From positions 30,721 through 94,720 of the forward strand of contig CAMAVJ010000004.1 in the NCBI GenBank assembly GCA_945861725.1: a DNA stretch of 64,000 nt, given 5' to 3'. The DNA comes from Rickettsia typhi. GTDB taxonomy: Bacteria > Pseudomonadota > Alphaproteobacteria > Rickettsiales > Deianiraeaceae. The notes beneath the pieces were generated by a model that ran no database searches, was not told the DNA's origin, and saw only the letters and a list, made by a program, of their open reading frames with translations. The position numbers and the translations under genes are program-made. Positions within the stretch are counted from its first letter, which is position 1, and each line of letters starts with the position of its first letter. Below are positions 1 through 64,000 of this stretch, one piece after another.

Positions 1-1
1 T

Positions 2-634
2 AATAATAACAATATCACAGAAAATTACTCCGAAATATTCATACGCAATATTTCAATTTCACAAATCACTAAAAGTGATGAACACTTTTTTGAAATAAGA
101 ATTTATGCTCCATTTTTTGTAAAAAAAGCAAAAGCTGGAAATGTTTTAAAGTTTCAGGAAATGTATAAAAAATCATTGGCACTCACAATTGCAAAAATTG
201 ATGGTGATTTTATCATACTATATATTCAAAACACAAATAACGAAACGCGAAGTATTATTGATGCGATTCAGCACGGCAGAAAAATTCACATTAATGGCAT
301 TAATTGCTCGACATTTCCAGAAATTCCAGAAAACTCCATAATTGTTGCCTCTAAAAAAGCACAAATGATTTTTACTGAAATTTTCAAAGACAAAAAACTA
401 CTTTTACCCGAAGAATTCCTTCGAGCCAGTTTTAATTCCAATAAAGCCAATCTTTTTATAGTAGCAGAAGACGAATTTTTACAAAAAATAACTTCACAAC
501 AATCTCACTTAGAAACAAAGATGTATAAACTATTCATTTACCAAAAAATGAACTGTATGCTTGGTGGAATTTGTGGAAGGTGTATTAAGCCTGATGGCAC
601 TTACGCTTGTATTAATAATATTATTGACAAATAA
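2..634 (+). CDS. PyrK-like FAD/NAD(P)-binding oxidoreductase with C-terminal 2Fe-2S motif; the 5' end lies outside the window
   Basis: The frame of ORF 161..634 stays open back to base 2 (..HFFEIRIYAPFFVKKAKAGNVLKFQE..), which looks like a ferredoxin-reductase-type FAD barrel. The C-terminus has C-x5-C-x2-C...C (CMLGGICGRC..YAC), like dihydroorotate dehydrogenase electron-transfer subunits. Confidence 0.5.
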   Translation, partial: NNNNITENYSEIFIRNISISQITKSDEHFFEIRIYAPFFVKKAKAGNVLKFQEMYKKSLALTIAKIDGDFIILYIQNTNNETRSIIDAIQHGRKIHINGINCSTFPEIPENSIIVASKKAQMIFTEIFKDKKLLLPEEFLRASFNSNKANLFIVAEDEFLQKITSQQSHLETKMYKLFIYQKMNCMLGGICGRCIKPDGTYACINNIIDK

Positions 635-820
635 TCTTTTGGAGATATTGACTACTCAACGTGAGAAATGCGTTAATTATAATTCTTTTTATTAATTTAT
701 TTTTAATTATATGATTGTATATATTCTTTCAGTAATTTTGGCTTTCATTACTGGTGTTATTCTTTCTGATAAAATTAAAGAATTACTTCGTCGATTGTAA
801 AAATAGTGGCATAAAAATGC

Positions 821-1717
821 CTAAACACATGCTATTATTTGTGATTTCTCAAGGAGATGAGATGGATCTTTATAATACAGTGCATCGGTAATTAGCCCGC
901 TTTGTTTTACAAACATTTCAAATTCTTTTTGCATTGAGTGAACTAATCCTTCAATTGTAAAATTATGCAGAAATATACTGCCAGAGAGTATTGCCATTAT
1001 ATTTAAAGTATTTGTGTGTAATAACTTGGAATATTTGTTGATATCACACGATTCATGGTGGTGTTCAATTGCATGAAAAAGCTGTTCGTTTTCTTCCTGT
1101 AGATTGATTTTATATCTTGCTTTAAATGCGGCAATATCAAAATTGGTGATTAACCTATTTGGGGATATATCCGTTGTTCCAACTGTTTTTACTGACTTTT
1201 GAGTTTCACAATCAAATTGTTTAATTTCCTCAATTTTATTACCGGAAAACTCAATTCTAATTGCTTCGTTCGTCGTGGCAAAATCCAAAATATACCCCCT
1301 CATACTAAACTCGGCCGGATTGTAAACGGTTGACGTTGAGTTATAACCCATTTCAACAAGTTTTTTTGCAATTTCTACAATAGAAATACTTTGTCCCTTC
1401 GTAAGGGTCATTCTTGTGAAGGAATCTGGCTCTGGCAATGGAAAGAATAACAAAGATGAGTGAATTAGTGTAACTTTTGCTTGGCTTTCAAATGATTTAA
1501 TATAATTTTTCAAAAATGTAAAGTCGTTCAAACCTTCGTGATTTGTAAAAAATGAAAACCTCGGTGCAAGAATTGTGACATCGACACCAAGAAATTCCAA
1601 GTTATGTGTAAGTTCTTCTAAAATATTGTGACTTTGTGAAATGAAGATGACTTTATTTTTCTGGGAATATTCCTGTAAAATAAACGGCAAAGCTTCCTGA
1701 TGAATAAATTCTTGCAT
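821..1717 (-). CDS. Stand-alone Mfd (transcription-repair coupling factor) N-terminal UvrB-homology module; no RNAP-binding or translocase part; possibly a gene remnant
   Basis: 298 aa. AEFSMRGYILDFATTNEAIRIEFSGNKIEEIKQFDCETQKSV matches the Mfd signature GEYxxRGxxxDxFP..PxRxxFFxDEIxxIRxFDxxxQRS. The flanking blocks (KVIFISQSHNILEEL.., TLTKGQSISIVEIAKKLVEMGY) are colinear with E. coli Mfd residues about 25-330. The start overlaps the ileS stop (TAATG). Confidence 0.6.
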   Translation of the reverse strand: MQEFIHQEALPFILQEYSQKNKVIFISQSHNILEELTHNLEFLGVDVTILAPRFSFFTNHEGLNDFTFLKNYIKSFESQAKVTLIHSSLLFFPLPEPDSFTRMTLTKGQSISIVEIAKKLVEMGYNSTSTVYNPAEFSMRGYILDFATTNEAIRIEFSGNKIEEIKQFDCETQKSVKTVGTTDISPNRLITNFDIAAFKARYKINLQEENEQLFHAIEHHHESCDINKYSKLLHTNTLNIMAILSGSIFLHNFTIEGLVHSMQKEFEMFVKQSGLITDALYYKDPSHLLEKSQIIACV

Positions 1718-4700
1718 TAAATTAACCTTTGAAAAATTGCCTCCGATGTAAACGGCAAAATTGGTGCAATTGCGGTTGTAAAATCCAGAATTACAGTGTA
1801 AAGAGTATTATATGCTGAATCCTTATCTTCATCTTTTTTAGCTTTCCAAAAGCGTTCTTTATTTCGACGAATATACCAATTATTCAGTACATCAATAAAA
1901 TTTTCAATCAATTTACACGCGGTTTGAGTATTATACGAATCCATTTCGTGTTTAAAATCCCGCAGAAATTCGTGCAGCTTTGAAAGAATATAAATATCCA
2001 TCGTGTTGCTGGAATTGTAGCTTTTTATACCAATGATTTCATCGGCATTGGCATACATTGCAAAGAAATTATATGAATTCCAAATTGGCTTAATGATTAA
2101 ACGCAAAATTTCAGCAATTCCTTGTGAGGTTTTTGGAATGAATAAATCTCCACCGTTAACAACGGGCGAAGAAACGACGAAATAACGCATAGCGTCCGAA
2201 CCTATTGTATCAAAAACCTCCAAAGGATCTGGGTAATTTCGCAAGCGTTTTGAAAGCTTTTGCCCGTTTTCGTCTAAAATTACACCGTGGCAAATGCAGT
2301 TTTTGAACGGTTCGCGACCAAAAAGTGCCGTCCCAAGCACCATTAATGTATAAAACCAACCACGAGTCTGTGCCGTGTATTCGACAATGAAATCGGCAGG
2401 GAAGTTTGATGGGCAAGGAAGTTTTGTTTCCGCCGTTGCAACAAAATTTTCAGGGTTTTTCTTAAAGCGTTCGTCCGCAAATGGGAAATGAACGGAAGCA
2501 AATGGCATTGAGCCCGATTCAAACCAACAGTCTAGGACATCTTCGACTCTTTTGATTCGGCAGTTAATTTGAATGCTGTCATCACGCAAATTATATCTTT
2601 TAAACTCATTTTGAAATGATGAGAGGGTTGTGTCGCTATTTGGTTTTTGTGATACATATTGTGATATAGCTTTCTCTATTATATCAAGAATTTCATCATA
2701 ATTGTTTTCGCTGCAAAACAATGAATTGCCGTATTCTTCATAAATATGCACTATCCCTTTCTTTTTTAGCTCTACTACAACTTGCGACATTACAAAGTAC
2801 GGAAGCGCGACTGGTATGATTTTCTCCACGCACTCCAAATTGTCAATAAACGGGCGGTGTAAATCTTTGACTTCCACCCCAAAGAATTTTTCCATTTCCG
2901 CAATTGAACCAAATACATATTTTGCGCCACTGATTGACTTCCAAACCGGAACAGGGCAACCCCAGAAACGATTGCGAGAAATTGACCAATCTCGTGCATT
3001 TTCCAGCCATTTTCCAAAAATTCCGTCCTTAACATGGTTTGGTACCCAGTTGATGTTTTTGTTATTTTCAACCATTTCGTCTTTGAAGTCGGTGACTCTA
3101 ACATACCACGAAGGCATTGCTTTGTAAATTAGCGGAGTATCCGTTCGCCAGCAGTGTGGATAATTATGAATGTATTGCTCGGTTTTAAACCAAGAGCCCT
3201 GCTTTTTTAGGAATTTAATAATGTCGTCGTTGCAATCAAAAACTTGACGCCCAACTAGCGAAAGAATTCCAGTATCCAGCGTAAAATTTACTCTTTCATT
3301 ACCAGATCTCTCGTAAATTTTCTTTCCTTTATTCGCAAATCCAAGTTTTTCAAGCACTTTATGAGATTGAAGATTGTCTTCGCCAGCGTATGCTGAAATT
3401 TCATTTATACCCGATACTTCGATAAGTTTTTTCCCGATTTCAACTGCGTATCCGCGTCCCCAAAATTCTTTGTGAAGAGTAAACCCAATCTGCTTTTCTT
3501 CGGAATTTAGAGTGATGTTATCAATTCCTGCAAGTCCAATAAATGAATTGGTGGATTGTTCGAATACCATTAACCGTGAGTGATCAAATTTTGCTTTTAG
3601 AGCAACATAAAGTGCAATTTCTGCGTGAATTTCTTGGTCGCTTAAAATTTGTTTGCCGTAAAACTTACGAACTTCGGAATCTTGGTAAAGCTTTTGTATT
3701 AATGGAAGATCTTCATTTGTTATTTCCTTTGTATAAAGACGATCTGTCTGAATATTGAAATTTTTTTGTGCGATTTTCTGCGAATTTTGGTCAATATCCC
3801 AAATTTCTGCGGTATACTTTCCCTTCTCATCAACTGGACAAACAGTTTGAACGCCAATTTTCTTACAAAGTTCATGGTCGTCCTCACCAAAACCAGGGGC
3901 AATGTGCACAATTCCAGTTCCATCTTCAGTGGTAACGAAGTCTCCGTGAACAACTTTAAACGCATTTGTGTGATTGGAGAAATAAGGGAAAAGTGGTTGA
4001 TATGATGCACCAATTAGTTCAGAGCCTTTGAACTCTCCCATAATTTCCGCTTCCTTAAAATTCTTTGCAATTAAATTTTTTGCTATAATAATTTTTTCAT
4101 CATTATGTATAACAACACAATATTCGACCGCAGAATTTATGGCAATCATAAGGTTTGCGGGAAGCGTCCACGGCGTTGTCGTCCATACAAGAAGTTTTGC
4201 ACCTGCATATTTGCCGGATGTTACTGCAAACTTTACCGTTACGGTTTTGGATGTCTTTTCGCGATAGGAATTATCCATTCTTGTTTCAAAGTTTGAAAGT
4301 GGAGTCTCCGCCTTCCAAGAATATGGCATAACTCGGTAATCTTCGTAAATTAAACCCTTGTTGTGTAGTTGTTTAAACGCCCAAATCACAGATTCCATAT
4401 ACGATAAATCCATCGTTTTGTAATCATTTTCAAAGTTGACCCATCTTCCCGCTTTTTGAATATAATGTTCCCAATCGGCGGCGTATTTCATCACAGATGT
4501 TCGACATTGCTCATTGAAATGTTCAATTCCGTACTTGGTGATATCAACCCTTCCTTGAATTCCAAGTTGTTTTTCAACTTCCATTTCGGCAGGCAGACCG
4601 TGGCAATCCCAGCCGAAACGGCGTTCTGTTTTTTTGCCATTCATTGTTTGATACCGTGCATAGATATCCTTGATGAACGATGTTAAAAGATGACCATAGT

Positions 4701-4866
4701 GCGGCAAACCGTTTGCGAAGGGAGGACCATCGTAGAATATAAATTCGCCATCGTTTGTTTCTTCAACTGATCGTTCAAAAATTTTATTGTCTTCCCAAAA
4801 TTTGGCGATTTTCTTTTCAATTTCCGGAAATGTTTCGTTTTCTAGTGGTTGGTATTGTTTTTTCAT
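1717..4866 (-). CDS. ileS: Isoleucyl-tRNA synthetase, type 2 (eukaryote-like), with an inserted GNAT domain, a second insertion and no C-terminal domain
   Basis: 1049 aa. It has the HIGH motif PHYGH, editing-domain motifs TTTPWTLPAN and GIVHIAPGFGEDD, HNYPHCWRTDTPLIYKA, DVLDCWFESGSMPFA, and the KMSKS motif KLSKRLRNYPDP (type-2/eukaryotic form). See findings for the insertions and the truncation. Confidence 0.93.
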   Translation of the reverse strand: MKKQYQPLENETFPEIEKKIAKFWEDNKIFERSVEETNDGEFIFYDGPPFANGLPHYGHLLTSFIKDIYARYQTMNGKKTERRFGWDCHGLPAEMEVEKQLGIQGRVDITKYGIEHFNEQCRTSVMKYAADWEHYIQKAGRWVNFENDYKTMDLSYMESVIWAFKQLHNKGLIYEDYRVMPYSWKAETPLSNFETRMDNSYREKTSKTVTVKFAVTSGKYAGAKLLVWTTTPWTLPANLMIAINSAVEYCVVIHNDEKIIIAKNLIAKNFKEAEIMGEFKGSELIGASYQPLFPYFSNHTNAFKVVHGDFVTTEDGTGIVHIAPGFGEDDHELCKKIGVQTVCPVDEKGKYTAEIWDIDQNSQKIAQKNFNIQTDRLYTKEITNEDLPLIQKLYQDSEVRKFYGKQILSDQEIHAEIALYVALKAKFDHSRLMVFEQSTNSFIGLAGIDNITLNSEEKQIGFTLHKEFWGRGYAVEIGKKLIEVSGINEISAYAGEDNLQSHKVLEKLGFANKGKKIYERSGNERVNFTLDTGILSLVGRQVFDCNDDIIKFLKKQGSWFKTEQYIHNYPHCWRTDTPLIYKAMPSWYVRVTDFKDEMVENNKNINWVPNHVKDGIFGKWLENARDWSISRNRFWGCPVPVWKSISGAKYVFGSIAEMEKFFGVEVKDLHRPFIDNLECVEKIIPVALPYFVMSQVVVELKKKGIVHIYEEYGNSLFCSENNYDEILDIIEKAISQYVSQKPNSDTTLSSFQNEFKRYNLRDDSIQINCRIKRVEDVLDCWFESGSMPFASVHFPFADERFKKNPENFVATAETKLPCPSNFPADFIVEYTAQTRGWFYTLMVLGTALFGREPFKNCICHGVILDENGQKLSKRLRNYPDPLEVFDTIGSDAMRYFVVSSPVVNGGDLFIPKTSQGIAEILRLIIKPIWNSYNFFAMYANADEIIGIKSYNSSNTMDIYILSKLHEFLRDFKHEMDSYNTQTACKLIENFIDVLNNWYIRRNKERFWKAKKDEDKDSAYNTLYTVILDFTTAIAPILPFTSEAIFQRLI

Positions 4867-5369
4867 ATATTTTTCATTAAATATAAATTCATTTCATCAT
4901 CAACGGTTGTTGTTTCACCGTATTTTAAATTTTTTCCACAATATGCCACGCCATGCCCATCAAATTGATATCCAAGTTTGAGATACAACTTTAAGGCGTT
5001 GGAATAGTCTGCTGTTAAGCCGACGCCTAATCCAATTATTTTGGAATTTAATGTTTCTTTCGCATATTTTTCACACTCTTGAATCAATTGTGTTCCAATT
5101 CCGCAATTTTGATGCAATGGCAAAACATTCAAATCTGATATCTCTGGAATATTGTTTGTTGAAAAATATTCGTACTTGGATTTGTGTAAAAGTGTGCAAT
5201 ATCCCAAAGAAATATCACTTTCAAAGGCAACATAGCATTTTCTCAATCCAATTTCTTGCTCTTGAAGATATTTCTGAAATAATTCCACAGGTTTATTCCA
5301 GCCAATATTTCGAAAAGCATTGCTGACAACCTCGCGATCTTCAATTAACAAAGATTTCAATGTCAACAT
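4863..5369 (-). CDS. GNAT family N-acetyltransferase (free-standing)
   Basis: 168 aa. The acetyl-CoA motif A-like segment is NVLPLHQNCGIGTQLIQECEKYAKE, followed by ALKLYLKLGYQ. The stop overlaps the ileS start (ATGA) and the start overlaps the fabF stop (TAATG). Confidence 0.75.
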   Translation of the reverse strand: MLTLKSLLIEDREVVSNAFRNIGWNKPVELFQKYLQEQEIGLRKCYVAFESDISLGYCTLLHKSKYEYFSTNNIPEISDLNVLPLHQNCGIGTQLIQECEKYAKETLNSKIIGLGVGLTADYSNALKLYLKLGYQFDGHGVAYCGKNLKYGETTTVDDEMNLYLMKNI

Positions 5370-6649
5370 TATCTAACCCGCCCAAAAATCACCGAAGAAT
5401 TTGTTCCACCAAAGCCAAACGAGTTCGAAAGAACTGCTTTAATTCCATCAATGTGTTTTGATTTCAACGGAACGAGGTCGAAGCCTTCCGTTCCATCTTC
5501 AATATCCTCAAGGTTAAGCGTTGGTGGAATATCACCAGTATTCATCGCCATAATTGAATAAATTGCTTCAATTGCACCCGCCGCTCCAAGACAGTGCCCG
5601 ATCGCTGATTTCGTTGAAGACATTACAATGTTTTTTTGCTCTGCACCAATCACTTCACGCACAGCGTTGAGTTCGGCCATATCTCCAAGTGGAGTTGATG
5701 TTCCATGCGCATTAATATATCCAATATCTTTGATATCGATTCCAGCGTTTTTTATTGCCATTCTCATTGCAAGCTTTGCACCAAAACCTTCAGGGTGCGG
5801 TGCCGTTATGTGATAAGCATCGCCAGAGGCTCCTCCACCATAAACTTCGCAAAGAATTTTTGCACCGCGTTTTTTTGCGTGTTCATATTCTTCAAGAATT
5901 AAGATCCCCGCACCTTCTCCCATAACAAATCCATCACGAGCTTTATCCCAAGGACGCGATGCCCTGCGTGGTTCATCAGGAAATGACCGCGACAAAGCCT
6001 TTGCGTTGGCAAAGCCAGCCATTCCAAGTTCGCATATTGCGGATTCCGCTCCTCCAACGATCATAACGTCGGCGTCTCCCGCTTTAATTATATGCGATGC
6101 ATGATATATGGCATGTCCTCCAGTTGCACATGCGGTTGTGATTGCACAGTTCGGTCCATTAAAGCCGTATTTCATTGAAACATAACCAGACGCAAGGTTA
6201 ATAATTGAAGATGGAATGAAAAATGGCGAAATAACCTTGGCCGATTTTTCAAACATTTTTTTTGCATTGGATTCAATTGTATAAAGACCTCCAATTCCAG
6301 AACCAATTATTACACCAGTTCTTGCCCGCTCCTCTTCGGTTTCAGGCTTCCAATTTGCTTGTTCAACGGCCTCCTGTGTGGCAACGATGGAATAGCCCAT
6401 AAATTTATCCATTTTTTTGATATCCTTTGCATCGACAAAATCCTCAATATTAAGTATAAAACCTGCTTCGTTTGGTGTTTGATTCGGCGTCTTAATTTCA
6501 CCTGCAATCTTTACTGGAATGTTTGATGTATCAAAAGATTCAATTTTTGAAATACCAGAAACGCCATTGATAATGTTTTCCCAATTTTGCTTCAGATTTA
6601 GCCCAACGGATGTTACAACACCCATTCCTGTTACGACGATGCGTCTCAT
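5369..6649 (-). CDS. fabF: 3-oxoacyl-ACP synthase II
   Basis: 426 aa. It starts RIVVTGMGVVTSVG, has the active-site context ITTACATGGHAI, then INAHGTSTPLGD and SNSFGFGGTNSSVIF. Confidence 0.93.
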   Translation of the reverse strand: MRRIVVTGMGVVTSVGLNLKQNWENIINGVSGISKIESFDTSNIPVKIAGEIKTPNQTPNEAGFILNIEDFVDAKDIKKMDKFMGYSIVATQEAVEQANWKPETEEERARTGVIIGSGIGGLYTIESNAKKMFEKSAKVISPFFIPSSIINLASGYVSMKYGFNGPNCAITTACATGGHAIYHASHIIKAGDADVMIVGGAESAICELGMAGFANAKALSRSFPDEPRRASRPWDKARDGFVMGEGAGILILEEYEHAKKRGAKILCEVYGGGASGDAYHITAPHPEGFGAKLAMRMAIKNAGIDIKDIGYINAHGTSTPLGDMAELNAVREVIGAEQKNIVMSSTKSAIGHCLGAAGAIEAIYSIMAMNTGDIPPTLNLEDIEDGTEGFDLVPLKSKHIDGIKAVLSNSFGFGGTNSSVIFGRVR

Positions 6650-6687
6650 AGATTTTTTAAAAAATTACTGCGATACCATTCCAATGA

Positions 6688-7563
6688 TTATTCTAATGGT
6701 TCAAGTAAATAAACTATATAATCCTTTTCTGGAATTTCAATCTTTTTTTCAAATTTGAAAATTGTATACGATAACTTGTCGCAAGAATAACTTATACCCT
6801 TGATGAGGGGAATGGCAATGTATTTATCTTTAAAAGTGTAAATTAAGTAACCAACCATTGCACCAGAAAGCTCCCACTTCTCTTTTACATCTTCAATAAT
6901 TGCATAACCTTTTACCTCTTTGATGGAAATATTTTTATTTTCTATATCGTTTATCATTGATACAATATCTGAACCTGTGGAACCCTTATTCTCACCATAG
7001 AATCCTAAAAGACCGTGTGCAGAAAGAATACCTCTTTTCTCTCTAATGGCAAACTTTTGTGAATCTTCTTCGGCTTTAATGCTGATAAATGTTGCAGCGT
7101 TTGCATAAAATGAAATACACTGTTCAAATTTGGCAAGATTTTCATCGTATGCAAAGAATTTTGAATATTCTTGGGAAAGTTTACCATAAATATCTTCCAA
7201 TGATTTTCTTTTCTGTTCTGCATTTTCAACTGGTGCATTTTCAGCACACATAGCACCGCTTATAACGTCTGTAACTTGTTTTTTTACAGCACCAATGCCT
7301 TCAAGCTCCTTAATGATATCTTCACATTTGGAAGCTTCATTGAATTTTTTGTTGATGACTTCCTTAACGGCATCATATTCGTAAACATTTCGTAAACTTG
7401 CGTCGTCCTTAATGCAACTTGTAATATTTTCAGCAACATTTTTTTCAATATTTGTAACGATATTCATAACACTGGAGGGGCTGCCTTCCGGAAGAGTGGA
7501 AATTTCTTCAGCAAATGAGTTTGTTGATAACACAAGTATTGCTACAATAGTTTGGATAATCAT
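6688..7563 (-). CDS. Secreted protein of unknown function
   Basis: I chose the start at internal Met (MIIQTIVAILVLSTNSFA/EE) because it gives a clean signal peptide and sits 1 nt after the upstream stop. I recognise no family. Confidence 0.5.
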   Translation of the reverse strand: MIIQTIVAILVLSTNSFAEEISTLPEGSPSSVMNIVTNIEKNVAENITSCIKDDASLRNVYEYDAVKEVINKKFNEASKCEDIIKELEGIGAVKKQVTDVISGAMCAENAPVENAEQKRKSLEDIYGKLSQEYSKFFAYDENLAKFEQCISFYANAATFISIKAEEDSQKFAIREKRGILSAHGLLGFYGENKGSTGSDIVSMINDIENKNISIKEVKGYAIIEDVKEKWELSGAMVGYLIYTFKDKYIAIPLIKGISYSCDKLSYTIFKFEKKIEIPEKDYIVYLLEPLE

Positions 7564-7564
7564 T

Positions 7565-9268
7565 TTATTTTTTAACAAGTTCATTGTGGGCAGCTCCGGA
7601 TGGAATCATTGGCATAACATGTTCGTTATCGGAAACAATACAGTTAAATACCACGGCACCATCGTAGGCGATTGCCTCGTTAATTTTTTCTTCAAGTTTA
7701 TCGACCTGAGTGCATGTCATTCCTTTAATTCCAAAAGATTCCGCAAGTTTTTCAAAATCTGGGAGTGAGTCCGTATAGGATTGGCTATAGCGATTTTCAT
7801 AAAACAAATCCTGCCATTGCTTTACCATTCCCATATAAGAATTATTAATTATGAATAATTTAATTGGAAGGCGATACTGGCATATTGTGGAAAGTTCCTG
7901 AATATTCATTAAAATGGATGCGTCTCCGCTAATACAAATAACGACTTCATCAGGATGTGCAACTTGAGCACCAACGGCGGCAGGAAGACCATATCCCATA
8001 GTTCCAAGACCTCCAGATGTTAACCAATGGCGTGGTTTTTCAAATTCGAAATATTGTGCTGCCCACATTTGATGCTGCCCAACATCCGTTGTAACAATTG
8101 GGTTAAAATGTTTTGTCAATTTGTTGATTGTTGAAATTGCATGCTGAGGAAGAATGGCATTGTTTGATTGCTGTATGTATGCAAAGGAGTTTTCTGACCG
8201 CCAATTCTGGATTTTTTCACACCATGTATCAATATTTTGTGGTTTTGCATTTTGCAAATTCCATTCATCCAAAAGTGCTTCCGCAACTTCTTTTGCATCC
8301 CCAAGAAGTTTGATATCAATTTTGATTATTTTGTTAATTGAAACATCATCGATATCAACGTGGATTTTTTTGGAATTTGGAGAAAATTTACGTGTATCAC
8401 CTGTAATTCTATCATCGAAACGAGAGCCAATTGCAATAATCAAATCCGCTTCATACATTGCAAGATTTGCTTCAATTGAACCATGCATTCCAAGCATTCG
8501 AAGGTTGCTTGGGTGGCTTGCCGGAATGGAATCAAGTCCCATAAGGGTGCAAGTAAACGGAAACCCTGTTTTGTTGATAAGCTCAAGTAATGGTTTGCTT
8601 GCATTTGCGTTAATAACCCCACCACCAATATAAAATACTGGTTTTTTTGCTTGTTTCATTAACTCAATTGCACTTTGAATTGCAGAATAATCAATAACAG
8701 AATTTTGACATTTTTTGGCAATAATATTTCGTGGTCCATCATCAAGTAAGCCTGTAAATTCTTGGTTTTGGATGTCCTTTGGAATATCAACTAACACGGG
8801 GCCAGGTTTTTTAGATTTTGCAATCAAAAATGCTTCCTTTAAAATACGAGGAATGTCATTAACATTTGTCACTAAATAGTTGTGCTTAGTGCAGGAGCGA
8901 GTCAATCCAACAATGTCGGCTTCTTGAAAGGCATCAGTTCCAATTAATGAAAGGGCAACCTGTCCTGTTATACAAACAATTGGAATGGCATCCATAAAGG
9001 CGTCCGTTAATGCGGTGATGGTATTTGTTGCACCAGGACCTGAAGTCGCAAACAAAACGCCAACCTTACCAGACGAGCGTGAATACCCTTCGGCAGCGTG
9101 ACCAGCGGCCTGCTCATGACGAGTCAAGTAGTGCCTAATGCTTCCATTGCGAAACAGTGCGTCGTATATTGGTAAAATGGCACCTCCTGGATAGCCAAAA
9201 ATTTCCGTAACATTAAGTTCTTCGTTTAGAACCTTTATAATAATATCAGCACCGGTGAGCATAACCAA
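7565..9268 (-). CDS. ilvB: Acetolactate synthase large (catalytic) subunit, ThDP-dependent
   Basis: 567 aa. Motifs are [44 protein letters not shown], and the ThDP motif [30 protein letters not shown]. No small subunit gene is adjacent. Confidence 0.88.
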
Positions 9269-9429
9269 TTATTTATTTTTCCTGATTTTTCGTCAAATAA
9301 AACCATTGTTGTTAAATTGCAAGTAGAAAATTGAGTTTACAATAATTGGCAAAAACTCCCGTTATTTACATTGTTATGAATATTAATTACCAGTACCAAT
9401 CTGCCACATAAAAGTCACATAAAAACTTC

Positions 9430-9459
9430 TTGACATTCCTAAAAACTTAATTATTAAAT
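9430..9459 (+). promoter_or_regulatory. sigma70-like promoter candidate for the BI-1/erpA/infC genes
   Basis: TTGACA at 9430-9435 and TTAAAT 18 nt downstream, 28 nt before the ATG. Confidence 0.4.
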
Positions 9460-9486
9460 ACATTATAATAATTTATTTATTTTCGT

Positions 9487-10215
9487 ATGAATACATTTTC
9501 CTCATCTTCTTCTTCGGTTGCCAATGCTGGCTCAACTGGTTTAAGGGACTACATGGTCTATGTTTATCAAAGCATGGCACTTGCACTTGGAATTACTGGA
9601 ATTGTCGCGTTTGTTTTATATCAAGCCGTTCTTGCGTCACCAGAACTTGGACGATTTTTATTCCAAAGTCCTTTTAAATTTGTTGTAATGTTTGCACCGT
9701 TTGTTTTAGTTTTAGTGCTCGGTTTTAAAATTGGCTCATTTTCTTTTGAAAAAGCACGCGGGATGTTTTATGCCTATTCAGCACTTATGGGTCTTTCTCT
9801 TTCGGCAATTTTTCTTGTATATACAGGAACGTCAATTGCAAGAGCATTTTTCGTTACAGCTGGAACTTTTGCCGCAATGTCACTTTACGGTTATACAACA
9901 AAAAAAGATCTAACAGCTTTGGGTTCATTTTTAATGATGGCAGTAGTTGGCTTAATTATCGCTTCAATTGTGAACATATTTTTGAAATCATCTGGCATGT
10001 CCTTTGCTCTTTCAGCTCTATCTGTTTTAATATTCACAGGCTTGACGGCATACGATGTTCAAAAAATCAAAGAAACATATTACCACTATCAATCTGGTTC
10101 AATTGATGATGAAACAATTAAAAAAGTGGCAATTATGGGTGCTTTAACGCTTTACATTGATTTTGTGAACATTTTTGTCAATCTTTTACACCTTTTTGGA
10201 GAGAAAAAAGATTAA
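9487..10215 (+). CDS. BAX inhibitor-1/YccA family membrane protein
   Basis: 242 aa with about 7 TM segments. LRDYMVYVYQSMALALGITG and the C-terminal YDVQKIKE..ALTLYIDFVNIFVNLL are typical of the family. Confidence 0.8.
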   Translation: MNTFSSSSSSVANAGSTGLRDYMVYVYQSMALALGITGIVAFVLYQAVLASPELGRFLFQSPFKFVVMFAPFVLVLVLGFKIGSFSFEKARGMFYAYSALMGLSLSAIFLVYTGTSIARAFFVTAGTFAAMSLYGYTTKKDLTALGSFLMMAVVGLIIASIVNIFLKSSGMSFALSALSVLIFTGLTAYDVQKIKETYYHYQSGSIDDETIKKVAIMGALTLYIDFVNIFVNLLHLFGEKKD

Positions 10216-10216
10216 T

Positions 10217-10537
10217 ATGCCCGTCTTACAAGTCTCAAATAATGCCCGCGAAAGATTATCTCAGATTTTATCTGGTGAGCTTTCGCTCCTTATTTCAGTG
10301 CAACCTGGTGGCTGTAATGGATTTTCCTATTCATTTGAAACGCCAAACACGGAGCCACAAAATTCGACAAAAGTGCACGAAAATCCTCCAGTTTATGTAT
10401 CAGATTCCGCAAAAGATATGATATCTGGTAGCGTTCTTGAATATGAACAAAATGATATCGGAACAGCATTCTTTTCCATCAAAAATCCCAATGCAACTTC
10501 AAAATGCGGTTGCGGAAATTCTTTTTCAACTTTTTAA
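10217..10537 (+). CDS. Iron-sulfur cluster insertion protein (HesB/IscA/ErpA family)
   Basis: The start is set at the internal ATG (MPVLQVS..) directly after the upstream stop. It has GGCNGFSY and the C-terminal CGCGNSF cluster-ligand motif. Confidence 0.85.
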   Translation: MPVLQVSNNARERLSQILSGELSLLISVQPGGCNGFSYSFETPNTEPQNSTKVHENPPVYVSDSAKDMISGSVLEYEQNDIGTAFFSIKNPNATSKCGCGNSFSTF

Positions 10538-10542
10538 GTACA

Positions 10543-11058
10543 ATGTCACAAAAAATTCCAAAAAAAAATGATGAAATCACAGCCAGAGAAGTTAGAGTTG
10601 TTGGTAGCGACGGCGAAATGCTTGGTGTAATGCTAATAAAGGAGGCTGTATTTAAGGCAAGATCCGAAGGTCTTGACTTACTCGAAATATCGCCAAATGT
10701 TGAGCCACCAGTGTGTAAAATTTTAGACTTTGGAAAGTACAAATATGATATCAAAAAGAAAGAAGCTGATGCTAAACATAAGCAACACAAGGTTGAACAG
10801 AAGGAGATTAAAATGACTCCAAACATCGGTGAGCATGACTACCAAACAAAGTTTAAACGCATAATGGAGTTTATTACGGACGGTCACCGAGTTTCGGTAA
10901 TAGTACAGCTGAGGGGTCGAGAAAGAGGATCTCCTGAAAAAGCAAAAGAATTCGTACGCAAAATTGAACTATCGCTCACTGAAGTTGCGTCCGTTGTTGT
11001 GCCTGCAAGTTTTAGCGGTAACGCCGGATCGGTAACATTTGGTCCAAAGAAAAAGTAG
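10543..11058 (+). CDS. infC: Translation initiation factor IF-3
   Basis: ITAREVRVVGSDGEMLGVM..ARSEGLDLLEISPNVEPPVCKILDFGKYKYD. The start is set at the ATG after the previous stop. The true start could be a non-ATG codon, as is usual for infC. Confidence 0.88.
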   Translation: MSQKIPKKNDEITAREVRVVGSDGEMLGVMLIKEAVFKARSEGLDLLEISPNVEPPVCKILDFGKYKYDIKKKEADAKHKQHKVEQKEIKMTPNIGEHDYQTKFKRIMEFITDGHRVSVIVQLRGRERGSPEKAKEFVRKIELSLTEVASVVVPASFSGNAGSVTFGPKKK

Positions 11059-11664
11059 CTAAATACTTTTTCTTCCGCTAAATGCTATTTGAAGAGTACC
11101 TTCGTCTATGTATTCAAACGAAGAACCGATTGGCAATCCATGTGCAAATTCTGTGATTTTTACCGCACCTCCATTTGGAATTTTCTTAATTTCTTCAATC
11201 AAGAAATGCATCGTTGCCTGCCATTCAAATGATGATGTACTTGCAAAAATAATCTCAAAAACTTCCATCGATTGAATTCTCTCAAAAAGCTTTTGCGTAT
11301 TAAGATTTTCTGGCATCATTCCTTTTTGAGCAGACAAAAGCCCACCCAAAACATGGTAAGAGCCATTGTACCATAAGCCTTTTTCAAGATTTGCTATATC
11401 CTCAAAATCTTCAACAATACAAACCGTAGTGTGTTCCCTTTTATTATTTTGACAAATCGCACAAAGGCTTTCAAATTCGTTTTTAAATGCAATATTACCA
11501 CAAATTTGACAAGTAGAAATTTCACTATTGATTTTTTCGAAAACTTTAACGAAATCATCAATTTTTGCCTTATTCCTTATGAAATGAAAAATTAACTTTG
11601 CACTAGATTTCCTTGTTAATCCGGGATTTTTCGCAAGACGAATAATGATTTCATCTATTTTCAT
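11059..11664 (-). CDS. recR: Recombination protein RecR
   Basis: 201 aa. It has the C4 zinc finger CQICGN..CAIC followed by the Toprim region VCIVEDFEDIANLEKG..YHVLGGLLS. Confidence 0.88.
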   Translation of the reverse strand: MKIDEIIIRLAKNPGLTRKSSAKLIFHFIRNKAKIDDFVKVFEKINSEISTCQICGNIAFKNEFESLCAICQNNKREHTTVCIVEDFEDIANLEKGLWYNGSYHVLGGLLSAQKGMMPENLNTQKLFERIQSMEVFEIIFASTSSFEWQATMHFLIEEIKKIPNGGAVKITEFAHGLPIGSSFEYIDEGTLQIAFSGRKSI

Positions 11665-12338
11665 TTTTTTTGTAAAACAATAAAGTAATTCACTAATGCA
11701 GTTGGTTCGAAAAAGAATGCTTTTAAAAGTGGATTATAGGAAAACCCTTGCGTTTTGATGTGCATAAAGCTTGGAAGGTGTTGCTTGATGAAACTTGGAT
11801 TGATAAACTTCTTTTCGTTATGAGTCCCCTTTGGTACCAATTTAAAGAGATATTCAGCAGCAAACTTTGCTAAAATAGTTGCAAGAAAGTTCTTATTTAT
11901 TGTTGAAATGATAAAAATTCCACTTGATTTCACTTTTTCACCAGCCTTTTCCAAAAACAAAGCAGGGTTTTCCACGTGCTCAATTATATCATTTGCAAAA
12001 ACGATATCAAAATTATTCCCAGTAAAATTTTCAATTGGAATGTTTTGATAGTCAATTTTAACACCAGACTTCTGTGCGTGTTCAATGGCACAATTAATTG
12101 CCTCTTTTGAAGCATCAATACCTGTAACAAATCCGCCACAATGGGAGAGAGATTCTGACGCAATTCCGCCTCCGCAACCAATGTCCAAAATTGTTTTGTT
12201 CTTAACGCTTATCAGGGATAAAACAAACTCCATACGCAAAATATTTAATCTGTGAAGCATTTGACTTTCAAGAGAATTGCAATCCCACCAATTGTTGTGC
12301 GAAAATTTATGAACTTCTTCGTGGTTAATTGTGCTCAT
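11661..12338 (-). CDS. ubiG: Ubiquinone biosynthesis O-methyltransferase
   Basis: 225 aa. It has WWD near the N-terminus, the SAM motif ILDIGCGGGIASESL, and IFANDIIEHVENP. There is a 4-nt overlap with recR. Confidence 0.82.
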   Translation of the reverse strand: MSTINHEEVHKFSHNNWWDCNSLESQMLHRLNILRMEFVLSLISVKNKTILDIGCGGGIASESLSHCGGFVTGIDASKEAINCAIEHAQKSGVKIDYQNIPIENFTGNNFDIVFANDIIEHVENPALFLEKAGEKVKSSGIFIISTINKNFLATILAKFAAEYLFKLVPKGTHNEKKFINPSFIKQHLPSFMHIKTQGFSYNPLLKAFFFEPTALVNYFIVLQKK

Positions 12339-12577
12339 ATTCTAAAATTGTTTTATTTACAATCGTGGAATATGAATAATGAAAGTTCAAGCTTAATTTT
12401 TCTCCTGTGTAATATTCAATTCCATCGAAATATTCTGCAGTGAAGTTATAACGAATAGTATGCACAAACCCTTTGTGTAATTGAAGTTGTGATAAACGTT
12501 AAATTTCGGTATTTTTTAGTATCAACCAACTGTCGTTTGTTTAAAATACGGGCTGTCAAATCTTAAGAATTTTTTAC

Positions 12578-12606
12578 TTGACAAAAAACATTTTCAACAT
12601 TTGTAT
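12578..12606 (+). promoter_or_regulatory. Promoter candidate for ychF
   Basis: TTGACA-N17-TTGTAT, about 25 nt upstream of the ATG. Confidence 0.4.
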
Positions 12607-12630
12607 TTTCGACACTAAAAAAATAAAAAA

Positions 12631-13728
12631 ATGGGTTTAACATGCGGAATTGTCGGATTGCCAAATATTGGGAAGTCAACGCTATTTAATGCCATTTCAA
12701 AATCAGACATTGCCGCATCCGCAAATTATCCATTCTGCACAATTGAACCAAACTCTGCCAAAGTTGCATTAAACGATACAATTCTTAAGCAACTTGCTGT
12801 TGTTGCAAATTCGCAAAAAATCGTTCCAAATTATCTTGAAATAACCGATATTGCTGGTCTTGTTAAGGGTGCATCTAATGGTGAGGGTCTTGGAAATAAA
12901 TTTCTTTCGCATATTCGCGAAGTGGATGCAATAATTCACCTTGTTCGCTGTTTTGATGATTCCGACATAACTCATGTTGATGGAACAGTTAATCCCGTTC
13001 GGGACATCGAAACAATTGAACTCGAGCTTATTTTTTCTGATATCGAACAGGCAGAAAAGATGCTAATAAAGCATGAAAAAAAAGCAAAAGGTGGTGATAA
13101 ACTCGCAAAAGAAATTTGTGATGCAATGGATCCAGCATTAAAAGTGCTAAATTCTGGTAAAATGCTGAACACAATTAAGGATTCTGAGCTCCTTTCTGCG
13201 TTACAAAAACTCAATTTCATTACATGTAAGTCAAGCTTTTATGTTTGTAATGTCAAAGAAAACGATGCCATAAATGGAAACAAATTCGTTGAAACGGTGA
13301 AAGAATTCGCAAAGAAAAGTGGAGCAAAATGTGTGATGATATGTGCAAAATTTGAGGCAGACATCGCTTCAATTGAAAGTGATGATGAGCGATTTGAATT
13401 TTTACAATCAATTGGATTGGATCAATCAGGTATTGATGCTATAACCGCATTAGCATTTGAAACTTTAAACTTGAGGACATTTTATACAATTGGTCCAAAA
13501 GAAGCCCACGCATGGACATTTCCCGCAGGAGCAAAGGCCCCAGAATGCGCTGGTATAATTCACACCGATTTTGAAAAAGGCTTTATTAAAGCCGAAACAA
13601 TTGGCTTTCATGATTACATCGAATTTGAAGGTGAATCTGGTGCAAGAGAAGTTGGAAAAATGCGTATGGAAGGCAAAGAATATGCTGTTCAACATGGCGA
13701 TATTATGAACTTTAAATTCAACGTATGA
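12631..13728 (+). CDS. ychF: Ribosome-binding ATPase YchF
   Basis: 365 aa. Motifs are [42 protein letters not shown], and the C-terminal TGS domain [10 protein letters not shown]. Confidence 0.93.
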
Positions 13729-13991
13729 GGTTCTTACTGGGATTAATGTTGTGGTTAATGATTGTTGTCTTAGCATCGTGCCAAGGTGGTGCTTCACGCA
13801 CATACCCATCAAGCTCGTCAAAACACCATATACATAACAGATCGGTAAATCGTCCACATTGGGGGTCTTATCGGGTGTCAAGATTTTCATACTTTTCACG
13901 CAACAGGAATGTTGTTGGCAGTCGTTCACATTATCATCGCGGAAGTTCAATGAATCACTCGCGAAGTCATATCTCACACTTACACCATTAA
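13725..13991 (+). CDS. Small lipoprotein with a His/Arg/Ser-rich low-complexity mature region
   Basis: 88 aa. The lipobox is VVLASC. The mature part is dominated by H, R and S (..SRSHYHRGSSMNHSRSHISHLHH). The ATG overlaps the ychF stop (ATGA). It is GC-enriched (26/60 in line 13741-13800). Confidence 0.5.
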   Translation: MRFLLGLMLWLMIVVLASCQGGASRTYPSSSSKHHIHNRSVNRPHWGSYRVSRFSYFSRNRNVVGSRSHYHRGSSMNHSRSHISHLHH

Positions 13992-14009
13992 CATTAATAA
14001 TATATACAT

Positions 14010-15011
14010 ATGAAAAAAATCATCGCATTGATATTGTCACTATCAATTATTGCATCTTGTTCGGTGAAAATTGCGAATTTTGAGAAATACCAAAAAGCAC
14101 CATTACTCGAACTTGAAGAAATGCCCACAAAGGAGGATCTTTTAGTCAAACTTCCAAGAGTGATTATCATCACAGAAAAATCTGAAACAGACGATGCTGA
14201 ACAAATAAACGCACAAAAGCAGATTAGAAATACCATACTAACGGAACTGCAAACTAAAAAATATGCAAATATTATTGAAAGGTTTGACAGTTCGGCGATT
14301 CAAAGCGAAATTAAAATCGCGGAAATTGAAGGTAAATCAAGCCATTCGTTGAGCTCCGTTGATTACATCATCAATATTGGTGCACCAAATGTAACATTTT
14401 CAGCAAAAACTGAAGAAGATATATTTTTCGTCGCAAGTGGAAGTGGTATTCCTATGAACCGCCCGATGATTTACAAATATAGTTCAATTGTTGATGGTAT
14501 CGTTAAGCTTTACGAGGTTCCAAGTTTGAAAATTGCAAAAATCATCGCACTCAACGGATCCTATCATGAAAACGAAAAAGCATCTTCGACAGGCTCCACA
14601 ACGATTGGAAATATCTCAATCAATACTGGTCAGGCAATACAATCGAAAACAAAAGACACAAATATCACATACAAAGCAATTCAAAATGGAACAAAAAAAG
14701 CTATCCTTGAAATGAAACAATTCTTTAAGAAAAAAGGATTTATTTCTGAAAAACGCCAACTCAAAGATGAAGTTATTTTCTCCATAAATAGAGGTAAAGA
14801 AGACGATTTCCTTCCACAAAAAAAAGTTATAATTGTTCGCGAAGTTGAAATTCACAACGATCTAACGGACGAAGATGAAAAATCTGAAGAAACGATTTGT
14901 TCTGGAACGATTGCCGACAAGGCTTTTGAAAAGACATCTTGGGTCATTTTTGACAAAAAATGTCAAGAAAAAATCCGCCTTGGGGATAAAACTATCATTG
15001 TGTATAAATAA
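14010..15011 (+). CDS. Lipoprotein, function unknown; the N-terminal half is faintly CsgG/LpoB-like
   Basis: 333 aa. The signal and lipobox are MKKIIALILSLSIIASC. PRVIIITEKSE..IRNTILTELQTKKYANIIERFDSSAIQSEIKIAEIEG resembles the CsgG-type pattern. This is a weak by-eye call. Confidence 0.45.
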   Translation: MKKIIALILSLSIIASCSVKIANFEKYQKAPLLELEEMPTKEDLLVKLPRVIIITEKSETDDAEQINAQKQIRNTILTELQTKKYANIIERFDSSAIQSEIKIAEIEGKSSHSLSSVDYIINIGAPNVTFSAKTEEDIFFVASGSGIPMNRPMIYKYSSIVDGIVKLYEVPSLKIAKIIALNGSYHENEKASSTGSTTIGNISINTGQAIQSKTKDTNITYKAIQNGTKKAILEMKQFFKKKGFISEKRQLKDEVIFSINRGKEDDFLPQKKVIIVREVEIHNDLTDEDEKSEETICSGTIADKAFEKTSWVIFDKKCQEKIRLGDKTIIVYK

Positions 15012-15034
15012 AGGGGGATTGAAAAAAAGGGGTT

Positions 15035-16291
15035 TTAGCGAGAAATCAACATAATTGAATATTTACCAATATGATTCATTGTTATTTTCCCATATAGTTC
15101 AAGTTCGCTTAGGCATTCTTGAACACGCGAAACGTCGAGTCTTGTCATCGTGACAACGTCGCTGACGGAAATCGGGTTTGTTGAAAGTGAATTGTATACC
15201 ATTTCAAGATCTTCATCGTCAAAAATCATCTCCTGTTCTCGCTCAAATTGTACACTCTTTGCAATACTTTCTAACTTTTCCAGCTTTTGTGCAGAATTTT
15301 CTGAAATTTGGTGTGAAAATAAGTCACTTTTAAAATCATTCTGTGTGTAATTTTTTACATAAGACTTCGTATGAATTTTAGAATCTCCAATGATTTCAAT
15401 AATATCTTGTGCACAAGTTGTAAAATGTGCCGTGCCATTTTTTATCAAATTATTGCATATTTTTGAACGATCATCCAAAAGATTTCCTGGGTAAGCAAAC
15501 ACCTCCCTTCCTTGTGAAATTGCAATTCGAAGTGTGACCAAAGTCCCAGAAACTCCGCCCTTTCTATTGACTTGACCGATCAAAACTCCCGATGAAAGTC
15601 CTGTTATTATTCGATTTCGCGTTGGGAAGTGATCCGGCATTGCGGGCGTGTTAATTGGAAATTCTGAAAGGAAAAGTCCTCCATTTTCAACTACTTTCTT
15701 AAATAAATCAACATTGTTTCGCGGATATGGGCAGGCGAGACCTGAACCTAAAACTTGAATTGTCCCAAATTTTAACGCTCCATTGCAGGCAGCGGTGTCA
15801 ACTCCATTGGCAAAACCTGAAACAATTGTAATATTTTTCTTTGAAAGATCTTCCGCAAAATTGTATGCAATCTGAAGGGCATCGGCAGAAGCTGATCGTG
15901 AACCAACGATTGCAAATATTTTGTTTTGAAGTAATGCATAATTTCCAAAACTGTACAAAGCCATTGGAAAATCAATAATTTGCTTTAATTGTTGCGGATA
16001 TTCGGGACTTCTTGGTGTGATGATTTTCGCTCCAAAGAGTTGAGCTTCTTCATAAATTTTTAAGGCTTCTGCCGGTTTTAATGCTGGCAAACTTGTTTTT
16101 GATAAAATCTCTTCTAGTGCTTTAAAAACACAGAGGTGCTTGGCCAAATAAACATTGGCCTTTTCGCGTAATTTCCAGAGTGCGATCCAGCAAAGGATCT
16201 CCTCTTTGGAAACGTCCAATGTTATATTCAAAAAATTGAGCAATCCTGTATGGGAGTCGTCCGTTAGAACTTGTGGTTTAATTATTGCCAT
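15035..16291 (-). CDS. dprA: DNA processing protein DprA (Smf)
   Basis: 418 aa. It has the Rossmann-like core AIVGSRSASADALQIAYNFAEDLSKKNITIVSGFANGVDTAA and ..FPTRNRIITGLS. Confidence 0.85.
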   Translation of the reverse strand: MAIIKPQVLTDDSHTGLLNFLNITLDVSKEEILCWIALWKLREKANVYLAKHLCVFKALEEILSKTSLPALKPAEALKIYEEAQLFGAKIITPRSPEYPQQLKQIIDFPMALYSFGNYALLQNKIFAIVGSRSASADALQIAYNFAEDLSKKNITIVSGFANGVDTAACNGALKFGTIQVLGSGLACPYPRNNVDLFKKVVENGGLFLSEFPINTPAMPDHFPTRNRIITGLSSGVLIGQVNRKGGVSGTLVTLRIAISQGREVFAYPGNLLDDRSKICNNLIKNGTAHFTTCAQDIIEIIGDSKIHTKSYVKNYTQNDFKSDLFSHQISENSAQKLEKLESIAKSVQFEREQEMIFDDEDLEMVYNSLSTNPISVSDVVTMTRLDVSRVQECLSELELYGKITMNHIGKYSIMLISR

Positions 16292-16298
16292 TGCGAGT

Positions 16299-17207
16299 TC
16301 ACAAAGTTACTTCAAACAAGTCAACAGTTCTGGTAACAGCAACGCCATGGCGGTATTCAAAACATAACTTTATCAGGCGGTTAATATCAATAATGGCGAT
16401 GTGTCCCGTTTTTTGGTCATCATTGGCAACAGATTTTGCATCTGGTGAAAATGTTGAAGTTGTTATGAAAATTCCCTTTGCTTTAAGTTTTGTAACAACA
16501 TAAAGAAACGCTTGCATATCTTTCGATGAAACAGCATTCCCAGCTTGATACCTCTTCGCCTGAATGTATATTTTTTCCTTAATATTCAACTTATCGCCCG
16601 CAAGAATTGTGCCGTCAATTCCACCGTCTTTGACCCTTTTCCCTCGTGTGCCTTGAACTCCATAGCCCATTTTCACAACAAGTTCTCCGCAGAAATCTTC
16701 AAACTTATCCCATTCCATTGCTTGAAGCTTTGCCTTTAATTCTTCCTCCACGGCGTCCCTCATTTCACCTGCAACAACTTCAATGTCAACGTCGCCTTTT
16801 TCTTCGGTTAAGGTAACATCCTTGCTTAACACGGCAGATTTCACATTCCAGTTTGAACTGTAATTGGGCGAGTTTTCTTCTAAATATTTTATATTTAATG
16901 GAATATTGTTTGTTGTGCAGTCCTCTAGTGCCTTTTTGCCAAGTTCAGTAACAATGTACGACATTTTCCTATTAGGGTCTTTTTCAATATATTCCGCCTT
17001 TGTAAGGAATGTCATTGCCCAGCCAATTCTATCTTGCACTTTCGTGTTACCATTGGAAACGGCTTGATTCATTTCCTCCTCGCCAAGCTTCCATTGCAAC
17101 TGAATTGCATCTTTTAAAGTTGCAAAAACCTCCGTTCTTTTGTATGTTTCGCCTTGAATTTTTTGCAAAACGGGAAGCATTAATTCTTCAAATGTTGGTA
17201 TTGCCAT
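16299..17207 (-). CDS. mrr: Mrr-type restriction endonuclease (Mrr_N winged helix plus Mrr catalytic domain)
   Basis: 302 aa. It starts IPTFEELMLPVLQ. The catalytic region is FEDFCGELVVKMGY..DGGIDG..IYIQAKRY..GIFITTSTFS. Confidence 0.75.
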   Translation of the reverse strand: MAIPTFEELMLPVLQKIQGETYKRTEVFATLKDAIQLQWKLGEEEMNQAVSNGNTKVQDRIGWAMTFLTKAEYIEKDPNRKMSYIVTELGKKALEDCTTNNIPLNIKYLEENSPNYSSNWNVKSAVLSKDVTLTEEKGDVDIEVVAGEMRDAVEEELKAKLQAMEWDKFEDFCGELVVKMGYGVQGTRGKRVKDGGIDGTILAGDKLNIKEKIYIQAKRYQAGNAVSSKDMQAFLYVVTKLKAKGIFITTSTFSPDAKSVANDDQKTGHIAIIDINRLIKLCFEYRHGVAVTRTVDLFEVTL

Positions 17208-17210
17208 AAA

Positions 17211-19154
17211 CTAAATTTTGCTTAAAATGTTTTCCGCCGTAATACCAAAGTAATCATAAACTTCCTCTGCCTTTCCGGAGTGACCAAATGTATCAACGGT
17301 AAAATATAAATCACCTTCGCGGATTAAACCCCAAAACGAGTTGACAATTCCAGCTTCGATGAAAACACGACAATAATTTCCCAATGTTTTTTCAAGATAT
17401 TCACTCGATTGCTGACGGAAAATTTCCAAACACGGCACCGAAACAACACGAATTTTCTTGCTTGATGCCCCCGCCACATCAAGAGCGATTCCAACTTCTG
17501 AGCCCGTTGCAATTATAACATACTCTGGATTTTCCTCATTTTTAACAACATATCCACCGAATTTTACAGGGTTTTCATGCGTTGATTCATTGACAAATGG
17601 TAGGTTTTGCCTGCTTAATGCAAAAAGTGACGGCGTTTCAAGTTCGTTTGCAAGTGCAAAACAGTTTGCGGTTTCGATTGCATCACACGGGCGGAAAACA
17701 TTCAAGTTTGGAATTGCACGAAGCGAAGCAAGGTGCTCAACGGGTTGGTGAGTTGGACCATCCTCCCCTAAGCCGATGGAATCGTGCGTCATAATATAAA
17801 AAACTTTGGTTTTCATTAACGCAGAAAGGCGAATTGAATTTCGCATATAATCTGAGAAAACAAGGAATGTTCCTCCAAATGGAAGAAATCCTGAAAGTGA
17901 AAGTCCGTTCATAATTCCTGCCATTGCGTGTTCTCGGACGCCATAAGCAATATAGTTTCCACTAAAATCATTTTTCGTTATAAGGCGATTTTTTGCAGAC
18001 TTTGTGTTATTGGATCCAGATAAATCTGCCGAACCGCCAATTACAAATGGCAAAGTTGAAAGTTCCTCAAGAACTACACCCGAAAGAACTCTTGTTGCTG
18101 AATTTGGTTTTTCTAAAGAAAATTTTACTTTAACTCGCTCAATTGCCTCTGAAATTTCTTGCTTAAAATTTCCATTAATGAATTTTTGTAAAAGTTCTTT
18201 TTTTGGCGATATTTCAACTTTTTTATTCCAACTCTGAAGTTCATTTTCAGATCTAACACCAATTTCACGCCAAGTATTGATAATATCAAGCGGAATGGTA
18301 TCAATGTTGTAATCAACACCAAGCTTGATTTTAAGAGCATATATCTCGTCAGAAGAAAGTGGCGAACCGTGAACCTTCGCCGTTCCTTCTTTTGATGAAC
18401 CAAAACCAATTTTCGTTGTTGCGATAATCACCGTTGGCTTTGTTGATTTTTGTGCCGATGCAAGTGAATTTTCAATTTCCTCAAAATTATGTCCATCACA
18501 TTCAACAACGGCAAACCCAAACGATTCAAACATTCTTGGGTAATCAACTGATGATGAAATGGAAAGATCTCCATCAATTGTGATGTTGTTTTTGTCGTAA
18601 ATTAAAACAAAATTTGAAAGACCTAAATGCCCAGCAATTTGAAGTGATTCGAGTGCAATACCTTCCATAGGGCAGCCGTCTCCACAAAGGCAATATGTTT
18701 TATACCCAATTAAGTCGCCGAATTCTGCATTAAGTTTTCTTTCTGCAATTGCCATTCCAATTGCATTTGCGATACCCTGCCCTAATGGTCCCGTTGTGGT
18801 CTCAATACCAGAAAGAAATCCGTATTCAGGGTGACCGGCTGTTTTTGAGTGAAGCTTTCTGAAGTTTTTTATCTCTTCAAGAGTGCAGTCTTCGTAACCC
18901 GTTAAGTGCAAAAGTGAATAAAGTAAAGCGGAAGCATGCCCAGCTGATAGAACGAAGCGATCGCGATTTAACCATTTTGGGTTTTTTGCATGAAATTTAA
19001 GGAATTTTGTAAATAAAACGGTTGCGATATCGGAGACTCCAAGTGGCATTCCAGGGTGACCAGAATTTGCACGAGAAATCATTTCAACAGAAAAAACGCG
19101 TAGTGCGTTGGATAGCACACTGGAAATTGTACTAGGAATGGTTTGTAATTTCAT
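17211..19154 (-). CDS. tkt: Transketolase
   Basis: 647 aa. Motifs are SGHPGMPLGVSDIATVLF, DRFVLSAGHASALLYSLLHLTGY, GPLGQGIANAIGMA, CLCGDGCPMEG, and GEDGPTHQPVEHLASLRAIPN. Confidence 0.93.
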   Translation of the reverse strand: MKLQTIPSTISSVLSNALRVFSVEMISRANSGHPGMPLGVSDIATVLFTKFLKFHAKNPKWLNRDRFVLSAGHASALLYSLLHLTGYEDCTLEEIKNFRKLHSKTAGHPEYGFLSGIETTTGPLGQGIANAIGMAIAERKLNAEFGDLIGYKTYCLCGDGCPMEGIALESLQIAGHLGLSNFVLIYDKNNITIDGDLSISSSVDYPRMFESFGFAVVECDGHNFEEIENSLASAQKSTKPTVIIATTKIGFGSSKEGTAKVHGSPLSSDEIYALKIKLGVDYNIDTIPLDIINTWREIGVRSENELQSWNKKVEISPKKELLQKFINGNFKQEISEAIERVKVKFSLEKPNSATRVLSGVVLEELSTLPFVIGGSADLSGSNNTKSAKNRLITKNDFSGNYIAYGVREHAMAGIMNGLSLSGFLPFGGTFLVFSDYMRNSIRLSALMKTKVFYIMTHDSIGLGEDGPTHQPVEHLASLRAIPNLNVFRPCDAIETANCFALANELETPSLFALSRQNLPFVNESTHENPVKFGGYVVKNEENPEYVIIATGSEVGIALDVAGASSKKIRVVSVPCLEIFRQQSSEYLEKTLGNYCRVFIEAGIVNSFWGLIREGDLYFTVDTFGHSGKAEEVYDYFGITAENILSKI

Positions 19155-19274
19155 TATAAGTTATTGCGTTGCAATAAACATAATCCAATGAAAATTTATA
19201 TGTCAATAATTTTAACTCTGCTGAACTACAAAATAATTGATGAAATATTTTATTATTTTAAATAGAAAAAAATC

Positions 19275-19303
19275 TTGACATTTTAAAAATATATATTTGA
19301 AAT
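19275..19303 (+). promoter_or_regulatory. Promoter candidate for the fibre locus
   Basis: TTGACA-N17-TGAAAT, 23 nt upstream of the subunit 1 ATG, in a 170-nt AT-rich gap. Confidence 0.45.
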
Positions 19304-19325
19304 CCGTTAATTAATTAAATTTTTT

Positions 19326-19925
19326 ATGTTTGAAAATAAACAAGTAAAAATCGCAATGAATATTGCATTTATGGTTTCCGTTGGTGGTGTTGCAGCAATT
19401 TTACACAATGCACCAGTAAGTGCTGAAACATATACTCCCGGTGCTGGAGCTTATGTGCCAACTGACTACACTGGCACAAATGCTGGGAATCCAATTAAAG
19501 CTATTTCTGGTGGCGTAGCAAAGGCACAAATTATGAAGCAGATTACATCGGCAACAGCTGGAACTTTGGATTTTGGTAAAGTTGTGCCAACTTCGGCACT
19601 TGGCACCATCGTTATCGCTGCAGATGGCTCAATTACAAACTCTGGTGGTGCTCGTTATATTCCAAACTCTGGTGCACATGTTGCACAACTGACATTTTCC
19701 GGTGAACCAAATCAAAAAATCGAAATTACTACTGCAGCTTCGGCAACTATTGCCAATGGCGTCAATACAATGACCATTGACTTCCTTTACCCAGCCGTTC
19801 CAAGTGCAATTGGTGCAGATGGTAATGCTGCTATGAGTTATGGTGGAACTCTTAATGTTGGGGCGAACCAAGCTCAGGGAATTTATTCTGGAACATATGA
19901 CATCTTTGTAACTTATGTTTCATAA
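19326..19925 (+). CDS. Secreted fibre/pilin-like subunit 1 (DUF4402-like)
   Basis: 199 aa with a signal peptide (..HNAPVSA/ETY) and no Cys. The core is LDFGKVVP..GTIVIAADGSITNSGGARY..AHVAQLTFSGEPNQKIEIT..MTIDF..GGTLNVGANQAQGIYSGTYDIFVTY. It is paralogous to the next two genes. Confidence 0.7.
   Translation: MFENKQVKIAMNIAFMVSVGGVAAILHNAPVSAETYTPGAGAYVPTDYTGTNAGNPIKAISGGVAKAQIMKQITSATAGTLDFGKVVPTSALGTIVIAADGSITNSGGARYIPNSGAHVAQLTFSGEPNQKIEITTAASATIANGVNTMTIDFLYPAVPSAIGADGNAAMSYGGTLNVGANQAQGIYSGTYDIFVTYVS
19522..19592 (+). repeat. 71-nt block identical between subunit genes 1 and 2 (second copy at 20252..20322)
   Basis: Base-by-base comparison of the printed lines: aggcacaaattatgaagcagattacatcggcaacagctggaactttggattttggtaaagttgtgccaact appears in both. 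Confidence 0.9.
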
Positions 19926-19989
19926 ATGGTTTTGGCTTTTTAAGCTAATGGCATATTAACTATATACAATTAATTAATTTTTATTTTTT

Positions 19990-20652
19990 ATGTTTAAAGA
20001 GAGGAGTAAACTTAAAATCGCAATGAATATTGCGTTCATGGTCTCAGCAGCGGGTGTTGCGACAATCGTACACAATGCACCAGCAAGTGCTGAAACATAC
20101 ACTGCACCTTCTTCGACGGGAAACTATACAGTTGGCGCTGACAAGGGTGATTATGTTGGATCGTCAACGACATATGGAACTTTAGACGTACTACATCTAT
20201 TTCCATTAACAACGCAAAGTGATGCCAACAGAAAAATTACTGGTACAGCACAGGCACAAATTATGAAGCAGATTACATCGGCAACAGCTGGAACTTTGGA
20301 TTTTGGTAAAGTTGTGCCAACTGTCACAGCGGGAACTGTTGTTGTAAATGCCAATGGTTCAATTACAAACTCTGGTGGAGCTCGTTATATTCCCAACTCT
20401 GGTGCACACGTTGCAACGCTATCATTCAGCGGGGAACCAAACCAAGGAATTTTAATTGATACAGCACCATCGGCAACACTTGCAAATGGCGCAAATACAA
20501 TGACGGTCAACTTCCTTTATCCAACACTGCCAACAACAATTGGTGCCGCAGGAACGGCAACAATGAACTACGGTGGAACTCTTAATGTTGGAGCAAACCA
20601 AGCAGCTGGTATTTACACAGGTACATATGACATCTATGTAACTTATGTTTAG
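19990..20652 (+). CDS. Secreted fibre/pilin-like subunit 2 (DUF4402-like)
   Basis: 220 aa. It has the same signal peptide and core as subunit 1 but a longer variable N-terminal region. It shares 71 identical nt with gene 1 and 117 identical nt with gene 3. Confidence 0.7.
   Translation: MFKERSKLKIAMNIAFMVSAAGVATIVHNAPASAETYTAPSSTGNYTVGADKGDYVGSSTTYGTLDVLHLFPLTTQSDANRKITGTAQAQIMKQITSATAGTLDFGKVVPTVTAGTVVVNANGSITNSGGARYIPNSGAHVATLSFSGEPNQGILIDTAPSATLANGANTMTVNFLYPTLPTTIGAAGTATMNYGGTLNVGANQAAGIYTGTYDIYVTYV
20493..20609 (+). repeat. 117-nt block identical between subunit genes 2 and 3 (second copy at 21027..21143)
   Basis: Base-by-base comparison: the run from aaatacaatgacggtcaacttcc to accaagcagctgg is identical, and the remaining 3' ends are near-identical. 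Confidence 0.9.
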
Positions 20653-20655
20653 CAG

Positions 20656-21186
20656 ATGGTCAATGCCAAATTTACACCTTTAAAAACCTCTTTTGCGGTT
20701 TTACTAAGGATGCTACTGGTATACACCACATTCAACCTTTCCCATACATTGCATTTCAATGCAAATGCAATTGAGGGAACGGTTGGCGCACAAGTTATGC
20801 AACAAATTGCATCAACTTCCGCTGGTAATATGGAATTTGGAAAAGTTGTTCCAACGGCAACAATTGGTACTGTAACAATTTCTCCAACTGGTGATGTTAC
20901 AAACGCAGGTGGGGCTCGTTATATTCCAAACTCTGGTGCACATATTGCAACTCTGACATTCTCAGGTCAGCCAAATCAAAACATTAACATTGAAACACCA
21001 ACTTCAACAACCATTGCCAATGGAGAAAATACAATGACGGTCAACTTCCTTTATCCAACACTGCCAACAACAATTGGTGCCGCAGGAACGGCAACAATGA
21101 ACTACGGTGGAACTCTTAATGTTGGAGCAAACCAAGCAGCTGGCGTTTACACGGGTACATATGACATCTATGTAACTTATGCTTAA
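20656..21186 (+). CDS. Secreted fibre/pilin-like subunit 3 (DUF4402-like, short N-terminus)
   Basis: 176 aa. It has a different, less canonical signal region (..HFNANA/IEG) and the same core ending GGTLNVGANQAAGVYTGTYDIYVTYA. Confidence 0.65.
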   Translation: MVNAKFTPLKTSFAVLLRMLLVYTTFNLSHTLHFNANAIEGTVGAQVMQQIASTSAGNMEFGKVVPTATIGTVTISPTGDVTNAGGARYIPNSGAHIATLTFSGQPNQNINIETPTSTTIANGENTMTVNFLYPTLPTTIGAAGTATMNYGGTLNVGANQAAGVYTGTYDIYVTYA

Positions 21187-21211
21187 TTAAATTTAACCTT
21201 TTTCATTTTTT

Positions 21212-22072
21212 ATGATACTAAAAAGAGCCGTCGCTTTAACAATTACTACCACTACTATCGCTTTATTATTTGCATCATCAGCATTTGCTAGGCTTTCATT
21301 GACACCGTTACGCGTCGAACTTAACACCACTAGTAAAATACAATCTGTATTACTTATGAATGAAACAGCAGATGTAACAACATATCGTATAGGTTTTCGA
21401 TACCAAACTATGACGCCAACTGGTGAAATTAAACTTGCAACAGAAGAAGAACATAAACTTATGCAACCAATCGAACAAATGGTTATGTTTTCTCCAAAGC
21501 AGGTGACGCTTCAACCAAAGCAAACTCAAACTGTGAAATTCACATTTAGGAAAATCCCAACTGCAACATTAAGCGAATATGCTGCTTATATTGTTTTTCA
21601 AGAACTTGATGACAGTCCAATAATTCCACAACTTTCAGAACAACCGGATGCAGGAAATGTTGCAATTAAAGTAAAACCTTTGTTCAAAATATCTATTCCA
21701 ATTTTTATTTCAGACGAAACTTCAACAAGTCAGAAATCAGCAGAAATTAATAATATGAAAATTGACAAGGATTTGAATGTCATAATGTTTGACATCAACA
21801 ATGTTGGACAATACTCAATGACTGGAAGAATTGTTGCGAAATTTTTCAAGGGCAAAAAAATGCTTGGTAAATTTGAACAAACAAATGTTTCAATTCCAAA
21901 CCCTTTAAAAATGCGTAAAATTCTTTTACAATACGATGAAACGGCCTTTAAGGATGATGATATTACTTCAATTGAGGCAACTTACTTACCCCCAGTTGGA
22001 GCAAGAGAATACAGCATCGCCAAAAAAATATTGGAATTGACACCGCGTACAACGCTAGATTCAGATAAATAG
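21212..22072 (+). CDS. PapD-like periplasmic chaperone (putative)
   Basis: 286 aa with signal peptide ..SSAFA/RLSLTPLRVEL. The mature N-terminus has the P.R motif. FSPKQVTLQPKQTQTVKFTFRK...YAAYIVFQEL parallels PapD ATPPVQRLEPGAKSMVRL...LFYFNLREIP. Confidence 0.6.
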   Translation: MILKRAVALTITTTTIALLFASSAFARLSLTPLRVELNTTSKIQSVLLMNETADVTTYRIGFRYQTMTPTGEIKLATEEEHKLMQPIEQMVMFSPKQVTLQPKQTQTVKFTFRKIPTATLSEYAAYIVFQELDDSPIIPQLSEQPDAGNVAIKVKPLFKISIPIFISDETSTSQKSAEINNMKIDKDLNVIMFDINNVGQYSMTGRIVAKFFKGKKMLGKFEQTNVSIPNPLKMRKILLQYDETAFKDDDITSIEATYLPPVGAREYSIAKKILELTPRTTLDSDK

Positions 22073-22157
22073 ATGATGGCGATAATTATGCTAACCAATG
22101 TTCCACTTCATGTGTTTAATATCAAAATTATTTCGCCAATTGGTTCAAATAACCATT

Positions 22158-25043
22158 ATGGCGATCCATCTTATGTGCTTTGCAAGTACCATTTGGCGTT
22201 CAATATGCTTTGCAGCGGAATTACAAAAAGAGCAGACACAGGAGCAACGTCCAAATTTGCCTCAAGTTTCATCACAAACTAAAGATTTACCACAAACGGA
22301 AGTCCCTCAAGTTGTTGATTCTTTGGCAACAAATTTTACAACACCAGAAACACCTACAACTTTAAATACCCTACATCAAGTTCCTGATATTGAAGAGGCT
22401 AAAATGGCGGCAACGCAAATGGTTGTTAGTAGTGAAACGCAGAAAAAACTTCCGTATATCTCAAAACCAACGGAACCTTCAAATTACGAACCATATTTAA
22501 CATCATTCAACCTTGGAAGTATTACCATTGCCGATGATTTTATCATATACGGAAGTACAATTCAGCGGGATAAATATTATATCCCACTTTCATTTTTCGC
22601 AAAATATACGCAAATTCCCCTTGAAGAAAAAGGAGATCTTCTTGTTGGGTGGTTTTTAAAGGAAAATAATAAAATTGAGATCAATACCAAAACTGGTGTT
22701 GTCAAAATTGGGAATGCAACCTACCAGTTTACAGCTCAAGATGCAGTAATTCTTTATACCGAACTCCTAGTTTCAATCGAAATGTTGGCTCAACTCTTTC
22801 CAATGGAAATGAAGTTTGACCTTTCTCAACAAGTTTTAAATGTTGAAACCAAAACACCATTCCCAATTGAACAAGCACTTGCAAGGCAAGAGGCTCTTGG
22901 AAATATTAATAAAGATAAAAACCCCGATGACGAAGAACTCAAAAAAGCCAAACTCGAAGTACAGGAATACCAACAATTTTCAATGCCAAATATTGATATG
23001 ACATACAGTAATGCAATTAATAGCCAGACTTTCAAAATGAATCAAAATCTTTCATTTACATCAACAAGTCACTTGCTAAAATCTATATTAAATGTTACAG
23101 GGAGTGTTGTTGGAAATTCAGATCAGTTCAATTTGAACTCAATGAAGGCTTCACTTCGAAGAAATGATTCCATTTCTCACCCATTTGAACACTACCTTCA
23201 CCCAAAGCAATACTGGGTTGGCGATATTGCCACAACGCCAGCAAATTTGATTTCAAGTGCAACAACGGGCATTGGGGCATCAGTTTCCAATATTCCAGCA
23301 GGTTGGAAAATTGACTTTAATAATTTGCAAATCACTGGTTATGCAATTCCAAATTGGTCAGTTGAAATTTATCTCAACAATAACCTTCTTAATTTTTCAA
23401 CAGTTGATTTAACGGGGTTTTACCTTTTTTCAGAAATTCCGCTCAGTGCTGGTCTTAACACGGTGAAGTTGGTGTTTTATGGTCCATTTGGGCAATCTCG
23501 CGAGGTGATTCAAAAAGTTAATCTTTCTTCGTCATTATTACAAAAAGGAAAAATTGGGTACGAGTTTAGTACAGTTAAAGAACGAACATCCATCATTCCA
23601 ACTGCAAGCTCAATACCAAAGGCGGATGATCAAACTTACGATACTCAACGATACTTCGGAAATATTCGCTACGGAATTGGTAATGAGACATCCCTTGCCA
23701 TTGGAATGACATCATATATGAAAAACTTTACTGGCATTGCGGCAAATCAAGCTGAACGCCAGAACTACCTTTCGTCATCAATAACAACGTCGCTTTTTGG
23801 GATAATAGTCAACACAGATTTTGCTTATCATCTGAATTCACATGAAGGTGCAGCAAAATTTAGTTTAAACGCGCCGGTTTTTAAGGAATCCAATTTGTTC
23901 GTAAGCTCGCAAATCTTTACGGAAAAGTTTATTAGCGAAACAAGACCTCAAGCAAATGAAGCTGCACAAAAATCATTAAATGAAATTCGTATAAAAAATG
24001 GAATAAAACTTTTTGGGAAATTTGTCGTAGGAACATATTCCCTCAAGGTAAACACGCTTAATTCTGGAAACGCAAATTATACACTCGATGCACAAAATTC
24101 AATCACATTCATTAAATCCCTCTCCCTTGCAAATAGCCTACAAACAAGTGTTAACCAAAATGGCAACCAAGTTGTAAAGTCCACAACAGGAAGTGCGAAC
24201 TTGACTTTTAAGTCGGAAAAAGGCTTTCTTTTACGTGGAACGGTAAATTATACTCCTCTTTTTGCACAAACCTTCTTCACAACATCGTCATTTAGTGCCA
24301 ACTATAATCGTGGTTTATTTGGCACAACCAGCACTTATAATATGAATCTGGTTACAAACCAAGGTACTTACATGATCGGCCTCAATGTTAATAGTAAATA
24401 TATTACGACAAGTTTTCAATTAGGCACGGATAAATCTATTAGTGCGAATATTAATATCAATTTTAACAAAAGCGTGATATTTGATGGTATTAAGCCAAAA
24501 ATAAGTCAATCTGGTGCTGCGAGTGGGGGAATTATTGCTGTTAGTGCATTTATGGATGCAAATAATAATGGTAAATGGGATTTTGACGAAGTACCAGCAA
24601 AAGATGTCGCAATCAAGACTTCGGGCAATTCAAAAAAAGAACTCACGAATGCAAAAGGTCAGCTACTTTTAACGGGACTTCCATCCGATTCCGCTTTCCT
24701 TTTTGATGCCGATACTGGAATGATGCCCGACATATCAGTTCAGCCTGCACAAAGTGTGAAAAGAAAAATCATTCTTAAAGCGGGAGCTCCTCACAAAATT
24801 CTTGTTCCAATTGTAAAAATTATTGATATTGAAGGAACGCTTGTTGTTCAAATGAACGATGAGAAAATTCCCGTCTCCAATGCAACGATTCAGTTAATCG
24901 ACAAAAGCAATAAAATCATTGATACTACAACGACAACACCAGACGGTTATTATATTTTTAGCAGAGTCGTTCAAGGAACTTACAAGGTTCGAGCTTCCAA
25001 AGAAACAATTGAAAAATATAAAAAGTATTTGCTCAATAAATGA
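22158..25043 (+). CDS. Outer-membrane usher-like protein with P/Q/T-rich linker and C-terminal Ig-like (SdrD-B-like / CarboxypepD_reg-like) domains
   Basis: The ORF is open from 22098. I prefer Met21 (MAIHLMCFASTIWRSICFAA/ELQ) as a signal peptide. Residues 411-490 (ITGYAIPNWSVEIYLNNNLL..GFYLFSEIPLSAGLNTVKLVFYGPFGQSREV..LLQKGKIGYEF) fit the fimbrial usher pattern G.a..a.V.v..Ng..i....v..G.F.i.dl....G.l.v.v...dG......v......ll..G...y. A long Y/S/T/N-rich stretch follows, which I read as likely beta-barrel. The C-terminus has DANNNGKWDFDE and TPDGYYIFSRVVQGTYKV. Confidence 0.6.
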   Translation: MAIHLMCFASTIWRSICFAAELQKEQTQEQRPNLPQVSSQTKDLPQTEVPQVVDSLATNFTTPETPTTLNTLHQVPDIEEAKMAATQMVVSSETQKKLPYISKPTEPSNYEPYLTSFNLGSITIADDFIIYGSTIQRDKYYIPLSFFAKYTQIPLEEKGDLLVGWFLKENNKIEINTKTGVVKIGNATYQFTAQDAVILYTELLVSIEMLAQLFPMEMKFDLSQQVLNVETKTPFPIEQALARQEALGNINKDKNPDDEELKKAKLEVQEYQQFSMPNIDMTYSNAINSQTFKMNQNLSFTSTSHLLKSILNVTGSVVGNSDQFNLNSMKASLRRNDSISHPFEHYLHPKQYWVGDIATTPANLISSATTGIGASVSNIPAGWKIDFNNLQITGYAIPNWSVEIYLNNNLLNFSTVDLTGFYLFSEIPLSAGLNTVKLVFYGPFGQSREVIQKVNLSSSLLQKGKIGYEFSTVKERTSIIPTASSIPKADDQTYDTQRYFGNIRYGIGNETSLAIGMTSYMKNFTGIAANQAERQNYLSSSITTSLFGIIVNTDFAYHLNSHEGAAKFSLNAPVFKESNLFVSSQIFTEKFISETRPQANEAAQKSLNEIRIKNGIKLFGKFVVGTYSLKVNTLNSGNANYTLDAQNSITFIKSLSLANSLQTSVNQNGNQVVKSTTGSANLTFKSEKGFLLRGTVNYTPLFAQTFFTTSSFSANYNRGLFGTTSTYNMNLVTNQGTYMIGLNVNSKYITTSFQLGTDKSISANININFNKSVIFDGIKPKISQSGAASGGIIAVSAFMDANNNGKWDFDEVPAKDVAIKTSGNSKKELTNAKGQLLLTGLPSDSAFLFDADTGMMPDISVQPAQSVKRKIILKAGAPHKILVPIVKIIDIEGTLVVQMNDEKIPVSNATIQLIDKSNKIIDTTTTTPDGYYIFSRVVQGTYKVRASKETIEKYKKYLLNK

Positions 25044-25522
25044 TGAAAGTTTTAAGAAATAATTTTGTGGTAATGTCACTCATCATTTCTTGGCTTTTGA
25101 CTGGATGCCTCTCCGTTGAGCCAAGGATTTTGAAGGTTGAAGATCGTCTTAAACCGCCATACAACTATCTTCTTCTTAAAGAAGTTGGAAATGATACAAC
25201 ATTCGATTATAAATGGAGTAATTACGATGACGGTTATCTAAGAATGGGCGATAAATTCTTGAAAGCTTATGTTCATATTATGAATAGAATGGAATCGCAA
25301 CCGCAGGATTTTATGTTTAACATTTATAAAAACCAAAAAGATGAAATCGTTGCAAGATTCAAGCAAAATGGTGAGGGCATTCAAGCAATTCACGAAAGAA
25401 GTGTGCTGAATGCATTTACAAAGATACTACTTGATGAAACTGAAAGTATTATTGAAACTGGCGATGAATTTTCAGTTGTAAATGATATTACAATCGTAAT
25501 TCCACGAATGGACGACAAGTAA
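25040..25522 (+). CDS. Lipoprotein of unknown function, last gene of the fibre locus
   Basis: 160 aa. The lipobox is WLLTGC. The ATG overlaps the usher-like stop (ATGA). Confidence 0.55.
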   Translation: MMKVLRNNFVVMSLIISWLLTGCLSVEPRILKVEDRLKPPYNYLLLKEVGNDTTFDYKWSNYDDGYLRMGDKFLKAYVHIMNRMESQPQDFMFNIYKNQKDEIVARFKQNGEGIQAIHERSVLNAFTKILLDETESIIETGDEFSVVNDITIVIPRMDDK

Positions 25523-25545
25523 AAAATATTAGCGAATGATGGACG

Positions 25546-25577
25546 GCAAACCCTAGGGATTTTTCCCTAAAGTTTGC
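25546..25577. terminator. Bidirectional hairpin between the fibre locus and groEL
   Basis: GCAAACCCTAGGGA-TTTT-TCCCTAAAGTTTGC. This gives 6+6 bp with an internal mismatch, in a 68-nt convergent gap. Confidence 0.5.
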
Positions 25578-25590
25578 TAATGGGGAAATT

Positions 25591-27572
<1,982 letters not shown>

Positions 27573-27595
27573 ATTAATCAGAGAATTAATTATTT

Positions 27596-27631
27596 ATTAT
27601 ACGTAGTGCTTAAAAATTAAAATTCAAGGGG
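27596..27631 (-). promoter_or_regulatory. groES-groEL promoter region with heat-shock (sigma32-like) -35
   Basis: The minus strand reads CCCCTTGAA (27631-27623), then 21 nt, then TATAAT (27601-27596), 23 nt before the groES ATG. CCCTTGAA is the classical sigma32 -35 core. The CCCCATnT -10 is not evident. Confidence 0.4.
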
Positions 27632-27635
27632 AATT

Positions 27636-27902
27636 TTATTTTGCGATGATTTCTTCAACAATTTTGTGAATTTCAAGTTTGTCTGCGTTTGAAATGCGTG
27701 AAAGATGTTTTGTGTGTTGGTAACCAATTTTTTTATCGTTAAGATGTTGAATAATGCCGCAACCATTCCACCAATGATGAAGTGTTCGCGTATTCAAAAT
27801 TACATAATCAGGCTTTAATTCTTCGATTGTATTATAAAAATGTTGGCGGTAGTCTTCGTTATAAATATAGTATTTTGCAGGACTTTCATTTACTTTCCTC
27901 AT
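27636..27902 (-). CDS. Hypothetical protein
   Basis: 88-aa ORF in an otherwise empty gap. I recognise no motif, and stop codons lie directly upstream. The coding status is uncertain. Confidence 0.3.
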   Translation of the reverse strand: MRKVNESPAKYYIYNEDYRQHFYNTIEELKPDYVILNTRTLHHWWNGCGIIQHLNDKKIGYQHTKHLSRISNADKLEIHKIVEEIIAK

Positions 27903-28084
27903 ACAGTGCTAATTGCATTGCCGTTGAATTCGTGTTCGTCATAATGCTCGTTTGAATAGAATGATAATCCCATAAAAAGAATCTTATGCTTTTGCGATTG
28001 ATACTCTTTTCCAATTCAAAAGTTTATCGTGATGTAAAAGTTCTTTAAATGGGATAATTACCATTATACCAGTAATTTTACTCC

Positions 28085-28113
28085 TTGACATATTAAAAAT
28101 AAATTAACATAAG
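28085..28113 (+). promoter_or_regulatory. Promoter candidate for thiS
   Basis: TTGACA-N17-CATAAG. Confidence 0.35.
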
Positions 28114-28136
28114 GATGGTAACTGATTTTTTGGGTA

Positions 28137-28334
28137 ATGAGAGTTATTCTTAACGGCAATGAAATTATAACAAACTGTGAAAATCTTTTGAAATTACTTG
28201 AAAATATGGGTATTCAAAAAGAAAAAGTTGCAGTTGAAGTTGACGGACTTGTTGTGCCAAAATCCCAGTTTATAAACTTTACAATAAAAGAAAATTCAAA
28301 AATAGAAATTATTACATTTGTCGGTGGCGGGTAA
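28137..28334 (+). CDS. thiS: ThiS/MoaD-family sulfur carrier protein
   Basis: 65 aa. It starts MRVILNG, has AVEVDGLVVPKSQF, and ends in the C-terminal GG. No thiF, thiG or thiH gene is next to it. Confidence 0.65.
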   Translation: MRVILNGNEIITNCENLLKLLENMGIQKEKVAVEVDGLVVPKSQFINFTIKENSKIEIITFVGGG

Positions 28335-29205
28335 AAAATATTTAATTATATCTTGTGTAATTGTTGCAATTGGTGCAATTTATTTCACATTTGGTACGAA
28401 AAATCACGATCCAAAGAAGGATTTTGAAGCTCAAAAAAAATCTTCATCTGTTAAAACGGGTGAAAACATTACGCTCCTTGTACAAAATTCTACTTCCACG
28501 GAAACGCCAAAAGTCGTTGAAATCTTTGGAGAAGTCGATCAAAATGCCATAACGGTAACGGCAGCAATGCCATCTGTCGTAAAATTAATCAAAAACGAAG
28601 GAGTAAAACTTAAACAAGGCACGCCCGTTGTTCAATTCATCAACGATGTCTTCATTCCAATCCCATTTGACGGTAAAATTTCCAACACATTTGTCAAATC
28701 TGGTGAAAATGTTACCGTTGGTCAAGCACTTTTTATAGCAATTCCAACTAGTGCAAAATCAACGAAGGTTATAATCGAAATGCCAATTGCATACTTGCCA
28801 TCAATTGAGCAAGGGATGAATGTCAAAGTTTCCCATAATGAAAGAATTTTTTCAGGAAAAATTGAATATATAAGCCAGTATTCAACTCAAGAATCGGGCT
28901 GGACAAAGGTCGTAGTTGAAATGCCACGCACAGAAATTGCACATAATACTATTGTAAAAGTTTTCATTGAACTTTCAACTCACTATGCACACTTTGTTCC
29001 GAAAACAGCGGTGTTCCTTCAAAATAGTGAAACTTTTGTTAAAATTTTAAATATAAATAACCTTGTTGAAGGCATAAAGGTTGAAATCATTCAAGAAACT
29101 GCCGATGGCTTTTATATATCTGGTCTTGAAGATTCAGTACGAATAATAATAAAAAATCCATCATACGCAAGCGAAGGAAAGCAATATAAATTCACCATTG
29201 TTTAA
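28318..29205 (+). CDS. Membrane-fusion (RND/ABC adaptor, HlyD-like) protein, orphan
   Basis: 295 aa with a TTG (or GTG at 28324) start and an N-terminal TM anchor. The lipoyl-like halves are SVVKLIKNEGVKLKQGTPVVQF and IPFDGKISNTFVKSGENVTVGQALF. The beta-barrel part is GMNVKVS..FSGKIEYIS. The alpha-hairpin is very short. Confidence 0.5.
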   Translation: MSVAGKKYLIISCVIVAIGAIYFTFGTKNHDPKKDFEAQKKSSSVKTGENITLLVQNSTSTETPKVVEIFGEVDQNAITVTAAMPSVVKLIKNEGVKLKQGTPVVQFINDVFIPIPFDGKISNTFVKSGENVTVGQALFIAIPTSAKSTKVIIEMPIAYLPSIEQGMNVKVSHNERIFSGKIEYISQYSTQESGWTKVVVEMPRTEIAHNTIVKVFIELSTHYAHFVPKTAVFLQNSETFVKILNINNLVEGIKVEIIQETADGFYISGLEDSVRIIIKNPSYASEGKQYKFTIV

Positions 29206-29212
29206 TAATATT

Positions 29213-30127
29213 ATGTATTCTAAAATTGGAGTAGTGTTTCAGGAAAACACAGCTGAAGCGAATGTTGCTCAAGCAACAAAAAATGGAATAGTGCAGGCGA
29301 TGCAGAATTTGGGTCTCAATTTTTGCGAAATACCATTTACTCAAGATTTTGTTAATGATATTAAGGAACATAATGTTGATGTAATTTTTAATGCAATGCA
29401 CGGAAAATACGGCGAAGATGGCTACATTCAGACGATCCTCAACGCCATTGAAATTCCATATACCCACTCTGGCGTTTCGGCTTCACAAATTGGTATGAAC
29501 AAGGTTTTGACCAACATTTATGCAAAATCTTGTGCAATTCCAACGCTTCAAAGTGAAGTAATTATAAAAGATGACATTCTTGATGGAAAATATTCAATAT
29601 CCAGAAGAAGTATAATAAAACCTGTCGCTGGCGGCTCTTCTGTTGCAACATTTATTCTTGAAAGCGGTGAAATGCTTTCCAAGTCTCAGCTCAGTGAAGT
29701 GGAAAATTTCAAAGATGGTTCATTTTTTATGATAGAGGAATTTTTTGGTGGCAGGGAGGTCACAGTTGGAATTCTCAACGATGAAGTTATTGGATCATGT
29801 AAAATAATTACATCTGAAGAGTTTTATACATACAACGCAAAATATAGTAGCAAACAAACGATCTACGAAGCACCAGCACAAATTTCCGAAGAAATGCGTG
29901 AAAAAATCCATCACGATGCTATGAAAATTTATACATCAATTGGTGCCAGATCTATTTCAAGAGTCGATTTCCTCTGTGATGAGCATAACTACCGCTTCCT
30001 TGAAATTAACACACACCCCGGAATGACTGCGACATCACTAATGCCAAAAATATGTGCTTACAAAGGTATTTCTTATGAAAAAATCGTTGAAATGCTTCTT
30101 GAGATGGCTAAATTTGACGCTGTTTGA
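29213..30127 (+). CDS. ddl: D-alanine--D-alanine ligase
   Basis: Motifs are FNAMHGKYGEDGYIQTILNAIEIPYTHSGV.AS.IGMNK and the ATP-grasp C-terminus VDFL..YRFLEINTHPGMT. The start is set at the ATG after the upstream stop. Confidence 0.88.
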   Translation: MYSKIGVVFQENTAEANVAQATKNGIVQAMQNLGLNFCEIPFTQDFVNDIKEHNVDVIFNAMHGKYGEDGYIQTILNAIEIPYTHSGVSASQIGMNKVLTNIYAKSCAIPTLQSEVIIKDDILDGKYSISRRSIIKPVAGGSSVATFILESGEMLSKSQLSEVENFKDGSFFMIEEFFGGREVTVGILNDEVIGSCKIITSEEFYTYNAKYSSKQTIYEAPAQISEEMREKIHHDAMKIYTSIGARSISRVDFLCDEHNYRFLEINTHPGMTATSLMPKICAYKGISYEKIVEMLLEMAKFDAV

Positions 30128-30237
30128 AATAAAAGACCGCCAACGTTCCAACACTTCAGTCAGTATAAACTCTTAAAGTTCTTAATTCCATTGCTGTGTT
30201 GTGTTTTCGTGCAATTCCTAGCAACAACAAAAAACAC

Positions 30238-30266
30238 TTGACAAGCAAAAAACAAAGCAATGGAAT
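30238..30266 (+). promoter_or_regulatory. Promoter candidate for sodB, embedded in nested inverted repeats
   Basis: TTGACA-N17-TGGAAT. The -10 region lies inside the right arms of two inverted repeats (see finding). Confidence 0.4.
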
Positions 30267-30289
30267 TGCACATAATTAATGTTTTTGTT

Positions 30290-30940
30290 ATGTCTGTTAA
30301 TGCCCAAATTCAAGTGCTTGAGCGTACAAACTTCCCATTTTTCCTTCCAGAATTACCATTCGCCGATACATCGCTCGAGCCAACGCTTTCAAAGGAATCA
30401 TTTGATTATCACCATAAAAAACATCACAATGCCTACGTTTTAAAGCTCAATGAGCTTGTTGAAAACACGGAGTATCAATTGCTTAATCTGAAGGACATTA
30501 TTGTGAAATCGGAAAAAGATTCTAAGGCGGCAATATTTAACAATGCAGCACAAGTATGGAATCATACATTTTTATGGAATTCAATGCAAAAAAACGGTGG
30601 AACGAAACATATCTCAATTCCAGCAAAAAAATTAATCGAAAACTCATTTACAACCGTTGAAGAATTTCAAGCAAAGCTTATTGAAGCTGGTATTACGCAA
30701 TTTGGTTCAGGTTGGGCTTGGGTCGTTTTAAACAAAGTGTCTGGCGGTCTTGAAATTGTTAAAACCACAAACGCTCAAACTCCATTAACGAATCCAAATT
30801 TTGTGCCTGTAATTACAATTGATGTCTGGGAACATGCATACTACATTGATTACAGAAACAAACGCCCAGATTACTTGAAAACATTCGTCGAAGAGTTAAT
30901 TAACTGGTCTTTTTTTGAGGCAAATATTAAACAAATTTGA
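30290..30940 (+). CDS. sodB: Superoxide dismutase, Fe-type
   Basis: Motifs are LPELPF..LEP..S...FDYHHKKHH, AAQVWNHTFLW (Fe-type signature), GSGWAWVV and DVWEHAYYIDYRN. The start is set at the ATG downstream of the predicted promoter. Confidence 0.9.
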   Translation: MSVNAQIQVLERTNFPFFLPELPFADTSLEPTLSKESFDYHHKKHHNAYVLKLNELVENTEYQLLNLKDIIVKSEKDSKAAIFNNAAQVWNHTFLWNSMQKNGGTKHISIPAKKLIENSFTTVEEFQAKLIEAGITQFGSGWAWVVLNKVSGGLEIVKTTNAQTPLTNPNFVPVITIDVWEHAYYIDYRNKRPDYLKTFVEELINWSFFEANIKQI

Positions 30941-30963
30941 TAACTAATTAATAATAAAGGAAT

Positions 30964-32232
30964 ATGCAAAAGTTTGATAAAATGAAGGTTGTTTATGGTG
31001 GAAAAGAGCTCGAGCTTAATGTTCTACACGGAACGGAAGGAGCTGATTGCGTTGACATCAGTCCTCTTGAAAGGGAGTTAAACCTTTATACATTCGATCC
31101 AGCCTTCGTTTCAACGGCGTCGTGTCATTCAAATATTACATTTATTGATGGAGACAAGGGTATTTTAGCACATAGAGGTTATCCCATTGAATCGCTTGCT
31201 GGAAGTCGTACATTTCTTGAAACATTTTTCCTTCTGTTTACTGGTAAGAATCATGAAGATTCTTACCCTGAATTTGAACTTTTCAAAAAAACAGCAATTG
31301 ATAATATGAAAATCGACGATATTACAAAACTGGTTATCACATCTTTTAAAAAAACCGATCACCCAATGGCGATTTTAATGTCCGCTTTTTCACACATTGC
31401 TTCGAAAAACTGTGCGAATTGGAACCCTAACGAACCCGAACTTGTTCGCAAAACACTCATAAAAATTGTTGGCGAATTCCTTGCCTGCGTAATAACTATA
31501 TACCGCTTTATCAAAGGTAAAACATTGGAAATTAAAATGACGCCACACTTTACCGAAACAATTTGTCTTAATATGTTTGATGAAGAACATTTTAAGTCGC
31601 ATAAAAAAATCGTTGAAAATGTTTTTAATAAACTTTTTGTGCTACACGCAGATCACGAACAAAACGCCTCCACTTCAACAGTTCGAATGGTTGCCTCAAC
31701 CGAAGTTAACCCTTATGCTTCAATTGTTGCCGGAATTGCAGCCTTATGGGGACCACTTCATGGCGGAGCAAATGAAGCTGTAATTAATATGCTCGAAGGC
31801 ATTCATTCCGTTGATGAAGTGCCGTCATACCTTGCTAAAGTTAAAAGCAAGGAAGTAAAACTTATGGGCTTTGGGCATAGAGTTTATAAAAATTACGATC
31901 CAAGAGCTCTCTTAATTAAGGATACCTGCGACACCGTTCTTGAAACATTTCAACATGTTGGAGACAAGGAAAAACTTTTCATTGCCCGCGAACTTGAAAA
32001 ACAAGCAATGGCTGATGAATACTTTACATCTCGTAAACTTTTCCCAAATGTTGACTTCTATTCGGGTATAATCTATAAAGCACTCGATGTTCCAACGTCA
32101 TTTTTCACTGTAATGTTTGCCGCGGCAAGAGTTGCTGGTTGGTCTTCGCAAATGTACGAATTTTATGGAGAGCCAAGGAAAATTTCACGCCCACGCCAAC
32201 TTTATACTGGAGAAAAAGTCAAACCTGTATAA
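30964..32232 (+). CDS. gltA: Citrate synthase
   Basis: 422 aa. Motifs are LHADHEQNASTSTVR, GPLHGGANE and MGFGHRVYKNYDPRA. Confidence 0.95.
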   Translation: MQKFDKMKVVYGGKELELNVLHGTEGADCVDISPLERELNLYTFDPAFVSTASCHSNITFIDGDKGILAHRGYPIESLAGSRTFLETFFLLFTGKNHEDSYPEFELFKKTAIDNMKIDDITKLVITSFKKTDHPMAILMSAFSHIASKNCANWNPNEPELVRKTLIKIVGEFLACVITIYRFIKGKTLEIKMTPHFTETICLNMFDEEHFKSHKKIVENVFNKLFVLHADHEQNASTSTVRMVASTEVNPYASIVAGIAALWGPLHGGANEAVINMLEGIHSVDEVPSYLAKVKSKEVKLMGFGHRVYKNYDPRALLIKDTCDTVLETFQHVGDKEKLFIARELEKQAMADEYFTSRKLFPNVDFYSGIIYKALDVPTSFFTVMFAAARVAGWSSQMYEFYGEPRKISRPRQLYTGEKVKPV

Positions 32233-32261
32233 TACTTCTAAATGTTTTGGTAGATTGTTCG

Positions 32262-33149
32262 CTACGAAAAGTGGTCAAACCCTTGAATGTTTACTTCAAA
32301 TGGACTATTGATCAACTCTACTCCAATTCCATCGGTTACTATGCCAATTTTCGTACAATTTGGAATTGTTTCTTCTTTTGAAGTGCATAGTATATTGTAA
32401 TCATCACCAAATGATAGTCCTACCGAAAGCATTTCTGTTGTAATACCTCTAGCAAATGGCAAAAGGTTAAAATCAATTTCAAAGTGACACCGTGAAACAC
32501 TTGCCATTTTGTTTGCGTCTTGAATCAGTCCATCTGAAATATCCATACTTGCGTTAATTTTTGAAAAATCTTCAATCTGCACAAGGGTTGGAGTCAGGTA
32601 TTCTATAACGCTATCGTCATCGAAATTAAGAAATTTACCATTAATTTTCTTATAACCTAAAAATGCCTCACCAATGTTTTTTGTTATGAAGATATTATCT
32701 CCAATTTTGGCGGCATTTCTTTGTGGCGTCTGTCGTGTTTTTGAAATATTAGCAATAACCGTTACAACAATTATTATATTCTTAGAATGATGAACTGAAG
32801 TGTCTCCACCAAGTAAGTCAACATTGTATTTCCTCGCGAAATCATCAAAACCTTGCGTTAATTGTGTAAATTGGTTAAAATCCTTTGGAAGGATGATATT
32901 TAAAAAATATCCAATTAACTTACTGCATGCATCGCACTTGGCAAAAATATCAGAAAAACTGCGTGCCATTGCTTTGTATGCAATAAAATTTACTGGTAAA
33001 TTTGGAACAATATGAATTCCTTCGATACTCGTATCGGTATTAACTATGTATTCCTCAATGTTGCTGACGTCATCTTCAAGATTTCGTGCAAATTTATTGC
33101 CATTTGTAAGCTTAAGCAGGTAATCTTGAATAAAGCGATTCTCATTCAT
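32262..33149 (-). CDS. thiL: Thiamine-monophosphate kinase
   Basis: 295 aa. It has DTSIEGIHI, YKAMARSFSDIFA, LLGGDTS and the ISDGLIQDANKMA AIR-synthase-like fold motifs. Confidence 0.75.
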   Translation of the reverse strand: MNENRFIQDYLLKLTNGNKFARNLEDDVSNIEEYIVNTDTSIEGIHIVPNLPVNFIAYKAMARSFSDIFAKCDACSKLIGYFLNIILPKDFNQFTQLTQGFDDFARKYNVDLLGGDTSVHHSKNIIIVVTVIANISKTRQTPQRNAAKIGDNIFITKNIGEAFLGYKKINGKFLNFDDDSVIEYLTPTLVQIEDFSKINASMDISDGLIQDANKMASVSRCHFEIDFNLLPFARGITTEMLSVGLSFGDDYNILCTSKEETIPNCTKIGIVTDGIGVELINSPFEVNIQGFDHFS

Positions 33150-33245
33150 TTTTTTATTGATATCGTTTTGTACAACAGTTTAATATTGACATTGTCATTG
33201 TTGTTGTCTAAAAGCAATTTTTGCAAGGAAATATTTTACGAAAAT

Positions 33246-34103
33246 ATGAATAGAACTTTATTTTATAATATAGCAGCATCGTTTTTCAATGTTTTGCTAA
33301 TCGTTGTAATCAAGTTGATGGTCGATGCTTCAATGATTACACCTGAAATTGCCAGTTTCTTTCGCCATGTTTCCGCTTTTTTGATTATATCCCCATTTTT
33401 GATTTCAACACTGAAGAAATCTCCTGAGCATTTTATTCAGAAAATTCCGCATTTTGCAATGTTTGTGCGTGGATTATTTTACGCAATCGCAACATTTTTA
33501 TGGCCAATAGTCTACACGCACATTCCTCTTCACATAGCAATGACGATGGGCTTTCTTGTGCCATTTATTTCAAATATTTTGCTTGTCATTTTCCTTAAGG
33601 AAAAAATTCCGAATTATGTCTGGATTTCAATGCTTTTTGGCGTTGTTGGTGTGCTGATTATTTTGCGTCCATATATTCACGATTTCAACAAATACCATAT
33701 TCTTGCACTTGTTTGCATCACATTTTGGGCAGCTTCGGCAACATTGAATAAGTTTATTGCTCAAAAAAGGGTGAAGGTTCATATTGCACTTTTTTATCTC
33801 ACAATATACGCTTCCATTTTCACGAGCGGTCTTGTATTTTTCGCGAAAATTTCAATTCCACATAATATTTTTCTGCCAATTGCCTGCCTTGGATTTGTAA
33901 GTGTTGTTGCTCAATTTTTTGTGATCAAGTCATACCAAACAAGTGCTGGATATCTTGTGAATACAATGGAATTTGTTCGCTTTTTAATGTTTCTCACTGC
34001 CGATGTCCTATTATTTGGTGCGAATTTAACACTTATGACGATCGTTGGCTCGGTAATTATTGGTGCGAGTGTTTATTATGTCCTTCGAAGGTATAATGGT
34101 TAA
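33246..34103 (+). CDS. EamA/DMT-family transporter
   Basis: It has about 10 TM segments. The start is set at internal Met79 of ORF 33012..34103, because the upstream part of that ORF is antisense to thiL. Confidence 0.65.
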   Translation: MNRTLFYNIAASFFNVLLIVVIKLMVDASMITPEIASFFRHVSAFLIISPFLISTLKKSPEHFIQKIPHFAMFVRGLFYAIATFLWPIVYTHIPLHIAMTMGFLVPFISNILLVIFLKEKIPNYVWISMLFGVVGVLIILRPYIHDFNKYHILALVCITFWAASATLNKFIAQKRVKVHIALFYLTIYASIFTSGLVFFAKISIPHNIFLPIACLGFVSVVAQFFVIKSYQTSAGYLVNTMEFVRFLMFLTADVLLFGANLTLMTIVGSVIIGASVYYVLRRYNG

Positions 34104-34131
34104 TTTTGAAGAAATGGCAGATGGGCGAGAG

Positions 34132-34208
34132 TGGTGCACTCGGAGGGACTTGAACCCCCAACCTCTTGATTCGTAGTCAAGTGCTCTATCCAATTAAGCT
34201 ACGAGTGC
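34132..34208 (-). tRNA. tRNA-Arg (anticodon ACG), CCA encoded
   Basis: The reverse complement folds as GCACTCG-TA-GCTT..GAGC-A-CTTGA-CTACGAA-TCAAG-AGGTT-GGGGG-TTCAAGT-CCCTC-CGAGTGC-A-CCA. The cloverleaf is complete and the anticodon loop is CT-ACG-AA. Confidence 0.9.
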
Positions 34209-34217
34209 ATTTCCTTA

Positions 34218-34246
34218 ACCAGTTCACGCAGAAATTTATTTGTCAA
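34218..34246 (-). promoter_or_regulatory. Promoter candidate for tRNA-Arg
   Basis: Minus-strand TTGACA (34246-34241) lies 33 nt upstream of the tRNA 5' end. The -10 (ACTGGT) is poor. Confidence 0.35.
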
Positions 34247-34280
34247 GAAATCTTTTACCAACTGCCGTTAACGAATATAT

Positions 34281-34889
34281 TCAAAATCTACCTATAACTT
34301 TCTTCGCATCCTTTAGCACCTCTGCCAACGCGTGCAGCGATCTTTTTTTGGCATTCTGTTTGTGTTTGCGGTTTTCCTTTCCTAAACAACTCGCTATTGA
34401 TGCCTTGGTGCATCTTTCTTCAATTGCGATATCATCGTCAGTTGGAGTTCTACCGCACCATGCACGATTTTGTGTTGTTGAAATTTGATGCCCAATCTGA
34501 GCATAACGCCCGGATTCCTCATTTAATTTGTCCCTGAGTAACATAATATTTCTATCGTAGAGGTGGCCATGCTTCCGTTGTAACTCATCTACGTTCTTCT
34601 TGCGTTTTACATCCAGTTCATAATCATTCATATAGTCGTTTTTCATACTATCTTTGTCACTATTGTAATTCTGCGTCAACGCTGTTGGTTTTTTGATATA
34701 AATAGCAACATGCGACTTTGTTTCGGCATCATACCCATATTCCATTTGACTCCGATCTGTGTGATTGCCTTCTTGTGGTTGAAAATCAATCTCATGATCG
34801 TCCGTTTCCCGCTCCTGTGAACAGAGGCAATCTTTCATTAAACTCCAGAAGATATCAAGCACACCAGTGCTTTGTGTATTGTTTTGCAT
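34281..34889 (-). CDS. Orphan hydrophilic protein, GC-enriched, unknown function
   Basis: 202 aa with no signal peptide or TM segment. It is rich in charged residues and has a basic C-terminus (KKRSLHALAEVLKDAKKVIGRF). It has its own TTGCAT-N17-TATAGT promoter. GC is 27/60 in line 34321-34380. Confidence 0.5.
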   Translation of the reverse strand: MQNNTQSTGVLDIFWSLMKDCLCSQERETDDHEIDFQPQEGNHTDRSQMEYGYDAETKSHVAIYIKKPTALTQNYNSDKDSMKNDYMNDYELDVKRKKNVDELQRKHGHLYDRNIMLLRDKLNEESGRYAQIGHQISTTQNRAWCGRTPTDDDIAIEERCTKASIASCLGKENRKHKQNAKKRSLHALAEVLKDAKKVIGRF

Positions 34890-34913
34890 ATAATAAAAAT
34901 AATTTACAAATAC

Positions 34914-34942
34914 ACTATAGCATATTTTTTACCGCAATGCAA
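34914..34942 (-). promoter_or_regulatory. Promoter of the 202-aa orphan gene
   Basis: Minus-strand TTGCAT-N17-TATAGT, 25 nt upstream of the ATG. Confidence 0.55.
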
Positions 34943-35097
34943 GAATTGTTTGCTATTTACGGAAAAATGTAGCCCATATGAGTGGAATCCAGATAAATGA
35001 AAGCGTGATTATCCCCTTGATGCACTGGTATGTTATCCACAGCCAGAAGTATTTCCTACAAAACTGCTTAATTTTTTTCAGCTTAAACGATATGGAT

Positions 35098-35907
35098 TTA
35101 ATTCTTGCTTTCATACATACCTTTGCGAAGTGTGATCATTGCCCAAATGCCAAAAATTGGAATTAAAGCGAAAATCATAAAAAAACCAAACCAATGATGC
35201 CCACCATTATCATTCCCGATGCCAGTCATACCAAAGCGAAAACCTTCGATTATATAAAATACCGGGTTTAAAAAAATTACCTTCTGCCACGCATCAGGAA
35301 GTGATGCTATTGAATAAAATGTTCCTGAGAGCATTGTAAGTGGGGTGATGATATACGATGTGTAGGCGTGAGCTTTGTCAAAATCAGAAGCAGCAAAACC
35401 GACAAGAATACCAACAAATGCAAAAATTAATGAACCAGCGGTGATATAGTATAATGCAAGGAAAATGTTGTGAATATGAAAATCAACAAATGGAAGTATC
35501 GCAATTAAGGTGATAAATGCCACTAAAAGTGCACGAATTAATGAAGAGACTATCATTGCTAAAATAATTTCGGCATTTGTTAGAGGTGCAATCGTGTAAT
35601 CTCTAATGAAACCAAGCATTTTTGCGACCGTTATAGTGGCTTGTGTGTTTTGATACGCAGCTTGTAAAGCGGACATTGCAATCAACCCAGTGGCAACAAT
35701 CATACCATATGAAATGCCATCAAACGACGTACCTTCAGCGTTAGATCTTCCGCCAAATGCTACTGTAAAAATTACAAAAAACACAAGGGCGTTGATTACG
35801 GGGGAAAGTATTGTTTGATTATATACTTTCAAAAAACGCATACATTCCTTCTTTAGAAGAGTTGAGAACCTTATAAAGTTTACATGTTGATTTATGTTGT
35901 GCATCAT
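35098..35907 (-). CDS. ABC-2 type transporter permease (YadH-like), no adjacent ATPase
   Basis: 269 aa with 6 TM segments. The N-terminus FSTLLKKECMRFLKVYNQTILSPVINALVFF is typical of ABC-2 permeases. Confidence 0.65.
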   Translation of the reverse strand: MMHNINQHVNFIRFSTLLKKECMRFLKVYNQTILSPVINALVFFVIFTVAFGGRSNAEGTSFDGISYGMIVATGLIAMSALQAAYQNTQATITVAKMLGFIRDYTIAPLTNAEIILAMIVSSLIRALLVAFITLIAILPFVDFHIHNIFLALYYITAGSLIFAFVGILVGFAASDFDKAHAYTSYIITPLTMLSGTFYSIASLPDAWQKVIFLNPVFYIIEGFRFGMTGIGNDNGGHHWFGFFMIFALIPIFGIWAMITLRKGMYESKN

Positions 35908-35917
35908 ATATTATATT

Positions 35918-36229
35918 TCATACAATCATATTGGCGTTCATATTATACATGACCCATGCGGAACCAGCAACGACAATAAAAACCATTGCAATAGAAAAAA
36001 TCATTGAAATCAAATTCCAGCGTGGCTTACCATCGCTTCCCTCTGAATTTATATGCAAGAAGTAGATTATCTGAATTAATAGCTGTACGACGGCAAGCCC
36101 TGTAATGGCGATGTAAGTGTTACATGTTCCAAAGAATTTTTCCGTGACGATATAATACGAAGCAAGGGTTAAAATTATGGAAATGAAAAATCCAACAAAA
36201 TAGGACTTATAACTTGTGTGGTTAATCAT
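35918..36229 (-). CDS. cyoD: Cytochrome bo3 ubiquinol oxidase subunit IV
   Basis: 103 aa with 3 TM segments. It sits directly after cyoC and has YFVGFFISIILTLASY. Confidence 0.8.
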   Translation of the reverse strand: MINHTSYKSYFVGFFISIILTLASYYIVTEKFFGTCNTYIAITGLAVVQLLIQIIYFLHINSEGSDGKPRWNLISMIFSIAMVFIVVAGSAWVMYNMNANMIV

Positions 36230-36243
36230 ATATTTTAAAAAAA

Positions 36244-36870
36244 TTATATCGCATTAAAAAGATAGACGATTGTGAATACACAAACCCAGATAACATCTAA
36301 AAAGTGCCAAAAAAGCCCAAGGCAATAAAGCTTATTTTGATTTTTAGGCGTAATTCCGCGAATGGCAAGCTGTATTGTAACGAGAAGCATCCAGACTAAA
36401 CCAGATATCACATGTAATCCATGAGTTCCAACAAGGGTAAAAAATGCGGAAAAGGCAGCGTTTGTGCTGGGTGAGTGTCCGTGTGTAATCAAATGATGGA
36501 ACTCATAAAATTCCATTCCAACAAACGATACTCCAAGGGCAAATGTCATTGCAAGCATTGTGAACATCATACATTTTTTACCATCACGAGCAAAAAGCAA
36601 ACCAAGACCATAAGTAAAACTACTTGTTAAAAGTAACATTGTTTCTCCAAGAACAAACGGCATTGAAAACATTCCCGTAAGTGATGCACCACCCGCCGTT
36701 GAATTTTTTAAAACTGCGAATGTTGCAAAAAGAGCGGAAAACAGAATACAGTCGCTCATGATATATACCCAGAACCCAAATGTATTTTTTGCAAAAACTT
36801 CCCGTTCGTGGTGGTTATCGTGATTATGATGCTCACCGTGGTGATTGCCAATTTGAGTAATGTGTGACAT
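36244..36870 (-). CDS. cyoC: Cytochrome bo3 ubiquinol oxidase subunit III
   Basis: 208 aa. It has FGFWVYIMSDCILF, YEFHHLI, GTHGLHV and FWHFLDVIWV. Confidence 0.9.
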   Translation of the reverse strand: MSHITQIGNHHGEHHNHDNHHEREVFAKNTFGFWVYIMSDCILFSALFATFAVLKNSTAGGASLTGMFSMPFVLGETMLLLTSSFTYGLGLLFARDGKKCMMFTMLAMTFALGVSFVGMEFYEFHHLITHGHSPSTNAAFSAFFTLVGTHGLHVISGLVWMLLVTIQLAIRGITPKNQNKLYCLGLFWHFLDVIWVCVFTIVYLFNAI

Positions 36871-36876
36871 ATTTTT

Positions 36877-38862
36877 TTAAATTAGTTTAATGTAAGATGC
36901 CTCAATTGCTTCCACTTCCGAAGCTTTGATATAGTAATCTGTGTTTTCATCGAATGCTCTGTAAATCAAGAATGCAATACATAGAGCTGTCGAAACGCCT
37001 GCGAGCCACCAAATGTGCCAAACAATTCCAAAGCCAATGAAAAATGTTATTCCTCCAGCAAAGACACCAATTGCCGTGTTCTTTGGCATATGTATATCTT
37101 CATATTTAACCTTAACTTTGTGCGTTATTTGGTTGTTAGGGTTTTCACATTTTTCTTTCATATTCCAAAAGGCGTCTCTATCATGAACGTGCGGCACAAT
37201 TGCAAAGTTGTAAAGAGGAGGAGGCGACGGCATTGACCATTCAAGCGTTCTTCCATCCCAAGGGTCACCAGTTGTATCAGCAAGTTTTTTGCGTTGAATA
37301 ATACTCACAATTAACTGAAGAACTTGACATCCAACACCAGCTGCAATAATTGCCACACCAACAACAGAAACAATCAAAAATGGAGTCCACTCAGGATTAG
37401 TGTAGTAATTCAGGCGACGAGTCATTCCCATTAATCCTAAAATATACAGCGGGACGAAGGTTATGTAAAACCCGATATTCCAGCACCAAAATGCACCCTT
37501 TCCAAGTCTTTCGTGAAGTTTGAAGCCCGTTATTTTTGGAAACCAGTAAATTAAACCGGCTAAATACCCAAATACAACGCCTCCAATTATTGTATTATGG
37601 AAGTGTGCAATTAAGAAAAGTGAGTTATGAACTTGGAAATCCACCCCAGGAATTGCCATCATAACACCAGTCATTCCGCCAAATGTGAATGTTACTAAAA
37701 AGCCGAGCGTCCAAAGCATTGGAACGGAAAAAGTTATTCTTCCTCTAAACATTGTGAATAGCCAGTTGAAGATTTTTATCCCCGTTGGAATCGATATAAT
37801 CATTGTTGTTATTCCAAAAAATGCGTTGACATTCGCACCCGATCCCATCGTAAAAAAGTGATGAAGCCATACTATCATTGAAAGAAATACAATGATAAGA
37901 ATAGCCCAGACCATCGTTGTATAGCCAAAAAGCTTCTTTTTTGAAAATGTTGAAACAACTTCGGAAAAAATTCCAAAAGCTGGAAGAACGAGTATGTAAA
38001 CCTCTGGGTGTCCCCATATCCAAATAAGGTTAATGTACATCATTGCATTTCCGCCAAGTTCAGGCGTGAAAAAGTGCATGTCGAACAGTCTATCAAATGA
38101 AAGCATTGCAAGCGTTGCCGTTAAAACGGGGAAGACTGCAATAATCATAATCATTGAAGAAAGGATTGTCCAAGTGAAAATTGGCATTTGCATAAGTTTC
38201 ATTCCTGGTGCACGCATTTTGATAATCGTCACAAAAAAGTTGATCGCAGAAAGAAGTGTTCCAATTCCTGAAATTTGCAAAGCCCAAATATAGTAATCAA
38301 CACCAACACCTGGGGAGTATGTTATTCCTGAAAGCGGCGGATACGCGAGCCAGCCCGTCGCAGCAAATTCACCAATCAAAAGCGAAGCATTGACAAGCAT
38401 TGCGGATGCTATCAAAAGCCAAAGTGAAAGAGAATTTAAAAATGGATAGGCAACATCCCTTGCTCCAATTTGAAGCGGGACGACAAAATTCGCAAGACCA
38501 AACAGAAATGGCATCGCCATAAAGAATATCATAATCACGCCGTGAGCAGTGAAGATTTGATCATAATGTTCAGGCGGCAAGTAGCCAGATCCTTCACCAA
38601 GTGCCATTGCCTGATGGGTTCGCATCATAACGGCATCAGCAAAACCACGCACAAGCATTATAAATGTGATGATTAAATACATTACGCCTATTTTTTTGTG
38701 GTCAACGGTTGTAAGCCAATCTCTCCAAAGCCATTTCCACTTCTTAAAGTATGTTATTAGTGCAAAAATTCCAACTGCACCAAGGGCAATCAGTCCGCCA
38801 GTTATTTGAACGATAGGGTCATGTGGAAGGGAATCTAATCCAAGTTTTCCAAAAATGTTCAT
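36877..38862 (-). CDS. cyoB: Cytochrome bo3 ubiquinol oxidase subunit I
   Basis: 661 aa. It has the heme-copper oxidase motifs [31 protein letters not shown] and [12 protein letters not shown]. Confidence 0.95.
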
Positions 38863-38983
38863 TTGTATGTTAAAAAATTATATTTTAATAGCAATTGTTA
38901 GGGTAGCACATATTGCGTCGATTGATCCAACTGCGATGGTAAGTGGCGATAGTGATGAATATTTCATAGTCTATTTCTAATAA

Positions 38984-39865
38984 TTAATGATGACCTTCAT
39001 GCTTCATTTCCAAATGATTATCCATTGGCTTATCTATTTTTTGCATCTTCTCTTCTACTTTGTGGTGGTTATTATGCGAGTCGTGTGACATCATAAATTT
39101 ATCAATTACTCCACGATATAACCCATTTTCTACATCAGAGAATACTTGCACAGGTTCGTTTTTTGTCTGTGGAAATAGTGTTGCATCGTATACATCTTGT
39201 GTAAGATTTATACCTTCAGTTTTAACATATTCAACCCATTTTTCAAACTCTTCTTTTGAAGTTGCTTTTGCAATAAAGTTCATTCCAGAAAATCCATGAC
39301 CGGAGTAATTTGCAGAATAACCACTAAATTCTCCTTCTTTGTTAGCGATTAAATGAATTTGTGTTTCCATTCCTTGCATTGCATAAATTTGACCACCAAG
39401 TTGTGGAATTGCAAAGGAATTCATTGGAGCATCGGCCGTAATTTTAAAATTTAAAGGAGTATCAATTGGAAATTGAATAAAGTTCACGGTTGCAATGTTA
39501 TATTCAGGATAGATGAAGAGCCACTTCCAATCCAAAGCAATAACCTGAATTTCAATTGGCTTTGCTTGGTGTTCGGTCAGTGGGCGGTAAGGATCGAGTT
39601 CGTGCGTCGTTTTCCATGTAACGATTGCAAGGATTATTATCAGAATTGTTGGAATTCCCCACCAGACGATCTCAAGAAGTGTGCTGTGGCACCAATTTGG
39701 TGTATACTTTGCCTTCGTGTTGGATGCTCGGTATTTGTAAGAAAAGAATATTATCATAAGCATTACAGGAATGACGACGATAAGCATCAAAAGAAAGGCG
39801 AAGATTATCAGATTTTTTTCCTGAAGGGCAATTATTCCCATTGGATTCAAGACCGCTATATTCAT
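38984..39865 (-). CDS. cyoA: Cytochrome bo3 ubiquinol oxidase subunit II
   Basis: It has YKYRASN, two TM segments, IALDWKWLFIYPE and MNSFAIPQLGGQIYAMQGM. The start is set at Met11 of ORF 38984..39895, because a TTGACA-N17-TTTCTA promoter overlaps the upstream ATG. Confidence 0.88.
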   Translation of the reverse strand: MNIAVLNPMGIIALQEKNLIIFAFLLMLIVVIPVMLMIIFFSYKYRASNTKAKYTPNWCHSTLLEIVWWGIPTILIIILAIVTWKTTHELDPYRPLTEHQAKPIEIQVIALDWKWLFIYPEYNIATVNFIQFPIDTPLNFKITADAPMNSFAIPQLGGQIYAMQGMETQIHLIANKEGEFSGYSANYSGHGFSGMNFIAKATSKEEFEKWVEYVKTEGINLTQDVYDATLFPQTKNEPVQVFSDVENGLYRGVIDKFMMSHDSHNNHHKVEEKMQKIDKPMDNHLEMKHEGHH

Positions 39866-39894
39866 TTTGCGAATTGTAGTTAACAAGCAAAGCA

Positions 39895-39923
39895 TAGAAA
39901 TTGCAATGGTTTTCCAATGTCAA
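39895..39923 (-). promoter_or_regulatory. Promoter candidate for cyoABCD
   Basis: Minus-strand TTGACA-N17-TTTCTA. It overlaps the first ATG of the ORF track, which argues for the downstream start. Confidence 0.4.
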
Positions 39924-39935
39924 GAAAAATTACAG

Positions 39936-40586
39936 TTATGCAAAAAATTCACGCTTTTTGATCAACCTTTCGTGGAAATCTTCATACTTGAATGCTTCAA
40001 AGACGAAGCTCCCTGCGATGAAGGAATTTGCACCTGCTTTTCTAACGCTTGGAAGGTTTTTTTCCGTTATTCCACCATCAACTTGAAGCAAAATACTCCT
40101 TCCGGATTCCTTGATCATTTGTGAAATTGCTTCAATTTTTGGAATTTGGCTTTCGATGAAGCTTTGTCCGCCAAAGCCGGGGTTGACTGTCATAACTAGA
40201 ATTAAATCGACTAAATCCAAAAGGTGTGCAATTGTGGAATGGTGTGTTGCAGGATTTAATGAGATGCCGACTTTGCATCCGAAAGATTTCAAATACTGGG
40301 CAAGTCTATGTGCGTTTTTTGTTGCCTCAATGTGAAATGTGATGCAGTAAAGCGGGAGATTTTTAAATTGGTCGACGAAAATTTCAGGATTCTCGACCAT
40401 TAAATGGCAATCCATCGTTAGTGGAGTATTGAGCGATGCCAGAATTGGTGCACCAAATGTTAAATTTGGGACAAAATGCCCGTCCATAACATCGCAGTGA
40501 ATGGTTTTGTACCCAGCGGATTCCAAAGCTTTTAGTTGAAAACCCAAATTTCCGAAATCCGCGGAAAGAATTGATGGTATTAACAT
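39936..40586 (-). CDS. rpe: Ribulose-phosphate 3-epimerase
   Basis: 216 aa. It has PSILSADF, HCDVMDGHFVPNLTFG, VMTVNPGFGGQSF and QVDGGI. Confidence 0.93.
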   Translation of the reverse strand: MLIPSILSADFGNLGFQLKALESAGYKTIHCDVMDGHFVPNLTFGAPILASLNTPLTMDCHLMVENPEIFVDQFKNLPLYCITFHIEATKNAHRLAQYLKSFGCKVGISLNPATHHSTIAHLLDLVDLILVMTVNPGFGGQSFIESQIPKIEAISQMIKESGRSILLQVDGGITEKNLPSVRKAGANSFIAGSFVFEAFKYEDFHERLIKKREFFA

Positions 40587-40587
40587 G

Positions 40588-42240
40588 CTATGTGACTTGG
40601 TTAGTGATTGGTGGTTTTCTTGCGGCGTTTACTGCTGATGCCTTTATCGAGTTCGCATTAACTATTGTCATAGCCAGCCGATCAGCTGGCTTTGCGTATC
40701 CTGCCTTCCTCTCTCGATATGCCTCATTAGTTTCACCCACGCCCTTCATCGTACTCTTCTCACCGCCTTGACGTATCTCACTTGGTTTTTCTGCTGCTGC
40801 TGTGAATTTTTGCACCCTCCTATCGACCTTCCCATCGACCTTCCTCTTCAGAACTTCTGTTACATCTTCTGGAGAATGTTTAGTAGTAGCACTGTAAATG
40901 TACTTTGTTACAGCATAAGCGTTATCTGCTTTATTTAATTCGTCCTTCAGCACTAATGTCTTATTTTTGTCCTCTAAACTCTGCATGTCGCCATCATATT
41001 GTGTAACGCTGCTCTTGCTTTGATGTTGCTGCATCTTGCCTTTCATTGTGTCAACTTTTGATTGAGCGGTTTGGAATGGAAGTTTATTAAGGACAAATGC
41101 CGTGAATTTATCCATCTTTTTTTCTCCAAAATTGGCGATTTGCTTAAATGTCGTTCCAAAAGGCTTGTTATATGCCAAATCAACAAACACTGAAGGTATG
41201 GCACATGCAATTGCCACAGTACCCATAACTACCGTTCTTAGTATAACAAAAGGTAACGTAATCAATTTAAATAATCCCTCAAGAATGTCTCGCAGCATAT
41301 CCTTCCCTGCTCTCTTTGCCAACCCTGGAAAATCCTCAATATCGTTACCAAGTCTATGAAAAAAAGCTTTTACTGCACCAAATGGTTCTTTTTGCAGTGC
41401 CTCCTCAACTGCACTGCGGGCATGCAGAATCTTATTCCTTTGATCGACTTTAGCCTGAGCATATGCCAGTGTATTCTTATATTTATCACTCAATTCGATA
41501 TTTAATGCCTTGCGTAAATGTTTCTCTGTTTTAGTACTTTTTAAGTTGTTTAGGGCTTGCCACTCTATTGTATTATTAGTCATCGCTTTCTCATTAGCAT
41601 TCATTGCTGCTGTTAGTGCGTCCGCATACTGTTTAGGCACGTTGCTTGTTGATGAAATCTGTTGTATTGGAGGAGCAGGATTGGATGATTGTGCCGCTTC
41701 ATGTGTTATGCTGTTTAGTGGTAAGCTCAAGAGGAGAGCACGCAATAAAGTATCATCAGCCTCAGGACGGGAGAATATAGCCCTGAGTTTAGCACGTTCC
41801 TCATCGCTTAATGTCGCATCTACTGCGTTGCTCGATGCGTTTGTAGCTTTAAGATCAGCAGCCTGTTTAAGTGAGTAATAATCTAGGAGTTCTTGTTGTT
41901 GCTTTATTGCTTCTAGTGAGAATGTGCTCGCATTTTTATTGATTGCTGTAGCATGGTTATCATCTGGTGCTTGATTATTTAATAATGCTTTTTTTTGGTT
42001 TGCGACTGGTGTGGTAAGTTTTCCGCTCGCAATCTTAATATTTTGTTCCGTTGTAAGTGTGTGACCGTTTGTGCCTTTGTCCATTCGCTTTTGCACATCA
42101 ACAGTTGTATTCCCGCCGATTGGCGGTAAAAGTCTGCGTCGTAGTGTACCTTGGTGGTTTCTCTTGATGTCATCATTAGGTGTTTGCAATCGCTGTGTAA
42201 GTCGACTATGTTCCTGTACTTCTGCTTCACTTCGTACCAT
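40588..42240 (-). CDS. Orphan 550-aa protein, GC-enriched, with a central hydrophobic hairpin; candidate secreted or membrane-inserted effector
   Basis: It has no signal peptide, and both ends are long, hydrophilic and rich in Q, N, K and A. The single hydrophobic block ILEGLFKLITLPFVILRTVVMGTVAIACAIPSVFVDLAY spans residues 319-356. GC is 28/60 in line 41581-41640, against 18/60 in line 39901-39960. Confidence 0.55.
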   Translation of the reverse strand: MVRSEAEVQEHSRLTQRLQTPNDDIKRNHQGTLRRRLLPPIGGNTTVDVQKRMDKGTNGHTLTTEQNIKIASGKLTTPVANQKKALLNNQAPDDNHATAINKNASTFSLEAIKQQQELLDYYSLKQAADLKATNASSNAVDATLSDEERAKLRAIFSRPEADDTLLRALLLSLPLNSITHEAAQSSNPAPPIQQISSTSNVPKQYADALTAAMNANEKAMTNNTIEWQALNNLKSTKTEKHLRKALNIELSDKYKNTLAYAQAKVDQRNKILHARSAVEEALQKEPFGAVKAFFHRLGNDIEDFPGLAKRAGKDMLRDILEGLFKLITLPFVILRTVVMGTVAIACAIPSVFVDLAYNKPFGTTFKQIANFGEKKMDKFTAFVLNKLPFQTAQSKVDTMKGKMQQHQSKSSVTQYDGDMQSLEDKNKTLVLKDELNKADNAYAVTKYIYSATTKHSPEDVTEVLKRKVDGKVDRRVQKFTAAAEKPSEIRQGGEKSTMKGVGETNEAYRERKAGYAKPADRLAMTIVNANSIKASAVNAARKPPITNQVT

Positions 42241-42258
42241 CCTTCAAAATAAAAAATT

Positions 42259-42295
42259 AATAAGTAGAACCACTTAAAAAATGGGTCTACTTATT
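42259..42295 (-). terminator. tuf terminator
   Basis: A 14-bp stem with one mismatch (AATAAGTAGAACCA / TGGGTCTACTTATT) is followed on the minus strand by TTTTTTATTTT. It overlaps a second hairpin (42291-42326). Confidence 0.6.
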
Positions 42296-42341
42296 ACCCC
42301 TAAAGCCGGAGCTCAAAGGGTAATAATAGGTTTTAGCGATA

Positions 42342-43529
42342 TTAAGCAAGAATTTTACCAACAACACCAGCACCAACTGTTCTGCCACCTTCACGGATAG
42401 CGAAACGAACACCTTCGTGCATAGCAATTGGAGAAATTAATTCCACTGTGATTTTAACGTTATCACCAGGCATAACCATTTCAACTCCTTCTGGAAGTGT
42501 AACTGCACCTGTTACGTCTGTTGTCCTGAAGTAAAATTGTGGACGGTAACCCGCAAAGAATGGACTGTGACGACCACCTTCTTCTTTAGAAAGAACATAA
42601 ATTTCAGCTTCGAATTTTGTGTGAGGAGTAACCGTTCCTGGTTTAACGATAACTTGACCACGTTCGATATCATCTTTTTTAACACCACGAAGAAGAATTC
42701 CAACATTGTCCCCAGCTTGACCTTGATCCAATAATTTACGGAACATTTCAACACCGGTAACTGTTGTTTTTTGTGTTGGACGAAGACCAACGATTTCAAC
42801 CTCTTCACCAACTTTGATAATACCAGCTTCAATACGACCAGTAGCAACAGTACCACGACCAGAAATTGAGAATACATCTTCAACTGGCATAATGAATGGT
42901 TTGTCTAACTGACGAATTGGCATTTCGATAAAAGTATCAAGAGCATCCATCAATTTTTTAATTGATTGCGTACCAAGTTCAGAATCTTCACCGCTAAGAG
43001 CTTTCAAGGCTGAACCTCTGATGATTGGAGTGTCATCACCTGGGAAGTTGTACAATGAAAGAAGTTCACGAACCTCCATTTCAACGAGCTCAAGAAGTTC
43101 TTGATCCTCAACCATATCACATTTATTAAGATACACAACAATCCTTGGAACACCAACTTGGCGTGAAAGAAGAATGTGTTCACGAGTTTGTGGCATTGGA
43201 CCATCAACCGCAGACACAACAAGAATAGCACCGTCCATTTGAGCGGCACCTGTTATCATATTTTTGATATAATCGGCGTGTCCTGGACAGTCAACGTGTG
43301 CGTAGTGGCGGTTGTCAGATTCGTATTCAACATGGGCCGTAGAAATTGTAATACCACGAGCTTTTTCTTCAGGAGCTTTATCGATTTGATCGTACGCTTG
43401 AACTTCACCACCGTGTATTGCTGCTTGCACTTTTGTAATTGCTGCTGTAAGCGTTGTTTTGCCGTGATCGACGTGACCAACTGTTCCAACATTTACGTGA
43501 GGTTTATTCCTCTCAAATTTTTCAGCCAT
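42342..43529 (-). CDS. tuf: Elongation factor Tu
   Basis: 395 aa. It has [18 protein letters not shown] and NKCD. Confidence 0.98.
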
Positions 43530-43653
43530 ATAGTTTATATTAAATAATTAAATCAAAGTTTTTTCAAAAAAGAACATGTTTTTTTTGCTTGTCAAGGATT
43601 TTTTTTATTGTCTTAGATTTGAAGTTGTGTTTTTTGTAAGGTTAAGTTTTTCC

Positions 43654-43682
43654 TTGCATTTGTGCTAGAAGTATGTTATAAT
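43654..43682 (+). promoter_or_regulatory. Promoter of the Cys-rich orphan gene
   Basis: TTGCAT-N17-TATAAT, 22 nt upstream of the ATG. This is the best sigma70 match in the window. Confidence 0.6.
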
Positions 43683-43704
43683 TGATCAATTAATTCAACT
43701 TGAT

Positions 43705-44346
43705 ATGAATCAAAGCAAGAAAAATGTTGTAAAAACTTTACTTAAACAAGCAAAATATGAACAGGATAATTCTGCTGAGGAGTCTGCGAAAAAATCAAAA
43801 GACCTGAGTATCGAAAATAGAGGGTTAGAGTCAACAATAGATTGTAAAGGTCCTTATTTGCTTGGGTATGAGGATTGTTATGACGATGCTAAGCGGAGGG
43901 ATATTGGCAATGCTACCGTTCCCACCAAGTGTATAGACAATAGTAAGTACAGTCAAGATAAGTACAATCAAGGGTGTAGTAATGCCATGAAGGACGCGAA
44001 TGCTAGCTGTGATAAAATGACAGAAAGTGCTTATTTGTCTAGCCTCAATGACAATAATTGCTTTAATAGCGGTATGAAATTGAAGGGGCAATTCGCATTA
44101 AATATAACAAGTATAAATAATACGACTATTCCGCAATTTTGTCAGACAAGAGTCAATAGACAAGCTTTAGATGGTTGTAGTAGAGCTCACAACAATGGTG
44201 TGACGACGGCATTATTTTCCATCGGCGTTGCAACGCTGGTGCTGGTGGCGTTAGCAACAAAGTTAGCACGATGTAACAGAGGAAATGGAGGACGAAACGA
44301 TGAAATTGAACTTCCAGGAGTCCCAGTAATAGGCCAAGCAAGATAA
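43705..44346 (+). CDS. Orphan Cys-rich protein with a C-terminal TM anchor
   Basis: 213 aa with no N-terminal signal peptide. Eight Cys are spread over residues 47-158. There is one TM segment near the C-terminus (TTALFSIGVATLVLVALATKLA) and a short basic/Gly tail. It has a consensus TTGCAT-N17-TATAAT promoter. GC is 26/60 in line 44161-44220. Confidence 0.55.
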   Translation: MNQSKKNVVKTLLKQAKYEQDNSAEESAKKSKDLSIENRGLESTIDCKGPYLLGYEDCYDDAKRRDIGNATVPTKCIDNSKYSQDKYNQGCSNAMKDANASCDKMTESAYLSSLNDNNCFNSGMKLKGQFALNITSINNTTIPQFCQTRVNRQALDGCSRAHNNGVTTALFSIGVATLVLVALATKLARCNRGNGGRNDEIELPGVPVIGQAR

Positions 44347-44564
44347 TCTAACGGCAGAGATTGTGCGTCTCTAAGTGGTAATTACTAATTGTGTTGGCGG
44401 TATGATGAAATTAATATCGCAAACCTTTGTAATTTTTCATTTGACAATCCTCAAAATTAAATTTCTACTTCCAGCCAATTGACGAATTTTTAGAAAAAAT
44501 TGTTGATTTTATAAAAGTTATAAAACAGATTTGAATCAAATTTGATTTCCGCTGTAACGAGCTA

Positions 44565-45329
44565 ATGAATAAAAAGAAACTGAAAGGTGTATTTCAAGGT
44601 GAACTTTCCAAGCCGCTTTCTTATCCAACGGAGGAAACGCGAGAAAACAAGCCATTTTTCCATGGACATAGAGCCCGAGAACGAGAACGCATAATGCATA
44701 CACCATTTGGACAATCAACAAAACGAGACATTCTTGAGATCCTCCTTTACTATTGCAATCCACGAACCGATACAAAGCCAATTGCAACGGATATTTTGAA
44801 TTATACGGGTGGTGAAATTAATAAAGTGCTGTTTTTTGATGAAAATGATATTAAAAATGTGAAAGGTCTTGGTGATGCATTTTTGTGTCTTATGCGTGTT
44901 ATGCGTGAAATGATGCTTAACGCGTATCGTGAAGATTTAGAAGGAACGCATGGAACAATATTTAACAATTGGAAAGTGGTACATAGTTACCTCAAAACTC
45001 ACATGGCACACCTTAATGTTGAACATTTTAGAATGATGATTCTAAATAATAATAATCAACTTGTGAAAGATTGTCTTATTTCACAAGGGACGGTGAATCA
45101 CGCGAGCGTCTACATTCGTGAAATCGTGAAATATGTTCTTGATAACTTTGGTGTTTCTGTTATTTTGGCACACAACCATCCATCAGGGGACATCGCCCCA
45201 TCACAAAGTGATATCGATATCACAAACAGCATAATCAACGCACTCAATACGATTACAGTTCGAGTACAGGATCATATCATTATTGGCAAAGATAAAACAT
45301 TTTCCTTTCTTGAAGCTGGTCTGATTTAA
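44565..45329 (+). CDS. radC: RadC-family JAB-domain protein
   Basis: 254 aa. It has the HGHRARERERI N-terminal region and the JAMM motif ILAHNHPSGDIAPSQSD. Confidence 0.85.
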   Translation: MNKKKLKGVFQGELSKPLSYPTEETRENKPFFHGHRARERERIMHTPFGQSTKRDILEILLYYCNPRTDTKPIATDILNYTGGEINKVLFFDENDIKNVKGLGDAFLCLMRVMREMMLNAYREDLEGTHGTIFNNWKVVHSYLKTHMAHLNVEHFRMMILNNNNQLVKDCLISQGTVNHASVYIREIVKYVLDNFGVSVILAHNHPSGDIAPSQSDIDITNSIINALNTITVRVQDHIIIGKDKTFSFLEAGLI

Positions 45330-45406
45330 TTTGGATGAAGTCTATTTTCAAAAATTGACTTTTATTTTTATAAAAAATAGCGTATTTTTACAACGTTGCA
45401 TTACCT

Positions 45407-46225
45407 ATGAAACTAAAATCACCAGCAAAAATTAATATTTTTCTGGAAATTACTGGAAAAGACGGAAATTTCCATAAACTTCATTCGCTTTTCGTGCGTA
45501 TAAACTTATTTGATGAAATTGCGGTTAAATCAAGTAATCAACTGTTAATTTCGTATAATAATCAATGTATTGAAGGTGATATTATTCAAAAAACTGTCAA
45601 TCTGTTCCAAAACTACTTCCCAAATGCAAACATCAATTTTGCATTTGATATAACAAAAAATATTCCAATTGGTGCTGGTCTTGGTGGAGCTTCCAGCAAC
45701 GCAGCTGAAATCCTAAAATTTTTAATATTAGAAAATAACATTAAAGTTGGGGCTGAAAAGTTGTTACCAATCGGAAGAGAGATTGGTGCCGATGTTCCAT
45801 TTTTTTTATGCAATGGCACGCAAATTTTAAACGGTACATCACTGGAATTATCCCCTATTTCATTTGCAATTCCAAAGCTTTGGTGTGTAATTGCCTTTCC
45901 AAAATGGAAACTTCTCACGAAGAATGTTTTTGCGAAACTGTCTCATCAATATACACAATTCAAGCACATTAATTCCTTTGATGAAGCTATTTTAAGGAAA
46001 AATGATATGCAAAAGGCAGCGGACGAAATCACAAGTGGGTTAATTTCGAGCACTTTACGCAAAATTTCACATAAAAATGCCATTGCCACTAAAATGTCAG
46101 GCTCTGGATGTGCATGTTTTTCACTTTTTACAGAAAAGTCATCGGCAACTGAGTGTTATAATTTAGCAGAAAATAATGGCGATATAGAAGTGTTTATCGC
46201 TCCAATTTTGGATAAAACAATTTAA
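45407..46225 (+). CDS. ispE: 4-diphosphocytidyl-2-C-methyl-D-erythritol kinase
   Basis: 272 aa. It has SPAKINIFLEITGK and the GHMP motif IPIGAGLGGASSNAA. Confidence 0.88.
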   Translation: MKLKSPAKINIFLEITGKDGNFHKLHSLFVRINLFDEIAVKSSNQLLISYNNQCIEGDIIQKTVNLFQNYFPNANINFAFDITKNIPIGAGLGGASSNAAEILKFLILENNIKVGAEKLLPIGREIGADVPFFLCNGTQILNGTSLELSPISFAIPKLWCVIAFPKWKLLTKNVFAKLSHQYTQFKHINSFDEAILRKNDMQKAADEITSGLISSTLRKISHKNAIATKMSGSGCACFSLFTEKSSATECYNLAENNGDIEVFIAPILDKTI

Positions 46226-46243
46226 CGTCATTAGTGCAAAAAA

Positions 46244-47044
46244 TCACTTGGACAATTTCTCAGAAAAGCCCTTCAATATTGGAACTTCAATTTTAAGGGC
46301 GTGAATGAATTGAAGAGAGCGTATTCCTTCAATTGTGCCAGATTTTTCTATTAAACCATTTGCGAAATTGACACCAAATTTAAAATTTCGTGAACTGACT
46401 GTGGAACATGTAAGGTAAATATCTCCAATTCCACAGGAAAGTTCCAAAACTGGGACACCACTAGATGCTCTACATCCAAAATGTTCCAAGATTTTTGCAA
46501 GTTCCTGAAAACATTTTGTTAAAATTAGGGATTTCTCGTTCCAAAAATTTGTTTTAACAGATTCGTAGCCCATAATTATCGCAATCGCATTTTTAACAAT
46601 CCCACAGATTTCAACTCCAACAACTTCATTCGTTCTTTCAATTTCCAAATGATCATTTTGCAAAATTGTTGTAATGATTTCAAGATTTTTGATATTTCTT
46701 GAAGCTACCGTCGTAATTGTTTGTGCATTTATGAGGATTTCATTTGCGAAGTTTGGTCCCGCAAGAACACAAAATTGGCTTTCATTAAAAAGCTTTGAAA
46801 TAAAAAAATCTTCAGAACCTGAAAGACCTTTCGAACAAGAAACTATCACTGAAATTCCTTGTAAAAGATCCAAATATTCACTAATTATTCCACTTGGAAT
46901 GCAAAGAAATGCGATATCACATTGTCCTATTTGTGTAATATTATTATGTTTTCTGGAAAAAACTTCAAAATTATGTCTATTTTTTAAAAGAATATGTGAA
47001 ATTGCATTACTCATTGCACCATCTCCCAAAATGCCAATTTTCAT
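46244..47044 (-). CDS. gpsA: NAD(P)H-dependent glycerol-3-phosphate dehydrogenase
   Basis: The start is set at internal MKIGILGDGAMSNA (Rossmann N-terminus). It also has AGPNFANEI and GVEICGIVKN. Confidence 0.8.
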   Translation of the reverse strand: MKIGILGDGAMSNAISHILLKNRHNFEVFSRKHNNITQIGQCDIAFLCIPSGIISEYLDLLQGISVIVSCSKGLSGSEDFFISKLFNESQFCVLAGPNFANEILINAQTITTVASRNIKNLEIITTILQNDHLEIERTNEVVGVEICGIVKNAIAIIMGYESVKTNFWNEKSLILTKCFQELAKILEHFGCRASSGVPVLELSCGIGDIYLTCSTVSSRNFKFGVNFANGLIEKSGTIEGIRSLQFIHALKIEVPILKGFSEKLSK

Positions 47045-47091
47045 TTTTGTTTTTATACCAATACCCAGTCCTAAATTAACCATCGTAAGTT

Positions 47092-48612
47092 TCACTTTGT
47101 TGCGTAAGAATTAACGGCTTCGATGTAAGCCATTGCGGAAGCCTTTAAGACATCAACATCGGACGCAATTCCCGTATAATGTTTGCCATGATTTTGGAGG
47201 AGAACCGTAGCTGAACCAAGAGCATCGGTTCCACCAGTAACGGCGTGAACTTGATACAATTCAAGATTGAAATCCATTTTCGTGATTTCTCTTATTGCGA
47301 TGAAAATTGCATCAACGGTACCATTTCCTTGTGCTGTATGCGTTGTCATTTTCCCATTATACTCAATTACAACCGTTGCGTTAGTGGATCCTTCATTGGA
47401 GTATTTTAGATCGACCAATTTGAATCCATTAACGCCCTGAATTTGCCCCTTCATTATATATACAATATCAGCTTCTGTGATATTTTTTTTCTTTTCGGCA
47501 AAATTTTTAAAACGCTCAAAAATTTCCTGAAGGTGTTCCTCGTTTTTAACTTCAAATCCAAGTTTTTCAACGGCATTTTTTAAAGCATTGCGTCCGGAAT
47601 GTTTCCCTAGTATTATTTTTGTTTCTTCAATTCCGACGGTCGAAGGTTCGATGATTTCATAAGTTCCTCGGTTTTTGAGCATTCCATCCTGATGAATTCC
47701 CGATTCGTGAGCAAAGGCATTGGAGCCAACAATCGCTTTGTTATTCTGAACGATAAATCCTGTAATGTTTGAAACTAAATCCGAAAGTGGTTTAATTAGT
47801 TTCGTATTAATATGTGAGATGTCAATATTGTGGAATATGTCCGATCGGGTTTTTATCGCCATAATAACTTCTTCAAACGCAGTATTACCGGCACGTTCTC
47901 CAATTCCGTTGATGGTCAACTCAACTTGTCTTGCACCTGCTTCTACACCAGCAAGGGTGTTTGCCGTTGCAAGCCCCAAATCGTTTTGACAGTGCATTGA
48001 AATTATTGCTTTTTCAATTCCATTTGCGTTTTTTTTAATATATTCTACCATTTTTTGAATATGCTTTGGTGTTGCAAAGCCAACGGTATCAGGCAGGTTA
48101 ATCGTTGTTGCCCCTGCTTTAATTGCCACTTCAACGCATTTTGTAAGGAATTCAAGCTCCGTTCGAGTTGCATCTTCAGCAGAAAATTCAATATCTGCAC
48201 ATAAATTTCGTGCAAATTTGACGGATTGCTCAATCATCTCAAGAATTTGTTCTTTAGATTTCTTTAGTTTAAATTCCCTGTGAATTGGGCTCGTTGCAAG
48301 GAAAACATGAATTCTTCCGCCATGCTTGCAATTTTTAACTGCCTCCGCTGATGCAAGAATATCTGATTCAACTGCCCTTGAAAGTGAGCAAACTTTTGCA
48401 TTTTGCATCGATTGTGCAATGAGTGAGATTGCCTCAAAGTCGATTTTACTTGAAGCGGCAAACCCTGCTTCAATAACATCAACGCCTGCTCTGTCGAGCA
48501 TTCTTGCAATTGCAAGTTTTTCCTCTGGATGCATTGAAGCCCCAGGACATTGTTCGCCGTCACGAAGTGTTGTATCAAAAATAATCAATTTTTCAGGAAT
48601 TTTTTCAGGCAT
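47092..48612 (-). CDS. leuA: 2-isopropylmalate synthase
   Basis: It has [33 protein letters not shown] and the C-terminal LeuA dimerisation domain. The start is set at Met13 (MPEKIPEK..). No leuBCD genes are adjacent. Confidence 0.9.
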
Positions 48613-48672
48613 AATGCTTAAAAATATTTTGATTATCAAATCCAACACTTCGTGCGAATGTCAAGAACTTAA

Positions 48673-49284
48673 TTAAAAGTCGTATTGCACGGCAACTTTT
48701 GCTGCAAAGAATTCAAAACCTGCACGTTCATCTTCGGTGAGTGCTCCTTGGTCACCACTATATGTACCACCCGTAACCTTGTAAGTTCCGCCAGTTTTTA
48801 GGTATTGTCTATAAGATAAGCTTCCAAGGACACTAACATGTTTGGAGACAGCATATTTAGCACCACCTTGAACTTCATACACAAATGAACTTGCGTAGTC
48901 GACTGCAGTATCTGGTATTTTTGATTTTTTAGAAAGAGTTGAACCAATACCAGCACCAAGAAATGGAGTGAATTTTGTTGAATTGCTGAAGTTATAAAAA
49001 CCATTTAATAAAATAGCAGTACTCTCAAAAGTTTGACTCCTGTCATGCGAGTTTTCCCCTGTTACGGTATCGATAGTAATTGATGTTGAGATTTTGTTAA
49101 AATTATAACCAACACCTGCACCATAAATTGCCGCAGAATCAGCGGGGCTTCCGCTTGCACCTATAGCTTTTGCCATGTGGGTAACTCCGCCGAAAGCTTG
49201 AACGAATGCACCATCCTTTGCAAAAGCAGAAGATGAAGAAATTATAATTGTGCTAACTGCTAGCATAGTGAGAGATTTTTTCAT
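48673..49284 (-). CDS. Small outer-membrane beta-barrel protein (OmpA-like/OMP_b-brl type)
   Basis: 203 aa with signal peptide ..SSSAFA/KDG. It has alternating hydrophobic beta-strand patterns and ends in the C-terminal VAVQYDF. Confidence 0.7.
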
Positions 49285-49308
49285 TTGTAGAAAAAAATTA
49301 ATTTAGAC

Positions 49309-49336
49309 ATTTAAAATTGAAATTTTTACTTGTCAA
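49309..49336 (-). promoter_or_regulatory. Promoter candidate for the small OMP gene
   Basis: Minus-strand TTGACA-N16-TTAAAT, 25 nt before the ATG. A divergent TTGACA at 49370-49375 faces the carbonic anhydrase gene. Confidence 0.4.
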
Positions 49337-49408
49337 GACAAAATTCGAACAGGGACTTGATAAATGTTCTTGACAAATCAAAAATATCTCCTCTTCGTGA
49401 AGAAATTA

Positions 49409-50044
49409 ATGAAATCTATGCTAACTCCTTCGATTGTTACAAAGAAGTTTCAAGAAAGCCTTACGCCATTTGAAGTTTTGGAAATTCTCCGAGATGGCAA
49501 TCAAAGGTTTGTGAATAATGAGACATTCGAAAGGGATTTTGATGAGCAAAGGAAAAATTTACGCTCCGCTCAATATCCAATTGCAATAATCCTTGGCTGT
49601 ATTGATTCCAGAGCCCCGAGCGAGCTCATTTTTGACCTTGGTCTTGGTGATATTTTTAGCGTGCGTATTGCGGGTAATATTTTAAATAATGATGTTCTTG
49701 GCTCACTTGAATTTGCTTGTAAAATTGTTGGTGCAAAGCTCATTGTTGTGATGGGACACACCGACTGTGGAGCAATTAAGGCCGCGTGTAATGGCGTAAG
49801 AATGGCACATCTTACATCTATTATGGAAAAAATTGAACCAGTAATACATTCAATTCAAAGAAGGGATGATGAATCCGACGAAGAGTTTGTGGGAAAAGTT
49901 ACACACATTAATACAATTCGTGTGAAAAATGAAATTCTAAAAAGAAGTAATATCCTGCGTGAAATGCAAGAAAATGATGCGATTGGCATTGTGAACGCCG
50001 TTTATTGTGTTGAAACTGGTATTGTGACATTTGATTCCATTTAA
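49409..50044 (+). CDS. Beta-class carbonic anhydrase
   Basis: It has the LGCIDSRAPSELIFD and GHTDCGAIKA zinc-ligand motifs. The start is set at MKSML because a TTGACA box lies inside the longer ORF. Confidence 0.85.
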   Translation: MKSMLTPSIVTKKFQESLTPFEVLEILRDGNQRFVNNETFERDFDEQRKNLRSAQYPIAIILGCIDSRAPSELIFDLGLGDIFSVRIAGNILNNDVLGSLEFACKIVGAKLIVVMGHTDCGAIKAACNGVRMAHLTSIMEKIEPVIHSIQRRDDESDEEFVGKVTHINTIRVKNEILKRSNILREMQENDAIGIVNAVYCVETGIVTFDSI

Positions 50045-50075
50045 TATCAAATTCTTGGTGTTCGAAAAATAATTC

Positions 50076-50104
50076 TTGACATTTCAAACGTTTACCTTGA
50101 AAAG
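50076..50104 (+). promoter_or_regulatory. Promoter candidate for tRNA-Asp
   Basis: TTGACA-N17-GAAAAG, ending 18 nt before the mature tRNA 5' end. Confidence 0.4.
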
Positions 50105-50121
50105 GAGCAAACCCGCGTTGC

Positions 50122-50198
50122 GGGGGTGTAGCTCAGCTGGTTAGAGCGTCTGCCTGTCACGCAGAAGGCCGAGGGTTCAAGTCCCTTCACTCCCGCCA
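50122..50198 (+). tRNA. tRNA-Asp (anticodon GTC), CCA encoded
   Basis: It folds as GGGGGTG-TA-GCTC..GAGC-G-TCTGC-CTGTCAC-GCAGA-AGGCC-GAGGG-TTCAAGT-CCCTT-CACTCCC-G-CCA. Confidence 0.9.
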
Positions 50199-50231
50199 TT
50201 TTTCCCTTCTGTTCATATTTCAAAAAACATC

Positions 50232-50260
50232 TTGCTTTATCCTCAAAAATGTTGTATTAA
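50232..50260 (+). promoter_or_regulatory. Promoter-like motif at the 5' end of the 241-aa orphan ORF
   Basis: TTGCTT-N17-TATTAA. If it is functional, the annotated TTG start is not used. Confidence 0.35.
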
Positions 50261-50957
50261 TTATGTATCTTTTTCTACACAACTTGCAGAGGACGTTGAT
50301 GAGTGCGGTGTGAAAAAAATAAGATCAAAATGGGAGCAGATTTCGGATAAGAATGCTGATATTATGCTAATACGCATCGACAAAAGCTTACACAAGGATG
50401 AAATTACTGCTGGAACATACGAAGGTGGCACTATGCAGCAAGACATAACGATAGCACACACTAAGGTGGTGAACGGTGAAGTTGCTGTAGATTATAAAAC
50501 AGACGAAAGATCGATAACTGTACCAAATGGAAATGGCACATTCACTGCCAACGATGGCAATAAATTTTTTACGCATTTTGCTAACGGTTACAGTAAATGG
50601 AGTGCAAAGGCACCAGAGGGTGTACCGGCATATGTTTGTTATTTGTTCTCCTGCAAGACTTTTCTTACAAAGAATCGTGGGAATATAATGGAAAAATGTT
50701 ATTATGAAATCAGAGAAGTAAAGGAGATGGAAATAAAAAAACGAGAACTTCTGGCAAAAGAACGACGTATGCCAATAGTCGAACCAATGAGTGATGGTAT
50801 TAGGTTGCGCGACATTGGGCTTATGGATTCTGGTAGTATGAATATAAGTAATCTAAGTGTCGATGCTAAACAACAAGCAGGGCAACATAATTATTGTAGT
50901 CCACGTAGTAATTCAAGGGGTCAAATCGAAGGAATAGGAATAGGAATAGAATTATAA
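50232..50957 (+). CDS. Orphan protein, GC-enriched, unknown function (start uncertain)
   Basis: The ORF opens with TTG 34 nt after tRNA-Asp, but that TTG is part of a TTGCTT-N17-TATTAA promoter-like motif. The real start is more likely GTG at 50310 or ATG at 50364. I recognise no family. The C-terminus ends GIGIGIEL. GC is 25/60 in line 50281-50340. Confidence 0.45.
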   Translation: MLYPQKCCINYVSFSTQLAEDVDECGVKKIRSKWEQISDKNADIMLIRIDKSLHKDEITAGTYEGGTMQQDITIAHTKVVNGEVAVDYKTDERSITVPNGNGTFTANDGNKFFTHFANGYSKWSAKAPEGVPAYVCYLFSCKTFLTKNRGNIMEKCYYEIREVKEMEIKKRELLAKERRMPIVEPMSDGIRLRDIGLMDSGSMNISNLSVDAKQQAGQHNYCSPRSNSRGQIEGIGIGIEL

Positions 50958-51027
50958 AAATAAAAAAACTTGATTTTCTATATTTAAGCCAAGACTTCCC
51001 AAAAAGCACACAGTTAAAAGCACTATT

Positions 51028-51360
51028 ATGTTTAAATCTGGATATATTATTTTCTCCATAGCATTTTCCTCTGGGCTTTTTGGGATATTTTACTGGAAAG
51101 ATTATTTTCGAAAAATCATTTCCTTTGCAATTTTTTCCTCTTCGTCAATTTTGCTTTTCATCACAATTGCTTACAAACACAATTCAATTGCATCGTTTCA
51201 CAGTCCAATGCTTCCCGAAGGCGTCATATTCACAGACCCAATCCCTTCTGTACTAATGCTGACGGCGATCGTCGTTGGCGTTTCCATTCAAGCCATCGCC
51301 CTTGCCCTGTATTTATCATTTTCACGCAATACGAAAAATGTTGTTGAAATATTGGAGTAG
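51028..51360 (+). CDS. MrpC/MnhC (NuoK-like) cation:proton antiporter subunit homologue, solitary
   Basis: 110 aa with 3 TM segments. TDPIPSVLMLTAIVVGVSIQAIALALYL matches the MnhC motif VDPIPQALILTAIVI. Confidence 0.6.
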   Translation: MFKSGYIIFSIAFSSGLFGIFYWKDYFRKIISFAIFSSSSILLFITIAYKHNSIASFHSPMLPEGVIFTDPIPSVLMLTAIVVGVSIQAIALALYLSFSRNTKNVVEILE

Positions 51361-51447
51361 AATCAACGCTAATGTTTCTAGTTAATGTTTCCATTTGACA
51401 AGATATAAAATGGTGTAGTTACTATTATTTAAGTATTTTTATGCATT

Positions 51448-52302
51448 ATGTCACAAAAAAGCTCACAAACAACATGCAATGTCCACTTAGTTTCGGATTC
51501 CACTGGCGATACTCTCCTCACACTGACATCGTCAATTATTGCACAATTTCCAAGCGTTGATTTTAAAAAGTTTGCTTGGTTTTTAACAAGAACTGAAAAT
51601 GAAATGAAAGTTATCATTGAAGGGATACGAAAAAACTTGGGAATTGTTATGTACACGATGGTTTCTCCAAAGTTTGAAGAAATGCTTCAGGAAATCTGTT
51701 CGGACTTAAACATTCCATGCGTTCCGGTTCTATCAAAATTTACACGCACATTTCAGAGATATCTTGGGCACGAAAGTCTTGATGTTGTTTCGGAAATATC
51801 AAACGACATTCCAGCTGGCTATGCCAACAGAATTGAGGCAATTAATTACACCATTGCACACGATGATGGTGCGCTACTTGAAGATTTGGATGAGGCGGAT
51901 GTTATAATTGTTGGAGCATCAAGGACATCAAAAACACCAGTGAGTATTTATCTTTCGTGTCGTGGATATAAAGTTGTGAATATTCCATTCGTTACCACTG
52001 AAACATTTCCACAGTGTATATTTGCACTCAAAAAGCCATTGATTATTGGTTTAGTTGCGGATCCTGAACGCCTTGAGGTAATTCGAAAATCAAGAATATC
52101 GTCACTCAGTGGAGATACGGAAAAATCGCAATACACCGATATTGAAAAAATTCGAGAAGAGGTCGTGGAATCAAGAAAGCTTTTTACAAGGTTAAACTGT
52201 CCAGTCATTAATATTACGGAAAAATCAATTGAGGAAACTTCGGTATACATTATGAAACAATTAACGAAGAAAATTGCCTTGGATGGAGTTTCTGATGCGT
52301 AA
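51448..52302 (+). CDS. Pyruvate, phosphate dikinase / PEP synthase regulatory protein (PDRP, DUF299)
   Basis: 284 aa. It has VHLVSDSTGDTL and the P-loop-like IIVGASRTSKTP. Confidence 0.85.
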   Translation: MSQKSSQTTCNVHLVSDSTGDTLLTLTSSIIAQFPSVDFKKFAWFLTRTENEMKVIIEGIRKNLGIVMYTMVSPKFEEMLQEICSDLNIPCVPVLSKFTRTFQRYLGHESLDVVSEISNDIPAGYANRIEAINYTIAHDDGALLEDLDEADVIIVGASRTSKTPVSIYLSCRGYKVVNIPFVTTETFPQCIFALKKPLIIGLVADPERLEVIRKSRISSLSGDTEKSQYTDIEKIREEVVESRKLFTRLNCPVINITEKSIEETSVYIMKQLTKKIALDGVSDA

Positions 52303-52311
52303 TGTTTAAAA

Positions 52312-52369
52312 ATAAAAAAAATAGTTTGTTATCGTGTGCTATCACAGCATAACAAACTATTTTTTTTAT
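52312..52369. terminator. Bidirectional rho-independent terminator
   Basis: A8 run, a perfect 13-bp stem AATAGTTTGTTAT / ATAACAAACTATT (52320-52332 / 52349-52361), then a T8 run. It lies between the convergent PDRP gene and the small membrane ORF. Confidence 0.8.
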
Positions 52370-52373
52370 TTAA

Positions 52374-52598
52374 TTATAAATTTTTACCAATATCGTCCCA
52401 TGGTTTTTGTTTAAAAAATTTATAAACCGCTTCGTTTCGTTTAAAAAATGTGAAGTCACAATAACGTGATTGTATGAATTGCGTGCGTTTGTGGTAAATA
52501 ATATCCTTTCGCAAAAGTGCAAAACCGATTACACAAAGGCTTATGGTGGTTAATAAAATAATTGACATTATAAATAATATTGCAAATATTATATTCAT
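52374..52598 (-). CDS. Small membrane protein, unknown function
   Basis: 74 aa with one N-terminal TM segment and a basic/aromatic tail. It is bounded by a strong bidirectional terminator. Confidence 0.35.
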   Translation of the reverse strand: MNIIFAILFIMSIILLTTISLCVIGFALLRKDIIYHKRTQFIQSRYCDFTFFKRNEAVYKFFKQKPWDDIGKNL

Positions 52599-52614
52599 AG
52601 CTTTTTAAAAAGTA

Positions 52615-53190
52615 ATGGATGGTACATCCTCTTTAGAAAAAATCAAGAAATCATTACAGAATGATAACTTGTGTATTTTACCGACTGATACAATAATTGG
52701 CATTTTTTCCTCCACTAAGCATAGTGCTGTTGTGAAAATTTTTGAAGCGAAAAAGAGAGATTTAACCAAGCCATTTGCAATTTTTGTTCCAAATATTGAG
52801 GCGATTGGAAAATATGGTATTGAGACGGATGAATCACAAATTTTTGCAAAAAAATACTTTCCGGGGGAATACACAATTATTTTAAAGGCAACGGATTTTG
52901 CAAAGGAAAATCTTTCACCATTGTTGATTTCAAGTGATAGTAAGATTGGAATCAGAATACCGAAGCGAGACGAACTTCTTGAGCTCACCAAAGAATTTAT
53001 AATTTGTGGAACGAGTGTTAATATTTCAGGCAAAAGTTTTATAATTGATGAAAATATTCCAGATGAAATCAAGGATTTTATTGATTTATTTTTTGAGAGC
53101 ACAGATTCTCATTATTCAGACCAAGCAACTTTAAGACCTTCACGCATTCTTGATTTTTCAGGAATTATACCGGTGGTTGTTCGTCAATAA
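52615..53190 (+). CDS. tsaC: L-threonylcarbamoyladenylate synthase (YrdC/TsaC family)
   Basis: 191 aa. It has ILPTDTIIGI, KKRDLTKPFAIFV, FPGEYTIIL, IGIRIP and GTSVNISG. Confidence 0.8.
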   Translation: MDGTSSLEKIKKSLQNDNLCILPTDTIIGIFSSTKHSAVVKIFEAKKRDLTKPFAIFVPNIEAIGKYGIETDESQIFAKKYFPGEYTIILKATDFAKENLSPLLISSDSKIGIRIPKRDELLELTKEFIICGTSVNISGKSFIIDENIPDEIKDFIDLFFESTDSHYSDQATLRPSRILDFSGIIPVVVRQ

Positions 53191-54304
53191 ATTTTTGCAC
53201 TTCGTTAAAGAGTAACGCAGAAAGTTCTTTTTTAGAACAATCAAATGGGATTTCACCAGAGTGCGTGAATATTATTCCATGTGTTGAATCTTTTCCAAAA
53301 ACAAGGCTATTACCAACCATAATATCACAACCCTTTCTTGTCATTTTTTCTTTTGCATTGTCTTTTAAATTTGTGCTTTCGGCAGCAAAGCCAACAACGC
53401 ATTTTGGGCGAAATTCCGATTGGCATATAGTGTGAAGTATATCGGGGTTTGAAATAAGTTCAAGGTTGTTAATTTCCGCCTTCTTAAGTTTTCCTTGGAT
53501 TTTTTTGAATGTGAAATCTGCGACGGCGGCAACTGAGATAAATACATCATGCCTTTGGGCTATGTTTTGAACGCAAGCAAGCATGTCATTTGCCGATTCC
53601 ACACTGTGAGTTTCAATGTACGAAGGGAATTCGACATCGGTCTTTGCTTTGATTACCGTAATATTCCAGCCTTTTTGCCTGAAGTATTTAGCAATTTCAA
53701 GGGCTTGCTTTCCACTGGAAATGTTTGTTAAATAGCGTACATCATCCATTTTTTCAATAGTACCGCCAGCGGTGATTAAGACGCTTTTACCACCGTTTGG
53801 GAAAATGTATGATGCAATTTCTTCAACGGCTGCAAGTTTTCCAATACCTTCTTCACCGCACGCAAGCATGCCACATTGTGGAGAAACAATGCAAAATCCA
53901 TTTTTTTCTAGTTTATAAATATTTTCCTGAACAAAAACATTTTTCCACATTTCAAGATTCATTGCTGGAACAATTACCGTTCTGGTGTCCTGCTTGGCAA
54001 GGAAAATGTCCAAAAGAAGTGAGCCACCAATACCATTTGCAATGTTTCCAATCGTTGAAGCTGTGGCTGGACAAAGGACTATGATATCGCACCAACGCGT
54101 AAGTAAAATGTGCTCCATTGCACCAGTTTCGTGAATGTATACTTTGTTACCCGAAAGTGCTTCAAATAGTTCGCTGGAAATCATTTTACTTGCGTCATCG
54201 GAAAGAACGACTTTGACATCACACTTTGATTTTTTTAGTACGCGAATCAGTTCGCATGATTTGTAAATTGCAACAGAAGCACAAACGCAAAGTAAAACTT
54301 TCAT
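53165..54304 (-). CDS. coaBC: Bifunctional phosphopantothenoylcysteine decarboxylase / synthetase
   Basis: 379 aa. The flavoprotein N-terminus is KVLLCVCASVAIYK and PAMN. The C-terminal synthetase part has ISSGKQA and AAVADF. Confidence 0.88.
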   Translation of the reverse strand: MKVLLCVCASVAIYKSCELIRVLKKSKCDVKVVLSDDASKMISSELFEALSGNKVYIHETGAMEHILLTRWCDIIVLCPATASTIGNIANGIGGSLLLDIFLAKQDTRTVIVPAMNLEMWKNVFVQENIYKLEKNGFCIVSPQCGMLACGEEGIGKLAAVEEIASYIFPNGGKSVLITAGGTIEKMDDVRYLTNISSGKQALEIAKYFRQKGWNITVIKAKTDVEFPSYIETHSVESANDMLACVQNIAQRHDVFISVAAVADFTFKKIQGKLKKAEINNLELISNPDILHTICQSEFRPKCVVGFAAESTNLKDNAKEKMTRKGCDIMVGNSLVFGKDSTHGIIFTHSGEIPFDCSKKELSALLFNEVQKFIDEQPPV

Positions 54305-54350
54305 GAATTTTTGAAAAATTTATTCTAAAGCTATTTTAAACTATTATTTT

Positions 54351-54686
54351 TTACGCTTGAATATCGGGCTTTATATTAAATAGCGTATGGAGTTCGTTAG
54401 AGGCGTACATTTCACGAACTATATCACACCCTCCAACAAATTCACCTTTATAATAAAGCTGAGGCACTGTTGGCCAGTTTGTAAAATCTTTAATTCCTTG
54501 ACGAAGATTGGCGTCAGTAAGGATATTGACGTCGAGAAAATCAATTTTGAGTTTTTCTAAAATAGAAACAACCATAGCGGAAAAGCCACACTGTGGAAAT
54601 AATTTTGTACCTTTCATATACAAAACGACATCGTTATTAGAAATATCGCTTTGTATACGAGCTAGAACGGAAGGTTCTATATTCAT
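54351..54686 (-). CDS. grxD: Monothiol glutaredoxin (Grx4 family)
   Basis: 111 aa. It has [14 protein letters not shown] and [19 protein letters not shown]. Confidence 0.92.
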
Positions 54687-54913
54687 TTGTTATCTTGAAT
54701 ATATTTCACCGCATCCGCTACAGTTTTAATGGATTCGGCTTTATCATCTGGAATATCGATTCCAAATTCTTCTTCGAATGCCATTACAAGCTCAACAACG
54801 TCAAGACTGTCGGCACCAAGGTCATCAACGAAAGAGTTTTCAGATTTGACTTCGTCTTGGACATTTAATTGTTTTGCAACAATGCTTTTTACTTTTTGTT
54901 CGATTTCGGACAT
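54683..54913 (-). CDS. acpP: Acyl carrier protein
   Basis: 76 aa with the [20 protein letters not shown] phosphopantetheine site. There is a 4-nt overlap with grxD. Confidence 0.95.
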
Positions 54914-55066
54914 ATCACATAAATTATAGTTAATGCTAATGCAGACCCTTCAGATAAAAAAAATAAAATTCAAGGATTTTTTTAAAAAAACAAAAAAAAC
55001 TTGATTTTGTATATTATATGAAATCTTATATCATTATATGTACGCTTATTTGCCTTTACTTATTTT

Positions 55067-57070
55067 ATGTTGCGAAAAATTATTTTCCCTGCGATTATCA
55101 TGCTTGCAACATTTGGCAATGCTTATTCAGACTTTAGCCCAACTAATTCATTTATTGATCCCGCGTGTCTTGCAAGGCAGAATACTACCTCCACTGGGGC
55201 GACTACCATCACCAATAAACGACTTTCTGCTCCAACATTTTTCGAATTAAGAATCGAAATTCAGAAAAACCTTACAAACTTCCTTACAACAAGAATTATT
55301 TCTCACGATCTTTCATCATCTGGAGGTGGAAAGTCGTGTCCAAACCCTTTTACAAATTCCAATTGTAGCATTACGGGTTTTAACAACACCGATGGCACCG
55401 CCATTACAATCGATCAACTCTACCAATTCGTTGTTTATGGAACACTGTATAGATACATCGCCGCAGATGTTCTTGATGGTAACACACTTGAAACATTGCG
55501 GACTGAATTTTCAAAGGGTTATATCGACCCCCAATCCCCAGGATACGATGTCACATTCGCACAAAATGCAAGTCAAACATTTGATGCCAAACTTAAATCT
55601 ATTGTAGGAAGCCTTGGATTGACGGACGGGATAAACTCTTTGAATAATAAATCAACTGCGGATATTACTACTCTTGTCGACACAGCATCCACAAAGATCG
55701 CCGAATCGATGTCTTCTGATGCCTTGTTTTTACAGAAATTTGGATACTCCTCCCTTGTTGCGTTTCCAATAACTTCCCGTTTGATGGAGTGCCTCGATGG
55801 AACGTTTAGTAATCTTTTTATGAGAGATATCGCTGGTATCAAACAAACGCCTTTCAGAATCGCACAAGATTACTTCAAGCCCGTCGTAATTCTTGCGTTA
55901 ATACTGTACTTCATTGCTTATGGTTATAAAATAATGATGGCACACGGAATGGGTAAGCAATCCGAAATGTTTATGTTTGCCATTAAATTTGGTTTAGTTT
56001 TTTATTTTTCCATCGGTGAGGGGTGGAAAGAAATTGGATTTAACTTTCTAAAGTCAATTCCTGCAACCGTTTCGCAAATTATGTTTGAAGCTCTGCCAAG
56101 TTCTGAAGATGGCTGCTCTGTGTATACACCGCAGCTTTATCCTTCCGGTAAAGGTATTTTATCATTCTTTGATACTATCGATTGTAAATACGCAAATTAC
56201 ATCGGTTTACCTTCTGGTAAATCAATTCCAGCGATTTTTTCACTAATAACATTCCCGATGTTAATTCCAATTCCAATGGTGGGGTTAATTATCTCAATCC
56301 TTTCAATTGTATATCTTTCATTGGTAACTTATGGAATTTTAGCGGGAATAGAGATTTATATATCATCAATAGTATTTTTAACATTTTACCTATTTCTTTC
56401 GCCCATCATCGTTCCCATGGCTTTATTCGAAAAAACTAGTGGTATATTCACAACATTTCAAGGAAAAATTGTCGGGTGCGTCGTGCAAGGAGTAATGGCA
56501 ATTGTTCTTATTGTAACAACCATAGCATTGATGGATGGAATAATATATGGAAAAGACCCCGTGGGCAATCAACTATTTGTTCCACCAACTCAGTCATATG
56601 TTAATGGAATTCCTCAGCCAAAAATAATGAGTAAAGACTGTTACCCGAATAGCACAGTTGGCGTTGCCTCAAGTGGTGGTGCCACTCTTGGTAAACTAAG
56701 TGTAGTTCCTATGGCGTGTCATCTTGCAAAAATTGCGAATGAGGGCGTTACTTGGATTGGGTTTCCAATTCCTTATATTTTTACATTTTTTGAGTTACCG
56801 GCACCCGGAGTTGGTCTTGCTACTTTACTAATTCCCCTCATACTTCCCGCAATTATAACTGTTATAATGTTGTTTATAATAAATACTGTTATGAGTCAAA
56901 CAAAGGCTATGATCGATAAAATTAGTAATGCAGAAAATATGGGCTCCTTTGGTGCGGCAAAATATAGTGGTGCAGCTGCTTTGATTGAGGGAGGGAAAAA
57001 AGTTGCTGGCGAAGGAAAACAAGCTTATGATGATGTAATGAAGGCATTTAGCTCAGATAAACCGAAATAG
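55067..57070 (+). CDS. TrbL/VirB6-like type IV secretion inner-membrane protein (putative), solitary
   Basis: 667 aa. It has a signal peptide (..TFGNAYS), a soluble region of about 250 aa, at least 6 TM segments including FKPVVILALILYFIAYGYKIMMAHGMG, and a hydrophilic tail. The architecture matches long Rickettsiales-type VirB6 paralogues. This is a by-eye call only. Confidence 0.45.
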   Translation: MLRKIIFPAIIMLATFGNAYSDFSPTNSFIDPACLARQNTTSTGATTITNKRLSAPTFFELRIEIQKNLTNFLTTRIISHDLSSSGGGKSCPNPFTNSNCSITGFNNTDGTAITIDQLYQFVVYGTLYRYIAADVLDGNTLETLRTEFSKGYIDPQSPGYDVTFAQNASQTFDAKLKSIVGSLGLTDGINSLNNKSTADITTLVDTASTKIAESMSSDALFLQKFGYSSLVAFPITSRLMECLDGTFSNLFMRDIAGIKQTPFRIAQDYFKPVVILALILYFIAYGYKIMMAHGMGKQSEMFMFAIKFGLVFYFSIGEGWKEIGFNFLKSIPATVSQIMFEALPSSEDGCSVYTPQLYPSGKGILSFFDTIDCKYANYIGLPSGKSIPAIFSLITFPMLIPIPMVGLIISILSIVYLSLVTYGILAGIEIYISSIVFLTFYLFLSPIIVPMALFEKTSGIFTTFQGKIVGCVVQGVMAIVLIVTTIALMDGIIYGKDPVGNQLFVPPTQSYVNGIPQPKIMSKDCYPNSTVGVASSGGATLGKLSVVPMACHLAKIANEGVTWIGFPIPYIFTFFELPAPGVGLATLLIPLILPAIITVIMLFIINTVMSQTKAMIDKISNAENMGSFGAAKYSGAAALIEGGKKVAGEGKQAYDDVMKAFSSDKPK

Positions 57071-57077
57071 TAATAGA

Positions 57078-57590
57078 ATGATTAATATGAAAGAATTTAT
57101 TTACTTTGGAAGAATCTCAAAAACTCACGGCGTTATTGGGCACTTTGTTATCAATGCAAGTACATTTGAAAATGCACAGGAATATATCCTCAATTTATTC
57201 ACGAATAAAGGCGGAGATGATGTATTTGAAGAATTTTCCATCGAATTAAGAGGTGTTTTAAACGATAACAACTTGATTGTAAAAAAGTCGCAATGTAATA
57301 CGCTTGAGGCGGCAAAAGCTTTGGTTGGAACTAAAGTTTTTGTTCCAAGAAGCGTTTTACCTCCGTTAGAACAAGGAGAGTTTTACCCATGTGATATCGT
57401 TTCTTTTCAAGTTTTTGATGAAAATGCTAATTTTGCTGGAACGGTGATTGATGTTGTTGATTTTGGCTCTGGAGCTTCAATTGAAGTTCGCAACCCAAAA
57501 GAAAAGCTTGAATATTATCTTATTGATGTTTATACAAAAATAGATTTTGAAAATGAAACTGTCTCAATAATTTTGCCAAAATATGTCTAG
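57078..57590 (+). CDS. rimM: 16S rRNA processing protein RimM
   Basis: 170 aa. It has FGRISKTHGVIGHFVI and a PRC-barrel C-terminus, with FYPCDIVSFQVFDENANFAGTVIDVVDFGSG. Confidence 0.8.
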   Translation: MINMKEFIYFGRISKTHGVIGHFVINASTFENAQEYILNLFTNKGGDDVFEEFSIELRGVLNDNNLIVKKSQCNTLEAAKALVGTKVFVPRSVLPPLEQGEFYPCDIVSFQVFDENANFAGTVIDVVDFGSGASIEVRNPKEKLEYYLIDVYTKIDFENETVSIILPKYV

Positions 57591-58404
57591 CACCAGCAAA
57601 CTTCCTCAATTTATCAAACAACCTCTCTCGTTTCTGTTTTACACAGTAATTCTTGTTGTAATGATGATGTTTGTCTATGACTTTCTAACGAGACATTTTC
57701 CTGAAATACTATTGAATAATAATGTTTCTGCTAAAAAAAATATAGCATTGCCAGGTGGTATCATTACATTGGAAAATTCTGAAATTCCTTCTTTGCAAGA
57801 AAGGGTAAGAGCAAATGAAGAGGAGATTATATTACTTCGTTCCGCCCTTGCAAATATCAATAAAAATGCAGTCAATTCTGAAAGGTATGCAAAATTTTTC
57901 TTAATTGTTTCAAATTTGAACGAAATGATTAAAGGCAATAATGAAATTGATATTTCCCTTGAGATTTATGCGTTGAAGAGTTTTGCCACCAATGATGAAA
58001 AGCTTTCAAAAATTATTACTGATATTTCCGATATTAAAACCGTTTATGGAGTGCAATACTTTAACCAAAACTTCAGCAGAGTTGTGAGGAAGATTATGAA
58101 GAAATATTATGAAAACAAGGAGGACCATCCATTTATTGTGTATATAAAAAGTCATGTTATGCCGTATTTTGCCTACATTTCACCAGAAGGAAGTCGTATA
58201 TCTTCAATATTACACCAAGCTCATCAACAACTTGAGGCACAGAATATGGAAGGATTTTATAAGCTTCTACTTGAAGTTTCGAACAAAGATGCAAACGATA
58301 GCATAATTTTCAAAGATTTTATGCAAAAGCTCGAACGACACGTACGCGTTGCTTCAGCAATCGATTCTTCAAAAAAGTACGTTGAAACAATGCTAATTGC
58401 GTAA
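57583..58404 (+). CDS. N-terminally membrane-anchored coiled-coil protein, unknown function
   Basis: 273 aa with one TM segment (LSFLFYTVILVVMMMFVY) followed by a predicted helical region. It overlaps the rimM stop by 8 nt. Confidence 0.5.
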   Translation: MSSTSKLPQFIKQPLSFLFYTVILVVMMMFVYDFLTRHFPEILLNNNVSAKKNIALPGGIITLENSEIPSLQERVRANEEEIILLRSALANINKNAVNSERYAKFFLIVSNLNEMIKGNNEIDISLEIYALKSFATNDEKLSKIITDISDIKTVYGVQYFNQNFSRVVRKIMKKYYENKEDHPFIVYIKSHVMPYFAYISPEGSRISSILHQAHQQLEAQNMEGFYKLLLEVSNKDANDSIIFKDFMQKLERHVRVASAIDSSKKYVETMLIA

Positions 58405-58406
58405 CT

Positions 58407-59276
58407 TTAGCAATGAATTTTACCCTCAAAAAAAGCGGAATTTGTCAATTCTACTGTTTTATCCTTCAATATAACTTTCATTGGCGTAGATTCGTTTGAT
58501 TTACCATAAATAAATGAGCCCGCCATTGTTATTTCAATCGGTTTAGATTTATCCGCAAGACCATTTTTTGCACAAGCAAATGCAACGGCACACGCTCCCG
58601 TTCCACAGGCAAAAGTTCTACCGGCACCTCGTTCCCAAACGAAGCAGTCGAATTTATTTTCGCCAGTTTGCGTCACAAACTCAACATTTGTGCGATTTGG
58701 AAATATTGATGTTAGGTTTTCGATTTGACTTCCAGCTTTTGAGAATGTTTCAGTTCGATCTGAATAATGTAACTTGTTCAATGGTCTGAATGGATTTGTG
58801 GCGTACACTAGAACACAATGTGGATTTCCAACGGAAATGTTATCTATATGTCGTCCAGCCAGTAAGCCGTAAATTTCATCTTTTTGCTCTTCACTCAATC
58901 CCAAATCATGAGGCATATCAAGTTCAATTGTTGCTTGGCTTCCATCAACTTTTACATTGACAATTTGTACATCAGTTTCAAGCGTAATTTCATTTTTACC
59001 TAAAAACTTGGAAGAATAGACTGACGAAGCAATAGTTCCATTTCCGCAAGCCTCCGCACGAGAACCATCCGCGTTGTAAAAAACGATTTTACAGTCCGCA
59101 CTATGCGATTTTTCCATTACGATAAATTGATCACAACCAATTCGGCGACGATCAGATTTTTTCATAATAAAATCGAGAAATTTGTGAGTTTGTGCAAATG
59201 TATAATTTTCTGGGTAATTTATGCAATCAAAAATTAGGAAATCATTGCCAAGGGCTTGATATTTATGAATGATCAT
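58407..59276 (-). CDS. dapF: Diaminopimelate epimerase
   Basis: 289 aa. It has KYQALGNDFLIFD and the two catalytic Cys contexts EACGNG and ACGTGA. Confidence 0.9.
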   Translation of the reverse strand: MIIHKYQALGNDFLIFDCINYPENYTFAQTHKFLDFIMKKSDRRRIGCDQFIVMEKSHSADCKIVFYNADGSRAEACGNGTIASSVYSSKFLGKNEITLETDVQIVNVKVDGSQATIELDMPHDLGLSEEQKDEIYGLLAGRHIDNISVGNPHCVLVYATNPFRPLNKLHYSDRTETFSKAGSQIENLTSIFPNRTNVEFVTQTGENKFDCFVWERGAGRTFACGTGACAVAFACAKNGLADKSKPIEITMAGSFIYGKSNESTPMKVILKDKTVELTNSAFFEGKIHC

Positions 59277-59775
59277 AGCTAATTTTGTTTTTGAGATGAA
59301 TCATTGAATCCAGAGTCTGCATAGCCTTCAAACCAAGATTTTTACCATTAGATGAAATACGCTCAACGACATCTTTTTCCGTATATGCCGTAACAATACC
59401 ATTTGCAATTGGTGTGCTGGATTTTAAAGCAAGTTTAGAAATTCCACGCATTGCGGTGTGGCAGACATGGTCAAAATGTGAAGTCTCACCTTGAATTATG
59501 CAACCAAGCGCAAGAATTCCTGAATATTGTTTTTTTTCTAGCAACCATTTTATAGCTTGTGGAATTTCCATTGCTCCAGAAACTTTTGCAATAGCGACTT
59601 CTGAATATATTGAATTGAAGTTGTGTGGAAGAATGTTTTGCACAAAGTCTTTTTTTTGAATTTCGCTAAATTCATTGGGCGTTAATGGTAAATTTGGGAA
59701 AAAGAAAAGTGCATTTCTCAAAAGCTCTTCCTCAAAATTTCCGTAAAAAGAAGAGTAAACAATCGCGATTTTCAT
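59263..59775 (-). CDS. ribH: 6,7-dimethyl-8-ribityllumazine synthase
   Basis: It has KIAIVYSSFY, VSGAMEIPQA, ALGCIIQGETSHFDHVCH and PIANGIVT. The start is set at the internal MKIAIV. Confidence 0.85.
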   Translation of the reverse strand: MKIAIVYSSFYGNFEEELLRNALFFFPNLPLTPNEFSEIQKKDFVQNILPHNFNSIYSEVAIAKVSGAMEIPQAIKWLLEKKQYSGILALGCIIQGETSHFDHVCHTAMRGISKLALKSSTPIANGIVTAYTEKDVVERISSNGKNLGLKAMQTLDSMIHLKNKISYDHS

Positions 59776-59786
59776 ATATTGATGAA

Positions 59787-60638
59787 TTAGTGGTGAGATA
59801 TTGCGTCGTTGATATATATACATGTCAACATAGAAAATATGTATGCCTGTAAGCCTGCAACAAAGAATTCAAAACCAACTAACGCACTGTTGAATAGTAC
59901 GGGAATTAGTCCAAATGCACCCATTGATGCGACAAATCCTGCGATGACTTTCATCATTGTATGACCAGCAACCATATTGACAGCAAGACGCACAGCAAGT
60001 GTGACTGGGCGGGCAAGATATGCAAAGAATTCAATGACAAACATTAACGGTGCAAATGCCTTTGGAACTCCGCTTGGGACTAACGCCTTAAAGAAGCCAA
60101 TTGGTCCGTGTTTTATTATTCCAATTATGACATTCATCAGAAATATTATTCCAGCAAGCGTTGCCGTTACTGCGATATGGCTTGTGATCGTAAATGCATA
60201 AGGAAAGAGACCAAACGCATTTGCGGCGAATATGAAGAAAAAGAGTGAAAAGATGAATGGAGTAAATTTGTCTCCACCTGATGGTATTCCGTTTGTAATA
60301 AGAGAACGAACAAAATTATACATAACTTCCGCTGTTGACTGCTTTTTATTTGGAATAATACTTAATTTTGAAACAAGAAACGATAGAATGGCTATCAACA
60401 GAAGTGTGATGCCAAACATTGTGAGAACGGAGTTCGTGACTGAAATATCAACGCCAAAGATTTTCCATTCAAGATTGCCAACGGTTTGGATCTCAAACTG
60501 ATGCATAGGGTCGCGGTCGTTATGAGAGTTGTGTATTTCAAATTCGTGGTGCACATCGTGCGATACAGTCTGCGTTCCAGATTCTAAAATGTTGCTGGCA
60601 ATGTTTTCAGTCGCAAGAATATTTGAATTTTCAGACAT
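59787..60638 (-). CDS. atpB: ATP synthase F0 subunit a
   Basis: 283 aa with RPVTLAVRLAVNMVAGHTMM (essential Arg helix). It has an N-terminal extension of about 45 aa containing several His. No atpE or atpF gene is adjacent. Confidence 0.9.
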   Translation of the reverse strand: MSENSNILATENIASNILESGTQTVSHDVHHEFEIHNSHNDRDPMHQFEIQTVGNLEWKIFGVDISVTNSVLTMFGITLLLIAILSFLVSKLSIIPNKKQSTAEVMYNFVRSLITNGIPSGGDKFTPFIFSLFFFIFAANAFGLFPYAFTITSHIAVTATLAGIIFLMNVIIGIIKHGPIGFFKALVPSGVPKAFAPLMFVIEFFAYLARPVTLAVRLAVNMVAGHTMMKVIAGFVASMGAFGLIPVLFNSALVGFEFFVAGLQAYIFSMLTCIYINDAISHH

Positions 60639-60641
60639 ACT

Positions 60642-60827
60642 CTAGCTTTCTATAACTTCGTATTTAATTAAGTGAGCAACTTTGCCAATAAGACCTTCGG
60701 AAGCTGGGAGTTTTTGTATCACAGATTTTGAACCGATTTTTTTAAGACCAAGGGATTTAAGGTGTTCTCTAACTTTTTGACGAAGACCAATTGCGCTTTT
60801 AATTTGTGTTATGTGGTAAGTTGCCAT
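60642..60827 (-). CDS. rpmD: 50S ribosomal protein L30
   Basis: 61 aa. It has ITQIKSAIGLRQKVREHLKSLGLKKIGS. Confidence 0.85.
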   Translation of the reverse strand: MATYHITQIKSAIGLRQKVREHLKSLGLKKIGSKSVIQKLPASEGLIGKVAHLIKYEVIES

Positions 60828-60853
60828 AAATATATTATCGTGAAATTTTCACC

Positions 60854-60881
60854 ATTTTCTTATCTGTTTTTAATTTGTCAA
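60854..60881 (-). promoter_or_regulatory. Promoter candidate for rpmD-atpB
   Basis: Minus-strand TTGACA-N16-GAAAAT, 27 nt before the rpmD ATG. Confidence 0.4.
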
Positions 60882-61034
60882 GGGAAAGTTTCGTGAAATG
60901 TTCAAAGGGAAATGATAAAATAAAAAAAATAGTTTGTTCTACTGTAATAGAACGCGGTAGCAAAGTATTTTTAAAAAAAATTTAACCAAATTGGTGATAA
61001 GTTGTGAATTTTAGAATCAAGGGGAAAGTTTTTC

Positions 61035-61063
61035 TTGACATTTAAATTATCAGTTAATTATGT
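61035..61063 (+). promoter_or_regulatory. Promoter candidate for rplY
   Basis: TTGACA-N17-TTATGT, 29 nt before the preferred ATG. Confidence 0.4.
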
Positions 61064-61091
61064 TGTGGTGGTATATATATTTTTTTATAAA

Positions 61092-61670
61092 ATGATTTCG
61101 GTACAACCTAGGAATTTATTCGGAACTTTAAAGTCAAACGCATTAAGAAAAAATGCCCTCATTCCAAGTACAATCTACTCCAAAGAAGGTTCAGTTGTTC
61201 ATATTGCCCTTTCAGAAAAGGAATTCAAGAAATTAATTGAAAACTTTAGATTTTTAAACACAAAGCTTGAGTTATCTCTTGAAGGAAAAACATTCTCCGT
61301 TCTTCCAAGAACGATTGATTTTCACCCAATCACAGAAAGAATTCTTCACATTGAATTTAACGAGGTGCCTGCTGACGATTGTGTTGAGGTTCTAATTCCA
61401 CTTGATGTTATCAACCGTTCAAAATCTGTTGGTATCAAAGGTGGTGGAAAGTTAAATATCGGAGTTCACAACATTCTCGTTTCATGTAAAGCTTCAGAAA
61501 TTCCTGAAAAAATCATAGTTGATATTGAGAAATATGGCATTGGAAGAACAGTTTTTACAAGCTCACTTCCTGTAAATCCATCGTATTCATTCCCAAAAAA
61601 TACTTTTATTTTAAGTATTTTAGGTCGTGGTCGTAAAGACAAAGGTGATACATCAGAAGAAACAAAATAA
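61092..61670 (+). CDS. rplY: 50S ribosomal protein L25/Ctc
   Basis: It has GTLKSNALRKNALIPSTIYSKEG and VLPRTIDFHPITERILHIEF. The start is set at Met20 of the ORF track, because the TTG at 61035 is a -35 box. My base count may be off by 1 nt here. Confidence 0.8.
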   Translation: MISVQPRNLFGTLKSNALRKNALIPSTIYSKEGSVVHIALSEKEFKKLIENFRFLNTKLELSLEGKTFSVLPRTIDFHPITERILHIEFNEVPADDCVEVLIPLDVINRSKSVGIKGGGKLNIGVHNILVSCKASEIPEKIIVDIEKYGIGRTVFTSSLPVNPSYSFPKNTFILSILGRGRKDKGDTSEETK

Positions 61671-61688
61671 AATATTTTTTGCTGAAAT

Positions 61689-62276
61689 ATGCAGATAATC
61701 CATCGCGAACTTTCGCAAACCAAAGAACTTATCGAAACAATGCTTCGTGACAATAATTTTCAACAAAATATTTGCGACATAGCTATGCTATGTGTTGATA
61801 CACTCAAGAATGGCAATAAAATTATGTTTTGTGGGAATGGTGGTTCAGCTGCAGATTCACAACACCTTGCGGCGGAACTTGTTAGCCGTTTTAACTTTGA
61901 TAGACCGGGTCTTGCCGCCATTGCCTTAACTACTGATACATCAGCATTGACTGCTATTGGAAATGATTATGGATACGAGCGAGTTTTTTCACGCCAAGTT
62001 GAAGCAATTGGCAGGGCGGGAGATGTTATCTTTGGTTTTTCAACGTCTGGCAGAAGCAAAAATATTTTATTAGCATTCGAACAAGCAAAAAAAATGAATA
62101 TTAAAACCATTGGTATGCTTGGCATTGATGGTCGTGATATTGGTGAAATCTCGGATAAGCAGATAAATATTCCATCACATTATACACCAAAAATCCAAGA
62201 AGGACACATTTGTATTGGGCATATTATTTGTGGAGCAATTGAGGAAACGATGTTTGGTTCGCAGAAGTTAGGCTAA
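61689..62276 (+). CDS. gmhA: SIS-domain phosphoheptose isomerase (GmhA/DiaA family)
   Basis: 195 aa. It has CGNGGSAADSQHLAAELVSRF, ALTTDTSALTAIGNDYGY and GFSTSGRSKNIL. Confidence 0.85.
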   Translation: MQIIHRELSQTKELIETMLRDNNFQQNICDIAMLCVDTLKNGNKIMFCGNGGSAADSQHLAAELVSRFNFDRPGLAAIALTTDTSALTAIGNDYGYERVFSRQVEAIGRAGDVIFGFSTSGRSKNILLAFEQAKKMNIKTIGMLGIDGRDIGEISDKQINIPSHYTPKIQEGHICIGHIICGAIEETMFGSQKLG

Positions 62277-62632
62277 ATATGTCGCTGTAAATACGCAATT
62301 AGTTGTAAGACTTCATCTTGTGAATATTTTATATCTTGGAAGTTTATTTCTTTATCGTCAACACCTCGAACCAACTCTTTATTGACACCTTGATTTTCAC
62401 CTTCGTTAATGGGATTTTTTGCAGAGTCTGCACTATATTTTGTTTCGTAGACGATATTAATTAATGCAAGAAGGATGGCGAATTCATTGGAAATAACAGG
62501 ATTGGAGGAGATAATTGAATTCACAAGGATGTTGGTATCCTTGCAAATAGATTTCAATATCAGCAAATCTTCATTGGAATCGTATGGGATTTCGTATGCA
62601 GACTTGCCGATTGAAGTAGAGTATTGACTCAT
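62273..62632 (-). CDS. Small coiled-coil protein, possibly ZapA-like
   Basis: 119 aa. The pattern IGKSAYEIPYDSNEDLLILKSI...FAILLALINIVYE resembles the ZapA N-terminal domain. This is a weak call. Confidence 0.35.
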   Translation of the reverse strand: MSQYSTSIGKSAYEIPYDSNEDLLILKSICKDTNILVNSIISSNPVISNEFAILLALINIVYETKYSADSAKNPINEGENQGVNKELVRGVDDKEINFQDIKYSQDEVLQLIAYLQRHI

Positions 62633-63399
62633 TATTTTTTCATTTTCTCGTCAATTTTTGCCGCAAGTTGTTCGTATGTTATAAAACCACTAATCAACTC
62701 ATCGCCAATAATTAAAGCAGGTGTTCCAGAAACTTGTATTTCACGTGCAAAATTAAAGTTTGCAACAATTGAATCTGTAATTTCTGTCGTTTTTAATGAC
62801 GAAGCTTTTTCTCCATAAGAAAGTAAAATCGCATCAATTTCTTTAACATCTTTTAATTCAGACGCAAACAGTTTTGAGTGCAAATCAAGGAACTTTTCAG
62901 GGTGTTTTGCAAAAAATCCTGTAGCAACTTCAGCAGCATAAAGTGATGGTTCTCCACCAATTACTGGATAGTTTTTGATAATTAGACGAATTTTGCCTTT
63001 GTACTTGTCTTCGGACAAAATGCGTTTCATTTCATCATTTGCTTTTTTGCAATATCCACATTTGTAATCAATGTATTCAATGATTGTTATTTCTGGATTT
63101 GTAACATTACCAATTACTGGGTCAAGAGCTGTGTGTAACAAGTTACCTTTTTTGTCTTGAAGGTCAGATTTAATCAATTTTTTTGCTTTTTTTTCAGCAT
63201 CAGCTTGTGATTTTTTTTGGTCATACTCGATTACGCTTCTGATTTTTGTTGGACTTAAGAAAAAGCGTGCAACAGAAGGTGGTGCAAAATTTATTATTGA
63301 TGCATTAACCAAAATGGGAACGATAATCAGTGATGCCACCGATATTGCCATCCATTTTTTACCACATTTCTTTTTTTCAGTCATATTTACTTCTGTCAT
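62632..63399 (-). CDS. DsbA-family thiol:disulfide oxidoreductase (Com1/27-kDa OMP-like)
   Basis: 255 aa with an N-terminal TM/signal segment. The thioredoxin-fold active site is YKCGYCKK, and GTPALIIG is present. Confidence 0.8.
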   Translation of the reverse strand: MTEVNMTEKKKCGKKWMAISVASLIIVPILVNASIINFAPPSVARFFLSPTKIRSVIEYDQKKSQADAEKKAKKLIKSDLQDKKGNLLHTALDPVIGNVTNPEITIIEYIDYKCGYCKKANDEMKRILSEDKYKGKIRLIIKNYPVIGGEPSLYAAEVATGFFAKHPEKFLDLHSKLFASELKDVKEIDAILLSYGEKASSLKTTEITDSIVANFNFAREIQVSGTPALIIGDELISGFITYEQLAAKIDEKMKK

Positions 63400-63414
63400 A
63401 TTGTATTATATTAA

Positions 63415-64000
63415 TTAATTGTTATCTCCAAAAATTGAAGCAAGTGTTGCTCCGCTGTCTGCACTGCCGTATTTATCAAGTAGGCGTTTTTTCTCATCTT
63501 CTTCATGGTCACGAATTGAAACTTGCAAGTTGCCAGATTCTTCATCAAACGCAACAACTTTTGCGTCAACTTTGTCTCCAACGGCAAATCGATTTGTGCG
63601 TTGTTCGGATTTGTCGTATGCAATGTGTGATTTCCTGATAGAAGTTTTAAATATATCAAGGATCGAAACAAAAATCTGAGTTTGGTCAATAGCGGTTATT
63701 GTACATGTAACAACTGCTCCAGCTTTTAATTGTGATTTGTACTTCTTGAATTCAGATTCTTGCATTTGTTTAACTCCAAGGGCAATTCTTTGTTTGTCAA
63801 CATCACCACCAATGTATGAAACGGAAATTCTATCACCCACTTTCATTTGCTGAAGTTCGGTTTCACCAGATGATGACCATGATATATCGGAAACATGGAG
63901 TAGACCATTAATGCCACCATCAACTGAGATAAATGCACCAAAATTCATAATGTTTGTAATCACACCTTCGAGTTTGTCACCAATTTGGTGTGAATCAACA
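63415..64000 (-). CDS. rpsA: 30S ribosomal protein S1, C-terminal part (N-terminus outside the window)
   Basis: It has S1-domain repeats (GVITNIMNFGAFISV..GLLHVSDISW; GAVVTCTITAID; GDKVDAKVVAFD). The frame stays open to base 64000. Confidence 0.88.
   Translation of the reverse strand, partial: VDSHQIGDKLEGVITNIMNFGAFISVDGGINGLLHVSDISWSSSGETELQQMKVGDRISVSYIGGDVDKQRIALGVKQMQESEFKKYKSQLKAGAVVTCTITAIDQTQIFVSILDIFKTSIRKSHIAYDKSEQRTNRFAVGDKVDAKVVAFDEESGNLQVSIRDHEEDEKKRLLDKYGSADSGATLASIFGDNN

Follow-up and report, generated by a model that had tools for sequence, protein, structure and literature searches.

Few enzymes have been studied as well as the aminoacyl-tRNA synthetases, which are also validated targets for antibiotics. 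The ileS gene in the 64-kb stretch of DNA analysed here (the window) was described in a first-pass annotation as an isoleucyl-tRNA synthetase (IleRS) with a full RimJ/RimL-like GNAT acetyltransferase inserted in frame in its CP1/editing region, raising the questions of whether the insertion is real and maintained, whether it is peculiar to this gene and what an acetyltransferase might do in such a place. Coordinates below are those of the window and all features lie on the minus strand.

An acetyltransferase domain within IleRS

The ORF call and profile matches identified ileS (1717–4866) as a gene for a short-form type-2 IleRS of 1049 aa, encoded by one uninterrupted ORF that hosts two in-frame insertions. 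The peptides quoted in the first-pass annotation, namely YTAEIWDI (aa 351–358), RLYTKEITNEDLPLIQKLYQDSEVRKFY, FIGLAGIDNI...QIGFTLHKEFWGRGYAVEIGKKLIE, EDNLQSHKVLEKLGFANKG and LVGRQVFDCNDDIIKFLKKQG (from aa 537), were all found in this ORF. The whole protein scored 822 bits against the TIGR00392 ileS equivalog (cut-off 621), and the Pfam families tRNA-synt_1 (E 2e-127) and Anticodon_1 (positions 1–88 of 148) flank the GNAT. The C-terminus stops after ARD1, without ARD2/ARD3 (PF19302), and the protein ends in the same way in all orthologues; type-2 short forms of approximately 800–830 aa are widespread. Assignment to the mupirocin-resistance enzymes MupA/MupB was rejected, as the scores were 587 and 597 bits against a cut-off of 1900.

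The catalytic and editing motifs of IleRS are preserved on both sides of the GNAT, as had been claimed. The HIGH signature of the synthetic site (HYGH, aa 56–59; 4690–4701) and the KMSKS signature (KLSKR, aa 870–874; 2245–2259) were located by alignment to yeast IleRS. Alignments also identified two editing-site motifs, the threonine-rich WTTTPWT (aa 228–234; 4165–4185), which occupies invariant columns, and GTGIVHIAPGFGEDD (aa 316–330; 3877–3921), which ends 28 residues upstream of the insertion. In the AF2 model of the full IleRS (pLDDT 85.9) the core fold is retained, and Foldseek aligned it to 1ile and 6ldk with TMt values of 0.82–0.84, the closest solved structures being those of eukaryotic and type-2 IleRS.

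The inserted segment (aa 358–535, 178 aa; 3262–3795) begins with a variable linker and continues as a complete GNAT, and the borders first proposed for it translate exactly to these residues. It was delimited using PF13302 and an alignment to yeast IleRS (7d5c/9wqs), which breaks at residue 359 of the query and resumes at 538. The alignment stops and restarts at one and the same yeast residue (367), and the insertion is therefore clean. It occupies a loop on the surface of the CP1/editing domain, within the C-terminal part of that domain, at a site designated s371 on Rickettsia IleRS numbering, with junctions between IWDI and DQNS at one end and between TGILS and LVGR at the other. The N-terminal linker (aa 358–374; 3745–3795) is poorly conserved, varying in both length and sequence between orthologues, and is predicted to be disordered (pLDDT 41 over the first 10 residues), a description supported by the orthologue alignment and by dN/dS.

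The remainder (aa 375–535; 3262–3744) is the folded GNAT core, as judged from AF2, Foldseek and dN/dS, and was modelled with a pLDDT of 91.5 in the canonical topology beta-alpha-alpha-beta4-alpha-beta-alpha-beta2. When residues 358–535 were searched against profiles, a GNAT was found, the match to PF13302 (Acetyltransf_3) covering model positions 1–137 of 138 with an E value of 3e-21 when the whole protein was searched and of 6.6e-22 when the 178-aa piece was searched alone (76.9–79.1 bits, cut-off 25.4). Foldseek with the core gave a probability of 1.0 to many GNAT structures, with TM scores of 0.7–0.8; the structural neighbours included PA3944, 2fsr, BlmB, the RimJ-like 3igr/2fck and RimL 1s7l, the last at rank 22 (TM 0.77, 15% identity), and MccE was not among the top 50 matches. 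At E<=0.01 the 178-aa insert matched only NF040702 (26 bits) and BlmB (18 bits) in NCBIfam; no equivalog was matched, and none of the rimJ, rimL and rimI models.

Two motifs were recognized in an alignment of 18 embedded GNATs. In the acetyl-CoA pyrophosphate-binding motif FWGRGYA (aa 468–474; 3445–3465) the W and the second G show no variation or almost none, and the form FWG[KR]GYA.E is conserved in all of the embedded copies aligned. In the C-terminal motif EDNLQSHKVLEKLGF (aa 496–510; 3337–3381) the N and K are invariant and the S nearly invariant. By Pfam type the insert is a RimJ/RimL-like GNAT (PF13302) that looks catalytically intact and forms an autonomous domain, and the profile, AF2 and Foldseek results agree with its earlier description as a full RimJ/RimL-like GNAT. 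The single ORF and the clean break relative to yeast IleRS likewise bear out an in-frame insertion in the CP1/editing region.

The second in-frame insertion (aa 678–769; 2560–2835) is not a GNAT. It is found between HRPFIDNL and RVEDVLDCWFESG, corresponding to the interval between yeast IleRS residues 510 and 518 (sites s514–526), and was modelled with a pLDDT of 63–87. A Pfam search of it returned no family above threshold. It is not conserved, as it is either 13–29% identical in the orthologues or missing, and evolves freely.

Inheritance, neighbourhood and recurrence of the insertion

A search of relatives for the same fusion, as the first-pass annotation had suggested, recovered ten orthologues with this architecture (P0002–P0011) from independent JGI, ENA, Logan and NCBI assemblies, and the fabF–ileS synteny is conserved around them. 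dN/dS was 0.08–0.11 for the GNAT and 0.05–0.10 for the IleRS core, and for the linker, when P0002 was compared with P0005, it was approximately 0.66. The GNAT insertion is old, has been inherited vertically and is under purifying selection; together with the conserved acetyl-CoA motif, the dN/dS values uphold the view that it is a maintained domain and not decay. A faulty assembly or annotation, or a pseudogene in decay, which might be suspected from the lack of the usual C-terminal domains and from a next gene that is merely an Mfd fragment, is effectively refuted and scarcely credible, given the unbroken 1049-aa ORF, the agreement of independent assemblies on the architecture, dN/dS far below 1 and the widespread occurrence of short-form IleRS2. 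No flanking direct or inverted repeats were found at the insertion borders, and neither the GNAT nor the second insertion has a second copy within the window.

The neighbours of ileS are fabF, an N-terminal fragment of Mfd and a separate GNAT gene of the Acetyltransf_1/7/10 type (168 aa; 4863–5369), the stop of which overlaps the ileS start by 4 nt. The position of this gene upstream of ileS is conserved in the closest relatives alone (L003, L004 and L090), and L001 and L005 lack it. It was considered as a free-standing twin of the embedded GNAT, but this was rejected because it has no significant similarity to any insert at the BLAST level and is absent in more distant orthologues. An association of the gene with ileS is possible. 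No inhibitor biosynthesis or transporter genes were found near ileS and no antitoxin partner gene beside it, and Rfam and tRNA scans of the window revealed nothing relevant.

The first-pass annotation knew of no aminoacyl-tRNA synthetase with an embedded GNAT, and this claim did not survive. NCBIfam includes NF040702 ('ileS_w_GNAT'), and JGI already annotates homologues as 'isoleucyl-tRNA synthetase/GNAT superfamily N-acetyltransferase'. The first-pass annotation had also named, among the findings that would refute it, that such insertions are normal in this IleRS clade, and this is what was found. Among the 120 best IleRS matches, 29 carry from one to four GNATs, which belong to at least three subfamilies and occupy at least four discrete loops (s43, s281–291, s371 and s438). 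Embedded GNATs were also found in 26 of the 120 best LeuRS matches, in five loops (s232, s299, s352, s388 and s538). Most of the loops lie in the CP1 editing domain (s281–291 and s371 in IleRS; s232, s299, s352 and s388 in LeuRS), while s43 and s438 of IleRS and s538 of LeuRS are outside it. IleRS s371 and LeuRS s352 are at most about 12 aligned residues apart in the homologous region.

Tandem and intragenic duplications occur. One IleRS homologue (P0012) includes four GNATs, and in P0006 the GNAT copy at s43 is 60% identical to that at s438. A close relative, P0004, has undergone a recent clean gain of a 474-nt GNAT; a metagenome scan for the donor gave one match only, which is 36% identical. 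The GC3 of the inserts is 0.24–0.26, compared with 0.36 for the host gene. One LeuRS, very probably from the same genome as the window, carries a GNAT together with a NUDIX domain, and other Rickettsiales have a DUF559/Vsr-like endonuclease in the same IleRS loops. The presence of the GNAT is patchy across the IleRS tree, and it has been kept by vertical descent throughout a family-level clade.

The proteins that host these GNATs are strongly enriched for IleRS and LeuRS. A word-indexed protein search with the GNAT alone gave two matches, and an exhaustive profile search was used instead. GNATs related to the window domain are also inserted in GMP synthase, in LpxK and in a protein with nine GNATs. 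Other relatives of the family are fused to APH or to an ABC ATPase, and free tandem-GNAT relatives match the TlmB/BlmB models. A scan of GTDB species representatives with the whole protein returned distant IleRS only, none with a GNAT. The window gene, from a Rickettsiales bacterium close to Candidatus Deianiraeaceae, is one instance of a lineage habit in which IleRS and LeuRS, related synthetases that both edit, bear between one and four GNATs and sometimes a NUDIX at several permissive loops. This clade-wide feature is visible in databases, and appears to be unpublished, as no paper on a GNAT embedded in IleRS or another aminoacyl-tRNA synthetase was found. The lineage offers a natural series, in which the number of GNATs runs from zero to four, nine or more defined loops of two enzymes are used, one gain is very recent and the same loops also take up an endonuclease. 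Such a series could reveal how whole domains enter essential proteins in frame.

Candidate functions of the embedded GNAT

The best reading of these data, and one that we adopt tentatively at less than even confidence, is that the domain is a putative target-tethered, acetyl-CoA-dependent N-acetyltransferase that inactivates amine-bearing ligands of IleRS. The GNAT would bind acetyl-CoA and acetylate the free amino group of a small synthetase ligand, candidates being non-hydrolysable aminoacyl-adenylate mimics and toxic isoleucine or leucine analogues, and the ligand once acetylated would no longer fit the synthetic site. Such a resistance or detoxification module would be tethered to its own drug target and akin to the free-standing MccE, RimL and TfxH. 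The repeated occurrence of GNATs at many loops of both IleRS and LeuRS, their duplication and the gain in P0004 suggest a functional coupling to the synthetase, and the LeuRS with both GNAT and NUDIX is consistent with this. The chemistry has precedents. RimL and MccE confer resistance by acetylating the alpha-amine of many aminoacyl-adenylate analogues with little side-chain specificity (PMC3817062), and the TfxH GNAT provides immunity by detoxifying a warhead that targets ArgRS (bioRxiv 10.64898/2025.12.02.691738). By analogy, the antibiotic-modifying PA3944 and BlmB among the nearest structural neighbours and the fusions of family relatives to APH and an ABC ATPase also point in this direction.

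Several observations argue against detoxification in cis. There is no specific similarity to MccE, and the rank of RimL among the structural neighbours is low. A detoxifying enzyme needs no tether to its target, and the related GNATs in GMP synthase and LpxK weaken a logic specific to aminoacyl-tRNA synthetases, although GMP synthase (GuaA) is itself targeted by amine-bearing glutamine analogues. The lack of an NCBIfam equivalog, and of inhibitor biosynthetic or transporter genes nearby, counts against it too. In a broader form that we would put forward only as a possibility, the GNAT modules (with NUDIX in LeuRS) may give editing-class synthetases a layer of chemical defence or quality control in cis, one that protist-associated Rickettsiales would have acquired more than once and duplicated under selection. 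A GNAT on the editing domain would then acetylate adenylate-mimicking toxins, non-protein amino acids or mischarged aminoacyl-tRNA on the spot, at the synthetase, and the NUDIX might hydrolyse such ligands, which would add a third mechanism to hydrolytic editing and target mutation.

The GNAT might instead be a protein acetyltransferase that modifies a ribosomal or translation protein at its N-terminus, as RimJ, RimL and RimI do, or lysines of IleRS or a partner, and so makes aminoacylation responsive to acetyl-CoA status. The Pfam family that fits best is of the RimJ/RimL type, the Foldseek neighbours include structures of the same enzymes and the intact acetyl-CoA motif fits equally well, but the insert matches none of the NCBIfam rimJ, rimL and rimI equivalogs, no conserved lysine target was identified, and it is not obvious why an acetylase of ribosomal proteins should have been re-inserted up to four times, at different loops, in IleRS and LeuRS specifically. 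We regard this as rather unlikely.

We also give a low probability to accretion of a passenger or selfish segment, in which GNATs, like DUF559, have spread in frame among loops that tolerate insertions, in essential genes with high expression, and have a job unrelated to IleRS, or none, simply profiting from the expression of ileS. The patchy distribution, the clean gain in P0004, the endonuclease in the same loops, the related GNATs in other hosts, the low GC3 of the inserts and the free evolution of the second insertion favour this reading. However, purifying selection acts on the GNAT, its catalytic motifs included, no less strongly than on the IleRS core, and vertical retention across a family-level clade and the strong enrichment of IleRS and LeuRS among the hosts also argue against it. 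Moreover, GNATs are not known to propagate themselves, and neither flanking repeats nor a further copy were found in the window.

Acetylation of aminoacyl-tRNA in the manner of the GNAT toxins, an idea raised in the first-pass annotation, is improbable. The GNAT would acetylate the aminoacyl alpha-amine carried by Ile-tRNA(Ile) or, more sensibly, by mischarged species that have escaped hydrolysis, the product passing to peptidyl-tRNA hydrolase as an additional route of quality control. Most of the insertion sites are in CP1, which receives the tRNA 3' end, and the near-equivalence of s371 and s352 is in keeping with such a role. There is also a precedent, as GNAT toxins such as ItaT acetylate Ile-tRNA(Ile) (PMC7367177 and PMC6125619). 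For an ItaT-like activity on Ile-tRNA(Ile), support is limited to the place of the GNAT in the editing domain, but CP1 might just be peripheral and tolerant of insertions, and s43, s438 and LeuRS s538 lie elsewhere. An acetylated cognate product would poison translation, and the hydrolytic editing motifs are intact, so compensation is unneeded. The toxins that acetylate tRNA stand alone with an antitoxin, which ileS lacks, and the nearest structures are N-acetyltransferases of small molecules and peptides (PA3944, BlmB, RimJ and RimL).

Returning to tethered detoxification, if the GNAT does inactivate adenylate mimics or amino-acid analogues, it would embody a new resistance principle in which the detoxifying enzyme is built into its own drug target, with a bearing on the development of aminoacyl-tRNA synthetase inhibitors. 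More generally, a selected acetyltransferase inside the IleRS editing domain and the LeuRS with GNAT and NUDIX suggest unexplored protection or regulation of the charging step.

Comparison with known systems

NF040702 (isoleucine–tRNA ligase, N-acetyltransferase domain-containing) also describes an IleRS with a GNAT in the editing-domain region, but the window protein is not a member, scoring 291.8 bits against a cut-off of 1999, and none of eight other GNAT-bearing IleRS reached the cut-off. The insert aligns weakly to the GNAT part of the model, at positions 278–433. The two GNATs occupy different places. Window residues 19–271 align to model positions 25–288, after which the model GNAT follows (approximately 278–470), in a loop equivalent to s281–291, that is, between window residues of about 271 and 292; the window GNAT begins at residue 358, at s371. 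No functional description of the family was found.

The C-terminal domain of MccE and E. coli RimL, which are involved in microcin C resistance, are GNATs of the Rim/Acetyltransf_3 type like the window domain, with which they share generic fold similarity only. Their chemistry would suit a GNAT attached to an aminoacyl-tRNA synthetase. They occur as separate proteins or in fusions with other McC enzymes, whereas the window GNAT is inserted in a synthetase. In the tiarin/trifolitoxin clusters, GNAT and aminoacyl-tRNA synthetase genes co-occur (bioRxiv 10.64898/2025.12.02.691738). There, TfxH is linked to synthetases by neighbourhood in biosynthetic clusters, while the window GNAT has been inserted as a domain into a housekeeping gene that lies near no such cluster. 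PA3944 and BlmB/TlmB, the top structural neighbours, are antibiotic-modifying and 15–23% identical to the window GNAT, and, as in the bifunctional AAC-APH enzymes, a relative of it is fused to an APH kinase. The substrates of these enzymes (polymyxin, bleomycin and aminoglycosides) are unconnected to IleRS.

ItaT, TacT and AtaT are GNATs that act on the alpha-amine of aminoacyl-tRNA, but they are small stand-alone proteins that cause growth arrest and have a cognate antitoxin. The window GNAT belongs to another GNAT subfamily and is internal to a 1049-aa protein without an antitoxin partner. Classification as a toxin–antitoxin module was rejected, as this calls for a stand-alone gene and an adjacent antitoxin.

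Inteins, homing-endonuclease insertions and the Rickettsia palindromic elements are selfish in-frame insertions in essential genes. They resemble the GNAT insertions in being in frame, in surface loops and patchily distributed, and DUF559 is found in the same IleRS loops. An intein or other splicing element was nevertheless rejected, since the window insert has no Hint or intein Pfam match and no splice-junction residues, which in inteins are Cys/Ser at the N-terminal junction and His-Asn plus Cys/Ser/Thr at the C-terminal one. It must therefore remain in the mature protein and, unlike inteins, is under strong purifying selection.

The GNAT domain of the isoleucyl-tRNA synthetase

The ileS gene (window 1717–4866, minus strand) is one unbroken ORF of 1049 aa, in which all peptides quoted by the first-pass annotation were found, and its product scored 822 bits against TIGR00392 (isoleucine--tRNA ligase, NCBIfam; cut-off 621). 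Pfam placed a PF13302 GNAT at residues 376–510 (model positions 1–137 of 138, E 3e-21), flanked by tRNA-synt_1 (E 2e-127) and Anticodon_1. The 178-residue piece encoded by nucleotides 3262–3795 (minus strand) matched PF13302 on its own with E 6.6e-22, bearing out the proposal of a full GNAT in residues 358–535. When aligned with yeast cytoplasmic IleRS (7d5c/9wqs) using phmmer, the match broke at query residue 359 and restarted at 538. The insertion is clean, with the borders originally assigned to it, because yeast residue 367 is both where the alignment stops and where it resumes. The catalytic and editing motifs are kept, as had been claimed, namely HYGH (residues 56–59), KLSKR (870–874), WTTTPWT (228–234) and GTGIVHIAPGFGEDD (316–330), the last editing motif, with the insertion 28 residues downstream. 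From established IleRS domain boundaries, we take the insertion site to be the C-terminal part of the CP1/editing domain. In AlphaFold2 models, the insert alone adopted canonical GNAT topology (pLDDT 91.5), and the full-length protein (pLDDT 85.9, pTM 0.78) retained a GNAT with pLDDT >90, while the remainder matched the solved IleRS cores 1ile and 6ldk with TMt 0.82–0.84. No further copy of the embedded GNAT was found in the 64-kb window.

The architecture is common to ten orthologues (P0002–P0011, 70–82% identity) from JGI, ENA, Logan and NCBI assemblies, one of which carries the annotation Candidatus Deianiraeaceae, a Rickettsiales family. The gene order TPP-enzyme/hypothetical/fabF/(GNAT168)/ileS is also kept, and the several assembly sources together with this shared order rule out an artefact. 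As every orthologue ends at the same C-terminal position, the absence of ARD2/ARD3 is a clade feature rather than a truncation. Relatives of about 825 aa without inserts occur, and short type-2 IleRS are frequent in other phyla. Across the orthologues, the GNAT is 59–74% identical and the IleRS core 73–92%. Nei-Gojobori dN/dS, with dS partly saturated, was 0.08–0.11 for the GNAT, 0.05–0.10 for the core segments (up to 0.14 in segment 536–677) and about 0.66 for the 17-residue N-terminal linker. The acetyl-CoA loop FWG[KR]GYA.E and the motif DN..S..VLEK.GF were kept in all 18 aligned embedded GNATs. Judged from these alignments, the catalytic apparatus is under selection, and the low dN/dS, intact ORF and conserved catalytic motifs agree with the earlier view that the domain is maintained, not decaying.

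The protein has a second in-frame insertion (about 92 aa; window 2560–2835, minus strand; residues 678–769), flanked by HRPFIDNL and RVEDVLDCWFESG. In contrast to the GNAT, this segment is not conserved, being 13–29% identical or absent among the orthologues. It matched no Pfam family above threshold and was modelled as a small alpha/beta unit (pLDDT 63–87). Unrelated inserts of 76–86 aa are found near this site (s479–487) in other relatives.

The separate gene GNAT168 (Acetyltransf_1/7/10, 168 aa; window 4863–5369, minus strand) and ileS share 4 nt, at the stop codon of the former and the start codon of the latter. This gene, unrelated to the embedded GNATs, keeps its place next to ileS in the closest relatives alone (loci L003, L004 and L090); L001 and L005 lack it or have another gene there. 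On the other side, a stand-alone Mfd N-terminal/UvrB-interaction module of 298 aa (window 821–1717, minus strand) is encoded, and close relatives also have it immediately after ileS (L003 7602–8498, L004 9081–9980, L090 9597–10496). The genome of the more distant orthologue P0011 (L005 13172–14925) lacks this downstream gene and encodes elsewhere a 784-aa Mfd without the module, so this lineage may have Mfd divided between two genes. Further away in the window are a TrbL/VirB6-like protein (55067–57070, plus strand), which would fit a type IV secretion system of the Rickettsiales type, and a 981-aa protein (22098–25043, plus strand) with a C-terminal SdrD_B/CarboxypepD_reg as its sole domain.

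Embedded GNATs in IleRS, LeuRS and other proteins

The claim that no other synthetase carries an embedded GNAT did not hold, as NCBIfam includes NF040702 ('isoleucine--tRNA ligase, N-acetyltransferase domain-containing') and PF13302 is present in 29 of the best 120 IleRS matches. Discrete IleRS sites at s43, s281–291, s371 and s438 (Rickettsia IleRS numbering) were resolved by MAFFT alignment, an insert HMM and all-against-all BLAST. Related GNATs occupy s371, the site in the window protein, throughout the Deianiraeaceae-like clade and in its sisters. On a quick neighbour-joining tree of IleRS cores, the s371 GNAT is placed as ancestral to the clade holding the window protein. A second subfamily at s438, found in many sequences, among them that of a MAG labelled Flavobacteriaceae, was patchily distributed on the same tree. 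In P0006 the s43 and s438 copies share 60% identity, indicating intragenic duplication, and P0012 has four GNATs in two tandem pairs. At s281–291, P0017 carries a PF13302 GNAT, and P0004, P0013, P0026 and P0118 carry an unrelated Acetyltransf_1/7/10 GNAT. P0004, with a core 92% identical to that of the window protein, has an extra clean in-frame 474-nt insertion at s291 that is missing from its closest relatives, indicating that GNAT gains are still ongoing.

This very recently gained GNAT of P0004 (gene at L090 6001–9597) is of a different kind from the embedded s371 GNAT. At its end (..DIENFK|EFDG), the insert bears a loose resemblance to the target (..AEILE|EFDG), and its GC3 is 0.24, versus 0.36 in the host gene. 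A search turned up no donor.

Among the best 120 LeuRS matches, 26 contain PF13302, at five sites (s232, s299, s352, s388 and s538, Wolbachia numbering). When the homologous editing-domain segments of the two enzymes are aligned, LeuRS s352 and IleRS s371 are no more than about 12 residues apart. P0272 (L092 10001–13348), a LeuRS of 1115 aa very probably from the same genome as the window IleRS, to judge from a longest contig of identical length (653,514 bp), has a GNAT at the start of the editing domain (residues 270–372) and a NUDIX hydrolase domain with a nearly intact Nudix box (707–825), where relatives have a GNAT; up to four GNATs occur in relatives. An exhaustive profile search of 1.84 billion representative proteins with the embedded GNATs retrieved 151 proteins at E<=1e-30, including a bacterial LeuRS with three GNATs (P0123) and numerous free tandem-GNAT proteins of about 345 aa. 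Related GNATs in non-aaRS contexts (P0127, P0244, P0126, P0195 and P0173) included a GMP synthase whose two domains are separated by at least four GNATs (P0127, L007 8001–12962, from a genome with a seemingly Helicobacter-like gene context), an LpxK interrupted by a GNAT, a 9xGNAT protein and fusions to an ABC ATPase and an APH kinase.

A DUF559/Vsr-like endonuclease (REase MTES_1575) was found in frame at IleRS s263, s371 or s790 in other Rickettsiales (P0014, P0021, P0039, P0077, P0087, P0097 and P0117) and in the LeuRS P0288. The copies are 40–66% identical and sporadic within the long-form Rickettsiales IleRS clade, and look like a homing-type element retained in the mature protein. Many Rickettsia endosymbionts have lineage-specific inserts of 30–68 aa at IleRS positions ~220 and ~790 (P0032, P0036, P0063, P0072, P0078, P0082, P0091 and others), which may be palindromic-element-type in-frame insertions.

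Possible functions and relation to known systems

The sequence and models support the view that the embedded GNAT folds autonomously and binds acetyl-CoA, and it may acetylate an IleRS ligand. We tentatively favour a target-tethered detoxifying N-acetyltransferase, because the catalytic apparatus is under selection, the GNATs are probably coupled to two related synthetases and there is precedent in MccE, RimL and TfxH. The coupling is indicated by repeated recruitment and duplication of several GNAT subfamilies specifically in IleRS and LeuRS. In the only documented GNAT–aaRS logic, an aaRS inhibitor is inactivated when its free amine is acetylated. MccE and RimL inactivate such inhibitors by acetylating many aminoacyl-adenylate analogues (PMC3817062), and TfxH, where GNAT and aaRS genes are linked, acts on an ArgRS warhead (bioRxiv 10.64898/2025.12.02.691738).

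The closest solved structures (PA3944, Atu 2fsr, BlmB, RimJ-like 3igr and RimL; TM 0.7–0.8, 15–23% identity) belong to generic Acetyltransf_3 enzymes, which modify small molecules or peptide amines by acetylation. That the GNAT is a protein acetyltransferase modifying a partner or IleRS itself seems doubtful. A passenger or selfish domain would account for the patchy distribution, the recent gain in P0004, the endonuclease in the same loops, the additional hosts GuaA and LpxK and the lower GC3, but strong purifying selection on the GNAT makes this unlikely. Acetylation of aminoacyl-tRNA, the function first suggested, fits the location in the editing domain, but is quite improbable given that acetylating the product would be toxic and the hydrolytic editing site is intact.

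No description of GNAT-bearing synthetases was found in full-text searches or in a recent preprint on IleRS evolution (10.64898/2026.02.03.703510), and the architecture, though visible in database names (NCBIfam, JGI), is apparently unstudied. The embedded GNAT reported by the first-pass annotation thus stands but its singularity does not, as it is part of a wider undescribed, clade-wide IleRS/LeuRS pattern that is of greater interest than the single case. The window protein scores 292 bits with NF040702, which has a cut-off of 1999, and is not a member. The GNAT of that model occupies the loop equivalent to window residues ~271–292, whereas the window GNAT begins at residue 358, and by sequence comparison both the IleRS lineage and the insertion site are distinct from those of NF040702.

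Follow-up and report, generated by a model that had tools for sequence, protein, structure and literature searches.

Organization of the locus

This locus raises the question of whether six neighbouring genes of an uncultured Rickettsiales-like bacterium encode a chaperone-usher (CU) machine for a surface fibre, as an earlier note on this DNA had proposed, and where such a machine would stand among the known ones. Our answer, which we hold with a probability of about 0.8, is that the locus is a complete, deeply divergent CU fibre-assembly system with DUF4402 subunits. In the window (the whole stretch of 64,000 nt that was analysed), six tightly spaced, same-strand reading frames were found where the note had placed them, and they are listed in Table 1. 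The intergenic gaps are, in 5'-3' order, 64, 3, 25 and 25 (or 85) nt, the ATG at 22158 being the usher-like start chosen by gene callers, and the lipoprotein gene overlaps the usher-like stop by 4 nt (ATGATGA). The hairpin at the end of the cluster forms a nested stem of -20.5 kcal/mol (RNAfold of 25501-25600); it may act as a bidirectional terminator at the end of the operon, a reading that is tentative because the terminator scan did not call the hairpin. The description of the cluster as promoter-proximal was not confirmed: the consensus scan called no promoter at the TTGACA present at 19275-19280, and promoter-like sites are no commoner in the region than in shuffled sequence.

Table 1. 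Features of the six-gene locus (19326-25522) and of the hairpin that follows it
Feature	Coordinates	Strand	Size or position	Evidence
Subunit 1	19326..19925	+	199 aa	Pfam PF14352 (DUF4402), E 1.6e-22
Subunit 2	19990..20652	+	220 aa	DUF4402 paralogue, Pfam E 6.5e-22
Subunit 3	20656..21186	+	176 aa	DUF4402 paralogue, Pfam E 2.9e-23
Periplasmic chaperone-like protein	21212..22072	+	286 aa	AF2 model, Foldseek, hhalign
Usher-like outer-membrane protein	22098..25043	+	981 aa, or 961 aa from ATG 22158	AF2, Foldseek, hhalign
Lipoprotein	25040..25522	+	160 aa (159 aa from 25043)	lipobox LLTG/C
Hairpin with GC	25545..25578		between the lipoprotein gene and groEL, which converge here	RNAfold

The portrayal of the genome as host-associated and streamlined holds in part: GC is ~36% and the closest relatives are freshwater 'Rickettsiales' MAGs, but the window also retains genes for LeuA, acetolactate synthase, transketolase and citrate synthase.

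The DUF4402 subunits

The three small proteins are, as had been claimed, DUF4402-like paralogues devoid of cysteine, and they are putatively secreted; all of them match the Pfam family with E values of ~1e-22 (cutoff 25 bits), and only the range of mature lengths, given as 150-190 residues, is slightly wider (~138-186 aa). Subunit 1 has a Sec-type signal peptide (…HNAPVSA/ETYT, read by eye), after which a Gly/Thr/Tyr-rich N-terminal tail of ~35 aa leads into a predicted donor strand (…GGVAKAQIMKQITS) and the pilin core; in an alignment with relatives and CsuA/B, the single subunit of the closest relatives (loci L008 and L010) resembles it. Subunit 2 carries the longest tail (~55 aa) ahead of its donor-strand-like segment, and at the DNA level its copy of a 300-nt repeat (D1) is 80% identical to that in gene 1, with 83% identity for a repeat (D2) of the signal-peptide region. 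Subunit 3 has no extra tail, so that the predicted donor strand (IEGTVGAQVMQQIAS) directly follows the leader as in CsuA/B, and hhalign pairs its residues 35-53 with the CsuA/B N-terminal donor strand.

A DUF4402 profile built from 65 sequences aligned with the SCPU/Csu pilins over 132 columns that begin at the N-terminal strand and run to the C-terminus (hhalign 96.3%, P 1.7e-9); one reversed and five shuffled controls gave P values of 0.16-0.73. Its best PDB sequence match was also CsuA/B, at a level that is not significant (E 0.16). Column statistics disclosed a strict hydrophobic/polar alternation at positions 39-53 and an F-strand-like C-terminal motif made up of G163 (64/65), Y165, G167, Y169, V171, V173 and Y175, the last tyrosine of this motif being the chain end in 42 of the 65 sequences. 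Judged from these profiles, DUF4402 is a remote relative of the SCPU/Csu archaic pilins, and we propose that its members are incomplete Ig-like pilins, a prediction based on remote homology and sequence patterns.

The chaperone-like protein

The 286-aa protein contains the quoted motifs LSLTPLRVEL and FSPKQVTLQPKQTQTVKF, begins with a signal peptide (…SSAFA/RLSLTP) and was modelled by AF2 as two beta-sandwich domains (pLDDT 66), with alternating hydrophobic residues in a G1-like strand (VAIKVKPLFKISIPIF). The top Foldseek matches were mostly CU chaperones (EcpB, CupB2, CsuC, CfaA, Caf1M, FimC and PapD). By hhalign, the family profile aligned at 97.4% (P 1.5e-11) with archaic (CsuC-type) chaperones and at 93.2% with classical ones, with clean controls. 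In Pfam, PapD_N matches 21 of the 55 family members (best E 5.5e-8) and gives no match for the window's own protein; the window proteins weakly match fn3_5 and WxLIP_PGBD. Against PDB sequences the family profile found WxLIP best (E 0.007), followed by PapD (0.1). P95 and N50 are invariant in all 55 sequences, and Pro95 aligns with CsuC Pro59, described as the single residue that never varies in the CU chaperone superfamily (PMC4654587). The two-domain model, the fold matches, the PapD_N hits in relatives and the invariant proline together uphold the proposal that the protein is PapD-like.

The usher-like protein and the lipoprotein

The large protein contains the quoted usher segment (GYAIPNWSVEIYLNNN...YGPFGQ). 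In the numbering of the 961-aa form, a leader and a disordered Gln/Thr/Pro-rich linker (to ~96) are followed by an N-terminal domain (110-231), a barrel of ~23-24 strands (278-769) broken by a plug-like insert (370-455) in the AF2 model, and two C-terminal beta-sandwich domains (~779-946), the last of CarboxypepD_reg/SdrD_B type. Pfam recognized the C-terminal domain only and its Usher model gave no match. In Foldseek against the PDB, however, the 18 best matches, with E values of 1.4e-18 to 6e-9, were all PapC or FimD, TonB-dependent receptors came next as a fold class (from E 3e-6), and the claim of a beta-barrel with a plug is thereby sustained. Confidence in the two AF2 models is only moderate (mean pLDDT 66, pTM 0.45-0.49), and they match ushers and chaperones with modest TM-scores (0.3-0.5). 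The family profile (50 sequences) aligned by hhalign with archaic (Csu-type) ushers at 98.6% (P 1.3e-15) over 525 columns that take in the plug, the barrel and both C-terminal domains, and with classical ushers at 92% (controls, P>0.05); the YGPFGQ segment falls on the CsuD plug region. The usher N-domain recruits chaperone-subunit complexes in known systems, and in the profile comparison the N-terminal domain of the present family did not align to it; this domain is Cu_amine_oxidN1-like in 13 of 50 relatives, and SPOR or TPR modules are added in many of them.

The cluster ends, as the note had it, with a coupled lipoprotein, as judged from the LTGC lipobox and the overlap with the usher-like stop. 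Close relatives carry a homologue (39-59% identity) directly after the usher-like gene, with an invariant G-C-x-S-V-E-P motif, and searches of Pfam, NCBIfam and the PDB found no relatives. The lipoprotein is restricted to the closest Rickettsiales-like clade; we propose that this translationally coupled outer-membrane protein is an accessory.

Distribution

The synteny survey revealed the order of one to four DUF4402 genes, chaperone-like gene and usher-like gene in nearly all of ~55 loci and across more than 50 species, the carriers including Rickettsiales-like MAGs, gut and rumen Alphaproteobacteria, Marinobacter, Hepatincolaceae and sphingomonad plasmids, among others. Most other loci also have a two-domain, tip-like subunit, which, where present, precedes the chaperone gene and which is missing from the window and its close relatives. 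The usher-like family comprises 3,568 clusters (50% identity, E<=1e-30) and the system occurs in cultured Marinobacter and sphingomonads, which rules out that the locus is rare or peculiar to this genome. In the library of papers searched, DUF4402 and PF14352 are not mentioned, in line with the view that this is not a characterised, named pilus system. The locus most likely represents a large, uncharacterised CU branch with an outer-membrane pore that standard family models miss.

Relationship to known systems

The best-matching known branch over all three components is that of the archaic CU pili (Acinetobacter Csu, CsuA/B-A-B-C-D-E; Pseudomonas CupE; SCPU operons). Both have several small pilin paralogues followed by chaperone, usher and one further gene. 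Over their whole length the DUF4402 subunits can be aligned with SCPU pilins, with which they share L-x-F-G, the alternating N-terminal donor strand and a C-terminal strand G-x-Y-x-x-T-x-x-V-T-V-x-aromatic at or beside the C-terminus; the chaperones share the invariant Pro, an Asn motif and an S-I-P-x-F end of G1, and the ushers align throughout plug, barrel and C-terminal domains. In contrast, the window proteins are missed by the Pfam SCPU, Usher and PapD_N models, and the DUF4402-locus usher family lies at P 1e-15 from archaic and 7e-7 from classical ushers, whereas these two compare at P 1e-31. At the position of CsuC Arg89, the residue with which archaic and alternative chaperones hold the C-terminus of the subunit, the window protein has Tyr and most of its family His; the usher-like N-terminal domain is of another type and the last C-terminal domain is CarboxypepD_reg/SdrD_B-like. 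Compared with archaic pilins, the DUF4402 subunits are mostly Cys-free (54/65), the two-domain subunit stands before the chaperone and not after the usher, and the gene following the window usher encodes a lipoprotein instead of an adhesin.

With the classical systems (type 1 Fim, P Pap, Caf1) the locus shares the best structural matches of the usher-like model (PapC and FimD), a chaperone N-domain that aligns to FimC-type chaperones (93%), an Arg34 that in the window's clade aligns with the classical Arg8, and, read from sequence, a penultimate Tyr and a Gly at -14 in subunit 3. However, the subunit profile resembles that of classical pilins only weakly and in no more than the C-terminal 38 columns (22.6%), the usher profile matches classical ushers less well than archaic ones, the chaperone family keeps the Arg8 position in the window's clade only, and neither PapC_N nor PapD_C signatures were found. 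The archaic (sigma, Csu/CupE-type) branch is the closest to this system, which lies outside it, and of the classical layout claimed before, the CU gene order stands while the affinity is with the archaic branch.

Proposed mechanism and alternatives

The gene set, its conservation and order, the homology of all three component types to CU components, the chaperone- and usher-like folds and the donor- and acceptor-strand hallmarks in the sequence are documented here, and we infer that the locus does produce a polymeric fibre. Sec would export the three subunits, each a putative Ig-like pilin without its last strand. In the periplasm, the two-domain chaperone would cap the open groove through its G1 strand (donor-strand complementation), and the complex would dock on the usher, a predicted gated barrel of ~24 strands with a plug. 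There, the alternating strand at the N-terminus of the incoming subunit (…G-x-V/A-x-A-x-I/V…I-x-A/V) may oust the chaperone strand by donor-strand exchange, and the growing polymer would pass through the barrel to the cell surface. Because no two-domain tip subunit is encoded in the window, the three short paralogues probably make up the fibre as a homo- or hetero-polymer, and the fibre might serve attachment to a eukaryotic partner, to particles or to other cells.

The same machinery could instead yield a thin afimbrial or capsule-like coat of DUF4402 subunits, which we regard as rather unlikely. Precedents are the Caf1 F1 capsule and the Myxococcus spore coat protein U, from which, and not from a pilus, SCPU takes its name. 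The missing tip-like subunit, the likeness of the single-subunit loci L008 and L010 to polyadhesin or capsule systems and the homology of DUF4402 to SCPU are all consistent with a coat, but the characterised SCPU-type systems with this operon layout, Csu and CupE, make thin pili (PMC9452303, PMC10104325). Sequence does not separate coat from fibre, and, as both are donor-strand polymers, the coat would be a variant of the fibre-assembly explanation with the same mechanism.

It is very improbable that the resemblance is architectural only. In that case the large protein would be a gated outer-membrane barrel of a general kind, for transport or secretion, the 286-aa protein would be an unrelated Ig-like protein that resides in the periplasm or binds the cell wall, and the DUF4402 proteins would be non-polymerising monomers of the surface or periplasm. 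The fn3_5 and WxLIP_PGBD matches in place of PapD_N and Usher, the precedence of WxLIP over PapD in the PDB search and the TonB-dependent receptors among the fold matches would fit such a view. WxLIP comes from Gram-positive cell-wall complexes, and its structures are among the top fold matches of the 286-aa protein, whose N-terminal domain gives weak Pfam and PDB matches to this and other PapD-like-clan Ig domains (fn3_5, Cep192, MSP); unlike the DUF4402 loci, however, these proteins are not encoded beside an usher and pilin-like subunits, and the likeness reflects the common PapD-like Ig fold, not the system. Moreover, the usher matches fill ranks 1-18, 9-12 orders of magnitude ahead of the TonB receptors, the usher homology extends over plug and both C-terminal domains, the CU-specific proline and PapD_N matches are kept in the chaperone family, and the three component families, strictly syntenic, each independently point to Csu. 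Hardly credible is a decaying remnant without present function in a reduced genome: the usher-like gene start and the subunit 3 leader are atypical and no Shine-Dalgarno motifs are evident, but the upstream regions of all six genes are uniformly AT-rich, the reading frames, including one of 2.9 kb, are intact, and the genes are conserved at 39-69% protein identity, with their motifs kept, in several related MAGs.

Results

The six genes form a cluster on the forward strand (19326-25522), exactly as set out in an earlier note made from the sequence alone, which had proposed a chaperone-usher (CU) surface-fibre locus built on DUF4402 subunits. They encode three subunits (199, 220 and 176 aa), a chaperone-like protein (286 aa), a usher-like protein of 981 aa, or 961 aa from the start picked by the gene callers, and a lipoprotein (160 aa) whose gene start overlaps the stop codon of the usher-like gene. 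The promoter that had been placed at 19275 received no confirmation from a promoter scan. The locus is flanked by transketolase and groEL/groES, each on the opposite strand, and the GC content is about 36% across the window, the base composition staying even through the locus. The window sequence is identical to a stretch of a 252-kb metagenomic contig, and the proteins of the six-gene locus are present on a 653-kb contig too. The three subunit genes are tandem duplicates (DNA identity of 72-80% across 300 nt) and their products all lack Cys. No further DUF4402, chaperone or usher gene was found elsewhere in the 64-kb window, and scanning it for Rfam families and tRNAs yielded only two tRNAs, both outside the locus. 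A Shine-Dalgarno motif was recognisable upstream of none of the six genes, and a T-run precedes several of their start codons (…ttttttATG).

Curated models recognise only part of the locus, and thus it stays dark to routine annotation save for a DUF label. The assignment of the three subunits to DUF4402 (PF14352) was borne out by Pfam (E about 1e-22, above the gathering threshold), with 79-83 bits for a cutoff of 25.2 and coverage of profile positions 2-129 of 129; among the short syntenic subunits of related loci, 63 of 65 matched PF14352 under a lenient cutoff of E ≤ 10, the best of them with E 2.9e-29. In contrast, the PapD_N, SCPU and Usher models did not recognise the window proteins. SCPU (PF05229) had no match with the subunits at E ≤ 1 and a weak one (E 0.09) with 1 of the 65 DUF4402 relatives, and PapD_N (PF00345) had none with the 286-aa protein, whose best Pfam matches, fn3_5 (3e-4) and WxLIP_PGBD (6e-4), were to Ig-like families of PapD-like type and both sub-threshold. 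Likewise, Usher (PF00577) did not match the large protein, of which Pfam recognised only about the final 50 residues (SdrD_B / CarboxypepD_reg); one distant usher homologue reached 25.8 bits with PF00577 (cutoff 27.1), and 3 of 50 members of the usher-like family matched it weakly (E ≤ 0.01). Pfam recognised no family in the 160-aa lipoprotein, NCBIfam had none for any of the six proteins, and PDB sequence searches with single chaperone, usher and subunit sequences returned nothing relevant.

The AF2 model of the usher-like protein, built from 13 homologues and of moderate confidence (pLDDT 66), is consistent with a 24-strand barrel carrying an early plug and two C-terminal domains, the strand count being approximate.

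Modelled segments of the usher-like protein (residue numbers of the 961-aa version)
Feature	Residues	Basis
N-terminal domain	110-231	AF2, pLDDT ~80-89
5-6 long beta-hairpin strands	278-358	DSSP on AF2 model
Compact short-strand insert	370-455	DSSP on AF2 model
18 further long strands	466-769	DSSP on AF2 model
Two C-terminal beta-sandwich domains	after 769	AF2 model

When this model was compared with the PDB by Foldseek, the best 18 matches were all PapC/FimD, with E from 1.4e-18 to 6e-9. TonB-dependent receptors followed as a second class of fold, from E 3e-6, and we rejected such a receptor as the identity of the large protein because these fold matches were at least nine orders of magnitude weaker than those to ushers. 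A profile of 50 usher-like sequences taken from an exhaustive profile search was then compared by hhalign with known ushers. It matched four Csu-type ushers, of the archaic (sigma) branch, at 98.6% (P 1.3e-15) over 525 columns spanning the plug, the remaining barrel and both C-terminal domains, and three classical ushers of E. coli at 92% (P 6.5e-7), while reversed and shuffled controls gave P > 0.05. An earlier profile of 13 sequences had given 94.5% with archaic ushers and 1.5% with classical ones and, as a search query, had matched only the SdrD B domain, via the usher C-terminal domain. The segment that had been singled out as usher-type (…GYAIPNWSVEIYLNNN…FYGPFGQSREV) is aligned to the plug of CsuD. 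We regard the large protein as an usher homologue, but since archaic and classical ushers match one another at P 1.2e-31, the usher-like family is an outlier to both. The canonical usher N-terminal domain, PapC_N, binds chaperone-subunit complexes; that of the usher-like protein lay outside every hhalign match, whether with archaic or with classical ushers, and a Cu_amine_oxidN1 match lies at this domain in 13 of the 50 relatives. A C-terminal SPOR domain was present in 13/50.

For the 286-aa protein, the AF2 model (pLDDT 66) predicts two beta-sandwich domains, with strands at 33-167 and 177-275, in keeping with the PapD-like nature proposed for it and with the boomerang-type pair of Ig-like domains of such chaperones. 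The top Foldseek matches were mostly CU chaperones (EcpB, CupB2, CsuC, CfaA, Caf1M, FimC and PapD; E 7e-9 to 1e-5) with WxLIP structures interleaved, and the TM values to chaperones were only 0.3-0.45. By hhalign, an alignment of 55 syntenic chaperone-like sequences matched the CsuC type at 97.4% (P 1.5e-11) and the FimC type at 93.2%, both with clean controls, and 21 of the 55, each taken alone, matched Pfam PapD_N (best E 5.5e-8). The proline in strand D1 (CsuC Pro59) is the sole residue invariant in the whole CU chaperone superfamily (PMC4654587); Pro95 of the window protein aligns to it, and the residue is present in all 55 family members. On the basis of the synteny, the PapD_N matches in relatives and this invariant proline, the 286-aa protein was ruled out as a WxLIP/fn3_5 protein, and we regard it as a homologue of pilus chaperones. 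The family also keeps S-I-P-x-F at the end of the G1 strand, preceded by donor-strand-like alternating hydrophobic residues (V150, I152, V154, F158, I160, I162 and I164).

The anchor for the subunit C-terminus is a point of divergence. In CsuC, Arg89 anchors the subunit C-terminal carboxylate and represents the most characteristic feature of non-classical chaperones (PMC4654587). This Arg of archaic and alternative chaperones is not conserved among the 55 chaperone-like sequences, the equivalent column being His in 42, Tyr in 5 (the window has Tyr126), Arg in 4 and Phe in 3; the comparison concerns this column, and the domain-2 partners Tyr196 and Arg174 lie outside the alignment. Arg34 of the window protein aligns with FimC Arg8, in a column that is Arg in 15/55, all of them in the window's own clade. 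In classical chaperones, Arg8 and Lys112 form the carboxylate anchor; position 155 of the G1 strand is Lys or Arg in 33 of the 55 sequences and is a possible equivalent of Lys112.

Concerning the subunits, the best PDB sequence match of a profile of the 65 short syntenic DUF4402 proteins was CsuA/B, non-significant when taken alone (E 0.16). By hhalign, this profile matched a set of 11 SCPU pilins from plasmid-borne Csu-type operons at 96.3% (P 1.7e-9); the 132 aligned columns begin at the N-terminal strand and reach the final residue, and one reversed plus five shuffled controls gave P values of 0.16-0.73. Classical pilins matched it only over the C-terminal strand (22.6%). The N-terminal strand is alternating, with a hydrophobic fraction (n = 65) of 0.73-1.00 at positions 39, 43, 45, 47, 51 and 53 and of 0.08-0.27 at positions 40, 42, 44, 46, 49, 50 and 52, the exceptions being a conserved Gly at 41 and a hydrophobic position 48 (0.66), and it aligns with the experimentally defined donor strand of CsuA/B. 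An L-x-F-G motif is present in the family, and the C-terminal strand reads G-x-Y-x-G-x-Y-x-V-x-V-x-Y (F-strand residues G163 in 64, Y165 in 50, G167 in 58 and Y175 in 61 of the 65), with the chain ending there in 42/65. This is similar to CsuA/B, which terminates at an anchored C-terminal aromatic residue (PMC4654587). Judging from these alignments, we consider that DUF4402 is a divergent SCPU/Csu-type pilin. Subunits 1 and 2 bear, N-terminal to the donor strand, conserved Gly/Thr/Tyr-rich tails of 35-55 residues that are absent in the Csu pilins.

Outside the window's clade, most loci (L017-L063) have, directly 5' of the chaperone gene, a gene for a protein of about 300-335 aa with two DUF4402 domains in tandem. 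The first of the two is without the donor-strand segment, and for this reason the protein is likely to be the tip subunit. This arrangement differs from that of Csu-type systems, where the adhesin gene follows the usher. The tandem gene is absent from the window and its close relatives, and in its place this clade has the usher-coupled gene of the conserved lipoprotein. The latter gene is restricted to the close clade, with G-C-x-S-V-E-P invariant in an alignment of six sequences, and no relatives of its product were found in Pfam, NCBIfam or PDB, a six-sequence profile included.

We also surveyed the distribution of the locus. A scan of one genome per species recovered 54 loci, and iterated HMMs showed the subunit-chaperone-usher order noticed in the window in almost every one of about 55 loci, which belong to many lineages. 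The neighbourhoods of distant usher homologues contain 1-4 DUF4402 genes followed by genes for a protein of about 250-290 aa and another of about 850-1270 aa. The closest relatives are freshwater 'Rickettsiales' MAGs (42-62% identity), and the carriers include many MAGs of Alphaproteobacteria from gut and rumen, cultured Marinobacter, a tardigrade symbiont (Hepatincolaceae), a mayfly endosymbiont (Rickettsiales) and a few MAGs labelled Bacteroidales, Chitinophagales and Elusimicrobiota. An independent search started from the subunits found this triad again on two sphingomonad plasmids (Novosphingobium and Sphingopyxis), where RefSeq names the first two components 'DUF4402 domain-containing protein' and 'molecular chaperone' and the usher-like one 'hypothetical protein' or 'carboxypeptidase regulatory-like domain-containing protein'. 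Word-indexed searches, with 13-15 usher and 12 chaperone homologues, had suggested that the family is very rare, and this was refuted by the exhaustive profile search and the genome scan: the usher-like family comprises 3,568 clusters at 50% identity (E ≤ 1e-30), with full-length matches for most of the best 150. The apparent rarity was therefore a sensitivity artefact of the word index.

Some of these loci deserve a separate comment. One freshwater MAG (L010, CAMAVG010000037.1) is publicly named 'Rickettsia typhi', although its sample name is lake-style and the usher-like proteins of L010 and the window share only 62% identity, and the name looks like a taxonomic mislabel. In a distant locus on a Logan contig (L003, SRR23274488; 11000-15957), the usher-like gene is preceded by that of a giant protein bearing a T9SS sorting tail and followed directly by FliG-like (FliG_M/FliG_C), MotA/ExbB-like and MotB/OmpA-like genes, an odd combination of a CU-like locus with stator/rotor-like genes.

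Discussion

The reading best supported for the locus is a chaperone-usher fibre, nearest to the archaic branch though not within it. Under this reading, the subunits would be incomplete Ig-like folds, each with a groove that takes up a donor strand, and would be assembled by donor-strand complementation followed by exchange; for this assembly mechanism we put the probability at about 0.8. The product may be a long pilus or a thinner coat. It could be argued that the resemblance to CU systems is purely architectural, or else that the locus is decaying. Both explanations are unlikely: the former has to face three independent homologies to one and the same known system, together with a strict synteny, and the latter ORFs that are intact and conserved.

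A broader reading goes beyond this chaperone-usher assignment, and we put it forward tentatively, at somewhat less than even odds. According to it, the DUF4402 loci would be a separate deep CU branch outside the alpha, beta, gamma, kappa, pi and sigma usher clades. In this branch, the usher would recruit its substrates through an N-terminal domain of a different type and would have a last C-terminal domain of the CarboxypepD_reg type, often fused to a peptidoglycan-binding SPOR, and the chaperone would anchor the subunit C-terminus without the non-classical Arg or the classical Arg/Lys pair. Such a branch would occur widely among Alphaproteobacteria and represent an unrecognised attachment organelle of lineages described as pilus-less, such as Rickettsiales-like freshwater bacteria, gut RF32-type Alphaproteobacteria and the Hepatincolaceae. 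The latter sit on host microvilli.

In the literature searched, DUF4402 or PF14352 was mentioned nowhere, and 'chaperone-usher' occurred together with 'Rickettsiales' in just one paper, as a single mention. Type IV pili are the only pili named in the aquatic Rickettsiales preprint (10.1101/2023.01.31.526412) that we take as the source of the freshwater MAGs, and the species paper on 'Ca. Tardigradibacter bertolanii' calls it 'devoid of flagella or pili' (PMC11724238). In its genome, a complete locus (L024; JBEULC010000001.1, 113193-127916, with the genes at 1426-8787) contains genes for three short DUF4402 proteins, a two-domain DUF4402 protein, a 281-aa chaperone-like protein and a 990-aa usher-like protein. 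In view of these searches and of the presence of the locus in a species reported to lack pili, we conclude that it is an unrecognised and widespread variant of a known principle, with mechanistic differences that can be tested, and not a new principle.

Among bacterial adhesion organelles, CU pili are understood best; they are targets for drugs and vaccines, and their catalogue rests on the models that Pfam has for Usher, PapD and the pilins. The approximately 3,500 usher-like clusters (50% identity) that are invisible to these models thus represent an annotation gap, and carriers of the full locus, of which 'Ca. Tardigradibacter bertolanii' is an example, come to be described as pilus-free in genome-based accounts. 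The locus provides a concrete candidate for an attachment structure in Rickettsiales-like and other host- or partner-associated Alphaproteobacteria. Moreover, the replaced carboxylate-anchor residue and the foreign N-terminal domain of the usher constitute a natural experiment on which parts of donor-strand assembly are essential, and the cultured carriers (Marinobacter, Novosphingobium and Sphingopyxis) make the mechanism directly testable.

Other genes in the window

Three ORFs unconnected with the locus were noted. The one at 40591-42243 (- strand, 551 aa) had no Pfam match at E ≤ 1e-5. That at 55022-57067 (+ strand) encodes a 682-aa protein with a weak TrbL/VirB6 match (PF04610, E 9e-7), which would fit a component of a Rickettsiales-type type IV secretion system. 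Finally, the ORF at 1720-4893 (- strand) encodes a class I aminoacyl-tRNA synthetase of 1058 aa, with a tRNA-synt_1 match in two stretches and a C-terminal Anticodon_1, that is unusual in bearing a full GNAT acetyltransferase domain (PF13302, E 3e-21) inserted at residues 385-519.

Follow-up and report, generated by a model that had tools for sequence, protein, structure and literature searches.

A fast-evolving gene in a variable slot between tuf and rpe of Deianiraeaceae-type Rickettsiales: a candidate transmembrane effector of the type IV secretion system

Between tuf, which encodes elongation factor Tu, and rpe, which encodes ribulose-phosphate 3-epimerase, a rickettsial contig carries a long reading frame, hereafter X, whose product is polar except for one central hydrophobic block. 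The locus raises the question of what such a protein does inside a housekeeping transcription unit and how its gene came to be there. Here we report an analysis of X in the 64,000-nt stretch of DNA that contains it (the window), as well as of the same position in related lineages. X proves to be a real protein-coding gene, carried by an uncultured rickettsial bacterium from fresh water that is of the Deianiraeaceae type: the frame stays open over 550 codons in DNA of about 36.5% GC, it has the coding-type pattern GC1>GC2>GC3 with values (0.51/0.39/0.34) resembling those of the other window genes, and its protein sequence is identical on six assemblies, which come from several samples. The EF-Tu encoded on the same contig is 89-92% identical to that of related lineages, one of which is labeled Candidatus Deianiraeaceae by NCBI, and the family assignment consists of this one label on EF-Tu at 90% identity. 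The best reading of X, to which we assign a probability of roughly 0.35, is that its product may be a transmembrane effector that diversifies and is exported by the rvh type IV secretion system. The coordinates of the features discussed are collected in Table 1.

Table 1. Features of the tuf-rpe slot, of protein X and of the secretion-related gene in the window
Feature	Coordinates	Strand	Description	Basis
rpe (ribulose-phosphate 3-epimerase)	39936..40586	-	downstream border of the slot	PF00834, E 3.5e-69
X	40588..42240	-	550 aa, ATG start, basic (pI 9.6), predicted all-helical	
C-terminal 20 aa of X	40591..40650	-	net charge +3, free of acidic residues, many N, A, S and T	
Conserved core of X, aa 285-395	41056..41388	-	juxtamembrane motifs around the hydrophobic block	gap-free alignment
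Hydrophobic block of X, aa 319-358	41167..41286	-	two lobes divided by Arg336, a proline in each	Kyte-Doolittle
N-terminal ~200 aa of X	41641..42240	-	polar, probably disordered, lineage-specific extension	absent or nearly absent in homologues; low pLDDT
Two tandem stem-loops, then U-run	42243..42326	-	tuf terminator or attenuator, directly before X	
tuf (EF-Tu)	42342..43529	-	upstream border of the slot	Pfam GTP_EFTU, D2 and D3 matches
TrbL/VirB6-family gene	55067..57070	+	667 aa, at least 5 TM segments, type IV secretion component	PF04610

The placement of X between tuf and rpe, first described in an earlier note made from the sequence of the window, is borne out by the gene assignments and by synteny in relatives. 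The start codon lies 101 nt downstream of tuf, beyond two stem-loops and a U-run, and the spacer folds with an energy of -30.3 kcal/mol (z -4.3). Both hairpins recur in the tuf spacer of the related loci L086 and L085, compensatory changes are present in four pairs, and the hairpin arms were also recovered as inverted repeats I1 and I12. The earlier note had also claimed that X begins right after the tuf terminator and lacks a recognizable promoter of its own, in agreement with the double hairpin and with a search of the minus strand of the tuf-X spacer, which gave no sigma-70-like site. At the other end, the ATG of rpe follows 1 nt past the stop codon of X (TAG-C-ATG), just as had been described, and rpe is translationally coupled to X. 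Co-transcription with tuf and rpe would be equally natural for a bacterial structural protein, which counts against an effector. No paralogue of X, the presence of which the note had proposed to check, was found in the window or in any related locus retrieved. An integron-like cassette was considered and rejected, as no hairpin or attC-like site follows X.

The earlier note had argued that X is GC-rich and of foreign composition, and this claim did not survive comparison with the neighboring genes and relatives. The GC content of X (41.4%) equals that of tuf (41.5%), ranks fifth among the 58 ORFs (z +1.5) and lies a little above the window mean of 36.8%, and the GC3 value has a z of only +1.0 among the window ORFs. 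The counts of 28/60 against 18/60 GC given in support of the claim are arithmetically right, but the contrast fails; the comparator at 39901-39960 consists mostly of the cyoA-rpe spacer. The codon usage of X is moderately atypical only: its Karlin B is 0.343 versus 0.242 +/- 0.079 for 16 genes of more than 350 codons, which makes it the second most deviant among these long genes, and its synonymous codons are shifted off the tuf-like optimal set towards AAG, GAG, ATA and AGY. While the slightly raised GC content and the codon bias would agree with a foreign origin, both homologues of X described below are AT-richer than their neighbor genes and occupy the same slot in lineages where EF-Tu has diverged by 8-11%, X is flanked by no direct repeats, att-like sites, integrase or tRNA, and nothing similar was found on plasmids, phages or viral contigs. 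The persistence of the tuf-ORF-rpe order across seven lineages likewise shows a long residence in the slot, not a recent import. A recent foreign acquisition is effectively refuted for the X family and we consider it very improbable; a horizontally acquired island gene was rejected on the same grounds of GC content, shared slot and clean borders. The correction matters in itself: X is neither foreign nor GC-rich.

The description of X as an orphan holds in a word-index protein search, which returned only X itself, and fails in an exhaustive phmmer search (HMMER) of 1.84 billion cluster representatives, which revealed two distant relatives beside it. These homologues have 340 and 405 aa (E 2e-15 and 1e-13), are about 30% identical to X across the hairpin core only, and are both encoded directly after tuf and before rpe. 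The core aligns over 111 columns without gaps at 32-35% identity, contains 20 of the 34 invariant columns, and follows the pattern PFG..KAFF.RLG..I.D.PG ... TLPF ... VD...KP.GTTFK.IANFG.K., whereas the N-terminal ~200 aa of X have little or no counterpart in either homologue. A scan of metagenomes with the core profile recovered only the known P0008 contig. X matched nothing in Pfam (E <= 0.1), NCBIfam or a PDB profile search, and it contains no Pfam colicin, holin, IncA or other Inc domain. A proposed check for homology to a conserved housekeeping membrane protein did not refute the earlier note: Pfam, NCBIfam, PDB profiles and the cluster representatives gave no clear match to a known family of this kind, only X and its two syntenic relatives.

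The comparison of related loci shows how variable this position is. The tuf-ORF-rpe arrangement is kept in all seven lineages examined, with a spacing between the slot ORF and rpe that ranges from a 4-nt overlap to an 18-nt gap, while the ORF itself varies in length (255-550 aa) and frequently cannot be recognized by sequence. Nucleotide homology to all relatives continues through tuf and restarts exactly at the start of rpe. Between X and its counterpart in the L086 lineage, the only patches with nucleotide similarity fall in the core, and the proteins are 30-34% identical across 143-190 aa, compared with 59-92% for twelve neighboring orthologues; X is by far the fastest-evolving local orthologue. 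The close copies of X do not differ from one another in sequence, nor do those of P0008, leaving no substitutions from which to compute dN/dS. The L100 and L086 loci have flanks that are 88-92% identical (EF-Tu 99%, Rpe 95%) around slot ORFs without similarity, a difference that, judged from these alignments, appears to be the replacement of one allele by a non-homologous gene. Similarly, comparison of the 255-, 267- and 466-aa slot proteins with the X family and with each other by hhalign and BLASTP gave nothing significant, the best result being the LPF motif of L098 at E 0.16. The fastest local evolution of X and the hypervariable slot fit a host-interaction role, and such a pattern is less usual among housekeeping genes than among genes for host interaction. 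Coiled-coil or disordered proteins also evolve fast without any host interaction, an observation that weighs against an effector.

Such variability might also mean that X is a dispensable, weakly constrained gene, and the spacer a tolerant one that gains and loses lineage-specific ORFs of little function, with the hydrophobic block and the basic tails as by-products of AT-biased, Lys-rich sequence. The departure of X from the tuf-like optimal codons, the wide range of ORF lengths and the existence of several alleles without detectable mutual similarity would all agree with this. However, at 33-43% GC chance alone does not preserve open frames of 255-550 codons, yet every lineage has one. Moreover, the core is conserved without gaps (E 1e-13 to 1e-15) in lineages with unalignable flanking regions, tight coupling to rpe is kept in 7/7 lineages, and the X protein is unchanged in assemblies from several samples. 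We regard a gene of little function as unlikely.

The protein itself carries a sole hydrophobic block, ILEGLFKLITLPFVILR-TVVMGTVAIACAIPSVFVDLAY, which the earlier note had correctly described as single and broken by one Arg; the same note's statement that X lacks a signal peptide and has polar ends also stands, as hydropathy gave no N-terminal hydrophobic (Sec) signal and the ends have many A, K, T, N and Q residues. The block reaches a Kyte-Doolittle 19-mer maximum of 2.08, and the rest of the protein never exceeds 1.6. It lies at a conserved position in X and both homologues, and its values in the X family (1.9-2.1) lie within the range of 54 bona fide TM segments of the window (2.14 +/- 0.35). 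On an insertion-energy scale after Hessa 2005, used here for rough values, the 19-mers of the block have approximate energies of +2 to +6 kcal/mol versus +1.0 +/- 2.3 for the bona fide segments. By these estimates, the hydrophobicity of the hairpin appears marginal for autonomous membrane insertion. The lobes comprise 17 and 22 aa in X. In the homologues they are shorter (12-15 and 15-17 aa) and contain prolines and charged residues, and the break between the lobes is 2-5 aa long instead of a single residue. A clear hydrophobic segment in the middle, together with polar helical flanks, recurs in four of the six sequenced slot proteins; the L100 protein has a strongly hydrophobic segment (Kyte-Doolittle 2.9), and the 255-aa protein has no clear TM segment. 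AF2 models built from three-sequence alignments reach a pLDDT of only 40.8 for full-length X and 50.9 for the core alone; with low confidence, they predict no secondary structure but helix, and pLDDT is 25-45 across most of the N-terminal ~200 aa, exceeding 50 only in aa 1-20. The low-confidence core model draws the block as one continuous helix, which speaks against a hairpin effector.

These properties would also suit a bacterial inner-membrane protein, the main rival reading, in which the hairpin would be an N-in/C-in anchor and the long helical arms a lineage-specific cytoplasmic scaffold, for instance in membrane organization, polarity or division, its fast evolution reflecting the low constraint on coiled coils and disorder. 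The hydrophobicity of the block falls within the range of bona fide TM segments of the same genome, both of its flanks are positively charged, which fits the positive-inside rule, and the juxtamembrane motifs are conserved. X is part of a housekeeping operon, where it follows a conserved terminator and is translationally coupled to rpe, and the L100 allele encodes a TM segment of strong hydrophobicity. In Deianiraea, the cells are polar and some of the cytoskeletal genes are unusual (10.1101/479196). On the other hand, a needed protein is unlikely to be swapped for a non-homologous gene between strains with ~90% identical flanks, and its shrinkage to a 255-aa protein without a clear TM segment would not be expected. 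X matches no known membrane-scaffold family, and the lobes of P0007, at just 12-17 aa, are short for two full spans. An inner-membrane scaffold is possible and only slightly less probable than an effector, and we hold both readings tentatively.

The effector reading draws on the secretory capacity of these bacteria. Rickettsiales use the rvh type IV secretion system, of which Deianiraea carries a full set (10.1101/479196). The VirB6-like gene that the earlier note had seen in the window is confirmed by its match to PF04610 (29.3 bits against a cut-off of 25.9), TrbC/VirB2 genes are present in the related loci L097 and L098, and the VirB6-family gene marks a possible export route for X. The last 20 aa are poor in acidic residues and carry a net charge of +1 to +5 in 6/6 slot proteins against a window background of -0.07 +/- 1.9, a weak statistic because three of the six are homologous, and only 33% of the window proteins have a tail charge of at least +1. 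Basic C-termini are partly expected, the slot proteins being basic overall. As an effector gene, X would depend on read-through of transcripts that begin at the strong tuf promoter, its translation would run in tandem with that of rpe, and its product would be kept out of the bacterial inner membrane or would stay there only transiently. The rvh system might then recognize its basic, acid-poor C-terminus and deliver it to a protist host, where the hairpin would enter a membrane of the host so that both helical arms face the cytosol. There, the arms could engage host factors and would for this reason diversify, or be swapped through recombination in the conserved flanks. The absence of housekeeping, defense, phage or plasmid family matches is in favor of an effector, and the segment of the L100 protein, which would normally be targeted by SRP to the bacterial membrane, is against it.

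Transmembrane effectors (TMEs) of type IV and III systems form a moderately hydrophobic group, mostly with one or two segments and very short loops, and type IVB transmembrane substrates have an N-in/C-in topology (PMC12981334, PMC6110835). The marginal hydrophobicity of the X hairpin matches this group. Like the type IV TMEs of Legionella, Coxiella, Brucella and Rickettsia (PMC12981334, PMC6110835), X has no Sec signal, one or two moderately hydrophobic segments with a very short loop, and termini predicted on the same side, and it belongs to a lineage-restricted, fast-evolving family in an order that uses a VirB/D4-type (rvh) system. It differs in that neither its sequence nor its domains resemble those of a known TME. 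Moreover, the Rickettsia transmembrane effectors covered in a review are almost all single-span rather than hairpins (PMC12981334), unlike the two-lobed block of X.

X also resembles chlamydial Inc proteins such as IncA in its bilobed block flanked by long helical or coiled-coil regions, and in a sequence turnover among relatives so high that recognition goes by architecture, not by sequence. In contrast to X, whose block is central with 38-40 aa in total, Inc hairpins usually lie near the N-terminus and have two ~20-aa lobes; in the X family, conserved prolines lie in lobes of 12-22 aa. Chlamydiae export their Inc proteins by a type III system, whereas X comes from a relative within the Rickettsiales in which no type III system was seen and has no Pfam match at E <= 0.1, which places it outside the Inc class. 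The earlier description of X as effector-like fits in its hairpin block, fast evolution and variable slot, and its analogy to inclusion- or vacuole-membrane proteins is weakened by the short, proline-kinked lobes. To our knowledge, the only characterized member of the Deianiraeaceae is extracellular, which weakens the analogy further. With the closest characterized relative living outside host cells, X would target the plasma membrane of the host, or some other membrane, instead of a vacuole.

Deianiraeaceae have a central place in the debate on how host dependence and intracellularity arose in Rickettsiales. Known rickettsial effectors and invasins are almost absent from this family (PMC10847448). 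The tuf-X-rpe slot offers a concrete candidate for a host-interaction determinant in the uncultured members, as well as a simple synteny handle for gathering further alleles from metagenomes. If X is exported, hairpin effectors defined by architecture arose outside Chlamydiae, Legionella and Coxiella; if it is not, the locus presents an unusual non-homologous replacement inside a housekeeping operon. A broader and more doubtful proposal is that the slot could be a dedicated diversification locus of Deianiraeaceae-type Rickettsiales, whose interchangeable and frequently non-homologous genes all encode helical, hairpin-anchored proteins with a basic tail and no signal peptide, exported by the rvh system. 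Such proteins would be expressed by tuf read-through, exported to protist host membranes and swapped by recombination via the conserved flanks. If true, the slot would be a determinant of host range or host compatibility, and its products an architecture-defined effector class like the chlamydial Incs, independently evolved in Rickettsiales.

Non-homologous single genes at one position between core genes of close relatives also recall defense hotspots, and the slot may hold conflict genes (phage exclusion, abortive infection, toxin/immunity), X being a membrane-acting defense or exclusion protein. The slot products are membrane-hairpin proteins without a signal peptide, and a hydrophobic hairpin with amphipathic helices recalls pore-forming colicins and Bcl-2-like proteins. 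However, PADLOC and PHROGs gave no match beyond noise for any of the six slot proteins, Pfam gave no colicin or holin, and plasmids, phages and IMG/VR contigs held no meaningful relative of X or of the other slot proteins. No partner or immunity gene accompanies X; rpe comes next, and 255-550 aa is much larger than holins. A conflict gene seems improbable. The likeness to colicins and Bcl-2-like proteins comprises a ~40-aa hydrophobic helical hairpin among amphipathic helices, the missing signal peptide, the basic character of the protein and its disordered N-terminus; a colicin-like toxin was rejected for want of a domain match and an immunity gene, and X differs further in that its hairpin is not C-terminal and its context is neither plasmid nor SOS.

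The L100 and L086 loci, with non-homologous genes at one core-bounded position and sharp homology borders, resemble flexible genomic islands of the replacement type and variable hotspots flanked by core genes. They differ from these in that one gene takes the place of a multi-gene island for glycosylation or defense, the alleles of the slot share an architecture, and a housekeeping transcription unit has incorporated the gene.

The tuf and rpe genes enclose a slot, an interval holding a single gene, which is hypervariable across Deianiraeaceae-type lineages, an observation beyond the reach of the earlier note, a model's reading of the sequence alone. By tracing EF-Tu variants to their contigs, we identified seven lineages in which tuf is followed by one ORF with no significant Pfam match and then by rpe (Table). 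The distance from the slot ORF to the rpe start ranges from a 4-nt overlap to an 18-nt gap in all seven; in the window, a single nucleotide separates the stop codon of the ORF, here called X, from the rpe ATG (TAG-C-ATG), as described previously. Both homologues of X, encoded at loci L085 and L086, are likewise placed directly after tuf, with rpe as the next gene, the rpe fragment in L085 being confirmed by nucleotide comparison.

Features of the window and of related loci (window coordinates unless a locus is named)
Feature	Location	Strand	Size	Remarks
X, slot ORF of the window	40588-42240	-	550 aa	ATG start
Hydrophobic block of X, ILEGLFKLITLPFVILR-TVVMGTVAIACAIPSVFVDLAY	aa 319-358, nt 41167-41286	-		Kyte-Doolittle
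Stem-loops in tuf-X spacer	42243-42326	-		-30.3 kcal/mol, z -4.3
Same hairpin pair, L086	9916-9979			z -6.2
Same hairpin pair, L085	9872-9929			z -3.7
L085 slot ORF (P0007)			340 aa	phmmer with X, E 2e-15
L086 slot ORF (P0008)			405 aa	phmmer with X, E 1e-13
L100 slot ORF			at least 466 aa	5' end inside scaffold gap
P0023-contig slot ORF			419 aa	outside the six sequenced slot proteins
L097 slot ORF			267 aa	MAG labelled Deianiraeaceae
L098 slot ORF			255 aa	
TrbL/VirB6-family gene	55067-57070	+	667 aa	PF04610
DprA and Mrr-type endonuclease	15035-17207	-		
Isoleucyl-tRNA synthetase	1717-4866	-		TIGR00392, 822 bits
Small GNAT ORF	4863-5369	-		
Second orphan beside tuf	43705-44346	+	213 aa	
Fibre- or pilus-like cluster	19326-25522	+		
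cyoABCD-ABC2 block	35098-39895	-		
cyoABCD-ABC2 block, L086	12038-16942			inverted
Five unmatched ORFs	57583-58404, 6688-7584, 14010-15011, 34281-34889, 50232-50957	+, -, +, -, +	202-333 aa	

Nucleotide homology between the window and its relatives runs through tuf and resumes at the rpe start in every relative; in L086 and L085 it crosses the tuf spacer and ends 11 nt before the ATG of the slot ORF. Twelve neighbouring orthologues are 59-92% identical between the window and the L086 lineage (CyoB 92, EF-Tu 92, GltA 85, Rpe 82, and EamA 59), whereas X reaches just 30-34% identity across 143-190 residues. Between the near relatives L100 and L086, the flanks are 88-92% identical at the nucleotide level (EF-Tu 99%, Rpe 95%, and CyoB 98% identical), yet no similarity between the two slot ORFs is detectable in DNA or protein comparisons; this is an allele replacement rather than gradual divergence. 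The L097 and L098 slot proteins are related neither to X nor to each other by BLASTP and hhalign, and neither the rest of the window nor the related loci compared with it contain a paralogue of any slot protein. The slot behaves like the replacement-type variable regions between core genes, as a single-gene version; no repeats, tRNA or integrase were found at its borders. A gene for DNA-processing protein A (DprA), which adjoins an Mrr-type restriction endonuclease gene in the window, is a hint of natural transformation, a process that could underlie the exchange of slot alleles.

The 550-aa ORF is confirmed, and the X gene and its hairpin-like hydrophobic block are real. In a Kyte-Doolittle scan all 19-mers above 1.6 are centred at aa 328-348 (maximum 2.08), bearing out a single hydrophobic block; the remainder is polar (A 11.6%, K 9.8%, T 8%, N 6.7%), the protein is basic (pI 9.6), and its N-terminus shows no hydrophobic signal, in agreement with the proposed lack of a signal peptide. 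The 19-mers of the block score 1.9-2.1, inside the spread of 54 bona fide transmembrane segments of the window (2.14 +/- 0.35). The rough, position-independent insertion energy, an approximate figure on the scale of Hessa 2005, is +2.1 to +5.8 kcal/mol for the block versus +1.0 +/- 2.3 for the 54 segments, and one or more segments below -1 occur in most true membrane proteins. The lobes of the homologues comprise 12-17 aa, contain conserved prolines and are separated by one or two charges, so that the block could form a genuine hairpin of two spans, a re-entrant wedge, or a single span with an amphipathic helix. AlphaFold2 models built from three sequences are all-helical, with one long helix spanning aa 313-361, and are of low confidence (pLDDT 40.8 over the full length and 50.9 in the core), too weak for fold comparison.

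X had been taken for an orphan, and a word-index search of 5.8 billion proteins indeed returned only X itself; strictly, the label does not hold, since an exhaustive phmmer search of 1.84 billion cluster representatives recovered two further proteins, P0007 and P0008, matching residues 205-436. Similarity is concentrated at aa 285-395 of X (111 gap-free columns, 32-35% identity), which contains 20 of the 34 invariant columns of the three-way alignment in the conserved order PFG..KAFF.RLG..I.D.PG, TLPF with a second proline (both within the block), and VD...KP.GTTFK.IANFG.K. Alignment of the flanks is hardly possible, and the initial ~200 aa have little or no counterpart in the homologues. Nothing meaningful was found for X in Pfam, NCBIfam, all PDB sequences (profile search), PADLOC, PHROGs, plasmids, phages or IMG/VR, nor was there homology to a conserved housekeeping membrane protein, named by the earlier note as speaking against its reading. 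That the slot is a hotspot of conflict or defence genes appears improbable.

The earlier note had also described X as GC-rich and foreign, from hand counts of 28/60 against 18/60. These counts are arithmetically correct; the contrast is not, since most of the stretch used for comparison (39901-39960) belongs to the cyoA-rpe spacer. At 41.4% GC, X ranks fifth of 58 ORFs (z +1.5), indistinguishable from tuf (41.5%), and its GC3 has a z of +1.0. Its codon use deviates moderately: Karlin B is 0.343, the second highest among 16 genes >350 codons (mean 0.242, sd 0.079), with synonymous codons shifted away from the tuf-type preferred set towards AAG, GAG, ATA and AGY. Both homologues are AT-richer than their neighbours (GC 31.4% and 29.8% versus about 40%), so high GC is not a property of the family, and in X it most likely reflects the Ala-rich composition. 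GC and codon statistics were the very ground on which the argument from foreign composition was said to fall; computed gene by gene, they make it fail, and the 'GC-rich, foreign' framing is wrong. A recent horizontal acquisition of X is highly improbable.

One architecture recurs among the slot proteins: signal-less, hairpin-anchored, helical and with a basic tail. The six sequenced ones are hydrophilic (GRAVY -0.43 to -1.05) and have no significant Pfam match (0/6); a signal peptide is absent from all five with a complete N-terminus, and five of six are basic, the exception being L097 (pI 5.7). The hydrophobic part is a central two-lobed block in the X family, two separate segments ~30 aa apart in L100, one of them strongly hydrophobic, a single segment in L097, and only a weakly hydrophobic Ala/Phe/Thr-rich stretch in L098. 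In all six, the last 20 residues carry a net charge of +1 to +5 and include no more than one acidic residue, versus a net charge with mean -0.07 +/- 1.9 in 57 other window proteins, 33% of which reach +1; these tails are suggestive only, because the slot proteins are basic overall and three are homologous.

The slot position inside a housekeeping unit is strictly kept, and the open frame, together with the hairpin core in the X family, appears to be under purifying selection; that X is a weakly constrained, dispensable gene seems quite unlikely. Elsewhere in the slot there is extreme divergence and outright replacement, as is typical where a gene has to contend with an antagonist or partner from outside. 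The Rickettsiales are a host-associated order using a VirB/D4-type system. As a recent review describes them, type IV transmembrane effectors typically have 1-2 moderately hydrophobic segments with very short loops, and type IVB substrates additionally tend to an N-in/C-in topology (PMC12981334; see also PMC6110835). These traits and the lifestyle of the order favour an effector reading, and the hypervariable slot strengthens the earlier idea that X is effector-like. Our leading, unproven hypothesis, with a probability of about 0.35, is that X may be a diversifying transmembrane effector delivered to a protist host. Its main rival, a bacterial inner-membrane scaffold with cytoplasmic helical arms, is only slightly less probable: it better accounts for the operon context and for the more hydrophobic L100 allele, but worse for the non-homologous replacement. 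In its proposed working, X most closely resembles type IV or type III transmembrane effectors. Chlamydial Inc proteins are alike in architecture, but membership of X in any Inc family is ruled out by taxon, by the shorter and central lobes, and by the lack of a sequence match and of any type III system seen. As for a possible export route, the VirB6-like gene noticed previously does belong to the TrbL/VirB6 family (29.3 bits versus a cut-off of 25.9). It is solitary, between acpP/glutaredoxin and rimM and away from other type IV secretion genes of the window, with no plasmid relative by tblastn; its link to X, 13 kb away, is conjectural.

X starts 101 nt after tuf, and a consensus scan detected no sigma-70-like site on the spacer minus strand, consistent with the promoterless start reported before. 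The spacer contains two adjacent stem-loops followed by a U-run only ~15 nt from the X ATG. The same pair occurs in L086 and L085, the second stem having four pairs with compensatory changes across the three lineages; the stem-loops match nothing in Rfam. They probably act as a double terminator or attenuator and so control how far transcription continues into the slot gene and rpe. The tuf-ORF gap in L097 and L098 is only 21-29 nt, leaving no room for a terminator. In the simplest reading, the slot gene and rpe would be transcribed from the tuf promoter, the double hairpin, where present, would attenuate this transcription, and rpe would be translationally coupled to the slot gene.

An EF-Tu search from the window returned ~35 cluster representatives at 89-92% identity, the remaining matches, among those listed, being mostly 80-83% identical; one 90% match is named by NCBI 'MAG: elongation factor Tu [Candidatus Deianiraeaceae bacterium]'. 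Placement in the Deianiraeaceae, a family of Rickettsiales, fits the freshwater sample sources and the window content: low GC, transketolase and rpe (non-oxidative pentose phosphate pathway), acetolactate and isopropylmalate synthases, and the VirB6-like gene. The placement likewise agrees with the description of Deianiraea vastatrix, a freshwater bacterium, extracellular on Paramecium, with 32.9% GC, synthesis of 16 amino acids, and an rvh type IV system containing three copies of VirB6 (10.1101/479196). A point of difference is the terminal oxidase: cytochrome bd is reported for D. vastatrix, whereas the window genes specify a cytochrome bo-type enzyme (COX1-4 Pfam domains). In the window, the cyoABCD-ABC2 block comes after rpe and shares its strand; in the L086 and L100 lineage it is inverted, an IS1595-family transposase adjoining it in L086.

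In the window isoleucyl-tRNA synthetase, aa 376-510 are an inserted GNAT acetyltransferase domain (PF13302, E 3e-21), and a separate small GNAT ORF upstream overlaps the synthetase start by 4 nt. The synthetase scores 292 bits with the NCBIfam 'ileS_w_GNAT' model against a cut-off of 1999, and so may be an independent or very divergent fusion. Another five ORFs match neither Pfam nor NCBIfam; one is located directly after rimM, the usual place of trmD. The second orphan beside tuf, likewise unmatched and absent from the L086 locus, is Cys-rich with a single strongly hydrophobic, tail-anchor-like C-terminal segment; its codon usage is the third most deviant in the window (B 0.454), and its known copies are all near-identical. 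Finally, three DUF4402 proteins, a 286-aa ORF with weak Fn3-like matches, a 981-aa SdrD_B/CarboxypepD_reg protein and a 160-aa ORF form a cluster that resembles those for the assembly of surface fibres or pili, and the P0023 contig has a similar pair (861 aa and 154 aa) close to tuf.
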